Shown piece by piece: positions 1 to 64,000 of a DNA stretch of 64,000 bases; the first letter of the stretch is position 1, and every line of letters starts with the position of its first letter. Source of the stretch: an uncultured Gammaproteobacteria bacterium (lineage in GTDB: Bacteria > Pseudomonadota > Gammaproteobacteria > DRLM01); assembly GCA_963729605.1 (NCBI GenBank), contig CAVSNY010000007.1:1-64000 (forward strand), in the 5' to 3' direction. The position numbers and the translations under genes were made by a program. The notes below the pieces were generated by a model. The model was not told the DNA's origin and did no database searches. It saw only the letters and a list, made by a program, of their open reading frames with translations.

Positions 1-13
1 GCAAATGAAACCT

Positions 14-565
14 ATGCCTGAATACCGGCGCGCCAATACACAAGGAGGAACTTACTTCTTCACCGTAAACACCTACCGCAGACAATCGGTATTGACTGAA
101 GAAGGTATGCGTCAGGCATTGAGAGCGGGTATACAAAAAACCCGCGAAAGATTTCCCTTTGAAATCCAGGCATGGGTATTATTACCGGACCACCTTCATT
201 GCATCTGGACCTTGCCCGAAGGGGATGCGGATTTTGCCAAGCGCTGGGGAATGATCAAACGGTATGTCAGCCGGACATGTGGCAAGCCATTAACCCGGCC
301 GGAATCGCCGAGCGAATCTCGATTGAAGCGCAAGGAAACCAACTTGTGGCAAAGGCGTTATTGGGAGCATCTAATCCGCGATGAAGTCGATTACCTGAAG
401 CACGTCGATTATATACATTGGAATCCCGTCAAACACGGGCTGGTGAGCAGGGTGTCGGATTGGCCTTATTCAACATTTCACAAATACGCGACAAATGGGG
501 TTTACCCGTTGGATTGGTGTGGCACGTCAGACGAAGATTGGCATAAAGCAGAGTTTGGTGAGTAG
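14..565 (+). mobile_element. rayT: REP-associated tyrosine transposase (RAYT, Y1 HUH family)
   Basis: N-term YRR..GGTYFFTVNT, HUH motif PDHLHCIW, WQRRYWEHLIRDE, catalytic region DYIHWNPVKHGL, DWPYSTF; ATG at 14 (alternative at 5). Confidence 0.93.
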
Positions 566-572
566 TTTGATT

Positions 573-594
573 GGGTGCGTGGGACGCACCCTAC
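573..594 (-). repeat. GTAG-type REP flanking the RAYT
   Basis: Minus strand GTAGGGTGCGTCCCACGCACCC: GTAG followed by the palindrome GGGTGCGT-ccc-ACGCACCC, 7 nt after the RAYT stop. Confidence 0.85.
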
Positions 595-602
595 ATTTAC
601 TA

Positions 603-678
603 ATCGGGGTAAGGGCAGGCCTCTCTCCGGCCCTCTCCCACACCACCTAGCATGCGGGGCCGCTACTCAAGCGGTTGA
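603..678 (-). mobile_element. Group IIC intron 3' end remnant (domains V-VI)
   Basis: Minus strand CAACCGC..GCGGCCCCGCATGCTAGGTGGTGTGGGAGAGGGC...GCCCTTACCCCGAT resembles class C domain V (CGC triad) and the domain VI stem ending in ..CCGAT; no RT ORF is present. Confidence 0.75.
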
Positions 679-691
679 AACAGGGTAATCA

Positions 692-779
692 AGAAAACGG
701 AACAGATTTATTTTTAGGGTGAAATAACGGCCAGCCGCATAAATAAATCTGTCCCGTTTTCTCGTGTCCCGTTTTCTCG
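692..779. repeat. 22-bp inverted repeat element (AAATAAATCTGTCCCGTTTT type)
   Basis: 692-713 agaaaacggaacagatttattt versus 741-762 aaataaatctgtcccgttttct (1 mismatch); tgtcccgttttctcg is tandemly duplicated at 750-779. Confidence 0.75.
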
Positions 780-850
780 AGGTGACTGGGGAACCTGAGA
801 TGTGCTTAGAATTGTGGCTCTATCAATAAATTAAGAAAGGGTAGGGGAGG

Positions 851-1051
851 ATGGGCACGATTGGGGTTGGCCATGATCCAGAGTTGGAGGGTGTGTATGT
901 TTCAGGATTAGCTGCGGCAATCATCTGCGGCGTTATTATCATGTTGCTTTACAGCAGGCGCGGCCCACTGCATGAATTTTCCAACGACCACCCGTGGGCA
1001 GCAATAGCCTTGGTTATCATCGTGCCGCTTATTGTCGGCCTCTTGTTTTGA
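851..1051 (+). CDS. Small hypothetical membrane protein (2 TM)
   Basis: SD GGGGAGG directly upstream; two hydrophobic segments. Confidence 0.5.
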   Translation: MGTIGVGHDPELEGVYVSGLAAAIICGVIIMLLYSRRGPLHEFSNDHPWAAIALVIIVPLIVGLLF

Positions 1052-1073
1052 ATTTACTTATTTCTCCGCTGCT

Positions 1074-1545
1074 TTATTTCTTCCATATCCCGACACTGTA
1101 TTTGTATTCAGCGAGTATGAAGTTTACTTGGCTGGCGGTTGCCCCATCCTGGCCATCTGCCGGGAATAATGCCGCTTGGTATATGCTGCCAAGTGGATGG
1201 TTGTTCAGCCATTCAAAAAATTGCGGTGAATCAGCGATTTCTTGGTAAGTCTGGATGCCAGGCGGCGATAGCGTTGAAGTGATTCTTCTCAATAGATACG
1301 CGAGCATCTTCAGCTTGTCTGCTCAATTGTGGAGGAGGCTGCTGGCGCCTGGCATTATCTTCTTGTTTTTGACGTTCTAAAAAATATCGGTTTCTTTCAA
1401 TCTCTGACTGCATTAACTCTTCTTGCAGCATGAGTTGCCTGCCTTTCATGAAACCCTCAACGGCGCTTTGTATTCCCCTACTGTAGTAATCTGCATAGGA
1501 TGCCGGCGAAAGAAACAAGATGAATAACAGAAGCATTGGTCTCAT
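1074..1545 (-). pseudogene. Frameshifted exported hypothetical protein
   Basis: Signal-peptide ORF 1231..1545 (..AAWHPD) joins ORF 1074..1307 (YQEIADSPQFFEWL..) if one T is removed near 1247 (GAC T TAC CAA). Confidence 0.6.
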
Positions 1546-1678
1546 GGTCGTCCTCCGCGCAGCTTATTCGTAGTCGTCAAATTTCTATTATTCTGTCAGG
1601 TCCGGGTTGACCGCCTTCAAAAATCACCGCTCACTTTCTACGATAAGCTACTTGAATCTTTACATGGCAAAGAAACTA

Positions 1679-2644
1679 TCAAGACACCTTCTCACCCGCC
1701 GCTTGCAGATCGGCGTGATAAGACGAACGCACCATGGGGCCGCTGGCGACGTTGCTGAAACCCATCTCTTCGGCGAGGCGGCCGAGTTCGGCGAATTCTT
1801 CCGGCGGTACGTAGCGCAGTACGGGCAGGTGGTGGCGGCTGGGTTGCAAATATTGGCCGAGGGTGAGCATGTCCACGCCGTGGGCGCGCAGGTCACGCAT
1901 GACCTCGATGATTTCTTCGTTGGTTTCACCGAGGCCGAGCATTAAGCCGGACTTGGAAGGGATGTGCGGGTGCGCGGCTTTGAAGCGCTGCAACAGGGTC
2001 AGCGACCATTGGTAGTCCGAACCCGGGCGGGCTTGTTTGTACAAACGCGGCACGGTTTCGAGATTGTGATTGAAGACATCGGGCAGCGCGGCAGCGAGTT
2101 GTTCCAGCGCGACGTCCATGCGCCCGCGAAAATCGGGCACCAGGATTTCGATTTTGGTGTGCGGCGTGGCGGCGCGGGTGGCGGCGATGCAGGCGCGGAA
2201 GTGATCGGCGCCGCCGTCGCGCAAATCGTCGCGGTCCACCGAGGTGATCACCACGTATTTCAAATTCATCGCGGCGATGGTGCGCGCGAGGTTGATCGGC
2301 TCTTCGCTGTCGAGGGCGTTGGGCCGGCCGTGGGCCACGTCGCAAAAGGGGCAACGCCGCGTGCAGATGTCGCCCATGATCATGAAGGTCGCGGTGCCGT
2401 GGCTGAAGCACTCGCCGAGATTCGGGCAGGACGCCTCTTCGCACACCGTGTGCAAACGGTGTTCGCGCAACACCGATTTCAGGCGCGCCACTTCCGGCGA
2501 GGTCGGCGCCTTGGCGCGTATCCAATTGGGTTTGCGCAGCGCCTGCGTCGTCGGTTCTATCTTGATGGGAATGCGCGCCACTTTGGCGGCGCCGCGTTGG
2601 CGCGGGTCGTGGGGAGCGGCGGGTTTTTGGTCGTCGGTGGACAC
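1679..2644 (-). CDS. lipA: Lipoyl synthase
   Basis: [12 protein letters not shown] and CTRRCPFC clusters, C-terminal RSSYHA. Confidence 0.98.
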
Positions 2645-2662
2645 GGATGTTCTCCGGAAAAA

Positions 2663-3331
2663 TTAAAGGCCGGCGGCGCGCGAAATGGCGGCCGGCGCGG
2701 TCGTTTCAGTTGCGCGCAGTGTAACACCCAGCCCGCGCGCCAAGTGAACGCTGAGTCCTTGCGCCACCGCCGCGATCTCCACCGGGCCCGTCAGCGCGCT
2801 GAGCTGGGTGACCCGCAAATCCGGGTAGCCGCAGGGATTGATGCGCGCGAAGGGCTCCAAATCCATGGCGACGTTGAGACTCAGGCCGTGATAACTACAA
2901 CCGCGCCGCACCCGCAGGCCGAGGGCGGCGATCTTGGCGCCGTCCACGTAGACTCCAGGCGCGTCGCGCCGGCCGACCGCGGTTATTCCATAATCGCCGA
3001 GCAGATCGATCACCGCCTGTTCCAAGCTGGTGACCAAGTGCCGCACGCCCAGCTTCAAGCGTCGCAGGTCGAGCAAGGGATAGATCACCAATTGGCCGGG
3101 GCCGTGATAGGTCACCTGGCCGCCGCGATCGATGTGCACCACCGGAATATCGCCGGGGGCGAGCAGGTGTTCCGGCTTGCCGTTGAGGCCCACGGTGAAG
3201 ACCGGCGGATGCTCGACCAACCACAACTCATCGCCGCTGTCGGCGTCGCGCCGCTCGGTGTATTCCTGCATGGCGCGCCACACCGGTTGGTAATCCCGCA
3301 CTCCGAGTCGGCGGACCGTGAGGGTATTCAT
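2663..3331 (-). CDS. lipB: Octanoyltransferase
   Basis: [31 protein letters not shown]. Confidence 0.97.
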
Positions 3332-3600
3332 CAGAAGGCCATCAACACCTGTTCGGCGGCGACCAGGTCGTGATAAATCGCGTCGAGCTGGGCGCGGCTG
3401 CTGGCTTGTATGGTGACGGTGACCGCCAGATATTTTCCGCCCGAACTGGCGCGGGTGGTCACCGCGCCCTCGGCGATATCGCCGGCGTGGCGGCGGACGA
3501 TGCCCACCACCAGCGCGTCGAAATGTTCGCTGGCGAGGCCCATGGCCTTGATGGGAAATTCGCAGGGAAACGTGAGCGGCGATTCTTCCGGGGTCTGCAT
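3331..3600 (-). CDS. ybeD: YbeD/DUF493 family protein
   Basis: [17 protein letters not shown]; conserved position upstream of lipB. Confidence 0.92.
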
Positions 3601-3665
3601 GGCAATGCTACTCGGCTGTGCAAAGGGCTTGAGAGGTTAGCGGCCGAACGCGGGCCGGCCGCACT

Positions 3666-4538
3666 TCATATTACCGCGACGTCTTCGCCGCGCTCGCGCA
3701 CTTGCTGTTTATAGAATTGATAAAGACCCATCATGCGCCGCCACAGCGGGCCGGGTTTGCCGTTACCCACCGGCCGCTGATCCAAACGGGTGACCGGCAG
3801 GATCTCGCGCGTCGAACTGGTGAGCCAGACCTCATCGGCGTGGCGCAAGGCGCCGGCGGTGAAGCTGCTTTCCTCATAGGGAATAGTGTGGGCGGCGGCC
3901 AATTCGAGGATCAAATCACGGGTGATGCCGGGCAGCAGGTACGGTCCCTTGGCCGGCGTCACCAGCACGTCGCCGCGCACCATGAAGACGTTGCTGGCCG
4001 CGCCCTCGGTGATCACGCCGTCGCGGATCAGAATGGCCTCCACCGCGCCGGCGTCGACGGCCTGCTGGCGCAACAAAATATTCGGCAGCAGGGTGATGGC
4101 CTTGATGTCGCAGCGCTGCCAGCGGTTGTCGTCGAGGGTGATGGCGGCGACGCCGTTTTCGGCCAGATCGGCGGGCAGCGGTTTGAGCGGGCTGCTGGTG
4201 GCGTACACCGTGGGCCGCACCTGTTTGGGAAAGGCGTGGTCGCGCGGCGCCGGGCCGCGGGTGACCTGTACGTACACCGACTGGTCGCCGCCGCCGTTGC
4301 GCGCCACCAGATTTTGCAACACGTCGCGCCACTGCGCGCCGCTGAGCGGATTGGCGAGGCGGATCTCCGCCAGGCTGCGGGCCAGCCGCACCAAATGCTG
4401 CTCCAGGCGGAACAGGTGCGCGCCGTAGACCGGAATGACCTCGTACACGCCGTCGCCGAATACGAAGCCGCGATCGGTCACCGGCACCCGGGCCTGTTCG
4501 AGGGGGAGATAATCACCGTTCAAATATACCGTCGTCAT
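3666..4538 (-). CDS. dat: D-amino acid aminotransferase (class IV PLP)
   Basis: DRGFVFGDGVYEV, RCDIK, EGAASN, LPGITR. Confidence 0.9.
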   Translation of the reverse strand: MTTVYLNGDYLPLEQARVPVTDRGFVFGDGVYEVIPVYGAHLFRLEQHLVRLARSLAEIRLANPLSGAQWRDVLQNLVARNGGGDQSVYVQVTRGPAPRDHAFPKQVRPTVYATSSPLKPLPADLAENGVAAITLDDNRWQRCDIKAITLLPNILLRQQAVDAGAVEAILIRDGVITEGAASNVFMVRGDVLVTPAKGPYLLPGITRDLILELAAAHTIPYEESSFTAGALRHADEVWLTSSTREILPVTRLDQRPVGNGKPGPLWRRMMGLYQFYKQQVRERGEDVAVI

Positions 4539-4554
4539 GGGAAACCGGCCCTTG

Positions 4555-5718
4555 TTATTGCATCCAAAGCCGCACCGCGTCCATCGCGCGTTGCAGCATG
4601 CCGCCCTCGGCCACCTCGCTGAGCGCCACCAGCGGCCGCTCCGCCAAGACCTCGCCTTGCAGGCTGATGTTCAACATACCATAACGAGTCCCCTTGGCCG
4701 CGGGCGCCATGATGGGATCGTTCACCCGCATCTCCGCCTTGAGTTGTTTGTAGGTCCCGCGCGGAATGGTGAGATATAAATCCTGCTGCAAACCCAGCGG
4801 CAGGTTTTCGGTCGCGCCCTTCCAAATCCGCGCGGTGGACAGCGGCTGCGCGGCGCGATAAAGACGATGGGTCTCGAAGAAACGGAAACCGTAGCCCAAT
4901 AATTTATCGCTCTCGTGGGCGCGCTCATTTTCGCCGGCGGCGCCCAGTACCACCGAGATCAGCCGCATGCCGTCCTGCTGGGCCGAGGCCACCAGGCAAA
5001 AACCCGCCGACTCGGTGTGGCCGGTCTTCACCCCGTCGACGTTCTTATTGCGCCACAGCAGCCGATTGCGATTGTGCTGGGTGATACCGTTGTAAGTGAA
5101 TTCGCGGATGGCGTGCCACTGGTATTCTTCGGGAAAATCGCGGATCAAGGCCCGCGTCAAGATCGCCATATCCCGCGCGGTGGTGTAATGCTCGGGATGG
5201 GGCAGACCGGTGGCATTGACGAAATGGCTGCGGGTCATGCCCAGCGCCTTGGCCTGCTGGTTCATCAGCGAGGCGAACACCGCCTCATCGCCGGCCAGAT
5301 GTTCCGCGAGGGCGACCGAGGCGTCATTGCCCGATTGCACGATCACGCCTTTCAACAGAATTTCCACCGGTACTTGCGTGCCCACCCGCATGAAGGAACG
5401 CGAACCTTCCATGCGCCAGGCGCGTTCGCTGATGGTGACCATGTCGTCAAGCTTGACCCGACCCGCCTCGATTTCCTTGGAAACCAGATAGGTCGTCATG
5501 ATCTTGGTGAGGCTGGCGGGCTCCATGCGCTCGTCGGCCTTGGACTCGGCGAGCACCCGCCCGCTTTGGTAATCCATCAGGATATAACCGCGGGCGGCCA
5601 CCTCGGGTGGCGGCGGCACGGTCGCCGCCACGGCGAATGGCTGGGACCACATTAAGAGCGCGGCGAACAGCGCCTTCACGATGAAACTAGACCCGGGTTT
5701 CACAACACACCATTTCAT
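4555..5718 (-). CDS. dacA: D-alanyl-D-alanine carboxypeptidase (PBP5/6)
   Basis: SLTK, SGN and KTG motifs. Confidence 0.93.
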   Translation of the reverse strand: MKWCVVKPGSSFIVKALFAALLMWSQPFAVAATVPPPPEVAARGYILMDYQSGRVLAESKADERMEPASLTKIMTTYLVSKEIEAGRVKLDDMVTISERAWRMEGSRSFMRVGTQVPVEILLKGVIVQSGNDASVALAEHLAGDEAVFASLMNQQAKALGMTRSHFVNATGLPHPEHYTTARDMAILTRALIRDFPEEYQWHAIREFTYNGITQHNRNRLLWRNKNVDGVKTGHTESAGFCLVASAQQDGMRLISVVLGAAGENERAHESDKLLGYGFRFFETHRLYRAAQPLSTARIWKGATENLPLGLQQDLYLTIPRGTYKQLKAEMRVNDPIMAPAAKGTRYGMLNISLQGEVLAERPLVALSEVAEGGMLQRAMDAVRLWMQ

Positions 5719-5853
5719 TTTGAGATTTCATCCATCACTGTGGCCCGCGGGGCGGGAAGCTTGCTGACTGGGATTAGGCGAGATTTTGAGGCGAAAAGTT
5801 CGGCTTATTCTAACCCGCATCGACGGCGATTGCAGCCATCGCACGCGCGCCGC

Positions 5854-6711
5854 TCAATCGATCACCACATGGCTGTCGTTCACCCCCAACCCGACCAGCT
5901 GGCGGGTCACTCGGTCCACTTCGTCCATGCTGGCCAGTGGCCCGAGCCGCACCCGGTAACGCGGACGATCCCCGCTCTCTTCGCGAACCTGCACCGCGCC
6001 GGGAGGCGCCGCCGAGGCGATGCGCTGCGACAAACGCTCGGCGTTGGCCCGTTCGGCGAAGGCGCCCACTTGCAGATAAATATCCGGCGACGGGTTGGAT
6101 GCCGGCGCCGCGGCGACGGGTTCGTCGGGCGTCACCACCTTCACCTCCACCAGACCCGTGCCCTGGGCGACGATGCCCAGCTTGAGCGCCGCGACGTAGG
6201 ACAAATCGATCACCCGATTATGGCGGAAGGGGCCGCGGTCGTTGACCTTGACCACCACCTTGCGCCCGTTGCGCAGATTGGTGACTTGCACGTAGCTGGG
6301 CAGCGGCAGGGTGGGGTGGGCCGCGGTCATGGCGTACATATCGTAAGGCTCGCCGCTGGAGGTGCGGCGGCCGTGGAACTTGGCGCCGTACCAGGAGGCG
6401 ATACCCTGTACCTTGTAACCCTCGGCGCTCGCCAGCACGGTGTAACGGCGGCCTTCCACTACGTAAGAAGCCGGATTGCCGTACCGGCTGCGCGGTTCGT
6501 TGCGCGGCACGGCGTCGGCGATGATGTCCGGATTTAAATCCTTCGGTACACCGGCCGCGGGCAGGCCGTCGCCCGAGGTATCCAAGATATCGACGGCGGA
6601 ATCGCCGGTCTTGGGCAGGGTGCTGCACGCGTTCAACAAAGGCAACAGCAGGGCCGCCAATACCAGTGCGCGCGGCGGCGTCAAACAAGTGGATCGCATC
6701 TTAATGGACAT
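5854..6711 (-). CDS. rlpA: Septal lytic transglycosylase RlpA (DPBB + SPOR)
   Basis: Lipobox LNAC, GIASWYG, VNDRGPF, SPOR QVGAF. Confidence 0.95.
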   Translation of the reverse strand: MSIKMRSTCLTPPRALVLAALLLPLLNACSTLPKTGDSAVDILDTSGDGLPAAGVPKDLNPDIIADAVPRNEPRSRYGNPASYVVEGRRYTVLASAEGYKVQGIASWYGAKFHGRRTSSGEPYDMYAMTAAHPTLPLPSYVQVTNLRNGRKVVVKVNDRGPFRHNRVIDLSYVAALKLGIVAQGTGLVEVKVVTPDEPVAAAPASNPSPDIYLQVGAFAERANAERLSQRIASAAPPGAVQVREESGDRPRYRVRLGPLASMDEVDRVTRQLVGLGVNDSHVVID

Positions 6712-6719
6712 CTCTGGGG

Positions 6720-7733
6720 TTACTTCGCTTCCTGGCCGGCAAGCTGGCGCTCGCGCAACCGGCGGATCTCTTCGCTCAACTGATAAACCGCCATGGCGTA
6801 TAAAGGACTGCGATTATAACGGGTGATCACATAAAAATTTTGCGGGGCCACCCAGTACTCGGGCCCGGCCTCCTGTTCGAGGGCGATGAGGGCCACGGGG
6901 AGTTGATCGATCAGCGTCACCGGGGTCTCCACGCCGCGCCGTTTCATTTCCTCCCAGGTTAGCGACGGTTTCAGCCCCGCCTCCAGCAAGGCCGGATATT
7001 GATCGCCGCTCACCGTGGCCGGCACCGCCACCAGCCCGTTCCATTCCCAGCCATGCACCTTGAAATAATTGGCGATGCTGCCGATGGCGTCGCTGGGGTT
7101 ATTCCACAAATCCCGCTTGCCGTCGCCGTCGAAGTCCACGGCATAATTGCGAAAGCTGCTGGAAATGAATTGCGCCTGGCCCATCGCCCCGGCATACGAG
7201 CCTTTCAGCGCGAGCGGATCGATGCCCTCCTCGCGGGTGAGCAACAGATACTGCTCCAGCTCGCTACGAAAAAATTTCGCGCGCGGCGGATAATCGAAGG
7301 CCAGGGTGGTGAGCGCGTCCAGCACCCGGTAGTTGCCTTGCTGGCGGCCGTAGCGGGTCTCCACGCCGAGGATGGCGACGACGATGTGCGGCGGCACGCC
7401 GTATTTTTCCTCGGCGCGTTTCAGATCCGCGGCGTGTTCCCGCCAAAATTCCACTCCGCCTTCGATGCGGCTGTTTTGCAGAAAAATCGGCCGGTATTGA
7501 TGCCAGGGCTTGCCCTCGGCGGGACGGGAAATGGCGGCGATGATGTCGTCGCGCAGGCGCACCTCTTTGAACCAGGCCTCCAGTTGGCCGCGATCAAAAC
7601 CGTGGCGCTGCTGCATCTCGGCGATGAAGGCGCCGACATCGTCGCGTTTCACGTATTCGGCGCCGACCGGCGCGCCCGCGCAGGCGGCCAGCGACAAAGA
7701 CAACAATAATAAATTTACCCAACGAGGAATCAT
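6720..7733 (-). CDS. mltB: Lytic murein transglycosylase B
   Basis: Lipobox LAAC, GVETRYG, GSYAGAMG, YNRSPLYA. Confidence 0.95.
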   Translation of the reverse strand: MIPRWVNLLLLSLSLAACAGAPVGAEYVKRDDVGAFIAEMQQRHGFDRGQLEAWFKEVRLRDDIIAAISRPAEGKPWHQYRPIFLQNSRIEGGVEFWREHAADLKRAEEKYGVPPHIVVAILGVETRYGRQQGNYRVLDALTTLAFDYPPRAKFFRSELEQYLLLTREEGIDPLALKGSYAGAMGQAQFISSSFRNYAVDFDGDGKRDLWNNPSDAIGSIANYFKVHGWEWNGLVAVPATVSGDQYPALLEAGLKPSLTWEEMKRRGVETPVTLIDQLPVALIALEQEAGPEYWVAPQNFYVITRYNRSPLYAMAVYQLSEEIRRLRERQLAGQEAK

Positions 7734-7749
7734 AAAATCACGCCTAGGC

Positions 7750-8889
7750 TTAACCGGACAATAAACGCCGGTGTGTATGGATGGACATCAGGATACCGAA
7801 TCCGGCCATCAGGGTCACCAGAGAAGTACCGCCGTAACTCACCAAGGGCAAGGGCACACCCACCACCGGCAACAGGCCGGTGACCATGCCGATGTTGACG
7901 AAGACGTAAACAAAAAAGGTGAGGGTGATGCTGCCCGCCACCAGCCGGGTGTAGGTGCTTTGCGCCTGAGTGGCGATGTACAGTCCGCGGGCGATGATGA
8001 AGAAGTAGATCAGCAACAGGACCAGAATGCCGATCAAACCGAACTCTTCGCCCAGCACCGCGAAAATGAAATCGGTGGAGCGTTCCGGCAGAAAATCCAG
8101 ATGGGCCTGAGTGCCGTTGAGCCAGCCCTTGCCGTAAAAACCGCCGGAACCGATGGCGATCTTGGATTGAATGATGTGATAACCCGAACCCAGCGGATCG
8201 TGTTCGGGATTCAAAAAGGTGATGACCCGCTCGCGCTGGTAGTCGCGCAGGAAATACCAAAACACCGGCGCCGCCGCCGCCAGCAGGGCCAGCACCGCGA
8301 AGACCAGCCGCCACGCCACGCCGGCCAGCAACAACACGAATATGCCGGAACTCGCCACCAGCAAGCCCGTGCCCAGATCCGGCTGACGGGCGATCAGCAA
8401 GGTGGGCACCACCAGGGTGAGCGCGGCGATCAGCACGATTTTGGGCGCCGGCGGCAAGGGGCGTTCCGCCATATACCAGGCCACCATTAGCGGCACCGCG
8501 AGCTTCATGATCTCGGAGGGCTGAAAACGGATCACCCCCAGATCCAGCCAGCGCTGCGCGCCTTTGCCGATCTCGCCCATGACCAGCACCGCCAACAATA
8601 AAATCACCCCGAGGCCGTATATCGACGGGGTCCAGCGCTGGAAGTGATGGGGCGGAATATGCGCCAGCACCAGCATGGCGCCGAAACCCAACCCCAAGCG
8701 GATCAATTGCCGCATGAGCATATCGTCGCTCTGCGCGCTGGCGCTGTACAACACGGTCAAGCCCACCGCGGCCAGCACCAGCAGACCGGCCAGCAGCGGG
8801 ATGTCCACATGCAGGCCGCGCAGCCAGAGGGTGCGCCGGTGCCGCCGGTCCGCCAAACGGGTGAGTGAATAATCGGTGGCCATCTTCAT
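7750..8889 (-). CDS. rodA: Rod shape-determining protein RodA (SEDS)
   Basis: [31 protein letters not shown]. Confidence 0.97.
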
Positions 8890-10739
8890 GACCCCGGTTT
8901 ATTGACGAAGTAACGATCCATCACGGCGCGCGCCACCGGCGCCGCCTCGCCGCTGCCGCTGCCGCCGTTTTCCACTATCACCACCACCGCGATCTCCGGG
9001 TTTTCCACCGGCGCGAATGCGACGAACAAGGCATGGTCGTGTAAGCGTTCGGCCAATTCGCTGGCTTTATATTTTTCGCCTTGCTTGATGCCGAACACCT
9101 GCGCGGTGCCGGTCTTGCCCGCCATATGATAAGTGATGCCGCGATTGATGCCCTTGGCGGTGCCGTCCGGATCGTGCACCACGCCTTCCATGGCGGAGAT
9201 CACCGTATTCCAATTGGCGCCGTCGGAAATCGGCACCTTGCCGGTCCGCACCGGCGGCTGCACCAGCAAGCGACTGTTGCTGGTCGGCTGAACGGCGTGG
9301 AGAAGACGCGGCCGCCACACCTCGCCGCGGTTGGCCAGCATCGCGGTGGCCGCCGCCAATTGGATGGGCGTGGTCAACATAAAGCCCTGGCCGATGCCGG
9401 TGATGAGGGTCTCGCCGGGATACCAGGCCTGGTTCCGCGCCGCGCGTTTCCAGTCCCGCGACGGCAGCAGGCCGGCGACTTCGCCGGGCAGATCGATCTC
9501 GGTGCGGCGGCCCAGACCGAAATAACCCAGGTATTTTTGCATGCGGTCGATGCCGAGGGTGCGGGCCAGGTCGTAAAAATATACGTCGCAGGAACGCATG
9601 ATCGCCATGCGCACATCGACGTTGCCGTGGCCCTCCTTTTTCCAATCGCGGTAACGGTGCGAGTCGCCGGGCAGGGAAAACCAGCCGGGACAGAAGGTGC
9701 CGGTGCGCGGCGTGATTTCCTTGTATTCCAAACCTGCCAAGGCCACCAGCGGCTTGATCGTCGAACCGGGCGGGTACTGGCCGGTGACGATGCGATTGAA
9801 CAAGGGTTGATTGAGCGACTGCCGTAGCGTGTCATAGTCTCTGGTCGAGATGCCGTTGACGAAGGAGCCGGGGTCGTAACCCGGCAGGCTGGCCGCCACC
9901 AGCACTTCGCCGTTTTTAGGATTGATCGCCACCACCGCGCCGCGTTTGCCGGTGAGCGCCAGCTCCGCCACCCTCTGCAAATCGACGTCGAGACTGAGGT
10001 AGAGATTCTGACCGGGGGTCGGCAAGCGCCGCTCCAAGACCCGCAGCACCCGGCCCACCGCGTTGGTCTCTTCATGCTGGTAACCCACCTGGCCGTGCAG
10101 GATATCTTCGTAATATTTTTCCACGCCGGTTTTGCCGGTGTGAGTAGTGCCCCGGTAATTCGAAACGTCCAGCACTTTCAAATCCGCTTCGTTGATGCGG
10201 CCCACGTAACCCACCGCGTGCACCGCCAATTCGCCGAGGGGATAATCGCGGGTCAGCCGCGCGCCGACGTCCACGCCGGGAAAACGATGGCGATTGACCG
10301 CGAAGCGCGCCACTTCTTCCTCGCTCAGCCGCAGGCGCAGGGGAATCGCCTCAAAGGGGTGGCGTTGATCGAGACGCTTTTTGAATTGATCGAGGTCGTT
10401 TTCGCCGATAGCGATGAGCTGCGCCAGGGCGGCGAGGGTCTGGTCCAGATTCTTCACTTGCTCGGGGATCACTTCCAGACTGAAGGCGGGCAGGTTCTGC
10501 GCCAGCAACACCCCGTTGCGGTCGTAGATCAGGCCGCGGGTGGGCGGCATGGGCACGATGTTGACGCGGTTGTTTTCCGAGAGGGTGGAGAAGTGTTCGT
10601 GGCTGATGATCTGCAAATAGATCAGCCGGGTCACCACCACCAGCAGCAACACCCCGACCATCACCAGCGCCACCAAGGCCCGGCTGGTGAATAAATGGGT
10701 TTCCCGCAAATGATCTTTTAAGGGCGTGCGTGGGGCCAT
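8886..10739 (-). CDS. mrdA: Penicillin-binding protein 2
   Basis: STIK, SCD and KTGTAQ motifs; N-terminal TM; [11 protein letters not shown]. Confidence 0.97.
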
Positions 10740-10752
10740 GGGGCGGGAGCGG

Positions 10753-11241
10753 TCAACTCACCCGGAAACGGCGGCGCAAGCGGCGCAACAACAAAAACGT
10801 CCATGGCCACAACAGACCGCTGACGATGCTGGGCAACCAGTAAGTCCAGCTCTCGCGCGCCATTCCGATCATGCCTTGCACCCATAACACCAACAATTGC
10901 TCCAGGGCCACGAACACCATCACGCTCAAGGCCTGCTGCCATATCGGGAAGACCCGCAGACGCTGATGGAGTTTCACGACCAGATAGGCGATCACCGCGA
11001 AACCCAGGGCGTGCTGGCCGAGCAGGGCCCCGCTCAATACGTCCACGCACAGGCCGACCAGCCAGCCGTAACCGACGTTGACCCGGTGCGGCAAGGCCAG
11101 GCACCAGTAGATCAGCACCAGGACCGTCCACTCGGGGCGGAAAGGCGCGGCCCACCCCGGCATGACCACCATGCTGAGCAGGAGGGCGGCCACGAAACTC
11201 GCCACGATGATCCAGCCGCTATGATGCCGTCGACTCGCCAT
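10753..11241 (-). CDS. mreD: Rod shape-determining protein MreD
   Basis: Hydrophobic; RPEW..LIYW, LLGQHAL; synteny. Confidence 0.95.
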   Translation of the reverse strand: MASRRHHSGWIIVASFVAALLLSMVVMPGWAAPFRPEWTVLVLIYWCLALPHRVNVGYGWLVGLCVDVLSGALLGQHALGFAVIAYLVVKLHQRLRVFPIWQQALSVMVFVALEQLLVLWVQGMIGMARESWTYWLPSIVSGLLWPWTFLLLRRLRRRFRVS

Positions 11242-11243
11242 GC

Positions 11244-12143
11244 TTATTTCACCGGCGCCGCGGCGGGCGTTTCAGGCGGGGGCGCGCAGGGCCCGGCGTT
11301 GGAATCGCAGGGGACCACCGGTGCGGGCGGCCCCCATACCAGCAAGACCTCGCGGTTCTGCTCCAGCTTGGCCACCGGCCTGGCGCTCACCGTGGCGAAA
11401 CTCTCGGCGGGGTTGCGATCGACCTTCTCGACGAGGCCCACCGGGTAGCCGGCGGGAAACCCGCCGCCCAGCCCGGAGGTGACCAGCAGATCACCCGGCT
11501 CGACATCGGCATTGACCGGCAGGTGCAGCAACTCCAGCTTGCCGGGGGAACCGGTGCCCACCGCGATGGCGCGCAGGCCGCTGCGGTTGATCCACACCGG
11601 CAGGGCATGGCTGGGATCGGTGATCAGCATCGCGGTGCTGGTATAAGGCGCGACATGCACCACCTGCCCGACCACGCCCGAGGCATCCACCAAGGGCTGG
11701 CCGGCTTCCACGCCGTGCCGGCTGCCTTTGTTGATGACGATCTGCTGCGAGAAGGGATCGAGATCCACTTGCAGCAGCTCGGCCACCAGCACCCGCTCCG
11801 CCACGGTGGGAGACGAGTCGAGTAATTCGCGCAGGCGCATGTTCTCGGTCTCGAGCGCCGCCATCTTCTGCAGGCGCGCCTCCTGCAACAAGTGCTGGGA
11901 CTTGAGCGCCGCGTTTTCCTCCTGAAGAGACTCGCGGGTCTCGAACAACTGCCCGAACCAGCCGCCGACGGCGCCGGGCGCGCCCAGCACGTATTGCAGC
12001 GGCGAGATCACCAGGCTCAATCCCGCCCGCACGCTGTCGAGGTGATGGAAACGATGGTCGAGGGTCATGAACAAAAGGGACGCCGCCACGAACACCGCGA
12101 GCCGGATGTTTTCCGATGGCCCCTGCCTGAATAGCGGTTTAAT
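11244..12143 (-). CDS. mreC: Rod shape-determining protein MreC (probable ATT start at 12143)
   Basis: ENMRLRELL, INKGS, LVTSGLGG.FP.GYPVG; upstream in-frame (I)KPLFRQGPS matches the MreC N-terminus, with SD GGAGAG. Confidence 0.93.
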   Translation of the reverse strand: MKPLFRQGPSENIRLAVFVAASLLFMTLDHRFHHLDSVRAGLSLVISPLQYVLGAPGAVGGWFGQLFETRESLQEENAALKSQHLLQEARLQKMAALETENMRLRELLDSSPTVAERVLVAELLQVDLDPFSQQIVINKGSRHGVEAGQPLVDASGVVGQVVHVAPYTSTAMLITDPSHALPVWINRSGLRAIAVGTGSPGKLELLHLPVNADVEPGDLLVTSGLGGGFPAGYPVGLVEKVDRNPAESFATVSARPVAKLEQNREVLLVWGPPAPVVPCDSNAGPCAPPPETPAAAPVK

Positions 12144-12233
12144 GGAAGACTCTCCGTTGCCCTGGTCGCCGGCGAATGACGCGCCGCGCGCCGCTGACGG
12201 ACAGCGGGCCGGCCGCGCCTTCGATGCTGGTCA

Positions 12234-13289
<1,056 letters not shown>

Positions 13290-13443
13290 TTATCCTGTGG
13301 AAAGGGGGGTTGGAGCCGCGCCGCCGATCTTCCCGGGCGGGGCGCTTGCGAATCCGCAGTAATTTAACAACCAGGGGGGTTTGGGGCAAGCACGTAACTG
13401 TGGTAAGTTGCGCTTTTTTCGGGGTCACGCAACGGTATCAGCC

Positions 13444-13731
13444 ATGAGTCTCAATCGAGCCGACATTGAAAAAATCGCCCACTTGGCCCGCTTGGCCATC
13501 GGCGAGGAGGACATTCCGCGCTACACCCGCGAGCTCTCCAACATCTTCGCCATGGTGGAACAAATGAGCGCGGTGGACACCCGGGACGTGGCGCCGATGG
13601 CCCATCCGCTGGCCGCGGGGCAGCGCCTGCGTCCCGACCACGTGACCGAAACCGATCAGCGCGAGCGCTTCCAAGCCATCGCCCCCCAGGTGGAAGCCGG
13701 GCTTTATCTGGTGCCCAAGGTCATCGAGTAA
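13444..13731 (+). CDS. gatC: Asp/Glu-tRNA amidotransferase subunit C
   Basis: [21 protein letters not shown]. Confidence 0.96.
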
Positions 13732-13771
13732 AGCGCTCCGCCCTACCCCGTTTTCAAGGAATCTCCGCACG

Positions 13772-15226
13772 ATGCACAATCGAACCATCGCCGAGTTAGC
13801 CCAGGCCTTGCGCAGCAAAGAAGTTTCCAGCGTCGAGCTGACCGGCCATTTCCTCAACCGCATCAAACAACTCGACGGCCGGCTGAACAGCTTCGTCACC
13901 GTCACCGAAGAGTCGGCGCTCGCCGCCGCCCGCGCCGCCGATGAACGGCTCGCCGGTGGGGAGACCGGCCCCCTGCTCGGCGTGCCCTTCGCCCAGAAGG
14001 ACATCTTCTGCACGCAAGGCGTGAAGACCAGCTGCGGCTCGAAGATGCTCGACAACTTCATCGCCCCCTACGACGCCGCGGTGGTCAGCCAGCTCAACGC
14101 GGCGGGCACGGTGATGCTGGGCAAGACCAATATGGACGAGTTCGCGATGGGCTCGTCCAATGAAACCAGCTATTACGGCCCGGTGAAAAATCCCTGGGAC
14201 ACCGCCGCGGTACCCGGCGGCTCCTCGGGCGGTTCGGCGGCGGCGGTGGCGGCACGGCTCACGCCCGGCGCGAGCGGCACCGACACCGGCGGCTCGATCC
14301 GCCAGCCCGCCGCGCTGTGCGGCATCACCGGCATCAAACCCACCTACGGCCGGGTCTCGCGCTACGGCATGATCGCCTTCGCCTCCAGCCTCGACCAGGG
14401 CGGACCGATGGCGCGCACCGCCGAAGACTGCGCGCTGCTGCTGCGCGCCATGAGCGGCTACGATGAGCGCGACTCCACCTGCGTCGACCGGCCGGTGCCC
14501 GATTACGCCGCGACGCTGAATAACGATATCGCCGGTTTGAAGATCGGTCTGCCCAAGGAATATTTCGGCGAAGGCTTGCATCCGCAAGTGGCCGCCGCCA
14601 TCGAGGCGGCCATCGCCGAATACAAAAAACTCGGCGCCGAGGTGGTGGAGATCAGCCTGCCCAACACCGCGCTGGCGGTGCCGACGTATTACGTCGTCGC
14701 CCCGGCGGAGGCGTCTTCCAATCTCGCGCGCTACGACGGCGTGCGTTTCGGCCACCGCTGCGACGCGCCGAAAGATCTGCTCGATTTATATAAACGTTCG
14801 CGCGGCGAAGGTTTCGGCGCCGAGGTGAAGCGCCGCATCATGATCGGCACCTATGTGTTGTCCGCCGGTTATTACGACGCCTATTACCTGAAGGCCCAGC
14901 AACTCCGCCAGCTCATCAGTCAGGATTTCAAACACGCCTTCGAGAAAGTGGATGTCATCATGGGTCCGGCGTCGCCCACCGCGGCCTTCAACATCGGCGA
15001 GAAGACCGACGACCCGGTCACCATGTATCTTTCCGACATCTACACCATCGCCGTCAACATGGCCGGCCTGCCCGGCATGTCGATCCCGGCGGGCTTCGTC
15101 GGCCAGCGTCCGGTCGGCCTGCAACTCATCGGCGATTATTTCGATGAGGCGCGGCTGCTCAACATCGCGCATCGATATCAGCAGGTCACCGATTGGCACG
15201 CGCGGAGTCCGCGGGGATTTGAATAG
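13772..15226 (+). CDS. gatA: Asp/Glu-tRNA amidotransferase subunit A
   Basis: Amidase signature [17 protein letters not shown]. Confidence 0.98.
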
Positions 15227-15405
15227 CGTCCACCCCCGCCGCACGGCGGGTTAAAGTCTGTTGCGCGGCCGTGTTCGCGCCTTAGTGGCTGATCGCGCTA
15301 CTGCCGATTGGGGCGACCCGGCGCCGCGCATAATCGCCGCGAGCGCGCCCGCGCGCCACCTCGCCCGCAATTTCCGCTGGGCATGACCGTGCCGCTCGGT
15401 CTACG

Positions 15406-16413
15406 ATGAAGGCGATACACTTCATCGAGGACATCGACATGGAAAGTTTCTGGTCCGCCTATGGTTTGTTCATCGCGAAAGCCTTCACCTTGCTGGCGCT
15501 GATCGTCTTCGCCGTCGCGATGACGGCGCGCCTGCTCCGGCGCAAGGACACGCCGCGCGAACACCTGCACGTGAAAAAACTCAACGAGAAATACCAGGCC
15601 ATGGCCGACGTGCTGCACCGCGCCATGCTGCCCAAACACGATCTCAAACATTATCTGCAGCGCCGCCGCGAAGCGGATAAAAATATTCCGCGCACCGCCG
15701 AACCGCGCCCGCGGGTCTTCGTGCTCGAATTCAAAGGCGACCTGCGCGCCTCGGCGGTGCGTACCCTGCGCGAGGAAGTGACGGCGCTGCTCACCGTCGC
15801 CACGCCCAAGGACGAAGTTTTTTTACGTTTGGAAAGCGCGGGCGGCCTGGTGATGTCCTACGGCCTCGCCGCCTCGCAACTGGCGCGCATCACCCAGGCC
15901 GGCATACCGCTGGTGGTGTCGGTGGACCAAATCGCCGCCAGCGGCGGTTACCTCATGGCCTGCGTCGCCGACCGCATCCTCGCCGCGCCCTTCGCCATCG
16001 TCGGCTCGATCGGCGTGGTGGCGCAAATGCCCAACTTCCACGGCCTGCTCAAAAAACACGACATCGATTACGAATTGCACACCGCGGGGGAATTCAAACG
16101 CACGCTCACCCTCTTCGGCGAAAATACCGAAGAAGGCCGCGCCAAACTAAAAGAAGAGATCGAAGAGACCCACGACCTCTTCAAACAATTTCTCGCCCAA
16201 CACCGTCCGCGGCTCGACCTCGCCGCCGTCGCCACCGGCGAACACTGGCTCGGCACCCGCGCCCTGGATTTGAAATTGGTCGATGAACTGATCACCAGTG
16301 ATGACTACCTTCTCAAACGTTCGCACGAAGCGGACTTGTACGCGGTGCGTTATCCGCAGCGGCGGTCGCTGGGGGAGAGGCTGGGGTTGGCAAGGGAGAA
16401 GGCGGGGTTTTGA
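15406..16413 (+). CDS. sohB: SohB S49 peptidase
   Basis: LESAGG, AASGGY, GSIGVV, TAGEFKRT, ATGEHW. Confidence 0.92.
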   Translation: MKAIHFIEDIDMESFWSAYGLFIAKAFTLLALIVFAVAMTARLLRRKDTPREHLHVKKLNEKYQAMADVLHRAMLPKHDLKHYLQRRREADKNIPRTAEPRPRVFVLEFKGDLRASAVRTLREEVTALLTVATPKDEVFLRLESAGGLVMSYGLAASQLARITQAGIPLVVSVDQIAASGGYLMACVADRILAAPFAIVGSIGVVAQMPNFHGLLKKHDIDYELHTAGEFKRTLTLFGENTEEGRAKLKEEIEETHDLFKQFLAQHRPRLDLAAVATGEHWLGTRALDLKLVDELITSDDYLLKRSHEADLYAVRYPQRRSLGERLGLAREKAGF

Positions 16414-16925
16414 TACGACTCTTAATAAAATTTAAAGTCAGTACCAAGCTGCGTAGCGATGTTCGCGATGACATTAGCGCAAGGACATTACGTCGTATGT
16501 TTTGCCATGAGAAGAATCATACTGCCACCAAAGCGCCTGTTATTATTAAATGTCCGGCTTCTGGCGCCGCCTATTATTGTAAAGCTCTCGATTGGAGGTG
16601 TAAGTATCATCGAGAGAATTCATGGATGCGCGGCCTTGGGTGTGACTCTGTCGTTCTTACGCGGATTTCGTAAGTGATCTTGAGATTCAATAGATAATCT
16701 AATTGCTGCGGACCCTGCCTTTGCTCCTCCACCAAAGCGCTAGATAAACGAGATTTCGTCTTTGTTCGAGGCAAGCGTATTGCCGTTTTTTATTTGTCCG
16801 CTATCGCGTACCGTCACTGTCATTTCGCTCTTGTCCCGGGTGGAAAGATTTTTCGGAATACCGGAGGAGCAGTTTCTTACCGAACATCCTGGCATCGACT
16901 CGACGCCTCACTAGATAATGATCGT

Positions 16926-17309
16926 TTACAGCTTTTCAAAAAGCTCCGTGAGCATCGCCGGCCCGCTCACCGCGTTAACGGGTTTCAATAAATAGGTCAA
17001 GATGCCCTCTTTGACGCATTCGTCGATCGCTTCTTGATCCGTCACCGAGGTCAGCATAACGACGGGGAGAGTTTTGCTCTTCTCGCGAATTTTTTTCAAA
17101 GCGGCTTTGCCGTCCATGAATGGCATGACGATGTCGAGAAAGACGACTCCGACCTGATACTGATTTTTTTCGAGCACGTTGAGCGCGCCCTTGCCGTGTT
17201 CCGCCTGCAGCACGTTGTTGTAACCAAGCCCGGCGAGTATGCGCCGCAGCGCTTCGCGCATGATGAGCGCGTCGTCGACCACTAATATTTTTGCGTCCTG
17301 GCTTAGCAT
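16926..17309 (-). CDS. Single-domain response regulator (CheY-like)
   Basis: LVVDD, phospho-acceptor LDIVMPFMDG, MLTS, KP. Confidence 0.9.
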   Translation of the reverse strand: MLSQDAKILVVDDALIMREALRRILAGLGYNNVLQAEHGKGALNVLEKNQYQVGVVFLDIVMPFMDGKAALKKIREKSKTLPVVMLTSVTDQEAIDECVKEGILTYLLKPVNAVSGPAMLTELFEKL

Positions 17310-17312
17310 GAC

Positions 17313-17855
17313 TCAGTCCTCCCCGTGCATGAGATAACTAAAATAGAAACGGCCGCCGACCGCGAGATCAACGGGCACCGTGAAGATTTGTTTGACGCCT
17401 TCCAGGAACATTTGGCTGTCTGCCTGACTGGTAATGTAGGCGGGCGTGCCGAAGCTGAATTTGCGCGTGGCGCTGAGATGGCGGATGGCGAGGCCGATGG
17501 CGGTATTGGTGAATTCGGCGAGGGCCTCGCTGACTTCCGCATTCAAAGTCGTAGCGTTTTCCTCGGTGCCCAGCATCTTGGCGCGCACCCGGTTGCCTAT
17601 CGCCAAGGCGGTGGCGAGATCGTGATTCATGACGATCTTGCCATCGACCGCGCCTTGTCTGCGGGTCACCAGGCAGACCGAGAAGCCTTTGAAGATGAAG
17701 GTGTCGAGCGCGTCTTGATAGGTCAGCAAGTCACTGGAGGCCTTTAAATCGGCCATGCTTTCCAGGGTGAGAATGGTTTCGCTGATAAACGGCACCAGTA
17801 TGTCGTTGCGCACAGTGGTGCGGCTATTGCCGAAATGATCGCCTGCGATCTGCAT
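17313..17855 (-). CDS. CheX-like phosphatase family protein
   Basis: ALAEFTN (E-x2-N) motif followed by P-containing strand; adjacent to the response regulator; start uncertain. Confidence 0.65.
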   Translation of the reverse strand: MQIAGDHFGNSRTTVRNDILVPFISETILTLESMADLKASSDLLTYQDALDTFIFKGFSVCLVTRRQGAVDGKIVMNHDLATALAIGNRVRAKMLGTEENATTLNAEVSEALAEFTNTAIGLAIRHLSATRKFSFGTPAYITSQADSQMFLEGVKQIFTVPVDLAVGGRFYFSYLMHGED

Positions 17856-18149
17856 AGATTTTTATCCGATGATCGGGTGGGTATGGACGGCATCGGATTG
17901 AAATCGGTTTTTCTGAAGTATGCTGGCCTTCTAATGTCTTCGGACAGGTGCTTATAGCCGGGCAAGCGCATCGTGCTGGCGCGGGTTTTTGGGACCAGTC
18001 CGGTAGGGTGGAAGCCCGAAAGACGTTCCACCACATGATCTAACCTGCCCCCGCACCACAAGCCAATCTCGGTTTCCTTGAAGAACCGGCGGCGATCCCT
18101 TAGAATCCGCCCCCTATGCATATCACGCCACCCTAGCGCTCCCCACCCC

Positions 18150-18178
18150 CCGCCGGCCGCATAAACAAGGGCCGCGCT
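18150..18178 (+). promoter_or_regulatory. Possible sul1-like cis-regulatory RNA motif upstream of sulP
   Basis: GCCGGCCGCATAAACAAGGGCCGC in the sulP leader; resemblance is from memory and needs an Rfam check. Confidence 0.3.
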
Positions 18179-18286
18179 TTCACGTCCGTCTCCCGCACAT
18201 CGCGAATAGCTCATGAGCTGCCCTAGTGCCGGTTTGAACGCCGTTTGGAAGTACGCCGCCCCAGCGCGGCGCAGGTGAATAAAAAG

Positions 18287-19765
18287 ATGTTGCGCTCTCT
18301 AAAACAAAACTGGTTTTCGAATATCCGCGGCGATGTGCTGGCCGGCCTGGTCGTCGCGCTGGCGCTGATCCCCGAGGCCATCGCCTTTTCGGTCATCGCC
18401 GGGGTCGATCCCAAGGTGGGTTTGTATGCCTCGTTCTGTATCGCGGTGGTGATCGCCTTCGCCGGCGGCCGGCCGGGCATGATCTCCGCGGCGACGGGGG
18501 CGATGGCACTGCTGATGGTGACACTGGTGAAAGAGCACGGCCTCGAGTACCTGCTGGCCGCGACGCTGTTGACCGGCGTGCTGCAGATCATCGCCGGTTA
18601 CATCAAGCTGGGCTCGCTGATGCGTTTCGTGTCGCGCTCGGTGGTCACCGGCTTCGTCAACGCGCTCGCGATTCTGATCTTCATGGCGCAGTTGCCGGAG
18701 CTGACCAACGTCACCTGGCACGTGTATGCGATGACCGCGGCGGGGCTGGCGATCATCTATCTGTTTCCGTATCTCACCAAAGCGATTCCGTCGCCGCTGG
18801 TGACCATCGTCGTGCTGACGATCATCGCCATCCTGTTGGACCTCGACATCCGTACCGTCGGCGACCTGGGCGAGCTGCCGGACACCCTGCCGGTGTTTCT
18901 GTGGCCGGACGTGCCGCTCAACTTCGAGACGCTGGCGATCATCCTGCCGTATTCGGCGTCGCTGGCGGTGGTGGGTCTGCTGGAATCGCTGATGACGGCC
19001 ACCATCATCGACGACCTGACCGATACGTCCAGCGACAAGAACCGCGAGTGCAAGGGTCAGGGCATCGCCAACATCTCCTCCGGTTTGCTGGGCGGCATGG
19101 CGGGTTGCGCGATGATCGGCCAGTCGGTGATCAACGTGAAATCGGGCGGCCGCACCCGCCTCTCCACGCTCGCGGCGGGCGTATTCCTGCTGCTGATGGT
19201 GGTGTTCCTCGACGAGTGGGTCGCGCGGATCCCGATGGCCGCGCTGGTGGCGGTGATGATCATGGTCGCCATCGGCACCTTCAGCTGGGAGTCGTTGCGC
19301 AATCTGAAGAGGCATCCGAAAAGCACCAGCCTGGTCATGATCGCCACGGTCGTGGTGGTGGTCGCCACTCACAACCTGGCCTACGGCGTGTTCGTCGGCG
19401 TGTTGATCGCGGCGATGAATTTCGCCAACAAGGTGGCGCGCTTCAAATATGTGAGCTCGGAACTCAGCGAAGACGGCACCACGCGCAGCTATAAGGTAAT
19501 CGGCCAGGTGTTCTTCGCCTCGGCGGACAAATTCGTCGAGTCCTTCGACTTCAAGGAGGTGATCGACAAGGTGGTGATCGATCTCACCCAGGCCCATTTC
19601 TGGGACATCACCTCGGTCAGCGCGCTCGACAAGGTGGTACTCAAGTTCCGCCGCGAAGGCACGACGGTGGAACTCATCGGCCTCAACGAGGCCAGCGCCA
19701 CCATCGTCGACCGCTTCGCGGTGCACGACAAACCGGATGCGGTAGACCAGCTGATGGGCCACTAG
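18287..19765 (+). CDS. SulP family anion permease with STAS domain
   Basis: [23 protein letters not shown]-terminal STAS FFASA..WDITSV. Confidence 0.94.
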
Positions 19766-19774
19766 GAGAACGCG

Positions 19775-20626
19775 ATGAAAAATGTAATGGCATGTGTCGA
19801 CGGTTCCAACACCACGGCCGCGGTGTGCGACTACGCCGCCTGGGCCAGTCTGCGCCTCGACGCGCCGCTGGTGTTTCTGCACGTGCTGGACAAGTCCGAG
19901 TATCCGGTCAAATCCAACCTCAGCGGCAACATCGGCCTGGGCAGCCGCGAAGCCCTGCTGGAAGAGTTGGCCGCCCTCGATGAAAAGCGCGGCAAACTGG
20001 CGATGGAGCAAGGCCGGTTATTATTGGAGGCGGCGCAGCAACGGGCGGTCGCCAACGCCGTCGGCGATTCCACCGCCCGCCAGCGCCATGGCGGCCTGGT
20101 CGATACCCTGGCCGAGCTGGAAGACGAGATTCGTCTGCTGGTGATCGGCAGGCAGGGCGAGCACGGCGACAGCATCGGCGCCCACATCGGCAGTCAGGTG
20201 GAGAACGTGGTGCGCACCATGCATCGTCCCATTCTCGTCTGTCCGTCCGAATATCAAACGCCGCAGCGGGTGATGCTCGCCTTCGACGGCAGCACCACCA
20301 CGCGCAAAGGTGTCGAGATGGTCGCCGCCAGCCCGCTGTTCAAGGGCCTGCCCTGCCACGTCGTGATAGCGGGAGCGGACACCGGCGAGGCGCGTCAACA
20401 ATTGGACTGGGCGAAGAGTACACTCGAGGCAGCCGGTTTCGACACGTTCGCTTCGATCCACGCCGGTGAAGTCGAGGCCGTGTTGCGCGACTACCGTCAG
20501 CAACACGATATCAACCTGCTGATCATGGGCGCCTACGGCCACTCGCGCATCCGCCGCTTCCTGGTCGGCAGCACCACGGCCAACGTGATACGCAACACCA
20601 GCGTGCCGCTGCTGCTGTTGCGTTGA
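19775..20626 (+). CDS. Tandem universal stress protein
   Basis: ACVDGS, IGRQGE..GSQVE, MGAYGHSRIRRFLVGSTT. Confidence 0.93.
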   Translation: MKNVMACVDGSNTTAAVCDYAAWASLRLDAPLVFLHVLDKSEYPVKSNLSGNIGLGSREALLEELAALDEKRGKLAMEQGRLLLEAAQQRAVANAVGDSTARQRHGGLVDTLAELEDEIRLLVIGRQGEHGDSIGAHIGSQVENVVRTMHRPILVCPSEYQTPQRVMLAFDGSTTTRKGVEMVAASPLFKGLPCHVVIAGADTGEARQQLDWAKSTLEAAGFDTFASIHAGEVEAVLRDYRQQHDINLLIMGAYGHSRIRRFLVGSTTANVIRNTSVPLLLLR

Positions 20627-20644
20627 GCGAGCGTCGAGCAGAGG

Positions 20645-20997
20645 ATGAGTAACGTGTCGCAGCTATAGGGCATTTCAAGACGCGGCTTCTTGAGTCCCGG
20701 GAACAGATACTCTCCTTGCAGGAGACGCGGGACTTCCGCCGCCGCGGCCGAGCTGGACCAGCGCAGCGTCGGTCGGCTCTCTCGGACGGGCGCCCTGCAA
20801 CAGCAGGCCATGGCGCACAGCCATCGGCAGAGGGTACAAGTGTCGCTGACGCGCGTCGAAGCGGCGTTCCGCTGCGAGGAGGGGCGTTACGGCGCTTGTC
20901 CCGGCCTCGGCGAACCGATCGACCCGCGCGCCTGGAACTCGACCCGGCCGCGACGCGGTGCGTTGTCTGCGCCGAAGCCCAAAACGGGATGCGCTAA
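20645..20997 (+). pseudogene. Degraded TraR/DksA C4 zinc-finger gene
   Basis: ELDQRSVGRLSR..LQQQAMA..EAA..EGRYGAC..GEPIDP in one frame and RLELDPAATRCVVCAE in another. Confidence 0.75.
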
Positions 20998-21125
20998 AAA
21001 AACGGGGGCGAGAGCGCCCGGCATACTCCGTGCTAACCGCAAGCCGGCGACCCACGCCGTGACGGCGGTCAGCCGGGCGCCCAGAGCTTCTCTTAGTTCC
21101 AATTTTGGAGAGAGTTCTATATATA
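20995..21125 (-). ncRNA. Candidate structured small RNA
   Basis: TTGCAC-N18-TAGGAT promoter (21158-21129), nested stems, GC hairpin plus T7 tail. Confidence 0.35.
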
Positions 21126-21180
21126 TAAATCCTATTCGTCGCCACGAATGCCGTGCAAGGGATCAAGGAAAAATGTCGGA

Positions 21181-21228
21181 TCGAAAACGCCGGCGATAAA
21201 ATCCAAGACGCCACCGACAAGATGAAAG
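21181..21228 (+). repeat. 48-bp copy of the 3' part of the 28102..28326 lipoprotein gene
   Basis: 44/48 identity with 28253-28300. Confidence 0.8.
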
Positions 21229-21376
21229 CAGAGGCCCACCGGGGCGGCGCCCGTGTTTGCCATTTCGTTGCGACGCGTGGGCTGCCAAGGACACCGTGAG
21301 TGATTTCATCCTGGCATCCTCGGCGCGCCCATGCGCCGCCGCAGCTGCTTGGTTGAAAAAACCGAGGGAGTGACTT

Positions 21377-22516
21377 ATGAAAACGCCGTCCATGTACACC
21401 GCGCCGATCAGTCAACACCAGGACGCCGGCCGGCGCCGGTCGCGCGACGACCGCCCGGATGACCGGCAATTCGTCGATCGGCGCGCCGAGTCCGCCTTGC
21501 AAAGAAAACAAACGGCGGCGATAGAAAACAGTCCGCGCCAAGCGGCGCAACGGCGCGTGATCGCCGCCGTGGACACCGGGCAGTCGCGGAAAAACAATAC
21601 CGGCCTGCCGGATCGGCTCAAGAGCGGCGTGGAGAATCTTTCCGGTCTCGCCATGGACGACGTGAAGGTTCATTACAATTCTTCCCAGCCCGCGCAGTTG
21701 AATGCCCTGGCCTATGCCCGGGGCACGGACATCCATCTCGGCCCGGGCCAGGAACGGCATCTGCCTCACGAAGCGTGGCATGTAGTGCAGCAGAAACAAG
21801 GGCGGGTGCGGCCGACGCTGCAAATGGCGGGCACACCGGTCAATCATGAACGCGACCTGGAAAACGAGGCGGATGTCATGGGCGCCGAGGCGCTGCGCGG
21901 CCCGGCGCCCTCCGGTGCGCCTTTGCAGACCAAACGCGCGGCTCATGCCGTCGTGCAAGGAGAATTGGAAGAGTGGGTGCGGGCATTGATCGTCGAGAGC
22001 GCCGCCGAACTGCGGGCTCAATTCGACAACCCGCCCGAAGGTAAAACGCCCTGGCATCTCATCGGCGAATACCTCACCAGTATCGGCCAGGGCGGTTTAT
22101 CGGTGGAGGACCGGCAAGCGGCGCTACGGCTGGTTTACGACAATACCGAGGCCGCCGCCGAGACGGACGACGAGGTTTCCGGCGCGGTGCTGCTCATCAA
22201 GGAAGCCAATATCCGCGTCTATCTCGATTCGCATCAGAACAAACATCAGCACGGCAAGTCGATGATCGCCGAACTCGGCGTATGGAAATCGAAGAAAGGC
22301 TCTACCTTCGCGGAGGGCCGCGGGCTGGCCTGGCATCGCACGCATACCGCGGTGACTATAAAAAATTGGGCCTTGGCGCAAAAGATCAACGACGGCGAGA
22401 AAAAGACTCCCAAAAAAGAGCCGCTGGATGATGGTTATATTTACGATGCCACCGCCGAACGCCGCGGCGATGTGATTACCGTGATCTATCATTGCAACCC
22501 GGTGAAGTCGGAGTGA
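21377..22516 (+). CDS. DUF4157 (eCIS core) domain protein with unknown C-terminal domain
   Basis: NNTGLPDRLKSGVENLSG..DVKVHYNS..ALAYARGTDIHL..HLPHEAWHVVQQ..LENEADVMG. Confidence 0.9.
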   Translation: MKTPSMYTAPISQHQDAGRRRSRDDRPDDRQFVDRRAESALQRKQTAAIENSPRQAAQRRVIAAVDTGQSRKNNTGLPDRLKSGVENLSGLAMDDVKVHYNSSQPAQLNALAYARGTDIHLGPGQERHLPHEAWHVVQQKQGRVRPTLQMAGTPVNHERDLENEADVMGAEALRGPAPSGAPLQTKRAAHAVVQGELEEWVRALIVESAAELRAQFDNPPEGKTPWHLIGEYLTSIGQGGLSVEDRQAALRLVYDNTEAAAETDDEVSGAVLLIKEANIRVYLDSHQNKHQHGKSMIAELGVWKSKKGSTFAEGRGLAWHRTHTAVTIKNWALAQKINDGEKKTPKKEPLDDGYIYDATAERRGDVITVIYHCNPVKSE

Positions 22517-22751
22517 CGCCGCCGGCGAGGAAATCGGCGGGGTGATCCTCCGTAAAATTCCGCTTGGCGTTCGAGATACTCTATCTCGTCTTGCGGGAGA
22601 GCGAACGCAAGATAAAACGCGCGCGGGCCGCGGTGAGGAACGAAGCGCATTGCCCGCGATCGATGCGGTTCACGATGTGCACCGCATCCTGCAAGCATGC
22701 GCTCGATTATCGGTAATCACTCTGCTTAATGAAATAGAGATTGCATCGGCG

Positions 22752-23507
22752 CTAGTCCGGGAACACCGCGACCGGCAAGCTCTCGAATCCCGGCTTCGCG
22801 AACAGATAGCCCTGAAACAAGCGCACGCCTTGTTCTTCGAACCAGCGGAACTCGTGCAAGGTTTCGATGCCTTCGGCGATGACGTCGATGCCGAGGTCGC
22901 GGCAGACGGCGATAATGGCGCGCACGATGGCTTGGCGCGGTCCGTTGCCGTCGATGCCGCGCAACAGGGTCATGTCGATCTTGATCTGATCGGGCTGGAA
23001 TTCGGCCAGCAGGTTCAAACCCGAATAACCCGCGCCGAAGTCGTCGATCGCGACTTTTATGCCGCGCGCGCGGTATTGATTGATGAGCTGCGCGAATTGA
23101 GCGTGGTCGTTGATAATCTCGCCTTCAGTCATCTCGATGACGAGACGCTCGAAGGCGATCCCATGCCGTTCCGCGGCCTCGAGCGTGCCGTCCAAGGCCG
23201 CGCGCGAGTTGAGCAGGCTTTGCGGGAGAAAATTCAAATTGAGGTCGCAGGCCAGTTTCAGCTTCGCGGCCGTCGCTATCGCGACGATGCGGCCGCCGGC
23301 GTCGAAGCGGTGAATGTCAACGGGAGCGACGCGACTCAGAATACTGGATGCCGATTCGCCGCGCGGACCGCGGATCAAGGCTTCGTATGAAATGATCTCG
23401 CGGGCGATCGAATCGACGATGGGCTGAAAGGCGAATGAAAACTCGATGGCGGATACGCGCTCCGCCGCGCCCGGCGCGCAGTCGGTTATGATGGCGCTGG
23501 TGGACAT
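22752..23507 (-). CDS. EAL-domain c-di-GMP phosphodiesterase
   Basis: FQPIV, YEAL, NLN, IEMTE, DDFGAGYS, IKID, AEGIE, QGY all present. Confidence 0.93.
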   Translation of the reverse strand: MSTSAIITDCAPGAAERVSAIEFSFAFQPIVDSIAREIISYEALIRGPRGESASSILSRVAPVDIHRFDAGGRIVAIATAAKLKLACDLNLNFLPQSLLNSRAALDGTLEAAERHGIAFERLVIEMTEGEIINDHAQFAQLINQYRARGIKVAIDDFGAGYSGLNLLAEFQPDQIKIDMTLLRGIDGNGPRQAIVRAIIAVCRDLGIDVIAEGIETLHEFRWFEEQGVRLFQGYLFAKPGFESLPVAVFPD

Positions 23508-23512
23508 CGCGT

Positions 23513-23974
23513 CTAAGCGGCCGACGATTTGGCCGCGCCGCAAATCCGCGACCGCCAACTGCCCTGGCCAAAAGCCGTCACCAATTTTTTTGCGCGGCCG
23601 CTGCCCAGTTGGGCGAGCACCGAGCCTTCGGCGAAGAAGTCGTTCAATCCGTCGAGTCGCTGAAATTCCCGCACGCTTATTTCCGCGAAGCCCATCGTCC
23701 AATCGCCGAACGCGCGTTTGACGATCGGCTCCTTGATGATGGTCACCACCTTGGCGTGACGCTTATCCAGGGCGATCTTCGCGAACTGCCGGTCGACCGC
23801 GGCCGGTTCACCTTCCAGGACTTGAAAGAAGTTACCCTCGATGTACAAGAGCATGCCGGTAATACCCACCTGGGCGTTGGCTTCGCGCGCCTTACGCAGA
23901 AGCACGACCAGTTCCTGCTGGTCGAAATCGTTCACGGCGGTGCTGGCGTAAATGAGATGGACTAATGTACTCAT
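23513..23974 (-). CDS. Stand-alone BLUF blue-light sensor
   Basis: LIYAS, N..GITGMLLY, FFQVLEG, DKRH, RAFGDWTM. Confidence 0.93.
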   Translation of the reverse strand: MSTLVHLIYASTAVNDFDQQELVVLLRKAREANAQVGITGMLLYIEGNFFQVLEGEPAAVDRQFAKIALDKRHAKVVTIIKEPIVKRAFGDWTMGFAEISVREFQRLDGLNDFFAEGSVLAQLGSGRAKKLVTAFGQGSWRSRICGAAKSSAA

Positions 23975-24353
23975 GACTAAATCCCGTATTTCTATGCGCG
24001 TTTTCATGAGCCCGGGGCTCGATTATTTATCGATTGGCGCCGGGATTTCTTAAGGCGGCGGACTGCCCGGCCTGCGCTTGGCCGGTAAAAACGCTGGGAA
24101 ATCAAAAGGTGTTTGAATGCGACGCCGGAATGGCGGCACGGCGCTAAAAGGCCAACACAGGGGTTATTTCGTAAACCCCATTGTAATTTTTACCGGCTCA
24201 TCTTGATTCAAATAAGCCTTTCAGGCCGCGTGGCCCGCTTTTCCGGACAAGGGCGGCGCAGCGGGCCTTTCACGATTTTTGCATCTGCAGGTTTGGTGGG
24301 CGCCACGTTGTTAAGTGCGCCGCGGGTCGCCAGCCATTACCGGAGAGCGGAAA

Positions 24354-25256
24354 ATGCAAAGAGCCTTATGGAAAGGCGCCATCAGCTTCGGCTTGGTGTA
24401 CATCCCGGTGCAGTTGTTCAGCGCCGACGACAGCCACGGACTCGATCTCGCCATGGTGGACAAACGTGATTTCTCCCCCATCGGCTATAAGCGCATCAAC
24501 AAACACACCGGCAAGGAAGTAGCGTGGGACCACATCGTCAAGGCCTATGAATACGAGGACGATCGCTACGTGGTGCTCACGGAGGCGGACCTCCGCCGCG
24601 CCAATGCCAAGGCCACCCGCACCATCGACATTTTGAGCTTCGTCGAGGCGGCTCAGATTCCGCCCGTCTACTACGAAAAACCTTATTATCTCGCCCCCGG
24701 CAAAGGCGGCGAAAAGGTGTACGCCCTGCTGCGCGAGGCGCTGTTGCGCTCGGAGAAAGTGGCTATTTCACAAATCGTCATCCGCACCAAACAGCACCTC
24801 GCCGCCCTGGCGCCCATGGACGACATGATCGTCTTGAACACCTTGCGTTATGGCGACGAGCTGCGATCGGCCGAGGAGTTGCACGTACCGCAAGGCGGAC
24901 TTAAAGAGTCCGGCATCAGCGCCAAAGAACTGGACATGGCGCTGACGCTCATCGCTGGCATGACGGAAGAGTGGGACGCCGGGCGTTATCGCGATACTTA
25001 TCGCGAGGACCTGTTGGCCTTGGTGAAAAAGAAGGTCAAGGCCCGGCAGACCAAAATCATCACCGAAGCCGATGACGACGAGGATTCCTCGCCGCCGTCC
25101 GCCCAGGTGATCGACTTGATGGCGCTGCTCAAACAAAGCGTCAACCGCAAGGGCACAAAATCCACGGGCAAAACCCCCGTCCGGAAAACGCGCGGCGGCA
25201 AAAGACCGGCCGCGAAAAAACCCGCGAAGACCGCCGCGAGATCGAAGACGGGTTGA
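24354..25256 (+). CDS. ku: Ku protein (NHEJ)
   Basis: WKGAISFGLV.IPV, KPYYLAP, YRDTY, VIDLMALL, basic tail. Confidence 0.96.
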   Translation: MQRALWKGAISFGLVYIPVQLFSADDSHGLDLAMVDKRDFSPIGYKRINKHTGKEVAWDHIVKAYEYEDDRYVVLTEADLRRANAKATRTIDILSFVEAAQIPPVYYEKPYYLAPGKGGEKVYALLREALLRSEKVAISQIVIRTKQHLAALAPMDDMIVLNTLRYGDELRSAEELHVPQGGLKESGISAKELDMALTLIAGMTEEWDAGRYRDTYREDLLALVKKKVKARQTKIITEADDDEDSSPPSAQVIDLMALLKQSVNRKGTKSTGKTPVRKTRGGKRPAAKKPAKTAARSKTG

Positions 25257-25259
25257 TTT

Positions 25260-27863
25260 ATGAAAACCAAAAAAAGGCCCGCCGTCCGTAACCAGCCGCT
25301 CGCCGATTACTGGCGGAAACGCGACTTCGATAACACGCCGGAGCCGCGCGGCAAACCGGCGAAACCCGGCAAGGCCCTCCGGTTCTTCATCCAGAAACAC
25401 GCGGCGCGGCGCCTGCATTATGACTTTCGTCTCGAACTCGGCGGAACCTTGAAGAGCTGGGCCGTCCCCAAGGGACCGAGCCTCGACCCCCGCGATAAAC
25501 GCCTGGCGGTGCGCGTCGAAGATCATCCCTTGGATTACGGCGATTTTGAAGGCGTCATCCCCGCGCATCACTACGGCGCCGGCAGCGTGCTGGTGTGGGA
25601 CAAGGGCGTCTGGCTACCCGAAGGCGATCCCGCGCAGGGCCTGCGCCAAGGCCATCTCAAGTTCGAGTTGCGCGGTGTAAAACTCACCGGCCGCTGGGCC
25701 TTGGTGCGCATGGGCACGCCCAAGGAGGACAAGGAAAACTGGCTGCTCATCAAGGAACGCGACGACGCGGCCAAGACCGGCGAGGCCGTCACCGAGTTGC
25801 AACCCGACAGCGTGCTCGGCGCCGCCGCTAAAAAAAACCTGGCCAGGGCGCGCGGAAAAACCGAAAAATCCGCCCTGAAGAAGAAAACCGCCGCCACGCA
25901 AGCAGTCGATGCGATCATCGGCGCGCGCAAAGCGGCGCTGCCCGATCAGATTAAACCGCAGCTGGCGACGCTCATCGATCGCGCGCCCAGCGGCGAAGCC
26001 TGGCTGTCGGAGATAAAATTCGACGGCTACCGTGCCCTCTGCAAGATCGCGCGCGGCGACGCCCGTCTCTATAGCCGCGGCGGCAATGACCGCACGCGCA
26101 AATGGCGGACGATCGCCGCCGCGGCGGCGCGGCTGCCGGTCGAACAGGCGTGGCTGGACGGCGAGGTGGTCGCCATCGACGACGACGGCGCCGTCAGTTT
26201 TCAACTGCTGCAAAACATCGAACGCGACCAGGCGCGCGGCCGCCTCGCCTATTACGTCTTCGATCTTCTTTATTTGAACGGCTACGACTTGCGCGGCGCG
26301 GCGCTGACGCAACGCAAGCGATTGCTGAAGCACGTGCTCGCCGAGGCGGGCGATCCGATTTTCTTCAGCGATCATCTCGACGGCGACGCGCCCGAGGTTT
26401 TCAAAAATGCCTGCGCCCAGGGTTTGGAAGGCATCATCGTCAAACGCGGCGACGCGCCTTACCAATCGGCGCGCAGCCGCGACTGGCTCAAGGTGAAATG
26501 CGTAAAACGCCAGGAGTTCGTGATCGGCGGCTACACCGATCCCGCCGGCCGCCGCGAAGAATTCGGCGCGCTGCTGGTCGGTGTCCATGACGCCGCCGGC
26601 CAGCTGCGTTACGCCGGCCGGGTTGGCACCGGCTTCGACGGCGCCACCTTGCGCGCGCTCGCCGAGAAATTTAAAAAGGTCGCGGCCAAAGCGCCGCCCT
26701 TTATCAATCCGCCCACCGGCGCGGAGGCGGCCGGCGTGCACTGGCTTAAACCGCAACTCATCGCCGAGGTGAAATTCGCGCAATGGACCGCCGCCGGGAT
26801 CATTCGCCACGCCGCCTTCGTCGGCCTGCGCAGCGACAAACGCAGCCGCGAGATACGCCGTGAAGAACCGCTGCCGGTCGCCGAGTTGGCGGCCGGCAAG
26901 AAGAAAGCCAAGGCCGCCGCGCGCAAACACGACGACATGCCCGATGAGCCGCGCGGCGGCGATGAACGGAACGCGACCGCCGCGGGCGTCACCTTGACCC
27001 ATGCCGATCGCGTACTGTTTCCGGCGATGGGTCTCACCAAGCTCGAGCTGGCGCAATATTACGAAGAGGTCGAAGCATGGATATTGCCCCACGTCACCCG
27101 CCGGCCACTGACGCTGGTGCGTTGTCCCGACGGCGTCGGCGAGCAATGTTTTTATCAAAAACACGTCAACAGGACCACGGTCAAAGGCATCGCCACCGTC
27201 GAGGTCCCGAGCGGCGGCGGCACGGCGACGTATATGACGGTCAAATCGCTCTCCGATCTGGCGGGCCTGGTGCAAATGGGCGTACTCGAGTTGCACACGT
27301 GGGGCGCGCACGCCGGCCGCCTCGATAAGCCGGATCGCCTGATCTTCGATCTCGATCCCGCGCCCGGCCTGCCGTGGCGGGAGGTGATAACCGCCGCGCA
27401 ATTGGTGCGCGGGCTGTTGGAAGAGATCGGTTTGATCAGTTTCGTCAAGACTACCGGCGGTAAAGGTTTGCACGTCGTGGTGCCGCTCAAGCCTGAACGG
27501 GGCTGGGACGAGGTCAAAGGCTTTTCCCGCGCCGTCGCCCATCATCTCGCGCGGACCCTGCCGGACCGTTACACCGCCAAGATGACCAAGCGCACCCGCA
27601 CCGGCAAAATTTTCATCGACTATCTGCGCAACGCCGCCGAGGCGACCGCGGTGGCGGCCTATTCGACGCGGGCCAAACCCGGCGCACCGGTCTCGACGCC
27701 GATCGCCTGGGATGAATTGAACGAGGATTTGCGTTCCGACAGTTTCAACGTCGCCAATCTCCGCGAACGCCTGCGGCGCTTGCAACACGATCCATGGGCT
27801 GACTACTTTTCGTCGCGGCAACGCCTCACCGCAAAAATGCTGCGGCTGTTCGCGACCGGATGA
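25260..27863 (+). CDS. ligD: DNA ligase D (PE-LIG-POL)
   Basis: QKHAARRLHYDFRLE; EIKFDGYR; FDLDP..KTTGGKGLH. Confidence 0.97.
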   Translation: MKTKKRPAVRNQPLADYWRKRDFDNTPEPRGKPAKPGKALRFFIQKHAARRLHYDFRLELGGTLKSWAVPKGPSLDPRDKRLAVRVEDHPLDYGDFEGVIPAHHYGAGSVLVWDKGVWLPEGDPAQGLRQGHLKFELRGVKLTGRWALVRMGTPKEDKENWLLIKERDDAAKTGEAVTELQPDSVLGAAAKKNLARARGKTEKSALKKKTAATQAVDAIIGARKAALPDQIKPQLATLIDRAPSGEAWLSEIKFDGYRALCKIARGDARLYSRGGNDRTRKWRTIAAAAARLPVEQAWLDGEVVAIDDDGAVSFQLLQNIERDQARGRLAYYVFDLLYLNGYDLRGAALTQRKRLLKHVLAEAGDPIFFSDHLDGDAPEVFKNACAQGLEGIIVKRGDAPYQSARSRDWLKVKCVKRQEFVIGGYTDPAGRREEFGALLVGVHDAAGQLRYAGRVGTGFDGATLRALAEKFKKVAAKAPPFINPPTGAEAAGVHWLKPQLIAEVKFAQWTAAGIIRHAAFVGLRSDKRSREIRREEPLPVAELAAGKKKAKAAARKHDDMPDEPRGGDERNATAAGVTLTHADRVLFPAMGLTKLELAQYYEEVEAWILPHVTRRPLTLVRCPDGVGEQCFYQKHVNRTTVKGIATVEVPSGGGTATYMTVKSLSDLAGLVQMGVLELHTWGAHAGRLDKPDRLIFDLDPAPGLPWREVITAAQLVRGLLEEIGLISFVKTTGGKGLHVVVPLKPERGWDEVKGFSRAVAHHLARTLPDRYTAKMTKRTRTGKIFIDYLRNAAEATAVAAYSTRAKPGAPVSTPIAWDELNEDLRSDSFNVANLRERLRRLQHDPWADYFSSRQRLTAKMLRLFATG

Positions 27864-28101
27864 CGGACGCACGTAAAAGTGGCGGCCGGCGAACACCGGT
27901 TTATTGTCGCCGCTTGGCCACAAGCCGGCAGGTGCACTGCCAGTGTGTTATGGTTGCGGTCGCAGGTTCGCCGCCGCTGGCGCAAAGCCGGTGCGCCGAC
28001 TCATCTCGGGACGGCATCCACCGCGCAATAGTGAACGGATACAGTACGCGTCGAAAGTAGATCGCTGAAAAAATTTCGTACCCATCTCCAAGGAGACCAT
28101 C

Positions 28102-28326
28102 ATGAATAAAATGACTCGCGCCCTGTCCACCGCCGCCTTGGTATTGTTCGGCCTCGGCCTTGGCGCTTGCAGCCAAGAAGGACCGGCCGAACGCGCCGGC
28201 GAGAAAATCGACAACGCCATCGAAGAGACCGGTGAAAGCATCGACTCCGCCCTCGAAAATGCCGGCGATAAAATCGAAGACGCCACCGACAAGGTGGAAG
28301 ACAAGATGGAAGAAAAAGCGCACTAG
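28102..28326 (+). CDS. Small lipoprotein with 11-mer amphipathic repeats
   Basis: SD AAGGAG, lipobox LGAC, repeats of AGEKIDNAIEE. Confidence 0.85.
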   Translation: MNKMTRALSTAALVLFGLGLGACSQEGPAERAGEKIDNAIEETGESIDSALENAGDKIEDATDKVEDKMEEKAH

Positions 28327-28470
28327 ACCTCATCTCAAAATAGAGATCCCAACACGGGTCGGGGCCTCATTCACCTTCCCCCTCGCGTACGAGGAGAGCG
28401 GGAGGATGTGGCGGGCAGGGAAGAGAACGCCCAGATGACCGCCGTTGCTCCGCAAAAAAATCTTCTCATT

Positions 28471-28506
28471 CCTCTCCCGCTGCGGGAGAGGGGCGCGTGT
28501 TGAGGG
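28471..28506. repeat. CCCTCTCCC/GGGAGAGGG palindromic repeat (degenerate)
   Basis: cctctcccgctgcgggagagggg; same family as at 33.2k, 54.5k, 60.9k and 62.4k. Confidence 0.65.
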
Positions 28507-28904
28507 TTCCTCAACACTAAACGGACGAGACCGGCCAGCAGACCCTATCGCTGGGCGAATATCTGATGTCGTCGCGTTTCTGGTTCGAACCTTTTCAGAA
28601 TTGAAAAGCGAATTTCTGACGGTGGGCGTCCTGATCGTTTTATCGATCTGGCTGCGCGAAAAAGGTTCGCCGGAGTCCAAGCCGGTTTTCAGTCCGCACG
28701 AAAAAACGGGGAAATAAACCGCGCCGACGATGACGTCTGACGATCAAGCGGAAACGTGATGTCGTATCCATCCGCTCATGAGGACGATGGAGCGCCGATG
28801 CCGCAAAACACCCGTTTCTACCAATGCGCAACGCTGCGCCGCATCCGATCAACCGCCGCCCGCCCGCTCCGAATGACCGGAGCGGACGGGTTTGGGTTTC
28901 TTCT

Positions 28905-30965
28905 CTACAGAGACAAGGCCAATCCCAACATGACGTTGGTCGGCGGCATGGGCGAGGTGGAGGTAGGCACAGCACCTTGAGTCGGATGCGGGCCGCCCGA
29001 GACGATGTCGGAATACACCTCGTCGAACACGTTGTTGATGTCGAGATAGACGCGCGCCTTCTTGCCCGCCTCGGTGCGGTAGTTGTAGAAGAGCGAGGCC
29101 GTCACGACATTGTGGCCGTCATATTCGATGCTGTTGGCGGCATTGGTGTACCAGGGGCCCACCGAGCGCAAACGCACGCCGCCGCCTAAACCCAGCGGCG
29201 GCGCGTAACTTACGTCGATGTTCGCCACATGCTTCGGCTGGCCGTTGATCTCCTTGCCCACCAGCGCGGCATTGGGATTTTTTTGGACCTCACTCTCGAA
29301 ATAGCCGAAGGTGAAGCCGACTTCGAGATTGGCGATGGCCGGCGGATAGTAGCGTATTTCGCCCTCGAGGCCGGTGCGGCGGGTCTCGCCGGCGTTGTGG
29401 AAGATGCCCGAGCCGGGCGGGTCCTGCAGAATTTCACCGGAGCTGTCGAGCACGAAGGCCGCGAGGTCGAGATACCACTCGGGCGACGGCGCGCCGTTGA
29501 TGCCGACTTCGTATTGCCAGTATTCGACCGCATCGACATTGATGTTGGGATCGAATTTGGCCGTGCCGCTCGGCAGGGCGAAGCCGTTGGCGGCGCTGGC
29601 GCGCAGCTCCCATTTGTCGGTGAGGGCCGAGCGCACGCCCAGCTTGGGGCTGATATGATCGAAGTCGTTGATGTCGCGCTTGATGCCGGTCAATTGATTA
29701 TCGTGCTCACCGCCGAAACTGTCGTAACGCACGCCCAAGGTCGGCCGGAAACGCGGATTGATGTCCAAATCCAACTGGCCGTACAGCGACGTGGTGGTGT
29801 TGTTGAATTCATTTTTCGCGGTCTGGGTCTGGCGGACGTGGATCTGATCATTCCATTGATGGGCGCGGGTATCTTCGTTGTAGTATTCAAAACCCGTCAC
29901 CCAGTTGCTGGCGATGCCGAACAATTGGCTGTTACCGTTCAAGCTGGAGCCGAGCGCTTGCACGCCGCGGTTGTAGCGGAATTCGACCTGCTGGGTGGCC
30001 GGCGGATTGGCGACATTCAGACTGGTTTGATAGCGGGTGAATTCGTGGTCGGTGTTATATAAAAACGTCAGCAGTCTCAGCTTGTCGTTGAAACTGTGAT
30101 TGAAGTCGATGCGCTGGCCGGCGAATTGTTTGTCGCCGGTGTCCTGCTGGGTTCTGACCGTCGGGTCTTGCTGACTGCGGCGGCTTTCGTCCTGGAATTG
30201 ATCCCACAACACATACCCCGGCGCCTGCCAATGACCGCCGTGGCCGCGCAATGACAGGGCGACCTCGGAGCGCTCGCTGATTTCGTAGGCGGCGCGCACG
30301 GCGGCGTTCATTTTCGTGTAGCGGGAATTTTCCCGCCAACCGTCGCTTTCATACCCCTGCAAGGCGCCGTTGATTTGCACCTGGCCGAGTTTGACGCCCA
30401 GCACCCCCTGGGCGTTATAAGTGCCGTAAGAGCCCATCGAAAAATCGAAATCCTGATATTCGCCACCTTTGCGGGTGGCAAAGCTCACCACGCCGCCGCG
30501 GGCAAAGTTGCCGAACAGCGGGGAGACCGGGCCTTTGTAAACCGTCACGCTTTCCAGTTCGAGGGGGATGATGAGATTGGTGTCGGCATAACCGTCGGCA
30601 TGGGACTGGCCCTCGTTCAGGTTGATGCCGTCCAGCACGACACCGGCATCGCCGCCGTGACCGCCGCCGGTGAAGCCGCGCAATTGGAAGACGTCGGCCA
30701 CGCCGCCCTGCTGATAGGACGTCACGTTGACGCCCGGTATTTCCTCGATCAAGGTGATCGGCGATTGCGACTGTTTCGCCCTGATCTGTTCCTGGGAAAT
30801 GGAATTGACCGAAAAGGCCCGGTCGGCCTCGTGCATCCCTTGGCCCTTGATGGTAATGGTGTCCAGCACCACGGCCTTGTTTTCCGTAGCTCCATCGGCC
30901 AAACAGAGCTGACTGCCAAACGCCGAGAGAAATATAGGCAATCCCCACAATGCTTTATGTTTCAT
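28905..30965 (-). CDS. TonB-dependent outer membrane receptor
   Basis: Signal peptide, TonB box DTITI, IPGV..LRGF, VYKGP plug motifs, NNVFD near the C-terminus. Confidence 0.92.
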   Translation of the reverse strand: MKHKALWGLPIFLSAFGSQLCLADGATENKAVVLDTITIKGQGMHEADRAFSVNSISQEQIRAKQSQSPITLIEEIPGVNVTSYQQGGVADVFQLRGFTGGGHGGDAGVVLDGINLNEGQSHADGYADTNLIIPLELESVTVYKGPVSPLFGNFARGGVVSFATRKGGEYQDFDFSMGSYGTYNAQGVLGVKLGQVQINGALQGYESDGWRENSRYTKMNAAVRAAYEISERSEVALSLRGHGGHWQAPGYVLWDQFQDESRRSQQDPTVRTQQDTGDKQFAGQRIDFNHSFNDKLRLLTFLYNTDHEFTRYQTSLNVANPPATQQVEFRYNRGVQALGSSLNGNSQLFGIASNWVTGFEYYNEDTRAHQWNDQIHVRQTQTAKNEFNNTTTSLYGQLDLDINPRFRPTLGVRYDSFGGEHDNQLTGIKRDINDFDHISPKLGVRSALTDKWELRASAANGFALPSGTAKFDPNINVDAVEYWQYEVGINGAPSPEWYLDLAAFVLDSSGEILQDPPGSGIFHNAGETRRTGLEGEIRYYPPAIANLEVGFTFGYFESEVQKNPNAALVGKEINGQPKHVANIDVSYAPPLGLGGGVRLRSVGPWYTNAANSIEYDGHNVVTASLFYNYRTEAGKKARVYLDINNVFDEVYSDIVSGGPHPTQGAVPTSTSPMPPTNVMLGLALSL

Positions 30966-31082
30966 CTGCTCTCCTCTGGATTTTTATTGAATTGAGCGCG
31001 CGGCAAATCGGTTTTATCTTGCCCGGCACCGTCGGGGCAGATAATGACATCTTTTTTACTTTCATGCCACGGACGTTGGCCG

Positions 31083-31609
31083 ATGGCATCGATCGAAGGA
31101 ACCCGAAAGGCATTACCGATCAAGGAGGCCCTCGTTGCCGAGAACGGCTGGTCGCTGCATGCCGACTTCAACAAAACCCCCGTCGCCGAATTCGTCACCG
31201 ACCCGAGAGCGATTGGCTGGCGCTGCTCTCGCAATGGACGCCCTCGAGACTTACACCGGCGGACTGGTGGCCAACCTCGGCAGAGCGGGACTCGGCGGCA
31301 CCTGGGTAAGAGTGTTGTCCTCCGCGGAAAAAGATGTCTGGATCAAGAAGGGCGACGCGGAAATGCGCGCCGCAGATGACGGCGGGCTTTCGCCTGGAGC
31401 GCATCCCCGAAATCATGAAGGCCATGGGCGCACGGCGCCAGGAGGGTTCGAAACAACTCCTCGCCAAACCGGAAGGTGAAGGCGTGGAAAAATTGGCCCG
31501 GCTGATGAACAAGGTGCGCAGCCAAGCCGACCGCTTCTGCGTCGGAGCGGCGTCATCGACAGCGCGGCGGACCTTCCTCGCGCAGGGCCGCGCGCCTCGC
31601 CCGTCCTGA
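31083..31609 (+). pseudogene. Probable multiply frameshifted gene remnant, function unknown
   Basis: Protein-like segments with coding-like codon use switch frame at least three times. Confidence 0.35.
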
Positions 31610-31691
31610 CCACCACCCCGCTTAATGCTAAGATAGGCGCTCTTTTTTGACGACGGGTCTGCCGTCCGCCACGAGCCGAGGTGTTGCACGA

Positions 31692-33128
31692 ATGGAATGG
31701 GAAACTGTCATCGGGCTGGAGATCCACGCCCAGCTCGCCACCAAGAGCAAGATTTTCTCCGGCGCCGCCACCGCCTACGGCGCGGAACCCAACACCCAGG
31801 CCTGTGCCGTCGATCTCGGCCTGCCCGGCGTGCTGCCGGTGCTGAATAAAGAGGCGGTACGGATGGCCACCAAATTCGGCTTGGCCATCCAGGCCACGGT
31901 AGCGCCGCGTTCGGTATTCGCCCGCAAGAATTATTTCTACCCCGACCTGCCCAAGGGTTATCAGATCAGCCAATACGAGCTGCCCATCGTCGCGCAGGGC
32001 CGCCTCGACATCGAGCTGGAAGACGGCGTCACCAAAACCATCGGCGTCACCCGCGCCCATTTGGAGGAAGACGCCGGCAAATCCCTGCACGAGGATTTTC
32101 ACGGCCTCACCGGCATCGATTTGAACCGCGCCGGCACCCCGCTGCTGGAGATCGTCTCCGAGCCGGATCTGCGCTCCGCCAAAGAGGCGGTGGCCTACAT
32201 GAAAAAAATCCACTCGCTGGTGCGTTATCTGGAAATCTGCGACGGCAATATGCAGGAAGGCTCGTTCCGCTGCGACGCCAACGTCTCGGTGCGCCGCAAG
32301 GGCGAAGCAAAATTCGGCACCCGCGCCGAGATCAAGAACATCAACTCCTTCCGTTTCGTCGAGCGCGCCATCAACTACGAGGTCGAACGCCAGATCGAAT
32401 TGATCGAAGGCGGCGGCAAGGTCGTGCAGGAGACTCGCCTTTACGATGCGCAGAAAGACGAGACCCGTTCCATGCGCAGTAAAGAAGAGGCCATGGATTA
32501 TCGCTACTTCCCCGATCCCGATTTATTGCCGGTGGAACTCGACGCGGCCTGGATCGAAGAGGTGCGCGCCACCCTGCCCGAACTGCCCGACGCGAAACGC
32601 GAGCGTTTCATATATGAATACGGCCTCAGTCCCTATGAAGCCGGCGTGCTCACCACCAGCCGAGAGTTGGCGGATTATTACGAAGCCACCGCCAAGGCCG
32701 CCAATGGCGAGGCCAAGCTGGCCGCCAACTGGGTGATCGGCGATCTATTGGGCGCCGTCAACAAGGCCGGTTTGGAGATCACCCAGAGCCCGCTGTCGCC
32801 TGAAACGCTGGCCGGCATGCTGCGCCGCATCGCCGACGACACCATCTCCGGCAAGATCGCCAAGACCGTGTTCGAGGCGATGTGGAACGGCGAGGGCGAC
32901 GCCGACACCGTGATCGAAAAACACGGACTGAAACAGGTCACCGACACCGGCGCCATCGAAAAAGTCATCGACGACGTGATGGCCGCCAACCCCGGCCAGC
33001 TCGCCGATTACCGCGGCGGCAAGGACAAACTGTTCGGCTTCTTCGTCGGCCAGGTGATGAAGCTGAGCCAAGGCAAGGCCAATCCGGCGCAGGTCAACGA
33101 CTTGTTGAAGAAAAAACTCAGCGGCTAA
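31692..33128 (+). CDS. gatB: Asp/Glu-tRNA amidotransferase subunit B
   Basis: [34 protein letters not shown]. Confidence 0.98.
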
Positions 33129-33143
33129 AACTGAGCCGCTTAC

Positions 33144-33338
33144 CAACCACTCCTCGTAAACATCGCGCCGGCGTTCGCAACACCCCCTCCCCCGCAGCGG
33201 GGGAGAGACGCGGTGTGTTATGAACAAGCTCGGCGCGCATGCCCCCTCCGGGCCGCATAACAAACCACCCCTCGTAAACATCGCGCCGGCGTTCGCAACA
33301 CCCCCTCTCCCGCGGGCGGGAGAGGGCCGGGGTGAGGG
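33144..33338. repeat. Tandem ~60-bp direct repeats carrying CCCTCTCCC palindromes
   Basis: cctcgtaaacatcgcgccggcgttcgcaacaccccct.. occurs at about 33152 and 33270. Confidence 0.85.
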
Positions 33339-33644
33339 CGCCACGCTGACCCGCCATCAGTGCGCAAGCACGCTGCCCTCCCTCATCCGCGGCCCCCGTT
33401 TCACGAGAGGGAAGATGTGTTCCGATATTTTTCAATGCCAAACGGACAAAGCTTGGCTTACCCCCGTCATTCAATTTCAAAATTGAGACGGAGTTCTCAA
33501 TTCAAGATACGGTTCGCCGAAGAATAATCCGACGTCCGAAACTCATGACCCGCGCCGTTTATTAAAAAACGAGCTTGAGACGGCGGCTATAATGCGCGCG
33601 CGTTTCGCGCCGATCTATTCGTTGAATAGTTTTTACATGAGACG

Positions 33645-34589
33645 ATGGACGTGCTGCAGCGCCGCGCTTATTTTTTATTACCCCTGCTGGTTGCCCTGCT
33701 GATGGCGGCGCCTTCGCAGGCCAAACAACTTTACAAATTCCAAGACGAGGACGGCCGCTGGCATTTCACCGATGTGGCGCCAGTCACCACTCAACCGGTG
33801 CAATCGCGCGCCGTGCGGGTTGCGCCGAAAGACAAGATCGTCGTCAGTAGCCGCGGACCGGACGCCGAACACGATCTCTATATTTACAATAGTTACTACG
33901 GACCGGTGGAGGTCATTCTCGATTTCACCCAGGTCCGCAACGTCGTCGCCCAACCCCCTTTGCCGCACCGCTTCGTCATCCCCCCGCGCCGGGAGATCCG
34001 CGCCGTGGGCCTCAAGGTCGCCGACAAGGGGCACGCCTTCGAATACAAGATCCAGGTCTCCCCGCTGTTGGGCGACTCCGCGGCGCAGCACGATCCGCAA
34101 ACCGCGTACCGCGTACCCTTCGATACCGGAAAGACCTTCACGGTCACTCAAGGTTTTTTCGGCGGCTACAGCCACAACACGCCTTACAGTGAATATGCCG
34201 TCGATATCGCCATGCCCGAAGGCACGCCGATCGTGGCCGCCCGCGGCGGCGTGGTGATGGACATCGAACGGGACTTCTTCGGCAACGGCCTGGACATGGA
34301 GAAATATGGCGCGCGCGCCAACAGCGTGCGCATCCTGCATGACGACGGCACCATGGCCGAATACGCCCATTTGAAATTGGAAAGCGTGCGGGTCATTCCC
34401 GGCGCGCGGGTGACGTCCGGCCAGCTGCTCGGCGAATCGGGCAATACCGGTTTCTCCAGCGGTCCCCATCTGCATTTCGCGATACATAAAAATCAGGGGA
34501 CGGCGACGCGCTCGCTGCCGTTTCAATTCCGCCTGCGCGACGGCGAGCTGGTAACGCCGCACACGGGGCTGAAGCTGACCGGTTATTAG
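33645..34589 (+). CDS. M23 family peptidase with DUF4124-like N-terminus
   Basis: Signal peptide, LYKFQDEDGRWHFTD, AVDIAMPEGTP, YAHL, SSGPHLHF. Confidence 0.9.
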   Translation: MDVLQRRAYFLLPLLVALLMAAPSQAKQLYKFQDEDGRWHFTDVAPVTTQPVQSRAVRVAPKDKIVVSSRGPDAEHDLYIYNSYYGPVEVILDFTQVRNVVAQPPLPHRFVIPPRREIRAVGLKVADKGHAFEYKIQVSPLLGDSAAQHDPQTAYRVPFDTGKTFTVTQGFFGGYSHNTPYSEYAVDIAMPEGTPIVAARGGVVMDIERDFFGNGLDMEKYGARANSVRILHDDGTMAEYAHLKLESVRVIPGARVTSGQLLGESGNTGFSSGPHLHFAIHKNQGTATRSLPFQFRLRDGELVTPHTGLKLTGY

Positions 34590-34617
34590 GCCACGGCCTT
34601 CCGCGGCCGGTTTTTCT
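34589..34617 (+). terminator. Putative intrinsic terminator
   Basis: GC-rich imperfect hairpin followed by T6 after the M23 stop. Confidence 0.45.
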
Positions 34618-34826
34618 TAAGAATTTCCGCTATCAATCTAAAATCGCGGACGCCAGCCTCAGAGAACGGAGAATTGGGATGTTGCGCATCGGGTGGATTC
34701 ACCTGTTGAGCGGCTTCGACCAGGACACACCATCATTGATTTTTCCTCCGTGAGCCTCCGTGGCTTAACTGCTTTCAGGATAAATAACCCAGTATATTAG
34801 TCGGTCAAAGGGCGCCAAAAAACGCA

Positions 34827-34872
34827 TTGACATTTTTTATCGCGGCCCATAATAATGTATCCACAATACATC
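34827..34872 (+). promoter_or_regulatory. sigma70 promoter with overlapping NsrR-type operator
   Basis: TTGACA at 34827; AATAAT -10; aATGTAT-ccaca-ATACATC (34854-34872) fits gATGYAT-N5-ATRCATc. Confidence 0.7.
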
Positions 34873-34906
34873 TTTGTTATACCGTCATTTCTAGCAGGAG
34901 GTTGTC

Positions 34907-35275
34907 ATGAGTCAAAGTCTTTATGAGCAGATCGGTGGAGAGGCGGCGGTGAACGCGGCGGTGGATATTTTTTATCGCAAGGTCTTGGCCGATGACCGCA
35001 TCAGTCGTTTCTTCGAAAGCGTGGACATGGAAAAACAAGCGGCCAAACAAAAGGGGTTTCTAACCTTCGCCTTCGGCGGCCCCCATCACTACACCGGCAA
35101 GGACATGCGCCAAGGCCACGCCCACTTGGTCAAACAAGGCCTGAATGACAGCCATTTCGATGCCGTGATGGAAAACCTGGCGGCCACTTTGCAAGAACTG
35201 AACGTGCCGCAAAACCTCATCGCCGAAATGGCCGCCATCGCGGAAAGCACCCGCAACGACGTGCTGGGCCGCTAG
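34907..35275 (+). CDS. glbN: Group I truncated hemoglobin (GlbN-like)
   Basis: SLYEQIGG, FY, AFGGP..YTGKDM..H, HFDAV. Confidence 0.93.
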   Translation: MSQSLYEQIGGEAAVNAAVDIFYRKVLADDRISRFFESVDMEKQAAKQKGFLTFAFGGPHHYTGKDMRQGHAHLVKQGLNDSHFDAVMENLAATLQELNVPQNLIAEMAAIAESTRNDVLGR

Positions 35276-35295
35276 GCCGCACCGGGGGCGACGCC

Positions 35296-36297
35296 GTGCC
35301 GCGTATTCGTTTCGAGCAACACACCTACGTTTTGGCCGATGACGAATCGGTGCTCGACGGTTTGACGCGGCACGGCGTCGCCGTCCCTTCTTCCTGCCGC
35401 AGCGGTATTTGCCAGACCTGTCTGATGCGCGCGGTGCACGGCGACGTGCCCGCGGCGGCGCAGCACGGCATCAAAGAAAGTCTGCGCGAACGCCGGTATT
35501 TCCTCGCCTGCTCGTGCAGGCCCACGGCCGACCTGGAAGTCGCCCTGCCCAGCGATGACGACGTCCCGCTCACCATGGCGGAGGTCATCGGCAAAGATCC
35601 GCTGAATGCCGACATCACCCGTTTCCGCCTGCGGGTACCGGCCGGTTTCGCGTATCGCGCCGGGCAATTCATCAATCTGCATCACCACGAACACGTGCGC
35701 AGTTATTCCCTCGCCAGCGTGCCGCAAACCGAGGATTATCTCGAGCTGCACGTCCAGCGCATCGACGCCGGCCGCGTGAGCGGCTGGCTGCATGACGAGT
35801 GCAAGTCGGGCGATCCACTCACCTTGCACGGTCCCTTCGGCGATGCTTATTACCGCAAAGGCGATCCCGACCAGGCCTTATTGCTGATCGGCACCGGCTC
35901 GGGCCTCGCGCCGCTGTGGGGCATCGCCCGCGACGCCTTGGCCCAAGGCCACCGCGGCGCCATCCATTTATTTCACGGCAGCCGCGCCGCCGCCGGACTC
36001 TATTTGGTGGACGAGCTGCGGGCGCTCGCGCAAGCCCATTCCAACTTCAGCTACACGCCCTGCGTTTCCGGCGGCGGGCCGGCGGAGAACGTCAGCGCGG
36101 GCCGGGCCAATGAAATCGCGCTGCAACAATTTCCACGACTGAAAGGCTGGCGGATCTTTTTGTGCGGCAACGCCGAGATGGTGAAGGGCGCCAAGAAAAA
36201 GGCCTTTCTGGCCGGCGCCGCCTTGCAAGACATTCACGCCGACCCCTTCGAATTCAGCGCAAAACCCGCCGCGAAAAACGCCGCCGCCCTGGCTTGA
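35296..36297 (+). CDS. 2Fe-2S ferredoxin/FAD-NAD(P)H reductase
   Basis: CRSGICQTC..C, RSYSLAS, GTGSGLAP, LCG. Confidence 0.92.
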   Translation: MPRIRFEQHTYVLADDESVLDGLTRHGVAVPSSCRSGICQTCLMRAVHGDVPAAAQHGIKESLRERRYFLACSCRPTADLEVALPSDDDVPLTMAEVIGKDPLNADITRFRLRVPAGFAYRAGQFINLHHHEHVRSYSLASVPQTEDYLELHVQRIDAGRVSGWLHDECKSGDPLTLHGPFGDAYYRKGDPDQALLLIGTGSGLAPLWGIARDALAQGHRGAIHLFHGSRAAAGLYLVDELRALAQAHSNFSYTPCVSGGGPAENVSAGRANEIALQQFPRLKGWRIFLCGNAEMVKGAKKKAFLAGAALQDIHADPFEFSAKPAAKNAAALA

Positions 36298-36422
36298 GCC
36301 GCGCGGCCCCGGCCTTAAACTGCGCGGCTGAAACATGAGTTCGTAGGCCGGCGTCCGCGCGTGCGATTTTGATTATCCCGCTCCACGAGAAGATGGCTCA
36401 TCGGCCAGCGCGGCCACGCCGA

Positions 36423-36956
36423 TCACGTCCCGTCGAAAAACGCCGCCTCGTCTTCGCTCAAGACGCCGGCCGGCGGGGACGGTTTCAGCGCCGCGGGCGC
36501 CGCGCGCCGCTCGTGGTTTGCCGCGACCCGGATCTTATCCAACAACAAACCGTATTCCCCTTTCACTTGCACGACGCGGAAGGTGTAAATCATCACGTCG
36601 GCGAGCGCCGCCAACCAGGTCCGCGCACCCGGCGGGGACTGCGGCGCCAGGGCGATCAAGCGCACGGGAAGCACCGCTTCGCGCAAAGCGGGATACAGGC
36701 GATACAACCAGGGTTCTTGTTGCGCCACCATGTCCGCCGCCCGCAATCCCGCCAGCAACACCGCGGCGGGGTCGGCGCCCATACTCACCAGGGTGGGACG
36801 CCGCGCGGCGTCCAGCGCCAGCAGCACGTCGCCCGGCACGGGGAAGGCATCATCCAGTAAATGGTGGTCGCCGATCAGTCCCGGCAGGGTTTCCATGGCC
36901 AGTCTTTTCAATATATCCGGCGTTACGTTCGCGATTGAGACGATGATCAAGCTCAT
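36423..36956 (-). CDS. Hypothetical protein (third gene of the ParA-CBM48 operon)
   Basis: SD GGGGG then ATG; coding-like; C-terminal LSEDEAAFF. Confidence 0.75.
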   Translation of the reverse strand: MSLIIVSIANVTPDILKRLAMETLPGLIGDHHLLDDAFPVPGDVLLALDAARRPTLVSMGADPAAVLLAGLRAADMVAQQEPWLYRLYPALREAVLPVRLIALAPQSPPGARTWLAALADVMIYTFRVVQVKGEYGLLLDKIRVAANHERRAAPAALKPSPPAGVLSEDEAAFFDGT

Positions 36957-37698
36957 AAGGCCCCCGCTTGGAATTATTGTGTGGGCCATCCTCCCGGCCC
37001 TTGCCGGCTTCCATGCGGGCTTCGCGCGCCAGGCGCAGAAAATGATTGAACGCGGTCAGGGCGATCCGTCCCGGCGCTTCGCCCAGGCCGTTCTCGAGCT
37101 CCACTATCCGCAGGCTGATCCCCAGAAAACGCGCACCGCCCTCCACCAGTTTTTCGGCGTATTGCCGCCGTTGGTTTTTATGTTCGGTCAAACACGCGAT
37201 CGCTAAACTCTCCGGCCGCGACACCGCCTTGATCCGCACATAGGTCCGCCGCAAGGCGTCCGCGCCCGGCAGCAACACGAAGAGGGCGCACGCGCAATAA
37301 TGCAAGAGGCCGGCGGACAAACGCGGCACGGGGAGCAGACAGCAGTGCGGAATCTTGCCGCGCTCGCCGAATACCTGTTCCAAACGCCGCCCGACCGCGG
37401 CCTCGTCATACCAATCATCCGCCCGCGTCATCGGCAAGACCAGGCGGCCGTCGTCGTCGGCCGGCGCCGGCCCATCCTCGCGGCGGCGGGACACGGCCAG
37501 CTCGATCACGTCGACGCCCTGGGCGCGGAGGGCGAGACGCAAACGCCTCGCCACCCCGTATTCCTCCGCGTCCGCGCAGCACACCGGCAACAGCACGGTC
37601 TGCGGCGGTCCCTCGCCGCGCTCGCTCAAAAAATAATGGCTGATCCGCCGCAGTCCCTCGCGGCCGTCGACCGGCGGGTCGAGGCCGGACCGCGGCAT
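36850..37698 (-). CDS. Hypothetical protein, possible degenerate MinD/FlhG-like fold
   Basis: Start overlaps the ParA stop (TGATG); DALRRTYVRIK and ARFLGISL recall the FlhG C-half; no Walker A. Confidence 0.7.
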   Translation of the reverse strand: MPRSGLDPPVDGREGLRRISHYFLSERGEGPPQTVLLPVCCADAEEYGVARRLRLALRAQGVDVIELAVSRRREDGPAPADDDGRLVLPMTRADDWYDEAAVGRRLEQVFGERGKIPHCCLLPVPRLSAGLLHYCACALFVLLPGADALRRTYVRIKAVSRPESLAIACLTEHKNQRRQYAEKLVEGGARFLGISLRIVELENGLGEAPGRIALTAFNHFLRLAREARMEAGKGREDGPHNNSKRGPYELDHRLNRERNAGYIEKTGHGNPAGTDRRPPFTG

Positions 37699-38798
37699 CA
37701 GCGCAGGACCCGCAACAGCGAATTGCTGCCGCCGAAGCTATTGGGCACCCGCATGGGATTGGCTGGGTCTTCCTGCCATTTGCCGCCGATGATGACCCGG
37801 TATTGATAGGCGCCGGGCGAGACCTTTAACACCTTTTGTATGGTGTCGTTGACGGTGCGGGTTTCCACCTCGTGATCGGGAATCCAGCCGTTGAAGTCAC
37901 CGGCGATCTGCATGTCCTTATTGATCAAATGATGGTAACTCAGCACCACCCGCCGCTCCCGGCCGTTTTCCATGCTCTCGCTGAAGGTCATGCCGGGCAC
38001 CCGCTGCATGCCGATCTCCGCGGTCTCGCGCCCGCGCCGCGGCGGCAGATCATGGCCGGTCAGCCATTCCACCAGTTCGGCGAAATCCTCGGCGGCGGCG
38101 GTGCGCGGCGCGTGATCGAGGAGCGGCCGGCCGAGATAGGCGGCCTCTTTCACCTTGACGGTGGATCGCACCCGCAGCGGGGTGACCTCGCGGGGCCAGC
38201 GCTCCTCGAGTTCCGCCAGCAGACGCCGGGTGATGCGGGAACGCAGATCGACCAGACTGGGCAGCAGATCGATCCGGATATCCAAATCATAACGGTCGCT
38301 CACCAGGTCGATGGTTTCCCGCAGCCGCGCCACGCCGTCCAAGGCATAAGGACTCAGGTCCACCGGGATCAACACCCGCGTGGCGGCGCGCAGCGCGTTG
38401 ATGGACAACATACCCAGGCCGGGCGGACAGTCGATGATGATGTGGTCGTAATAATTCGCCACCGGCTCCAATTGCTTGAGCAAGGTCTTTTCCCGTTCCG
38501 GTTTGGCCGCCAGCAGGTGTTCCACCCCCGCCAGGGTTATCGCCCCCGGAATCAGATCCACACCCGGCACCACCTTGTAAAAGATGACGTCCATCAGGGA
38601 CGCCGATCCCGCGAACACCTCATACAAACCCGGCAGCGCCGCGGCCGGTATCCCCAGCCCCAGGGACGCATGGCCTTGCGCGTCCATATCGATGAGCAAT
38701 ACCCGCAAACCCTTGCGTCCCAAACCGGCGGCCAGATTGATGGCCGTGGTGGTTTTGCCGCACCCGCCTTTTTGATTGGCGATCGCTATCACATTCAT
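37698..38798 (-). CDS. ParA/Soj ATPase fused to C-terminal AMPK-beta-like CBM48 glycogen-binding domain
   Basis: NQKGGCGKTT, IDMDAQG, IDCPP; C-terminal AGDFNGW..PGAYQYRVIIGGKWQEDPANP..FGGSNS; SD GGAGG. Confidence 0.9.
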   Translation of the reverse strand: MNVIAIANQKGGCGKTTTAINLAAGLGRKGLRVLLIDMDAQGHASLGLGIPAAALPGLYEVFAGSASLMDVIFYKVVPGVDLIPGAITLAGVEHLLAAKPEREKTLLKQLEPVANYYDHIIIDCPPGLGMLSINALRAATRVLIPVDLSPYALDGVARLRETIDLVSDRYDLDIRIDLLPSLVDLRSRITRRLLAELEERWPREVTPLRVRSTVKVKEAAYLGRPLLDHAPRTAAAEDFAELVEWLTGHDLPPRRGRETAEIGMQRVPGMTFSESMENGRERRVVLSYHHLINKDMQIAGDFNGWIPDHEVETRTVNDTIQKVLKVSPGAYQYRVIIGGKWQEDPANPMRVPNSFGGSNSLLRVLR

Positions 38799-39391
38799 AC
38801 ACTGTCCTCCGTTAGCAGAGCCCACACGGCGTGACGCCGCATCCTCAGGTATGAAGGCATCCCTGCCCATTGCCGCCACGGCGCGTCCCGCCGCGTTGTG
38901 CCGCCCCATGCCCCGGCCCATGACGGCGGCACCGCGAATGCGACAGTTTTTGCCCGTCCTTGCAACGGGACTGAAGAGGGCAACCGTCTTCACCGTCTCG
39001 TGACGTCATGTAATGGCGCGCACGCCCGCTCCGTCCCAAATCGGCGAGCCGGTCGTAAACGGCATGCGGCGGATTTGCAACCGGCGACCTCGCCGGCGCC
39101 GAGGACGTGCTCGGTCAGGGCGGGCATTCGCATCCAACAGGAGAAGGGAAACCAGACGGGGAGATCAAAGGAATCGGCGACGGAGGGGATGAAACCTCCC
39201 TTCCGGCGGCCTGAGGACGGCCGGCGCCGGATAAATTCAAGCGAGCTTCACTAGGGCGGAGCGAGCTTCCCGCGGCAACCATACCACCCCCTTTGCCGGG
39301 AGGCATTTTTAACGCTTAAGTAAAGTTGCCGAACCAGGGCTTGTCAAGCCGCGGGCGAGTGCGCCGCCGTTTCGTGCCGCATCGCTCGTGA

Positions 39392-41404
39392 TCAACTCGA
39401 ACCCAGAAAATTCCGCAGATTGGCGAGATGGGCCTGACCGCGCTCCTGGCGTTTTTCGGGATCGGCCTGGCGGTCGCCGCCTTCCCACTGCAAATCATCG
39501 GCGGGCAGCTCCGCCAAAAACCGGCTGGGCTCGCGTGGCAGCATGTCGGCGCCGCGTTTGCGTTTGGCGGCGATGGTGAAGGTCAAGGTCTTGCGCGCGC
39601 GGGTGATGCCCACATAGGCGAGCCGCCGTTCTTCCTCGAGCTTGCCTTCCTCGACGCTGCTGCGGTGCGGCAGACACTCCTCCTCCATCCCCACCAGAAA
39701 CACATGGGGAAACTCCAGCCCCTTGGCGGCGTGCAGGGTGAGCAGATGCACGTTGTCGGTCTGGGCGTCCTCTTCGTTGCGCTCCAGGATATCCATCAGG
39801 CTCATGTGCGCCACCAGCTCGGCGAGGGTTTTCTCCTCGGTGTTTTGTTCGGCGATGCGCTGCATCCAGGCCACCAGCTCCCAGACGTTGGCGATGCGCT
39901 TCTCGGCGGCGCGATCGTCCTTGGAATTGTCGCGCAGCCATTGTTCGTAGCCGCTGCCGGCGATCATCTCCCGCACCACCGCGATGGGATCGCCGCGCCG
40001 GCCGCGGTCGCCGAGATCGGTCAGCCAGTTGGCGAAATAGTCGAGGCGATCGGCGGCGCGCTCCGACAAGTGCTGGCGCAGTCCCAGCTCGAAGCAGGCG
40101 GCGAATAAACTGACGCCGCGCGCGCTGGCATAGTCCGCCAGCTTTTCCAAGGTGGTTGGACCGATCTCGCGGCGCGGCACGTTGACCACCCGCAAAAACG
40201 CGCTGTCGTCCTCGGGGTTGATCAGCAAACGCAGGTAAGCCATCAGGTCGCGCACCTCGCTGTGGGCGAAGAACGAGGTGCCGCCGCTCAAATAATAGGG
40301 GATGCGCTGCTCGCGCAAGGCCTTTTCGAACAGGCGCGACTGATGATTGCCGCGATAAAGAATCGCGTAGTCGCGGTAGTCGGTGCGGTGTTTGAATTTG
40401 TGGCTGAGAATTTCCGAGATCACCGTCTCGGCCTCGTGTTCGTCGCTGCGGGTCTCGATGACCCGCAGCGGATCGCCGTAGCCCAGCTCGCTCCACAATT
40501 TTTTCTCGAAGAGGTGGGGATTGTTGGCGATCAGCGCGTTGGCGGCCTTGAGGATGCGGCCGCTGGAGCGGTAATTCTGCTCCAGCTTGATCACCTTCAA
40601 GCCGGGAAAATCCTCCTGCAGCAGCGCGAGATTTTCCGGTGCCGCGCCGCGCCAGGCGTAGATCGATTGATCGTCGTCGCCGACCACGGTGAGCGCACCG
40701 CGCACCCCCACCAGGGAACGCACCATATGATATTGGCTGGCGTTGGTGTCCTGGTATTCGTCCACCAGCAGATAACGGATGCGGTTCTGCCAGGCGCCGA
40801 GGATATCCGGCTGTTCGCGGAACAGCAGCGCAGGCAGCAAAATCAAGTCATCGAAATCGACGGCGTTATAGGCCCGCAAATGCCGCTGATACTGCGCGTA
40901 GACGCTGGCCGCCAACACCTGCGCCGCGTCGCCGTCGGCCGCGGCGAGCGCCTGCTCGGGGTCGAGCAGCAGGCCTTTCCAGCGCGAGATCTGCCACTGG
41001 ATATTATTCACCTGGCTGTCGTCGTTGAACTCGCGGCGCAGCAGCTCGCGCACCAGGCCCGCGCTGTCGCCGGCGTCGAAAATCGAAAAGCCGGCGCGGT
41101 AGCCCAGCGCCGCCAGCTCGCGGCGGATGATGTTCAAACCCAGGGTGTGAAAGGTCGAGACCTGCAAACCCTTGGCCTCCTTGCCGCCCAGCAGTTCGCC
41201 GACCCGGCCCTTCATCTCGCGCGCCGCCTTGTTGGTGAAGGTGACCGCCGCGATGTGGCGCGCCTCGATGCCGCATTCCTTGATGAGATAGGCGATCTTC
41301 TGGGTGATGACGCGGGTCTTGCCGCTGCCGGCGCCCGCCAGCACCAGCAGGGGGCCGTCGAGATAACGCACCGCGGCGCGTTGAGCGGGATTCAAGCCGG
41401 ACAT
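39392..41404 (-). CDS. rep: ATP-dependent DNA helicase Rep
   Basis: AGAGSGKT, VDEYQDTN, ILYRGNHQSR, TLHAAKGLEF, EERRLAYVGITRA. Confidence 0.95.
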   Translation of the reverse strand: MSGLNPAQRAAVRYLDGPLLVLAGAGSGKTRVITQKIAYLIKECGIEARHIAAVTFTNKAAREMKGRVGELLGGKEAKGLQVSTFHTLGLNIIRRELAALGYRAGFSIFDAGDSAGLVRELLRREFNDDSQVNNIQWQISRWKGLLLDPEQALAAADGDAAQVLAASVYAQYQRHLRAYNAVDFDDLILLPALLFREQPDILGAWQNRIRYLLVDEYQDTNASQYHMVRSLVGVRGALTVVGDDDQSIYAWRGAAPENLALLQEDFPGLKVIKLEQNYRSSGRILKAANALIANNPHLFEKKLWSELGYGDPLRVIETRSDEHEAETVISEILSHKFKHRTDYRDYAILYRGNHQSRLFEKALREQRIPYYLSGGTSFFAHSEVRDLMAYLRLLINPEDDSAFLRVVNVPRREIGPTTLEKLADYASARGVSLFAACFELGLRQHLSERAADRLDYFANWLTDLGDRGRRGDPIAVVREMIAGSGYEQWLRDNSKDDRAAEKRIANVWELVAWMQRIAEQNTEEKTLAELVAHMSLMDILERNEEDAQTDNVHLLTLHAAKGLEFPHVFLVGMEEECLPHRSSVEEGKLEEERRLAYVGITRARKTLTFTIAAKRKRGADMLPREPSRFLAELPADDLQWEGGDRQADPEKRQERGQAHLANLRNFLGSS

Positions 41405-41789
41405 GATTTTGACCTACGCTACCACTGCAAATGAGGCGCCATTTTCCGCAAAGTTGGAGTGGCGCCAGGGGCCTGCATTGTACCTGAATTGACGCCGTAG
41501 CCTGCGGCCAAGTGGCGGTCTCGGCCATCGGCGCCGCCGCTGGTTCGTCAGGGCTGAAATCGCCTTGACAAGACGGCGATTTGTCTACAACCGGAAGGTA
41601 ATCGGGCACTCATGATGACCTTGTCAACGCGCCCGCGGGTCGAGATACAAATTATTTATCTCGTTATGGCGCCGCCCCATCTCCGCGTAAAAATTGCCCG
41701 GACTTGAAAAGTATGCATAAACGTATCGCGGCGATTATCCGCGCGTTCCGTAATTGCTTAAACCTAATACAAAAAAATTTTCGGTACGG

Positions 41790-41805
41790 TGGCATGGAAA
41801 CTGCC
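41790..41805 (+). promoter_or_regulatory. sigma54 (-24/-12) promoter
   Basis: TGGCATGGAAACTGC (GG-N10-GC), about 60 nt upstream of the ATG at 41865. Confidence 0.55.
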
Positions 41806-41864
41806 TTTACTTATTATTCGCGTAAATTGCCAAATCCACTGTACTCCACGGAGGGCGAGACATC

Positions 41865-43397
41865 ATGGAAGAAAAAATCCATTTCTCTGTATGGAAAAAT
41901 ACCGCGCCGCGCGTAACGTATCCCGCATTGACTGACGACGTGCAAGTGGATGTTTGCGTCGTCGGTGCCGGCATTGTCGGCATCACCACCGCCTATTTGT
42001 TATTACGCGAAGGCAAATCCGTGGTCGTGCTGGATGACGGTCCGGTAGGCTGGGGTGAAACCGGCCATACCACCGGCCATTTATGCACCCTAATCGATGA
42101 CCGGTATTTTCATTTGGCCGAGGTCCACGGCGAAGACCAGGCGAAACTCGTGGCGGAAAGCCACATCGCGGCCATCGATCTCATCGAGTCGATCATCCAG
42201 CAGGAAAATATCGACTGCGATTTCGAACGCCTCGATGGTTATTTATTCGTACTTAAAGGTGATTCAACGGAGCCGCTTAAAAAAGAGCTGATTGCCGCCC
42301 GCAGCGCCGGTCTGCAAGTCGAATGGGTGGAGCGCGCGCCCTTTCGGCACTTCGAAACAGGGCCGGCTCTACGCTGCTCCCGTCAAGCACAGTTTCATTC
42401 ATTGAAATATCTAACGGCGCTCAGCGGACTCATCGGCCGGTTGAGTGGAACCCTATACACCGGGACTCACGTGGACAGCGTGAAAAAAGGCCTGCCCGCG
42501 CAAGTGGTCGCCGCCACCGGCGCGGTGGTGACAGCCGATGCCGTGGTGATTGCCACCAACGTACCGATGATCGATCGCGTCGCCATGCATACCAAGCAGG
42601 AGGCTTATCGCACTTACGTCATCGGCGGACCGATCGATTCCGGCGAATTGGAAAAAGCCTTGTATTGGGACACGCTCGATCCTTACCACTACGTGCGTTT
42701 ACAGCGGACGGACGAGCAGGGCGGCGAGCGGTGGATGCTCTTGATCGGCGGCGAGGACCACAAGACCGGACAAGGCGAAAATGAGCGAGAGCACTTCGAA
42801 CGGCTCGAGGCGTGGGCGCGTCAACGCTTTCCTTCTCTGGGCGACATCGAATATCGCTGGGCCGGGCAAATCATCGAACCGCTGGACGGCCTGGCTTTCA
42901 TCGGCCGTAATCCCGGCGACGACAACATTTATATCGCGACCGGCGATTCCGGCAACGGGCTCACTCACGGAACCATTGCCGCGCTGATGTTCCGCGACCT
43001 TATCTTCGGCCGCGATAATCCTTGGCGGAAACTGTACGATCCGTCCCGCAAGATCACCGGCGAGATTAAGGAATATCTCCGCACCAGTCTCAACGTAATG
43101 AATCAATACGCGGACTACGTCACCCCGGGCGATGTGGATTCGACGGACGACATCGCGCCGGGCACCGGTGCGGTAGTCCGCGAGGGACTGCGAAAATTAG
43201 CGGTCTATCGCGATGAACATGGCTTTCTGCACAAGCACTCGGCGGTATGCCCGCATCTCGGCTGCCTGGTAAGATGGAATAACGCCGATCATTCCTGGGA
43301 TTGCCCTTGCCACGGATCCCGCTTTGAAGCCACCGGCAAACTGCTCAACGGCCCGGCCAACAAAGATTTGGAAACCATCTCGAAACATGGACGTTGA
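41865..43397 (+). CDS. FAD-dependent oxidoreductase with C-terminal Rieske domain (YhfW-like)
   Basis: GAGIVG, CPHLGC..WDCPCHGSRF. Confidence 0.92.
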   Translation: MEEKIHFSVWKNTAPRVTYPALTDDVQVDVCVVGAGIVGITTAYLLLREGKSVVVLDDGPVGWGETGHTTGHLCTLIDDRYFHLAEVHGEDQAKLVAESHIAAIDLIESIIQQENIDCDFERLDGYLFVLKGDSTEPLKKELIAARSAGLQVEWVERAPFRHFETGPALRCSRQAQFHSLKYLTALSGLIGRLSGTLYTGTHVDSVKKGLPAQVVAATGAVVTADAVVIATNVPMIDRVAMHTKQEAYRTYVIGGPIDSGELEKALYWDTLDPYHYVRLQRTDEQGGERWMLLIGGEDHKTGQGENEREHFERLEAWARQRFPSLGDIEYRWAGQIIEPLDGLAFIGRNPGDDNIYIATGDSGNGLTHGTIAALMFRDLIFGRDNPWRKLYDPSRKITGEIKEYLRTSLNVMNQYADYVTPGDVDSTDDIAPGTGAVVREGLRKLAVYRDEHGFLHKHSAVCPHLGCLVRWNNADHSWDCPCHGSRFEATGKLLNGPANKDLETISKHGR

Positions 43398-43515
43398 CAT
43401 CGGCGCGGGGCTTCGAACCTACACGGGGCAGGGAGCCGCTGAAGCGTACCTCGACCGACGCTTGAATACCGAGACACGCATCCTCTTTGCTTATAGAGGC
43501 CGGTATTAAGGCGAA

Positions 43516-44454
43516 TTACTTTTTATCCATGTCGTCGTTCGTGATTGGTCTCGGATCGACCGAATCGACCAACTGCGCCAGCATCGGTTTGCTGGCCTCG
43601 CCGAAATAAATAGAGCGGTGCGGAAAAGGAATTTCTATCCCCGCGCTGTCGAAGGCCTTTTTCACGCGGCGCTGAAACTCCCGCCCGACCTCCCATTGCT
43701 TGATGGGGTGGGTTTTAAGCCGGCCTTTGATGATTACCGCCGAGTCGCCGAATTTATCCACGCCGAAGACCTCCACATCCTCCTGCATCAGCAGACCGAA
43801 GCGCGGATCCTGGCGCAGCTCCGCCCCCACGCGATGTAGCACCTCCACGACCTGATCGGTATCTTCTTTGTAAGCCACCCTGATCTCAAACACGAAGGCG
43901 GACCATTCCCGCGTCATATTGGCCAGGGTAGTGATACTGCCGTTGGGAAAGACGTGCACCACCCCGGCCAGATCGCGCAGGACGATGGTGCGGAAGTTGA
44001 CCCGTTCCACCAGACCGCCGGTGCCGTTGATGATGGCCACGTCGCCCACCCGCACCTGATTCTCGAGGATCATGAAAAAGCCGGAGATGATGTCGCGCAC
44101 CAGATTTTGCGCGCCGAAACCCACCGCCAGGCCGACGATGCCGGCGCTGGCGAGGATGGGACCGACGTCGATACCCACTTCGCGCAACACCAGTAAAAAA
44201 CCCATCAGCCAGACCACGATGACCACGCCTTGCCGCAACAGGCGCACCAGGGTTTCGGCGCGTTTGGCCGCCTCGGTCGGCACTTCGCCGGCCTCCTCCC
44301 CCTTGTGGACCAGGCTGCGCTCCAGCCGGCGCAACAAGCTGCGCACGACCAGCAGGAGTATCCACACCACGATCAGGATCAACAGGATCCGCATGCCGCT
44401 GAAAATAATATCCCGCCACTCGACCGTACTGAAATACTCTTGCAATAACTCCAT
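43516..44454 (-). CDS. MscS family mechanosensitive channel
   Basis: GLAVGFGAQNLVRD, VGDV, FPNG, IEIPFP. Confidence 0.93.
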   Translation of the reverse strand: MELLQEYFSTVEWRDIIFSGMRILLILIVVWILLLVVRSLLRRLERSLVHKGEEAGEVPTEAAKRAETLVRLLRQGVVIVVWLMGFLLVLREVGIDVGPILASAGIVGLAVGFGAQNLVRDIISGFFMILENQVRVGDVAIINGTGGLVERVNFRTIVLRDLAGVVHVFPNGSITTLANMTREWSAFVFEIRVAYKEDTDQVVEVLHRVGAELRQDPRFGLLMQEDVEVFGVDKFGDSAVIIKGRLKTHPIKQWEVGREFQRRVKKAFDSAGIEIPFPHRSIYFGEASKPMLAQLVDSVDPRPITNDDMDKK

Positions 44455-44487
44455 CGGACCAAACCTCGCGTTTTAGATAGTCGCCAT

Positions 44488-46875
44488 TTAACGGCCCAGC
44501 CGCTCGGCCAGCGGCCGATACTGCAAGCCGTAAAACATCTCGAGATAACGGCGGGTCTCGTCCCGTTCCAGATTCGTTACGTATTTCCAGAAACCGTAAA
44601 TACGCGACAGGGTCATCATCCGCTCGGCATACAGCTCCCAGGTGTAGCGGCTGCGCACGCGCTGCACCGCGCCGCCGGCGATTTTTTCCCAATAGGTCTC
44701 GTCGGCGGCGCAACGTTCGAAGAAATCGGCCATGCGGTCCGCGGCGCGGTCACCGTGATTGGGATCGATGTGAAATCCGGATACGCCGTCGACGATGATT
44801 TCCAAAGGGCCGCCGTACATGGTGGCGAAGGTCGGCAGGCCGGACGCCATCGCCTCGATCACGGTAAGACCGAAGGCCTCGAACAGCGCCGGCTGAACGA
44901 AGGCGCCGCGGCGGTCGGCGATGTAGCGGTACAGTTCACCGCTGAGGTTTTTGTCGAGGCGTAAGCCCAGCCAGCGCAGTTCGCCATCCAGTTGATGCGC
45001 ATCTATCAATTCATGCATGCGCGCGATCTGATGCTGTTCCTCGGCGTCGCCGGAGCGGGCCGCGTCCACGTAACCGCCCACCACGACCAGGTTGGCCGCC
45101 TCGCGCAACCGCGGATTGTTGCCGTACCATTCGACCAGGCCGGTGATGTTCTTGATGCGGTCGAGACGGGCCATGGTGAAGAGCAAGGGTTTGTTGGCGT
45201 CGCTGAGCGCGCCGCGGCAGTCGGGATAATCGCGCTGATAAATCATCGCCTCGATCTCGGCATGGAGGCCGCTCAGGCGCCGCGCCGTTTCATGATAGGG
45301 AAAATAGACCTCGGCGTCGGCGCCGGGCGAGACGATGTTGAATTTCGGGTCGAAGGGATCCATGCCCTGCACCACCCGATACAGGCCGGGCATGGTGTAG
45401 GCGCTGTAACTTTCATATTGACCGACGCTGTCCTCGCGGCCGGCGATTTCCTGATAGGTGCTGGTTATGATGAAATCCGCCGCGTTCATCGCGATCAAGT
45501 CCGCGGTGAATTGGCAGCTGAAATGATACTGCGGCTCGTTGTCGCGCCAGTAAAGATCGGACAGCAGATATTTGGTCTTCTCCAGGGCGTGGGCGATATT
45601 GCACTGGGTGACATGCAGGCGTTGCGACATCAACGTCGCCACCAGATTGCCGTCGGAGTAATTACCGACGATCAGATCCGGCCGGCCGCTCAATTCGGCC
45701 AGCACTTCCTTTTCGGCCTCCACCGCGAACCGTTCCAGATAGGGCCAGATTTCGAAGCGCGAAATCCAGTGCGGCACCACCTCGCCCTGCGCGCCGCGAA
45801 ACGGCACGCGCAAGATGCGCGCGTTGCGGGTGCCGACCACCGATTCCAGGCGCTGATCACAGCAGGTGCCCGGCGGCGCGTCGGGAATGAGACGGGTGAC
45901 GATGAGAATTTGCGGTTCGATATCCAGTCCCTGTTCGTCGAGCCGGGCGCGCATCTCTTTTTCCAGGGCGCGCACTTGATCGAGAATGTACACCACCTGG
46001 CCGCCGGTGTCGGGCAGACCCAGCACGTTGGCCTGGCCGAAGTAACCGTGCGGCGACAGGATCGTCATATTGAAGATCATCGGCACCCGGCTCAGGAATT
46101 GTTCGAGCGCCGCCGGCGCCGGCGCCTCGAGCAGATCCGAGAGCAAGGTGATGGTCTCGCGCATCCGTTCGACATCGCGGCCCCAGCCGATCTCCAGACC
46201 CAAGGCCTGCAAGGCCGGGCCCACGACATCCCAGCCGGCGGTGCGCTCCTGGCCGCTGAGATAGGCGTCGGCGTGGCGCAGGGCCCGGCGCAAGTCCGCC
46301 ATCTCGCTGATCCGGTTATTGAGCATCAACTGGCGGCCCTGGCATTGATGCACCCGCAGAAAATCGAGCAGACGCCGGTCGCCCTTGCCCAGTTCCTGAA
46401 ACAGTTGGCTCGACAAACGGCGATTGAGAAATTCGACCCCGCGGCCGATGGAGCGCGCCTCATGCAGCTTGGGAAATTCGCGATTGAAGGGCCCGATGTC
46501 GAATTCCAGCGTCCACTCGTTGCCGTCGCCGCCGCCGATCAGGCGTTCCTTGAACTGGAGATACACGGCGGTGGAAACCGTTTCGATCTGCAAGGATTCG
46601 AGATGGATGCGTAAATAATTCCAGCGCGCCACATAACGGCGGGTGGCGAAATAAAGCCACGGTGTCCCCACCGCCGCCTCTTGCGTGATTCTGATGGTGT
46701 CCGCCAAGGGCGAATCCAGCAATGCCGTCTGCCCGTGCTCGCGACAAAAGGCGTTGAACTCGTCCCATAATTCGGAGCGCAATAAAAACGGTCTACCAAG
46801 GGCCGCGTAACGCCGCAATAACAGATAGACGGCGTCGCGGTGGGTCTGCACGAAGCTGGCGATGTCTTCACTCAT
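44488..46875 (-). CDS. Sucrose synthase
   Basis: [51 protein letters not shown]. Confidence 0.96.
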
Positions 46876-49030
46876 GGGACACCCCCTCCCGGCCGTCGGC
46901 CTCGCTCATGGCGCCGAAGAAGTCATAATGCTCGATGCCTTCCAAGATGCCCCAGGCATAATGACCGTCGGCGAAATAGATGCGCTCGCGGCCGCGCAAT
47001 TTCTCCAGCTCTTCACTGTGATTGCCGACCACCACGCCCAGGGTGTTGCCGGTCAGCATTTCTTCATCGTTGCCGGAATCGCCCACCACCAGAATGTGCT
47101 CGACGGGGATGCCCCATTTCATCGCCAGATAGCGGATGGCGCAACCTTTGGAGGCGCGCACCGGCAACAGATCGAGATACAGACCGTGGGAATAGACCAC
47201 ATTGGCGTGCAGCTTGCGGCGGCGCAGGCGGCGGGATATTTCGGCGATGGGCGGCGCCTCGGGGGCGACGAAGTAACTGAGCTTGAAGGGCAGTTGCTCG
47301 CTGGCGGGCTGCGGCAGAATGCCCGGTATATCCCGCATGGCTTCCTGCAACAGCGCGGGCTGCCAGCGGTAAGCGAGATGACGCTGATAACCCACGTCCG
47401 ACATGTGGCGCGGTCCGTAATAGATTTCGGTGCCGACCGCGGTGACGATCAAGTCGGGCACCGGCACTTGCCATTCTTTCAATATTTGCAGGGCACTCTC
47501 CAAGCGCCGCCCGGTGGCGACGCCGAACCCCACCCGGCCGTTGGTCCGCCGCAGACGTTCGACCAATTTCTTGAGCGCGGACCGGTCGCCGATCAAGGTA
47601 TTGTCGATGTCGCTGACCAGCAAACGGTCGGCGGTCGGCAAGGGATTTCTCTCCGCCACCGCCCGCTGGCTGCGTTGAGGTTTGTCGTGCAGGGTGTCGA
47701 TGGATTTCATATAACTCTCCACGTGGGAAGACCAGGAAAAATTTTGGGCGCCGGCCAGACCCGCCTCCGACCACCGCGTCCAACGCGCGTCGTCGCTCAA
47801 GGCGGAATGGATGGCCTCGCCCATCGCCTTGGCGTTCAGGGGATCGATGAGCAGGCCGTTCCGGCAGACCTCGATGATGTCGCGCGGCCCGCCGTCCTCG
47901 GTCGCCACCACCGGCAGACCGCTGGCCGCCGCCTCGATCAAGGTCAAACCGAACGGCTCGGTGAGCGCGGGATTGACGAACAAGCCGCGACTTTCCGCCG
48001 CCAGCCGGTAAAGATCCGGCACGTCATCGGATTGATGGTGTTTCGGATAGGCGACTTTGCCATAAAGATCGTAGCGGTCGATCAGCAATAGAATTTCGGT
48101 CAACACGCCGCGCGCGCTTTTATCCATCGCGGCGATGTCGTCGCGATTGCCGGCGACCAGGATCAGATTGGCCCGCTCGCGCAACGCGGGATGTTCGCCG
48201 TAGGCCTTGATCAGAGTGGCGATGTTTTTGCGTTCGTCGGCGCGCGACAAGGCGAGGATCATCGCTTGGCCGGGGTCGCGGAGAAAACGGCGAATATCCG
48301 GGTAAATCCCCGGTTTTTTCGTTTGCGTATCCGTCGGGTAGAAATGGGTGAGATCGACGCCGGGCGGTATCACCCGCATCCGCGCCGGCTGATAATTGTC
48401 GTAGATGCGGTATTGGCGCTCGACTTCCTGACGGGTACTCGCCACCACCAGCGCGGCGTTGTCGAGAGCGAATTCCTCGGCCTCGATGCGCTGGGTCATA
48501 TTGTATTGCTTTTCGATCACCTCGTTTTTCACGCCTTGATCGAGCAGGCGGCGTTTCTTTTCCCGACCCAGCGAATGACCGGTGAACACCAGCGGCACGC
48601 CGAGCAAGGCGGCCAGCCGCGCGCCGACGTAACCGGCGTCGGCGTAATGGCTGTGAATCACGTCCGGCACCCGTCCTATCCGGCGGATGTGTTGCAAGGC
48701 ATGATCGGCGAAGCTGTCGAGATGGGGCCACAACACTTCCTTGCGTAGGTAGCGGCGCGGCCCGCAGGGAATGCGCACGATGCGCGCCTTGGCCGCGAGT
48801 CGTTCTTCCGGCACGGCGTAGCTGTCATTCACTTTGGGATCGCTGATTTGACGAGTGAGCAGATCGACCCGCGCCACGCGGGGATGGGCGGCGAGCGCGG
48901 CGGCCAACTCGACCACGTATTTGATCTGGCCGCCGGTGTCGGCGTCGCGGCCCAACTCCATATCGTATCCGCGCACCAGGCCATGCACGCTGATGAGCAT
49001 GATGTATAAACCTTCGGCTTGCTGCTTCAT
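46868..49030 (-). CDS. sps: Sucrose-phosphate synthase with C-terminal SPP (HAD) domain
   Basis: [28 protein letters not shown]; HAD DIDNT, GDSGND. Confidence 0.95.
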
Positions 49031-49947
49031 GCCGACCAGTCCCGCAAATAGCGCTGATATAGCGCCCGATCCTCGGCAATCGCGCCACGCTGGCGACACA
49101 CCGCGGCGGCGAAATCCGCCGCGCGCTCGGCGAGCACCGGCAGCGCCCAGCCGTTCAACAAGCCGCATATCGCGACCGCGCTGAACGCATCGCCCGCGCC
49201 GACGCTGTCGATCAAGCCGCTGACCGCCACCGGCGCGGCCTGATGAATTTCCTGCTCGGTAATCAAAATGGCGCCGCGCTCGCCGCGCGTCACTATCAAC
49301 AACTCGCCGCCGCAGGCGCGCCGTAAACCGTCCGCGCCGTCGAGCAGATCCGCCTCGTCGCGCAAACGACGCTGCAGCAGCACCGCCAATTCGTGTTCGT
49401 TGAGTTTGATCCAGCGCGCACGCCGCAAGGCGTCCTCCAGCCAAGCGAGCCGCCACCAGGGATCGCGCAGATTGATGTCGAGAAACACCGGCACGCCGCC
49501 GTCCCGCACGATGTCCAAGCCGGCACGGGCGGTCGCATGACGGGCGATCAGGCTGCCGTGATACAACAAATCAGCCGGCTGCCGATCCAGCTCGGCCCGC
49601 AGCGGCGCCGCGGCGATGAAGTCATAGGCCTGCTCGGCCAGGATATCGAAGCGCGGCTCACCGTCGACGAAACCGACCTGTACCCGGCCGGTGGGATGCG
49701 CGGAATCCCGCTGCACGGCGCGCGCATCCATGTCCCACGCCGCCATCGCCGCGATGACCTGCGCGCCCAATTCATCGTCGCCGATCCGGCTGATCAATAG
49801 CGGGGAGAGACCAAAACCGCGCAGATGCCAGGCCACGTTGAACGGCGCGCCGCCCAGAGTCGCGGTCCCGTCGGGATAGACGTCGTGCAATACCTCTCCG
49901 AATATGAGAGGCCGCGACGCCGACACGGCTACACGATTTTGTTTCAT
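49027..49947 (-). CDS. PfkB family carbohydrate kinase (fructokinase-like)
   Basis: GGAPFNVA, DINLR, DSVGAGDAF. Confidence 0.92.
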   Translation of the reverse strand: MKQNRVAVSASRPLIFGEVLHDVYPDGTATLGGAPFNVAWHLRGFGLSPLLISRIGDDELGAQVIAAMAAWDMDARAVQRDSAHPTGRVQVGFVDGEPRFDILAEQAYDFIAAAPLRAELDRQPADLLYHGSLIARHATARAGLDIVRDGGVPVFLDINLRDPWWRLAWLEDALRRARWIKLNEHELAVLLQRRLRDEADLLDGADGLRRACGGELLIVTRGERGAILITEQEIHQAAPVAVSGLIDSVGAGDAFSAVAICGLLNGWALPVLAERAADFAAAVCRQRGAIAEDRALYQRYLRDWSA

Positions 49948-50549
49948 ACGGCTTCCAATCGCTGCGGTGGCATATCGAAACACACCGTCTAAAAAATGCT
50001 CGACACCGCGTTATGCGCGGCTGATTTTTGATTTAACGCTGCAAACGGCGGCTGAGGACCGTATACCGGAAGGTCCGGTTTTTGGTGATGGCATCCCCGC
50101 ATTTCGCGGAAATACGCCAGTATCAATGATCTTTCGACGCGGCATGCGCCTAAAAATCGCGTATTAAATTGAGTGCTGATATCGACTCATGGGAATTTCG
50201 TGCCAAAAGACCTTAACATTTATCGGCGGTGATTTCAAAGATACGCGGCGAAAAGCCGCGTGGAGAGATAGATTATGAAGCCGCTTTTCCGTAAATTTCC
50301 GTTGAATGAAAGAATTTTTCCACTGATCGGCGCTCGCGCGGCGGACGGCGGCGCAGAGCCGCCGGCTGCGCGAGCGGATGGTAAATTTTACACGGAGGTG
50401 AGCGGTGGCTTGAAGTTATGGGGTATTTGAATCAACCCGGAGGACCGCCGGTCGATATCGATCCGACCACGCCGACACGGCCGTAAGAGACCCGCGACGC
50501 AATAACTTCATGCCGGATTGGAGTGCGTGGTCAATGTAGAAACGGAAAC

Positions 50550-50576
50550 ATCCCCTCCTCGACGCAAGGAGGGGAT
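50550..50576. repeat. CCCCTCC/GGAGGGG palindromic repeat downstream of glmS
   Basis: atcccctcctcgacgcaaggaggggat; same family as at 53.6k and 56.1-56.4k. Confidence 0.6.
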
Positions 50577-50626
50577 GACCAAACAACGCGCGCGTGATTC
50601 ATCCGGCGCGCCGCACGAGCGCGCCT

Positions 50627-52459
50627 TTACTCCACGGTGACGGATTTAGCGAGATTGCGCGGTTGATCGACGTCGGTGCCCTTCAGCACCGCGACGTGAT
50701 AGGCCAGCAATTGCAGCGGGATGGTGAAGACGATAGGCGCGATGGGGTCGGGCACCGGGCCGATCTTGAAGAACTCGATGTGCGGATCGGCCTCCACGTC
50801 CACCGAATCGTCGGCGAACACGATCAGCTCGCCGCCGCGCGCCTTAACCTCGTGAAGATTGGATTTGAGTTTTTCCAGCAAATCGTTGTGCGGCGCCACG
50901 GCGATCACCGGCATGTCGGCATCCACCAGCGCCAAGGGGCCGTGTTTGAGTTCGCCGGCCGGATACGCTTCGGCGTGTATGTAGGAAATCTCTTTCAACT
51001 TGAGCGCGCCCTCCATCGCCACCGGATATTGCGTGCCGCGGCCGAGAAACAAGGCGTGATGTTTGTCGGCGAAACGCTCGGCGAGTTTTTCGATCTGGGC
51101 ATCCAAGGCCAGCGCTTGCTCGATGCGGCCCGGCAGGCTCTTCAGTTGCGCCACCAGATCGATTTCGGTTTGCGCCGACAAGCCATGACGGCGGCCCAGC
51201 ACGATCACCAGCATCAGCAAGGCCACCAATTGGGTGGTGAAGGCCTTGGTCGACGCGACGCCGATCTCGGGACCGGCGCGCGTCATCAGCGACAAGTCGG
51301 TCTCGCGCACGATCGAGCTTTCCGGCACGTTGCAGATCGCCAGTGAAGCGCCGAAGCCGCGTTGCTTGGCCTCTTGCAGCGCGGCCAAGGTGTCGGCGGT
51401 TTCGCCCGATTGGGAAATCGCCACCACCAAGGAATTGCGGCGCACCACCGGCTGGCGATAACGAAACTCGCTGGCCACCTCGACGCTGCACGGAATGCCC
51501 GCCAGCGATTCGAACCAATAACGCGCCACCATGCCGGCGTGGAAACTGGTGCCGCAGGCGATGATGTGCACGCCTTGCACCTTGCTGAAAATTTCCGCGG
51601 CGCCGAGGCCGAAGGCCGTCTCCAATATCGTTTGACCGTTGATGCGGCCTTCGAGGGTTTCCGCGACGGCGCGGGGCTGCTCGAAGATCTCCTTCTGCAT
51701 GTAGTGGCGATATTCGCCGCGTTCCGCCGCGTCGGCGGTGAGCTCGCTCACCTTCAGCGGCCGTTCGACCACCTCGCCGGCCGCATTGAATATCGTCAAG
51801 CGGTCTTTGGTAAGTTCCGCGACATCGCCGTCCTCGAGAAAGATGAAACGCTGGGTCACCGGAATCAGCGCTGCCACGTCGGAGGCGATGAAGTGTTCGC
51901 CGATACCGACGCCGATCACCAGCGGGCTGCCGCGCCGCGCCGCCACCAGCACGCCGGGCTCGGTCTTGCTCACCACGCCCAAGGCATAGGCGCCGTGCAA
52001 TTCACCCACCGTGGCCTGCATGGCCTTGAGCAGGCTCTTGCCGCTCTCCAAGTGATGATGGATTTGATGCACCACCACTTCGGTGTCGGTCTCCGAGGTG
52101 AACTCGTAACCGGCCTTGCGTTGCGCGGCGCGCAGGCTCTCGTGATTTTCGATGATGCCGTTGTGCACCACCGCCACGATCTTGCGGCAGATGTGGGGAT
52201 GGGCGTTGGACTGGGTGGGTTTGCCGTGAGTCGCCCAGCGGGTGTGGGCGATGCCGCTGCGGCCGTGCAATTCCTCGGCCTTGGCCATCGCCTCCATCTC
52301 CCGCACCTTGCCCGGCGCGCGCACGCGATGCAGACTGTGATCGGCGTCCAGCACCACTACCCCGGAGGAATCATAGCCCCGGTATTCCAGCCGCTTCAGG
52401 CCTTCGATCAAAATAGGAACGACGTCCCGTTCCGCCACCGCGCCCACGATACCGCACAT
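50627..52459 (-). CDS. glmS: Glutamine-fructose-6-phosphate transaminase
   Basis: [34 protein letters not shown]. Confidence 0.99.
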
Positions 52460-52847
52460 AAAAATTCCTTACTGCAAAATTGCAATGGTTAAATCAGCTC
52501 GCCGTGAGACGGAGATCCCAGCGGACGAATCAAGGGGAGAACGGCGTTACCCCTTTTTGCAAATCCCAACGCCAAGGTCTTCGCGGCAAGCCGCGGGATG
52601 TTTGAAATTAACTTGAAATTTATCCGGCAAAATTATCTCACACCGATTTCCTTTTTTATATCGGCCGGCGGTCCGTCTTTCTTTGGCCCGCCTCGTGCAA
52701 GCTACTACGGCTTGAGCTGGGCCGGGAAAGAGGTATGCTTTTAAGCACGCTTGGCCTTTTACCCCTGCCCAGCCAGGCATTATCCCCCCGGCGCCGACCC
52801 ATCCCCGTCGCGCCGCCCCCGTACCATCGCTATCTAAGGAGAGAAGC

Positions 52848-53564
52848 ATGAAACATTCGATTCCCGCCGCTATTGTCTTGTTTGGCCTGGCCTCGACCCC
52901 GGTCTTGGCCGACGACCTCGACCAGATCGAGTTTTTGACCCAGGACCAGTTCAGGGACATATCGGAGGACTTGGGTGCGGCCCTCAGTTATAAACCGCTA
53001 GGTCCAGCCGAACCCCAAGGTTTGACCGGTTTCGACATCGGCCTGGAAGTGACCGCCACCCAATTGAAACACAAAGACAGCTGGGATGCCGCCAGTTCGG
53101 GCGATGCGCCCGACACCTTGTACGTGCCCAATATCCACGTCACCAAAGGCTTGCCCTTCAATATCGACGTCGGCGCCATGTACAGCGCCGTGCCCGACAG
53201 CAACATCAATCTGCTGGGCGCCGAGATCCGCTACGCGATACTCCCCGGCGGCCCGGTCTCGCCCGCGGTATCGATACGCGGCACGTACACCAAACTGAGC
53301 GGCGTCGATGACCTCGACTTCGACACCAAGGGGGTGGAATTGTCGGTCTCCAAGGGTTTCGCCATGTTGACGCCCTACGCCGGCATCGGTCGGATCTGGG
53401 TGGACAGTCAAGCCGACACCCCGACCCTCAGCGACGAGAGCTTTCAGCAGAACAAAGTTTACGTCGGCGCCAACCTCAATCTGGCGGTGATCAATCTAGG
53501 GGTCGAATACGATAGAACCGGCAACACCAATTCTTACGGCGTGAAGGTCGGCTGGCGGTTTTAA
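52848..53564 (+). CDS. Putative outer-membrane beta-barrel protein
   Basis: Signal peptide, alternating beta strands, terminal GWRF. Confidence 0.75.
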   Translation: MKHSIPAAIVLFGLASTPVLADDLDQIEFLTQDQFRDISEDLGAALSYKPLGPAEPQGLTGFDIGLEVTATQLKHKDSWDAASSGDAPDTLYVPNIHVTKGLPFNIDVGAMYSAVPDSNINLLGAEIRYAILPGGPVSPAVSIRGTYTKLSGVDDLDFDTKGVELSVSKGFAMLTPYAGIGRIWVDSQADTPTLSDESFQQNKVYVGANLNLAVINLGVEYDRTGNTNSYGVKVGWRF

Positions 53565-53655
53565 ACCCGCGACAACAGGCGTGGCCCATCACCGGCGGGA
53601 CACCCCTCCCTGTACCAGGAGGGGTGATTTCCGTTTCTGAATTGACGATATTACG

Positions 53656-54375
53656 CTAGAAACTATAGAGCAGATTCACCCCGGTCAAGGTATCGGTGTG
53701 TTCACCGCGGGCGCCGACGATGTCGCTGTTGTAGCGTACGGTGTAAGTGATTTTCGAGGAAAGATTGCCGACGATCGTCATCGTCAAACCGGTAACCGAT
53801 TCGATGAAGGTGTTCTCTTCGCCGAACTCGATACGCAGCGCTTCGGACAATTTGGCGTGTTCGGAAAGCCTGCCCTCGTATTTGCCGCCGAGAAAGCCCA
53901 GCGCTTCGTTCTCGGCCAAACCGGCGGTGTCGGGGCTCGCCACATATTCAGTCTGGCGCGCGCCGACACCGATCTCGGCTTCGAGCTTGTGCGTTTCGTT
54001 ATCGAGCAACTGGCGACCATAACCGACCACCTCTGAAAAACGGTTATCGATGGCCGAAAATTGATCCTGATCATAACGCAGAATGCCGAACGCATAATCC
54101 TTGCCCGTCAGGAAATAACGCGGCCGATAACCCAGCGCATAACGCTCGGCGGTCCGCGCGCCCAGATCTTCGGCGTAATACGCCTCGGCGAATAGGTTGT
54201 GCAGCCAGCGCAAGGCTTCGCGGTCGGCGTTGATCCGGCCATTCGCAACCGTGGTCTCGGTATTGCCGGTCGAACTGTTGACGCCCAACTCCGCCTCGCC
54301 TTTCCACTCGGCGTGCCCCGTGCCGGAAACCAGCATCGCCACGCATCCCGCCGTTATCAAGTTTGGTTTCTTCAT
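53656..54375 (-). CDS. DUF481/YdiY-like outer membrane protein
   Basis: Signal peptide, WKGEAELG..TGNT, TAERY, GYGRQ, terminal LLYSF. Confidence 0.8.
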   Translation of the reverse strand: MKKPNLITAGCVAMLVSGTGHAEWKGEAELGVNSSTGNTETTVANGRINADREALRWLHNLFAEAYYAEDLGARTAERYALGYRPRYFLTGKDYAFGILRYDQDQFSAIDNRFSEVVGYGRQLLDNETHKLEAEIGVGARQTEYVASPDTAGLAENEALGFLGGKYEGRLSEHAKLSEALRIEFGEENTFIESVTGLTMTIVGNLSSKITYTVRYNSDIVGARGEHTDTLTGVNLLYSF

Positions 54376-54418
54376 CCTACTTCTCCATCTCGTGAATTAT
54401 TGAATCGGTGAAATGAAC

Positions 54419-54765
54419 TAAAACCTATCTCAAAATTGGAACAAAAATCCCAAACCGGAGGCGTCATTCCCCCTCTCCCGCGAGCGGGAGAGGGGAAGGG
54501 GTGAGGGTGGTCGGACAACCACCGTCACGATACCAGGGCATCCTGCCTCCCCTCTCTCCCCTCACCCTATCCCTCTCCCGCCCGCGGGAGAGGGTATCTG
54601 TTCTGAATTTTTCTGTGCCTAACTGAATATTGCTTGCCCCAGTTGTCAGTCTCTCGTAAAAAATCGCAACGGGGATTGCAAGACAGCGCTCGTCGGCAAA
54701 TAAGCCATCGTCATGGGCGACCCGCCCGTTGAATATGCTCACAGTCGATTTTGAGATCGATTCTA
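54419..54765. mobile_element. MITE-like element with TA flanks enclosing an inverted pair of CCCTCTCCC repeats
   Basis: TA|aaacctatctcaaaat (54421-54436) ... attttgagatcgattc|TA (54748-54763), 13/16 inverted match; palindromes at 54468-54508 and 54551-54594. Confidence 0.55.
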
Positions 54766-55071
54766 ATGGATCGAAGCACATAATTCCCCGGGTATAGGGA
54801 AGAATCTTCAATCCGGTTTTTTAGTTACCGGTCACTAAAAACGGCTTCCGCTACCGCGCGCGGCAAGAAATGCGGCGATGAGATTCAACGCGACTGCATG
54901 ATGAAGTTGAAATACTAAAGCCTGCGCCGCCCTCATGCAATTTTTGAAAAATTTACACACTTGGAATTTTCGCTGAGGCGCCCCGCGACCATATCGATCC
55001 ACGCGAATAACGGCTTTTCCGTGAAATAAGGTGCGGCGGCACGCCTCGGAGAGAGGCGCACGGCCGCCGCG

Positions 55072-55872
55072 TTATTCCGCGGGTGGAACGGCGTTCAAGG
55101 CGGCGGATAAGGCATTCATCTCGTGCGGCGTGAGCGCGCGGCTCTCGCCCTTGGCGAGTTCACCCAGGGCGAGCGGCCCGATCGCCACACGGATCAAACG
55201 CAGCACCTCAGCGCCGCAGGCCTCTATCAAACGGCGAATCTGCCGGTTTTTTCCCTCATGCAAGATAATTTCCAGCCAGCTGGTTTTTCCACCGGCGCGC
55301 AGCAGTCTCACTTCGCTCACCTTCAACAAGGTGCCGTCCTCCATGGGCAGGCCCTCGCGCAACAGGGCGAACTGCCGGTCGGTAAGCTGGCTGCTCAATT
55401 GCACATGATAGGTCTTGCTCAGGTGCGAAACCGGATCGAGCAAGCGGCCGGCCCATTCCGTATCGTTGGTGAACAACAACAAACCTTCGCTGGCCTTGTC
55501 CAAACGCCCCACCGGGGCCAAGCCGTGATCCGCCTCATCCGCAAAACAACTATAAACCGTGGCGCGTTCGTGTTCGTCGCGCGCGGTGGTCACCAGGCCG
55601 CGCGGTTTATTGAGCATGACGTAACGTCTGGGCACGGCGCGCGCGGGCACACCGTCGAGACGCAGTTCATCGCGTTCCAATATCACCGGCGATTCCGGAT
55701 CAACGATTATTTTACCGTTGATGCTGACGCGGCCGGCACGCACCCATTGCGCGGCGACGCTGCGCGAAGCAAGACCCAACTTGGACAAGGCGCGCGCCGC
55801 GCCGACACGCCGGCCGGGCGGTTTGTCTGGAATTTTATTGGGCCTGGTAGGCCGCCGGGTGGACACGGGCAT
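55072..55872 (-). CDS. rRNA pseudouridine synthase (RsuA/RluB family, S4 domain)
   Basis: LNKPRG, VGRLDKASEGLLL, EGKNRQIRR. Confidence 0.92.
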   Translation of the reverse strand: MPVSTRRPTRPNKIPDKPPGRRVGAARALSKLGLASRSVAAQWVRAGRVSINGKIIVDPESPVILERDELRLDGVPARAVPRRYVMLNKPRGLVTTARDEHERATVYSCFADEADHGLAPVGRLDKASEGLLLFTNDTEWAGRLLDPVSHLSKTYHVQLSSQLTDRQFALLREGLPMEDGTLLKVSEVRLLRAGGKTSWLEIILHEGKNRQIRRLIEACGAEVLRLIRVAIGPLALGELAKGESRALTPHEMNALSAALNAVPPAE

Positions 55873-56043
55873 TGAAAAACATCTACTCGAAGTATTGGCG
55901 ATGCTTACTTTAACGCGTTTCATCATCGCCAGTCATGCGAGCTGGTTTTATTGGGCCAATTCGAGGCCTGGTATCGGCAGTTGGTCCAAGCCCAGAGGAT
56001 TTACTTGGCGTTAGCGAAGACGATGGTATTGCCGTAAGCGCCA

Positions 56044-56372
56044 ATGAATACGCCACTCAGATGCGAATACCGTTGCAACCACCCCGCCCCTGCGGGGCAC
56101 CCCTCCTTGAGACAAGGAGGGGAGAGGCTGTTCCGACTTTACGGTGTCCCATACTTGCTTATCCTGACACGACCACAGCGATTTCGTAAGCACCACGCCT
56201 TGCGCGACTGCGTCAGTACTCCCCTCCTCAACCGAGGAGGGGTGGCGCGTTTAGCGCCGGGGTGGTGGATTTTAAAAGCGCGGTGGATGAATACGCCGCT
56301 CGGATGCGAACACCGCTGCGTTCAACCACCCCGCCCCTACGGGGCACCCCTCCTTGAGACAAGGAGGGGAGA
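56044..56372. repeat. BIME-like cluster of CCCCTCC/GGAGGGG repeats
   Basis: ~80-bp direct repeats at 56044-56125 and 56287-56372, with an inverted copy at about 56220-56266. Confidence 0.85.
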
Positions 56373-56473
56373 TAGGTGCTTCTGTATTCATGAGGGATTA
56401 CACGTGGTACGTGGCCTTCACCGCCCAAGCCGCAAGGTCGCGAGCGGCCTTCGCTAACGCGGCGAAACCGCGC

Positions 56474-57847
56474 TTATTCCACCTTCTTTTTCTTCACCGG
56501 CCGCTTCCAGCCTTTGCGGGTCTGCTGCGGCGCGCGGCTCAAAGTGAGTTCGCCGGGCGGCGCGTCTTTGCTGATGGTGGAACCGGCGCCGATGGTGGCG
56601 CCGGCACCCACCGTCACCGGCGCGATCAATTGCGTGTCGGAACCGACGAACACGTCGTCTTCAATGACGGTTTGATGTTTATTCGCGCCGTCGTAATTGC
56701 AAGTGATGGTGCCGGCGCCGACATTGACGCGTTTACCGATGGTCGCGTCACCGACGTAGCTAAGATGATTTACTTTCGAACCCTGGCCGATCTCCGCCTT
56801 TTTGATCTCGACGAAATTGCCAACGTGCACGTCGTCGGCGAGCACCGTACCGGGGCGGATGCGCGCAAACGGCCCGATACGCGAGCCCGCGCCGATGCCG
56901 GCTTCCTCGATGACGCAATTGGCTTGCACGACCACGCCGTCGGCGATGCTGACGTCGCGCAGATAACAGTTGGGGCCGATGCTGACGTCGTCGCCGATAA
57001 TCACCTTGCCTTCGCATACCACGTTGACGTCGATCACCACGTCGCGACCCACGCTGAGCTCGCCGCGCACGTCGAAACGCGCGGGGTCGCGCAAGGTCAC
57101 GCCTTGCGTCATCAAGGTTTCGGCTTGTTGCAGTTGATGGATGCGTTCCAGCTCGGCGAGCTGCGATTTATTGTTGATACCCATGATCTCGGCGATCGCG
57201 GCGGGATGAACCGTCTTCACCGCCACGCCGTCGCGCACCGCCATGGCGATGACGTCGGTGAGATAAAACTCGCCCTGGGAATTTTTATTGTCCAAACTTG
57301 CCACCCACTGCCGCAGCCGCGCGGCGCTCACCGCCAGCATGCCGGTATTGATCTCGTTGATGCGGCGCTGCGCGTCGCTGGCGTCCTTGTGCTCGACGAT
57401 GGCGATCACGTCGCCCTGCGCGTCGCGGATGATGCGGCCGTAGCCGGTGGGATCGTCGAGGTGCGCGGTCAATAAACCCAGGGCGCCGCCTTCGGCCGCG
57501 GCCAATAAACGTCGCAAGGTGTCGGAGCGGGTCAGCGGCACATCGCCGTACAACACCAACACTGTTTGCTCGGCCCCGATGTCGGGCAGCGCCTGCGCCA
57601 CCGCGTGGCCGGTGCCCAGTTGCTGTTGCTGCTGCACCCACTGCACCGGCAGCTCGCTCAGCGCGGCGCGCACCTGTTCACCGCCATGACCGTACACCAC
57701 GTGCATCGCGTCCGGCGTCAAACTCTGCGCGGTGCGGATGACATGGGCCAACATCGGCCGGCCGCCGATGGCGTGCAGCACCTTCGGCAACTTGGAACGC
57801 ATGCGGGTGCCTTGACCGGCGGCGAGAATGACAACACTGAGTTTCAT
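56474..57847 (-). CDS. glmU: Bifunctional GlcNAc-1-P uridyltransferase/acetyltransferase
   Basis: [14 protein letters not shown], hexapeptide repeats, NYDGANK. Confidence 0.98.
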
Positions 57848-57971
57848 AGAGTTACTGTCCGTGCATGGTTATTTAAATTTAATCACCCATCAATTTTCGC
57901 GTTGAGCATGGTTGCCTATCCAGAAACACGACGAACCATCATCCACTTCAACGGCAAGAGCGCGATATTAA

Positions 57972-58003
57972 GTAGCCTGGGTTGAGCGGGAGCGAAACCC
58001 GGG
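57972..58003 (+). repeat. GTAG-type REP
   Basis: GTAGCCTGGGTTGAGCGGGAGCGAAACCCGGG. Confidence 0.7.
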
Positions 58004-58046
58004 AGTCCACCGTGTCACCTACAAACAACGTGTACGCAGATTATCG

Positions 58047-58106
58047 TAATAACAGCCAAATTCAAACACGCGGGGTGCGCGTGTGGACTGGCGCATCTTG
58101 TTCAAC
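58047..58106 (-). other. Degenerate attC-like site
   Basis: GTTGAAC-aagatgcgccag..hairpin..ttgaatttggct-GTTATTA after the DUF2442 fragment. Confidence 0.4.
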
Positions 58107-58205
58107 GCCCCGGACTGAATCCAAGTACAAAGTATCCGGGCAGATATCCTGCTCATGCGGCCACACGACTGTGCCGTCCCAATACCCGCGACTGCTTAAC
58201 CAATT
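58107..58205 (-). pseudogene. 3' fragment of a DUF2442 family (antitoxin-like) gene
   Basis: Minus frame GTVVWPHEQDICPDTLYLDS. Confidence 0.6.
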
Positions 58206-58222
58206 CGTCCTTATTCACGGTC

Positions 58223-58357
58223 GTAGGGCGGATGCGTGTAACGCGATCCGGCGAATGCTTGGCTTGAGGACAAACACATCATGTGAGCCATGCACTTACT
58301 TCACAATGCTTCATCGCGTAGCCATTCGGCGGAACGCCCGTTGGGCTTCCGCCCTAC
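58223..58357. repeat. REPIN (inverted GTAGGGCGGA REP pair)
   Basis: + GTAGGGCGGATGCGTGTAACGCGATCCGGC; - GTAGGGCGGAAGCCCAACGGGCGTTCCGCC. Confidence 0.8.
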
Positions 58358-58358
58358 G

Positions 58359-58406
58359 TGCTACGCCGCCTTTTGGCGCAGCGTCCCCTAGAACGAAAGG
58401 TTATGC
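58359..58406 (-). other. Truncated attC site (left half)
   Basis: GCATAAC-ctttcgttctag-gggacgctgcgccaaaaggcggcgtagc, then cut by a REP; the gene stop lies within R''. Confidence 0.65.
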
Positions 58407-58601
58407 ATCGCCGGGTGGACCGATCTCTTCGGCCAATTGCTGCAACCAGGACACAACGGTGGGGATGTCGTGAGGAAGCATCATGACGATGGCGGGGTCT
58501 TCGCCCATTGAGTGGTCTTGTTTAAGGCAGATAAACCCGCCTTCAGAGATGTAAGCCTCTATGGTGTCTCGGCCAGGAAGTTTCATTTTGTTTTCAGACA
58601 C
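58401..58601 (-). CDS. Cassette-borne hypothetical protein
   Basis: SD AGGAG plus GTG; TAA stop inside GCATAAC. Confidence 0.65.
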   Translation of the reverse strand: MSENKMKLPGRDTIEAYISEGGFICLKQDHSMGEDPAIVMMLPHDIPTVVSWLQQLAEEIGPPGDA

Positions 58602-58703
58602 GGAGAGCTCCTATGAATGTTATGACTGTGAAGACTGGCCTGGAGGTAAGTGGGCGAGTGGTATTCGAGACCGTTTTATCGCCACCTCACAAGCGAAGTC
58701 CAC

Positions 58704-58921
58704 GTAGGTTGGGCTGAACTTGTGAAGCCCAACACATTAACGCCTGCCGTAGTTTCTGTCTCATTGCACGTAGTACGTTTAAATAACGCACTAGAAAAAT
58801 CAGATCGCCGTTCGGCTAAGTCATCTAAGAAATAGATTCCTCCTGCTGCATCGGCTCTCTGGTAGCGCACCTTTCATTTTTCACCTGTGATGTTGGGCTT
58901 CACGAGTTCCGCCCAATCTAC
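58704..58921 (-). mobile_element. Internally deleted RAYT flanked by inverted REPs
   Basis: REPs GTAG(G/A)TTGGGC(T/G)GAACT(T/C)GTGAAGCCCAAC at 58704-58733 (+) and 58892-58921 (-); enclosed MRYQRADAAGGIYF..LAERRSD is a RAYT N-terminus. Confidence 0.75.
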
Positions 58922-59038
58922 GCGGGCTGCGCGATGCGCATTGCGTTCCCAAACGTGAAAGAAGATTCGTCCATAACATGACCTCCCCTCGCATGAAACG
59001 CTCTTGGCGGCGCTGGCCAACTGGTTAACTATCACCGC

Positions 59039-59119
59039 GTTGGGTGCAATGAACAAAGCGCATTGCACCGGATGTAATCATCATCTTCGGCGCAATGCCC
59101 GTTGGTTATTGCGCCCTAC
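59039..59119. repeat. REPIN (GTAGGG(C/T)GCAAT family)
   Basis: + GTTGGGTGCAATGAACAAAGCGCATTGCACC; - GTAGGGCGCAATAACCAACGGGCATTGCGCC. Confidence 0.78.
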
Positions 59120-59148
59120 GCGCTGGGCCTGCCGTGCCATCCCATGAT

Positions 59149-59235
59149 GCCTAGCATCTCGCGTAACTGGCAACCCAAAGCTGCATAGAGAAGCAGCGCA
59201 GCTTTAGGTTGCCGATGTTTACGCGATTGTTATGC
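59149..59235 (-). other. attC site
   Basis: R'' GCATAAC, cgcgtaaac/gttacgcg L boxes, long stem ggcaacctaaagctgc/gcagctttgggttgcc, R' GCTAGGC (GTT mutated). Confidence 0.8.
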
Positions 59236-59613
59236 AGAGCATTTTGGATCGATTACAAATGTTGTTTGATCAAATTGCTGCCAAGCTCCCGTACCCACAC
59301 CATCTACAACTAATATTGTTATGATTCCAAAATCTATAAATACACCGAGAAGTGTAGTGGCATCAAAAGATTTTGATACTGGTATTGTTACGGCTTCACA
59401 GCCTTCTTTTCTGGCGGTTATCGTGTAATCCATTTTCTTTTTAAATGTAGTTACCCCGTTTCCTTTGCCTATGTACTGCTCGTTAACATAGAGCTTTACA
59501 TCATCGCCATTGCTTCTTATTGCTACCTGTTGAGACGATCCATTGAACATGGTTGCACACCCAGAAAGGGCGATAGTAGTGGCAATCAATGTAGAAGCTA
59601 TCGTTGTTTTCAT
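59230..59613 (-). CDS. Cassette lipoprotein (PEGA-like)
   Basis: Lipobox LSGC; AT-rich; stop within the attC R''. Confidence 0.82.
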   Translation of the reverse strand: MKTTIASTLIATTIALSGCATMFNGSSQQVAIRSNGDDVKLYVNEQYIGKGNGVTTFKKKMDYTITARKEGCEAVTIPVSKSFDATTLLGVFIDFGIITILVVDGVGTGAWQQFDQTTFVIDPKCSA

Positions 59614-59654
59614 GTGTTACCTCGTTGGTTGTTGTTGGTTGTTGGTTGTTTTTT

Positions 59655-59734
59655 GCATATCATTTAGCTTGAGGGGCGCGGAAACAGGCGGCGAAGCCGG
59701 CTTTGGGTCGTCCATCTCGAAGCGTTTGTTAGAT
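59655..59734 (-). other. attC site
   Basis: R'' ATCTAAC, gcttcgag/ctcaagc L boxes, R' GATATGC (GTT mutated). Confidence 0.75.
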
Positions 59735-60118
59735 TTATTCAAGTTTGATTGCTTCTGCTGTGCAAGTAACACTTTCCCAGCAGTTATAAGTTGTTGTTGT
59801 GCCACGTGGGTGGTCGCATTGTAGGTTTGCTATTCCATCAGCCCCCATCTGCTGGGCCCAATAGCGAGCTTGAAAAATGGCATCGCTTTTCGTTGCAGCG
59901 TGATCCCATACTTTGTTTTTGCATGAGATACCTTCAACGATATTAATGACCTTGAACTTACGGTCGATGAGTTGGGTTTGGTTGTAAATCGCCACTTCAT
60001 TTACGGCTCGACGCTGTTCGGGTGGAATGTCTTCCATTTTTACCACTGGTACCATTGCCCCACAGCCTGCTAGTAATGCAACCACCAACCAAAGGGGGAT
60101 TTGATTTTTGATGTGCAT
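59735..60118 (-). CDS. Cassette lipoprotein (RcsF-like Cys pattern)
   Basis: Lipobox LAGC; VEGISC..GADGIANLQC..CWESVTCTAEAI; SD AGGAG. Confidence 0.8.
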   Translation of the reverse strand: MHIKNQIPLWLVVALLAGCGAMVPVVKMEDIPPEQRRAVNEVAIYNQTQLIDRKFKVINIVEGISCKNKVWDHAATKSDAIFQARYWAQQMGADGIANLQCDHPRGTTTTYNCWESVTCTAEAIKLE

Positions 60119-60285
60119 AGAATGGCTCCTGAAAATCTAATTTATATTCGACGCCTAATTGGGGCCTTTCTTTACGCCAATGTGGTGGATAATCCAAAAG
60201 CTGTCAATACAGTCAACGACGTCTCTACGCGTCTTTCAATATGTGCCCTGATTAAAAAGATTTACGTCATGCCGCCGCGCAAATA

Positions 60286-60312
60286 AAAAAGGCCGCATTA
60301 AGCGGCCTTTTT
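60286..60312. terminator. Bidirectional intrinsic terminator after atpC
   Basis: aaaaaggccgc-atta-agcggccttttt. Confidence 0.85.
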
Positions 60313-60334
60313 CATATCCAAAAGCTTTTCTACC

Positions 60335-60766
60335 TCACCGCCCCGTCTTCTTCCGCAGACTCTGGATCGCCTTGAGCTGGGCGATGGCTTCGGCCAGTTC
60401 GGCTTCGGCTTGGGCCAAGCTGATCTCGCCTTTTTGATCGGCGAGGGCTTGTTCGGCGCGTTGCTTGGCGGCGATGGCGGCGGCTTCGTCGATGTCCTTG
60501 GCGCGGGCCCCGGTGTCGGCGAGGATGGTGACGATGTGCGGTTGCACTTCGAGCATGCCGCCGGAGACGAAGAAGTATTCTTCGGTGCCTTCGGGGGTGC
60601 GGATGCGCACTTCACCGGGTTTGATCTTGGTGATCAACGGCGTGTGGCGGGGCATGATGCCCACTTCGCCCATTACCGCCGGCGCGAAGATCATGGTGGC
60701 GGGGCCGGAGAAAATCTCCGCTTCCGCGCTCACGATCTCGACTTGCATGGTTGTCGCCATAGTCAT
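60335..60766 (-). CDS. atpC: ATP synthase epsilon subunit
   Basis: IVSAE..GEVGIMPRHTPL, SGGMLEVQP. Confidence 0.97.
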   Translation of the reverse strand: MTMATTMQVEIVSAEAEIFSGPATMIFAPAVMGEVGIMPRHTPLITKIKPGEVRIRTPEGTEEYFFVSGGMLEVQPHIVTILADTGARAKDIDEAAAIAAKQRAEQALADQKGEISLAQAEAELAEAIAQLKAIQSLRKKTGR

Positions 60767-60884
60767 CTCTCTTTGCTGCCGGTCCGTCGCCCCCAGTGTA
60801 AGAAGAGGGCGAGGGTGGTTATTGCTGTCTTTGCGACCGGGCTGGCGGCTGGATATTCGCCGGGGCTTAATCCATCTCGGCCGG

Positions 60885-60925
60885 CCCCCTCTCCCCGTCC
60901 CTCTCCCGCGAGGGGAGAGGGGGAG
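60885..60925. repeat. CCCTCTCCC palindromic repeat between atpD and atpC
   Basis: ccccctctccccgtccctctcccgcgaggggagaggggg. Confidence 0.75.
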
Positions 60926-60945
60926 GTGGAGTACATAAATTTAAT

Positions 60946-62349
<1,404 letters not shown>

Positions 62350-62436
62350 TCAAAATCTGCTTTGCGCCCACCGCGTGTCGGCGAGCCGCACCAAACATTA
62401 CATGTAGCGTGCGACGTGCGCACGATCCAATCTTAT

Positions 62437-62474
62437 CCCCTCTCCCCTAGCCCTCTCCCGGAGGGCGAGGGGGA
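62437..62474. repeat. CCCTCTCCC palindromic repeat between atpG and atpD
   Basis: cccctctcccctagccctctcccggagggcgaggggg. Confidence 0.7.
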
Positions 62475-62491
62475 GGTGGCGAAAAAATCTT

Positions 62492-63352
62492 TTATACTGC
62501 CGCCGCGCCGCCGACGATCTCGGAAATCTCCTGGGTGATCGCCGCCTGCCGCGCCTTGTTGTAGACCAGCTGCAAGCCCGAGATGAAATCACCGGCGTTG
62601 TCGGACGCCGCTTTCATCGCGACCATCCGCGCCGCCTGTTCACTGGCGATGTTTTCCACCACGCCCTGATACACCAGCGACTCGATATACCGCATCAACA
62701 AATCGTCGAGCACATCCTTGGCCTCGGGTTCGTAGAGGTAGTCCCAATGATGTTGGAGCTCTACGTCGGCCGCGCCTTGAATGGGCAGCAACTGAATGGC
62801 TTGCGGCTTCTGCGCCATGGTGTTGACGAACTGGTTGTACACCACGTACAGACGATCGATGCGGCCTTCGTTGTAGGCGTCGAGCATGATCTTCACCGTG
62901 CCAATCAAATCGCTGATCTTCGGCGCGTCGCCCAGATGGGAGACGTGGCCGACGATGCTGCTGCGCAGGCGCTTGAAGAAGGCTTCGGCCTTGGCGCCGA
63001 TGGTGCAGACATCGACTTCCGCGCCTTTTTCCCGCCATTCACGCAAGGCCATCAACGAGGTCTTGAAGGCATTGGTGTTGAGGCCGCCGCACAAACCGCG
63101 GTCGGTGGAAATGATGATGATGCCGACCCGTTTGACCTCGCGCTCCTTCATGAACGGATGCCGGTATTCGGGATGGGCCTGGGCCAAGTGACCGACGATG
63201 TCGCGGATTTTATCCGCGTAAGGCCGGCTGGCGCGCATGCGCTCCTGCGCCTTGCGCATCTTGCTGGCCGCCACCATTTCCATGGCGCGCGTGATCTTCT
63301 GAGTATTTTTAATACTCTTGATCTGCGTACGTATCTCTTTACCGACCGCCAT
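62492..63352 (-). CDS. atpG: ATP synthase gamma subunit
   Basis: [31 protein letters not shown]. Confidence 0.99.
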
Positions 63353-63368
63353 TAGCTAAAGTCCTCGC

Positions 63369-64000
63369 TTACCACGCGTGCGTTTTTTTGAAGGTGGTGA
63401 TCGCGGCGCGCAGGGTGTTGGCGATGTCGTCGTTGTAATCGCCGGTCTGGTTGATCTTGTCCATCACCGCCTTTTGATCCGACTTCATGTAGCTGTGCAG
63501 CGCGCTTTCAAAACTGCCGATCTTCTTCAATTCGACGTCGTCGAGGAAGCCGTTGTTGGCGGCGAACAAAGACACCGCCTGCTCGGCCACCGACAACGGC
63601 GAGTATTGCTTCTGCTTCATCAATTCGGTGACGCGCTGGCCGCGTTCCAACTGCTTGCGCGTGCTCTCGTCGAGGTCGGAGGCGAACTGGGCGAAGGCCG
63701 CCAATTCACGATACTGCGCCAAGTCGAGACGCACGCCGCCGCCGAGTTTTTTGATGATCTTGGTCTGCGCCGCGCCACCGACCCGCGACACCGAAAGACC
63801 CGCGTTGATGGCGGGACGCACACCGGAGTTGAACAGATCGGTTTCGAGGTAGATCTGGCCGTCGGTGATCGAGATCACGTTGGTGGGCACGAAGGCCGAC
63901 ACGTCACCGGCTTGGGTTTCGATGATGGGCAGCGCGGTCAAGGAACCGGTCTTGCCTTTCACTTCGCCGTTGGTGAACTTCTCGACGTATTCGGCGTTGA
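63369..64000 (-). CDS. atpA: ATP synthase alpha subunit (3' part; runs off the window)
   Basis: [37 protein letters not shown]. Confidence 0.98.

Follow-up and report, generated by a model that had tools for sequence, protein, structure and literature searches.

The DNA analysed here (the window) is a stretch of 64,000 nucleotides from an uncultured gammaproteobacterium (contig CAVSNY010000007.1), in which the reverse strand of positions 36423..38798 carries a three-gene cassette that is real and conserved. The core of the system is the fusion gene ParA-CBM48 (37698..38798, - strand; 366 aa), in which Pfam places AAA_31 at residues 1-174 (E 3.8e-51, 174 bits against a cut-off of 27) and AMPK1_CBM at residues 287-364 (a marginal 29.4 bits against a gathering cut-off of 26.8). 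The longest open reading frame spans 37698..38993 (-), and the start MNVIAIANQKGG at 38798, which gives the 366-aa protein, is supported by homologues that begin at the same MxxIAIANQKGG. A scan of the whole 3.48-Mb assembly returned this protein as the sole PF16561 match (32.8 bits), and precomputed Pfam annotation lists both PF13614 and PF16561 in 47/47 homologues found with the CBM region. The orthologue in genome G123 reaches 47.1 bits with PF16561, and that in G045 gives no match at E<=1e-5. The two domains are joined by a flexible linker (37941..38048, -; about residues 251-286) whose length varies across the family, the interdomain segment comprising 39 residues in the window protein, 33-81 in the further short forms listed and, in four long forms (P0047-P0050), 196-307 that are acidic and of low complexity. 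A preliminary description, made from the letters alone, had drawn on motifs of Soj-type ATPases (KGGCGKT, DMDAQ and DCPP) and of CBM48 (GDFNGW, YQYR, GKWQEDP and GGSN); all are found in the translation, the latter align with AMPK beta CBM structures, and the domain check that it proposed returned both AAA_31 and AMPK1_CBM above their Pfam cut-offs.

The Soj-type ParA ATPase domain (38049..38798, -; residues 1-250) matches, in PDB sequence comparison, ParA 8ray (E 4e-44), TtSoj (2.2e-35) and HpSoj (3.4e-35), and aligns end to end with the chromosomal Soj/ParA of ParABS systems (TtSoj 1wcv, HpSoj 6iub). Its landmarks are the deviant Walker A (K10/K15), Walker A' (D37/D39), Walker B (D123) and the basic residues R186, R188, K215 and K217. 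Across 62 homologues from Gammaproteobacteria, Omnitrophota, Planctomycetota and metagenomes, a set partly seeded with the CBM itself and therefore biased towards conserved CBMs, K10, K15, D37 and D123 are kept in 62/62, the Walker A, A' and B motifs overall in 60-62/62, R186 in 60/62 and a basic residue at position 215 in 59/62. R186 corresponds exactly to TtSoj R182 and BsSoj R189, and K215 to TtSoj R211 and BsSoj R218, the two BsSoj residues being involved in DNA binding and nucleoid interaction according to mutagenesis (PMC6393308, text available in part). The other two positions of the TtSoj list (R182/R194/R208/R211) align to E198 and S212, with R200, R211 and K217 nearby; of the basic residues that had been claimed at the Soj DNA-binding positions, exact matches thus cover two of the four sites, and the other two have basic neighbours. 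ParA-CBM48 shares with chromosomal Soj the deviant Walker A and the two exactly matched DNA-binding positions, but differs in its C-terminal CBM and in having no ParB partner; its score with NCBIfam ParA_partition (114.5) lies below the cut-off of 180. The adjacent ParB_N partner that ParABS would need is absent from the locus, and neither downstream gene has a ParB domain in Pfam or NCBIfam. The strongest ParB_N match of the genome scan (E 2.9e-39; contig 69200-69481) adjoins a separate ParA (69908-70435) outside the window, in agreement with the earlier remark that no parB is nearby, and a second, weak match (E 9.0e-7) lies at contig 893099-893251. ParA-CBM48 is an orphan ParA in a genome whose own parAB pair is about 30 kb away.

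The C-terminal module (37707..37940, -; residues 287-364), assigned by PF16561 and by alignment to AMPK beta, is a CBM48 of the AMPK-beta glycogen-binding type that matches the AMPK beta1/beta2 CBM structures at E 2.4e-6 to 4.4e-5 in PDB sequence comparison. By sequence it belongs to the same fold family as the AMPK beta CBM48 (PDB 1z0n, 4y0g and 2f15; E about 3e-6), from which it differs in its partner, a ParA ATPase instead of a kinase scaffold, and in the replacement of K126 by arginine, glycan binding being predicted. Residues W305, R334 and W341 align with AMPK beta1 W100, K126 and W133 (1z0n numbering); glycogen binding by AMPK beta1 is lost in the W100G and K126Q mutants and reduced in W133L, as reported in the accessible part of PMC6274970. 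Both tryptophans are present in 62/62 homologues and R334 in 54/62 (glutamine in 7, lysine in 1), and neither of the flanking motifs, G-F-N-x-W and W-x-x-D-P, varies. Compared with the ATPase domain and with housekeeping genes in synteny, the CBM shows no faster evolution: over 1891 pairs its pairwise identity averages 0.61, and that of the ParA domain 0.52; in loci found through a neighbouring gene, independently of CBM similarity, it is 47-61% identical and ParA 48-56%; and its identities of 73-94% towards syntenic relatives lie in the same range as those of SuS, MscS, Rep, globin and M23. No N-terminal extension precedes the ParA fold, and the CBM should therefore be cytoplasmic. The computational tests that were run fit a cytoplasmic alpha-glucan ligand and nucleoid binding, both as predicted from sequence.

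Downstream lie two genes that the preliminary description left as unknown and that predicted structure now assigns to a MinD/FlhG-like pseudo-ATPase and a NucS-like restriction endonuclease (REase) fold. Neither product has a match in Pfam, NCBIfam or PADLOC. The former (36850..37698, -; 282 aa, conserved over about residues 1-205) gave an AlphaFold model (pLDDT 73) with FlhG, FleN and MinD as top Foldseek hits (E 1.3e-7, TM about 0.5), and a profile search found 66 representative relatives at E<=1e-3. In a 44-row alignment Walker A GK[ST] occurs in 0/44 rows and the N-terminal helix RLxxISHxFLS, preceded by arginine residues, is nearly invariant at L16, I19, S20, F23 and L24. The latter (36423..36956, -; 177 aa) yields 7 clusters among 5.8 billion proteins, the nearest named Atlas cluster being NucS_C, and the top four Foldseek hits of its model (pLDDT 82) are EndoMS/NucS (prob 1.00, E 1.8e-3 to 9.8e-3), with other PD-(D/E)xK proteins ranking next. 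It lacks (D/E)xK, since D49 is conserved but is followed by S58-F-D60 instead of ExK, and it carries a conserved C-terminal LSxxExxFF tail. Its longest open reading frame is 36423..36989 (-; 188 aa) and the likeliest start is 36956 (MSLII after GGGGG), which therefore gives a 107-nt overlap with the 3' tail of the second gene. Together with the one-base overlap (TGATG) between the ParA-CBM48 stop and the start of the second gene, this upholds the operon and the translational coupling proposed before. A sigma-70 promoter scan of 36200-39500 found none, and terminator-like sites occur there at chance level.

The gene order is kept in 11 loci from other genomes, with the pseudo-ATPase gene directly downstream of the CBM-encoding gene in 11/11 and the REase-fold gene in 9/11 (not detected in G286 and G096). 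Both accessory genes evolve fast, being 23-34% identical where ParA is 48-56% identical, and the system can do without either: neither was found in the remaining 11 genomes of the family of the window, of which 8 carry the CBM, and tblastn with both proteins against the first 57 loci returned the window itself only. That they might be spurious open reading frames is ruled out by the G045 homologue and the profile search. The 1.4-kb segment that holds them is single-copy in the genome and is therefore neither a repeat nor an insertion sequence.

The cassette occurs in 12/400 sampled gammaproteobacterial genomes, that of the window included, and its ParA domain is deleted in G172; the closest relatives keep ParA-CBM48 alone. 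Strong ParA-CBM48 matches are sporadic in the class (14/401 genomes), and in the family of the window 9/12 genomes carry the gene, including every sampled genome of two genera, where the synteny SuS-MscS-Rep-ParA-CBM is conserved at a fixed site. All 14 strong carriers, from 9 families and 11 genera, have glgA over its cut-off, compared with 196/400 in the class sample (194/398 without the unpublished genomes G151 and G305), so that carriers often lacking glycogen genes, which had been named as a finding that would speak against a glycogen role, were not seen in Gammaproteobacteria. Naive hypergeometric P values for this co-occurrence are 3.6e-5 by genome and 2.8e-4 by genus, both inflated by kinship, and the background frequency of 49% makes it only moderately informative. 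A shared ecology of the carriers may underlie the co-occurrence. In the genome of the window itself glgA is present, glgB has two matches that exceed the family cut-off, and glgC is fragmented. Outside Gammaproteobacteria the tie to glycogen genes is weaker: five carriers have glgA in 2, glgB over cut-off in 2 and phosphorylase in 3, and a possibly incomplete Phycisphaerae MAG (G412) has none of the three.

Housekeeping genes, and no defence genes, flank ParA-CBM48 in 3/3 annotated loci. A cluster of sucrose synthase, SPS/SPP and fructokinase at 44488..49983 lies 5.7 kb from ParA-CBM48, as had been pointed out with a view to the supply of NDP-glucose, but its link to the fusion gene is a synteny of one family, with rep and mscS in between. 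PADLOC, in a 2023 version that cannot contain the ParA-CBM system, reported nothing specific to a defence system in the annotated neighbourhoods, giving generic UvrD, methyltransferase, HTH and oxidoreductase matches for the neighbours and a 34-residue P-loop match for ParA-CBM48. The upstream gene that PADLOC matched to GajB, suggestive of a Gabija-like helicase, is the Rep equivalog (1005.7 bits against a cut-off of 951.45). Directly upstream of ParA-CBM48, 8 further gammaproteobacterial genomes have a MerR-family gene (Pfam MerR_1). In 5 Chromatiales/Thioalkalispiraceae loci such a gene also adjoins the closest ParA without a CBM (46-48% identical); it is absent from the genome of the window and from its whole family. 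In Omnitrophota and Planctomycetota the gene upstream encodes a protein that, as read from its sequence, seems to span the membrane once.

Classical ParA ratchets rely on a cargo-bound partner to stimulate hydrolysis. Like ParA-CBM48, orphan ParA/MinD systems such as McdA/McdB (PMC10241942, PMC11407121) have a Soj-like ParA without an adjacent ParB, and they share with it a predicted ATP-dependent nucleoid binding that would distribute a cytoplasmic body. In McdAB-type systems, as described in the accessible part of PMC10241942, cargo binding falls to a separate partner whose basic, disordered N-terminus stimulates the ATPase, whereas in ParA-CBM48 the cargo module is fused in cis with no evident activator, and the cargo would be a polysaccharide rather than a protein shell or DNA. 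The arginine-preceded N-terminal helix of the pseudo-ATPase may or may not correspond to that of an McdB-like activator; the pseudo-ATPase was not found in 8 other genomes of the family that carry ParA-CBM48. A closer parallel in logic is offered by PhaM, PhaF and PhaH on PHB granules and AlgP on polyP granules, bifunctional nucleoid tethers that spread storage granules along the nucleoid and prevent polar aggregation (PMC13052382, and for PHB granules also PMC3556143, each available in part). They too unite on one polypeptide a granule-binding end and an end for non-specific DNA binding, both of which are predicted in ParA-CBM48. They have no homology to it, serve other storage polymers and bind DNA through histone-like or helix-hairpin-helix elements, their ATP dependence being listed as unknown in the portion of that review available, whereas the DNA binder of ParA-CBM48 is a ParA ATPase, so that tethering would be nucleotide-gated.

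ParA-CBM48 is tentatively interpreted, with a probability of about 0.45, as an ATP-gated tether that would hold glycogen (alpha-glucan) granules on the nucleoid and spread them along it. The Soj basic patch would give ATP-bound dimers a non-specific hold on chromosomal DNA, each dimer presenting two CBM48 modules on flexible linkers that would grip alpha-glucan chains at the granule surface. Many such weak bonds would hold granules on the nucleoid and prevent their coalescence at the poles, leaving reserves in both daughters, and ATP hydrolysis would release the tether, making it dynamic. The pseudo-ATPase and the dead REase-fold protein would act as optional accessories that tune the ParA cycle, with the conserved N-terminal helix of the former as the candidate element for contact with ParA. 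We infer each of these activities, from glycogen and DNA binding to granule tethering or positioning and the accessory roles. A dynamic tether with PhaM-like logic fits better than the nucleoid 'surfing' suggested in the preliminary description because the cargo module is in cis, without an obvious cargo-bound activator; the same cis arrangement, in which no activator is evident, also counts against the tether.

The architecture has been published before, contrary to the earlier statement that no characterised example was known, as a predicted immune system: the ParA-CBM 'conflict' system, branch ConB5 (Li, Burroughs and Aravind, bioRxiv 10.64898/2026.10.19.760177, October 2026). In the text of this preprint that was accessible, variant 2 consists of a ParA-AMPK1_CBM fusion followed by a fast-evolving second ParA and an REase, both predicted inactive, which is identical to the window cassette and agrees with the folds modelled here; variant 1 probably corresponds to the Omnitrophota and Planctomycetota loci with the putative single-span protein, matched by the span only. 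The word 'MerR' has 0 occurrences in the same text. An upstream partner carrying a periplasmic CBM is also described there, which hints at extracytoplasmic glycans and against a cytoplasmic glycogen reading. Immunity is argued in the preprint from rapid CBM divergence, and the inactive, fast-evolving accessories are read as a signature of conflict systems. The CBM would then sense an infection carbohydrate (glycosylated virion proteins, cell-wall fragments or phage-induced polysaccharide depletion), ParA would multimerise on DNA to contain the invader and the inactive REase would add DNA sensing. Such a role would suit the shared architecture, the sporadic occurrence (14/401), accessories that come and go (present here, not found in 11 other family genomes) and evolve fast, and the loss of the ParA domain in G172, but it is unlikely here: neither of its hallmarks, fast divergence of the sensor domain and a location in defence islands, is seen in the present data. 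In contrast to the published account, the CBM and its ligand-contact residues are conserved (contact tryptophans 62/62, the module no less conserved than the ATPase domain and the syntenic housekeeping genes), the context is housekeeping in 3/3 annotated neighbourhoods with no defence-specific PADLOC match, and glgA accompanies all sampled gammaproteobacterial carriers. In two genera, moreover, no sampled genome lacks ParA-CBM48, and its syntenic site is fixed; the cassette has no effector domain.

A role as a sensor of glycogen status, in which sequestration on and release from glycogen would set the amount of ATP-ParA on the nucleoid and so regulate a process tied to DNA (for example the initiation of replication, the choice of division site or transcription), together with the upstream MerR-type protein in most lineages, is also improbable. 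A sensor is favoured by the regulatory roles of Soj-type ParAs, such as that on DnaA in B. subtilis, and by the conserved CBM and DNA-binding features that it shares with the tether. It gains further from the MerR-family gene upstream in 8 other genomes and beside the CBM-less ParA in 5 loci, and from the inhibition of AMPK by glycogen through the CBM of AMPK (PMC6274970, in its accessible part). The whole family of the window, however, keeps ParA-CBM48 without the MerR gene, a sensor would have no identifiable target, and a linker of such variable length (33-307 residues) suits a tether better than an allosteric device. Far less likely still is that the CBM48-like module binds no glycan and serves as a module for proteins or other ligands, or that it localises a glycogen-metabolising enzyme, with ParA positioning another cargo. 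The marginal Pfam score (29.4 against 26.8), the G045 orthologue without a PF16561 match at E<=1e-5 and the K126 equivalent, which is arginine here and glutamine in 7/62 homologues, point that way; the invariant equivalents of W100 and W133, the invariant G-F-N-x-W and W-x-x-D-P motifs, the top solved relatives, each of which binds alpha-glucans (AMPK beta, pullulanase, SEX4 and LSF1), and glgA in 14/14 carriers point the other way.

ParA/MinD ATPases organise DNA, protein complexes and protein-shelled organelles, and glycogen is the most widespread bacterial carbon reserve. No ParA-driven glycogen positioning was found among the papers listed in the literature search (most subscription journals lay outside its scope), and glycogen is mentioned as a cargo neither in the accounts of orphan ParA/MinD positioning (PMC10241942, PMC11407121) nor in the accessible part of a 2025 review of organelle positioning (PMC13052382). 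Somewhat more tentatively than the tether itself, ParA-CBM48 may be the first ATP-driven organiser of a polysaccharide storage body, a motor and adaptor united in one polypeptide, for which the nucleoid would serve as track or anchor in distributing glycogen granules, with the pseudo-ParA and dead-nuclease pair as an optional, lineage-specific governor of its ATPase cycle. Because the published prediction and the evidence presented here diverge, it offers a clean test of positioning versus immunity for orphan ParAs, and, if the tether reading is true, a one-gene tag for placing alpha-glucan bodies in synthetic biology. In E. coli, according to the part of PMC12706056 that was accessible, glycogen gathers at the old pole and causes asymmetric division; a nucleotide-gated tether would therefore address how daughter cells share their reserves, and ParA-CBM48 would, on the same premise, solve the problem of polar accumulation and unequal inheritance seen in that organism.

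Three tightly packed ORFs were located by ORF scan on the minus strand of the window. The first (37698..38798) encodes a 366-aa ParA-CBM48 protein, whose start at MNVIAIANQKGG was set by homologues. Pfam places AAA_31 at residues 1-174 (E 3.8e-51) and AMPK1_CBM at residues 287-364 (29.4 bits; gathering score 26.8), confirming both domains of the fusion proposed in the preliminary description. In NCBIfam, the N-terminal part groups with ParA, MinD and BcsQ-type ATPases but lies under every equivalog cut-off, scoring 114.5 for ParA_partition (cut-off 180). The only PF16561 match in a scan of the 3.48-Mb, 7-contig assembly is this protein. With the linker and CBM as seed, a search returned 47 proteins at E<=1e-3 (127 candidates), all of which contain both PF13614 and PF16561; in four of them (532-641 aa) the interdomain linker is acidic, low-complexity and 196-307 residues long, compared with 39 residues in the window protein. 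Full-length fusions occur in 16 of 56 related loci from one-genome-per-species contigs, four being from Gammaproteobacteria and 12 from Omnitrophota, Planctomycetota or Phycisphaerae. Judged by these sequences, the ParA-CBM48 fusion is a family and no accident.

The architecture is already in print: Li et al. (bioRxiv 10.64898/2026.10.19.760177) describe a ParA with a C-terminally fused AMPK1_CBM in two variants and propose a competing hypothesis for its function. The earlier statement that no characterised example is known therefore needs amending for the architecture.

Among 62 aligned family members, K10, K15, D37 and D123 of the ATPase domain are each kept in all 62. [quoted passage not shown] HMMER alignment to TtSoj gives R186 and K215 as the equivalents of these two, and the positions are basic in 60 and 59 of the 62 homologues, respectively. 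The claim that the Soj DNA-binding positions retain basic residues stands for R186 and K215 but not for the remaining two, E198 and S212, which have basic residues adjacent. In AMPK beta1, glycogen binding is lost in the W100G and K126Q mutants and reduced in W133L (PMC6274970). By residue count in the alignment to 1z0n, the equivalents are W305 (62/62), R334 (54/62, with one K and seven Q) and W341 (62/62), and the G-x-F-N-x-W and W-Q-x-D-P motifs around them show little or no variation across the homologues.

The second gene (36850..37698, 282 aa) is coupled to the first by a TGATG in which stop and start overlap by one base. Neither it nor the third gene product matched Pfam, NCBIfam or PADLOC. 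A profile built from two second-gene sequences recovered 66 cluster representatives at E<=1e-3 among 1.84 billion proteins, and none of the 32 representatives scanned had a credible Pfam family. Their 44-row alignment shows a nearly invariant N-terminal helix (RLxxISHxFLS) followed by an alpha/beta core, and a GK[ST] P-loop is absent from all 44 members. Across 400 gammaproteobacterial genomes the matches fall in tiers: strong and full-length in 10, including the window's own, partial in two (G366 and G210), and weak, covering only the core (E 1e-9 to 1e-15), in about 160. In all 11 other-genome loci of the strong and partial tiers (12 with the window), the gene is immediately preceded by a CBM48-encoding gene, and in the weak tier tblastn found a ParA-like ATPase in the same short locus for 16 of 18 loci fetched. 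The AlphaFold model (pLDDT 73, pTM 0.65) has FlhG, FleN and MinD as its top Foldseek matches (E 1.3e-7, prob 1.00, TM about 0.5). The ParA-like neighbours in the weak tier, with which the predicted fold agrees, indicate that the second gene is a ParA/MinD derivative, hereafter the pseudo-ATPase.

For the third gene (36423..36956, 177 aa) the likeliest start is 36956 (MSLII..., with GGGGG in front of it), which gives an overlap with the weakly conserved 3' tail of the second ORF. Its family is tiny, with 7 clusters in 5.8 billion proteins; a homologue follows the second gene in nine of the 11 other-genome loci and was undetected in G286 and G096. The structures closest to its model (pLDDT 82) come from EndoMS/NucS (E 1.8e-3 to 9.8e-3, prob 1.00) and then from other PD-(D/E)xK proteins, and the nearest named ESM Atlas cluster is NucS_C. 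A C-terminal LSxxExxFF motif is conserved. After the conserved Asp D49, S-F-D replaces (D/E)xK, making nuclease activity unlikely. The preliminary description of two coupled genes of unknown nature is borne out in the coupling and superseded in the rest, both now having a predicted fold.

ParA-CBM48 is present in 9 of 12 genomes of the window's family, including 4/4 of its own genus and 5/5 of a second genus. A search of the family's 11 other genomes did not recover the accessory genes. Close relatives whose ParA-CBM48 is 87% identical, with unchanged flanking genes, have 130-300 bp in place of the 1.4-kb accessory segment of the window, which is single-copy in its genome; a third relative has a cation antiporter at this site and a fourth has unrelated genes. 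When 61 related genomes were searched at the protein level, the only one besides the window's genome with the second gene was G045, which has the same order of ParA-CBM48, second gene and third-gene homologue.

The cassette is flanked on one side by genes for a TonB receptor, GatB, an M23 peptidase, a globin and an FNR-type reductase, and on the other by Rep (equivalog), a FAD/Rieske oxidoreductase, MscS, sucrose synthase (SuS), SPS-SPP and fructokinase. The sucrose synthase, bifunctional SPS/SPP and fructokinase cluster with MscS occupies 43516-49983. The SuS-MscS-Rep-ParA-CBM48 synteny is kept in the family, reaching the family-level relative at locus L005 (SuS 80% identical). Neighbours include thyA, folA, FBPase and thiDE in G045, and a DsbA-like protein, an aldose-1-epimerase-family gene and sulfur-metabolism genes in G123, so that nearby sugar-metabolism genes vary by lineage. 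PADLOC gave only generic helicase, methyltransferase, HTH and oxidoreductase matches among the neighbours, and a 34-residue P-loop match in ParA-CBM48. The genome has six AAA_31 genes, and its canonical parA-parB pair lies on contig 7 at 69200-70435, about 30 kb from the cassette and beyond the window end. This upholds the view of the fusion as an orphan with no parB nearby, and the proximity of the pair raises the possibility of a replication origin near the window. The window also contains a bacterial NHEJ pair of Ku and full-length LigD (phosphoesterase, ligase and primase-polymerase domains) at 24315-27863, and three 2-kb bins of low G+C (1-2000, 16001-18000 and 58001-60000; 0.49-0.53 compared with about 0.60-0.65 elsewhere).

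Omnitrophota and Planctomycetota loci (L010, L014, L016 and L017, at about 3500-8000) hold ParA-CBM48 in a conserved block: pstCAB-phoU, a porin-like protein, an apparent single-span protein, ParA-CBM48, a small membrane protein, a Lys-rich protein and rpsO-pnp. This block is fixed and housekeeping-looking in at least 8 MAGs. One variant outlined by Li et al. has an extra upstream single-TM protein bearing a periplasmic CBM; the upstream protein with an apparent single membrane span in these loci is probably that partner, its CBM being putative.

In 8 other gammaproteobacterial genomes, the gene immediately upstream of ParA-CBM48 encodes a MerR-family HTH protein (about 160 aa; Pfam MerR_1) whose C-terminus has a conserved motif (GDVVLVF...ALTGQEW). 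This MerR-type gene also adjoins the closest CBM-less ParA (46-48% identical) in Chromatiales/Thioalkalispiraceae; it was located at L097 1999-2388, L099 2002-2376, L101 1335-1703 and L102 7984-8463, and upstream of 6001 in L006-L009 and L011. A possible ancestral partner of this ParA clade, it is missing from the window's genome and family and from G123, and goes unmentioned in the text of Li et al. In the one-contig genome G172 the ParA domain is missing and a 116-aa CBM-only ORF (L074 1136-1486) remains, with the MerR-type gene on one side and the genes for the pseudo-ATPase and the REase-fold protein on the other; G336, of the same genus, keeps the full fusion.

The window's genome has glgA (573.9 bits), two glgB matches that pass the family cut-off, of which one is divided between two reading frames, and a glgC fragmented across several. 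The split glgB and adjacent glgC (contig 7, 1124068-1127529) contain internal stops and are either pseudogenes or assembly indel errors; if the latter, the long 3' tail of the second gene (36850-36956) may be an artefact too. Strong CBM matches occur in 14 of 401 class genomes, spanning 9 families and 11 genera, with one weak, different match in G205. The carriers come from uncultured organisms or MAGs. All 14 strong carriers have glgA, compared with 196/400 genomes overall (194/398 without the unpublished G151 and G305); the naive hypergeometric values of 3.6e-5 by genome and 2.8e-4 by genus are inflated by relatedness and shared ecology. The co-occurrence with glycogen genes anticipated earlier is complete for glgA within the class sample and mixed outside the class, where five carriers have glgA in 2/5, glgB over cut-off in 2/5 and phosphorylase in 3/5, and one Phycisphaerae MAG has none of the three.

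Li et al. propose that the system functions in immunity, which would fit the sporadic distribution of ParA-CBM48, the fast-evolving (23-34% identity) and inactive accessory proteins and the deletion of the ParA domain in G172. The present data do not show the rapid CBM divergence that the proposal states as its premise. Over 1891 pairs, in a partly CBM-seeded and hence biased set, pairwise identity averages 0.61 for the CBM and 0.52 for the ParA domain; in loci reached through the pseudo-ATPase, independently of the CBM, the values are 47-61% and 48-56%, and against syntenic relatives 73-94% and 54-87%. Because CBM identity matches or exceeds that of the ParA domain, and in view of the syntenic comparators (SuS 80-90%, MscS 75-83%, Rep 77-99%, M23 68-85%), these comparisons reveal no rapid CBM divergence. 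An immune role is possible but less probable than the reading favoured below. Regulation in response to glycogen status, to which the upstream MerR-type gene and its association with CBM-less ParA in Chromatiales would point, is a third possible reading; that gene is absent from the window's genome. The best reading on present evidence, partly supported and with a probability of roughly 0.45, is that ParA-CBM48 links glycogen to the nucleoid.

Under this glycogen-nucleoid reading, ParA-CBM48 would be cytoplasmic, its CBM binding an invariant ligand, an alpha-glucan, and its ParA end binding the nucleoid in an ATP-dependent manner. The glycogen-positioning role suggested earlier agrees with the conserved residues and the glgA co-occurrence, but a nucleotide-gated tether is preferred to surfing by a classical ParA ratchet, since cargo would be bound in cis and no cargo-bound activator is evident. 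The pseudo-ATPase and dead nuclease would be optional modulators. No claim of glycogen as a ParA/MinD cargo was found in the full texts searched, which lie largely outside the subscription journals, and the word 'glycogen' does not occur in PMC10241942 and PMC11407121, on ParA/MinD cargo, or in a 2025 organelle-positioning review (PMC13052382). The closest functional precedents are PhaM, PhaF, PhaH and AlgP, in which a granule-binding end and a DNA-binding end together anchor PHB or polyphosphate granules on the nucleoid (PMC13052382). The need for such a granule tether is illustrated by E. coli, in which glycogen collects at the old pole and skews division (PMC12706056).
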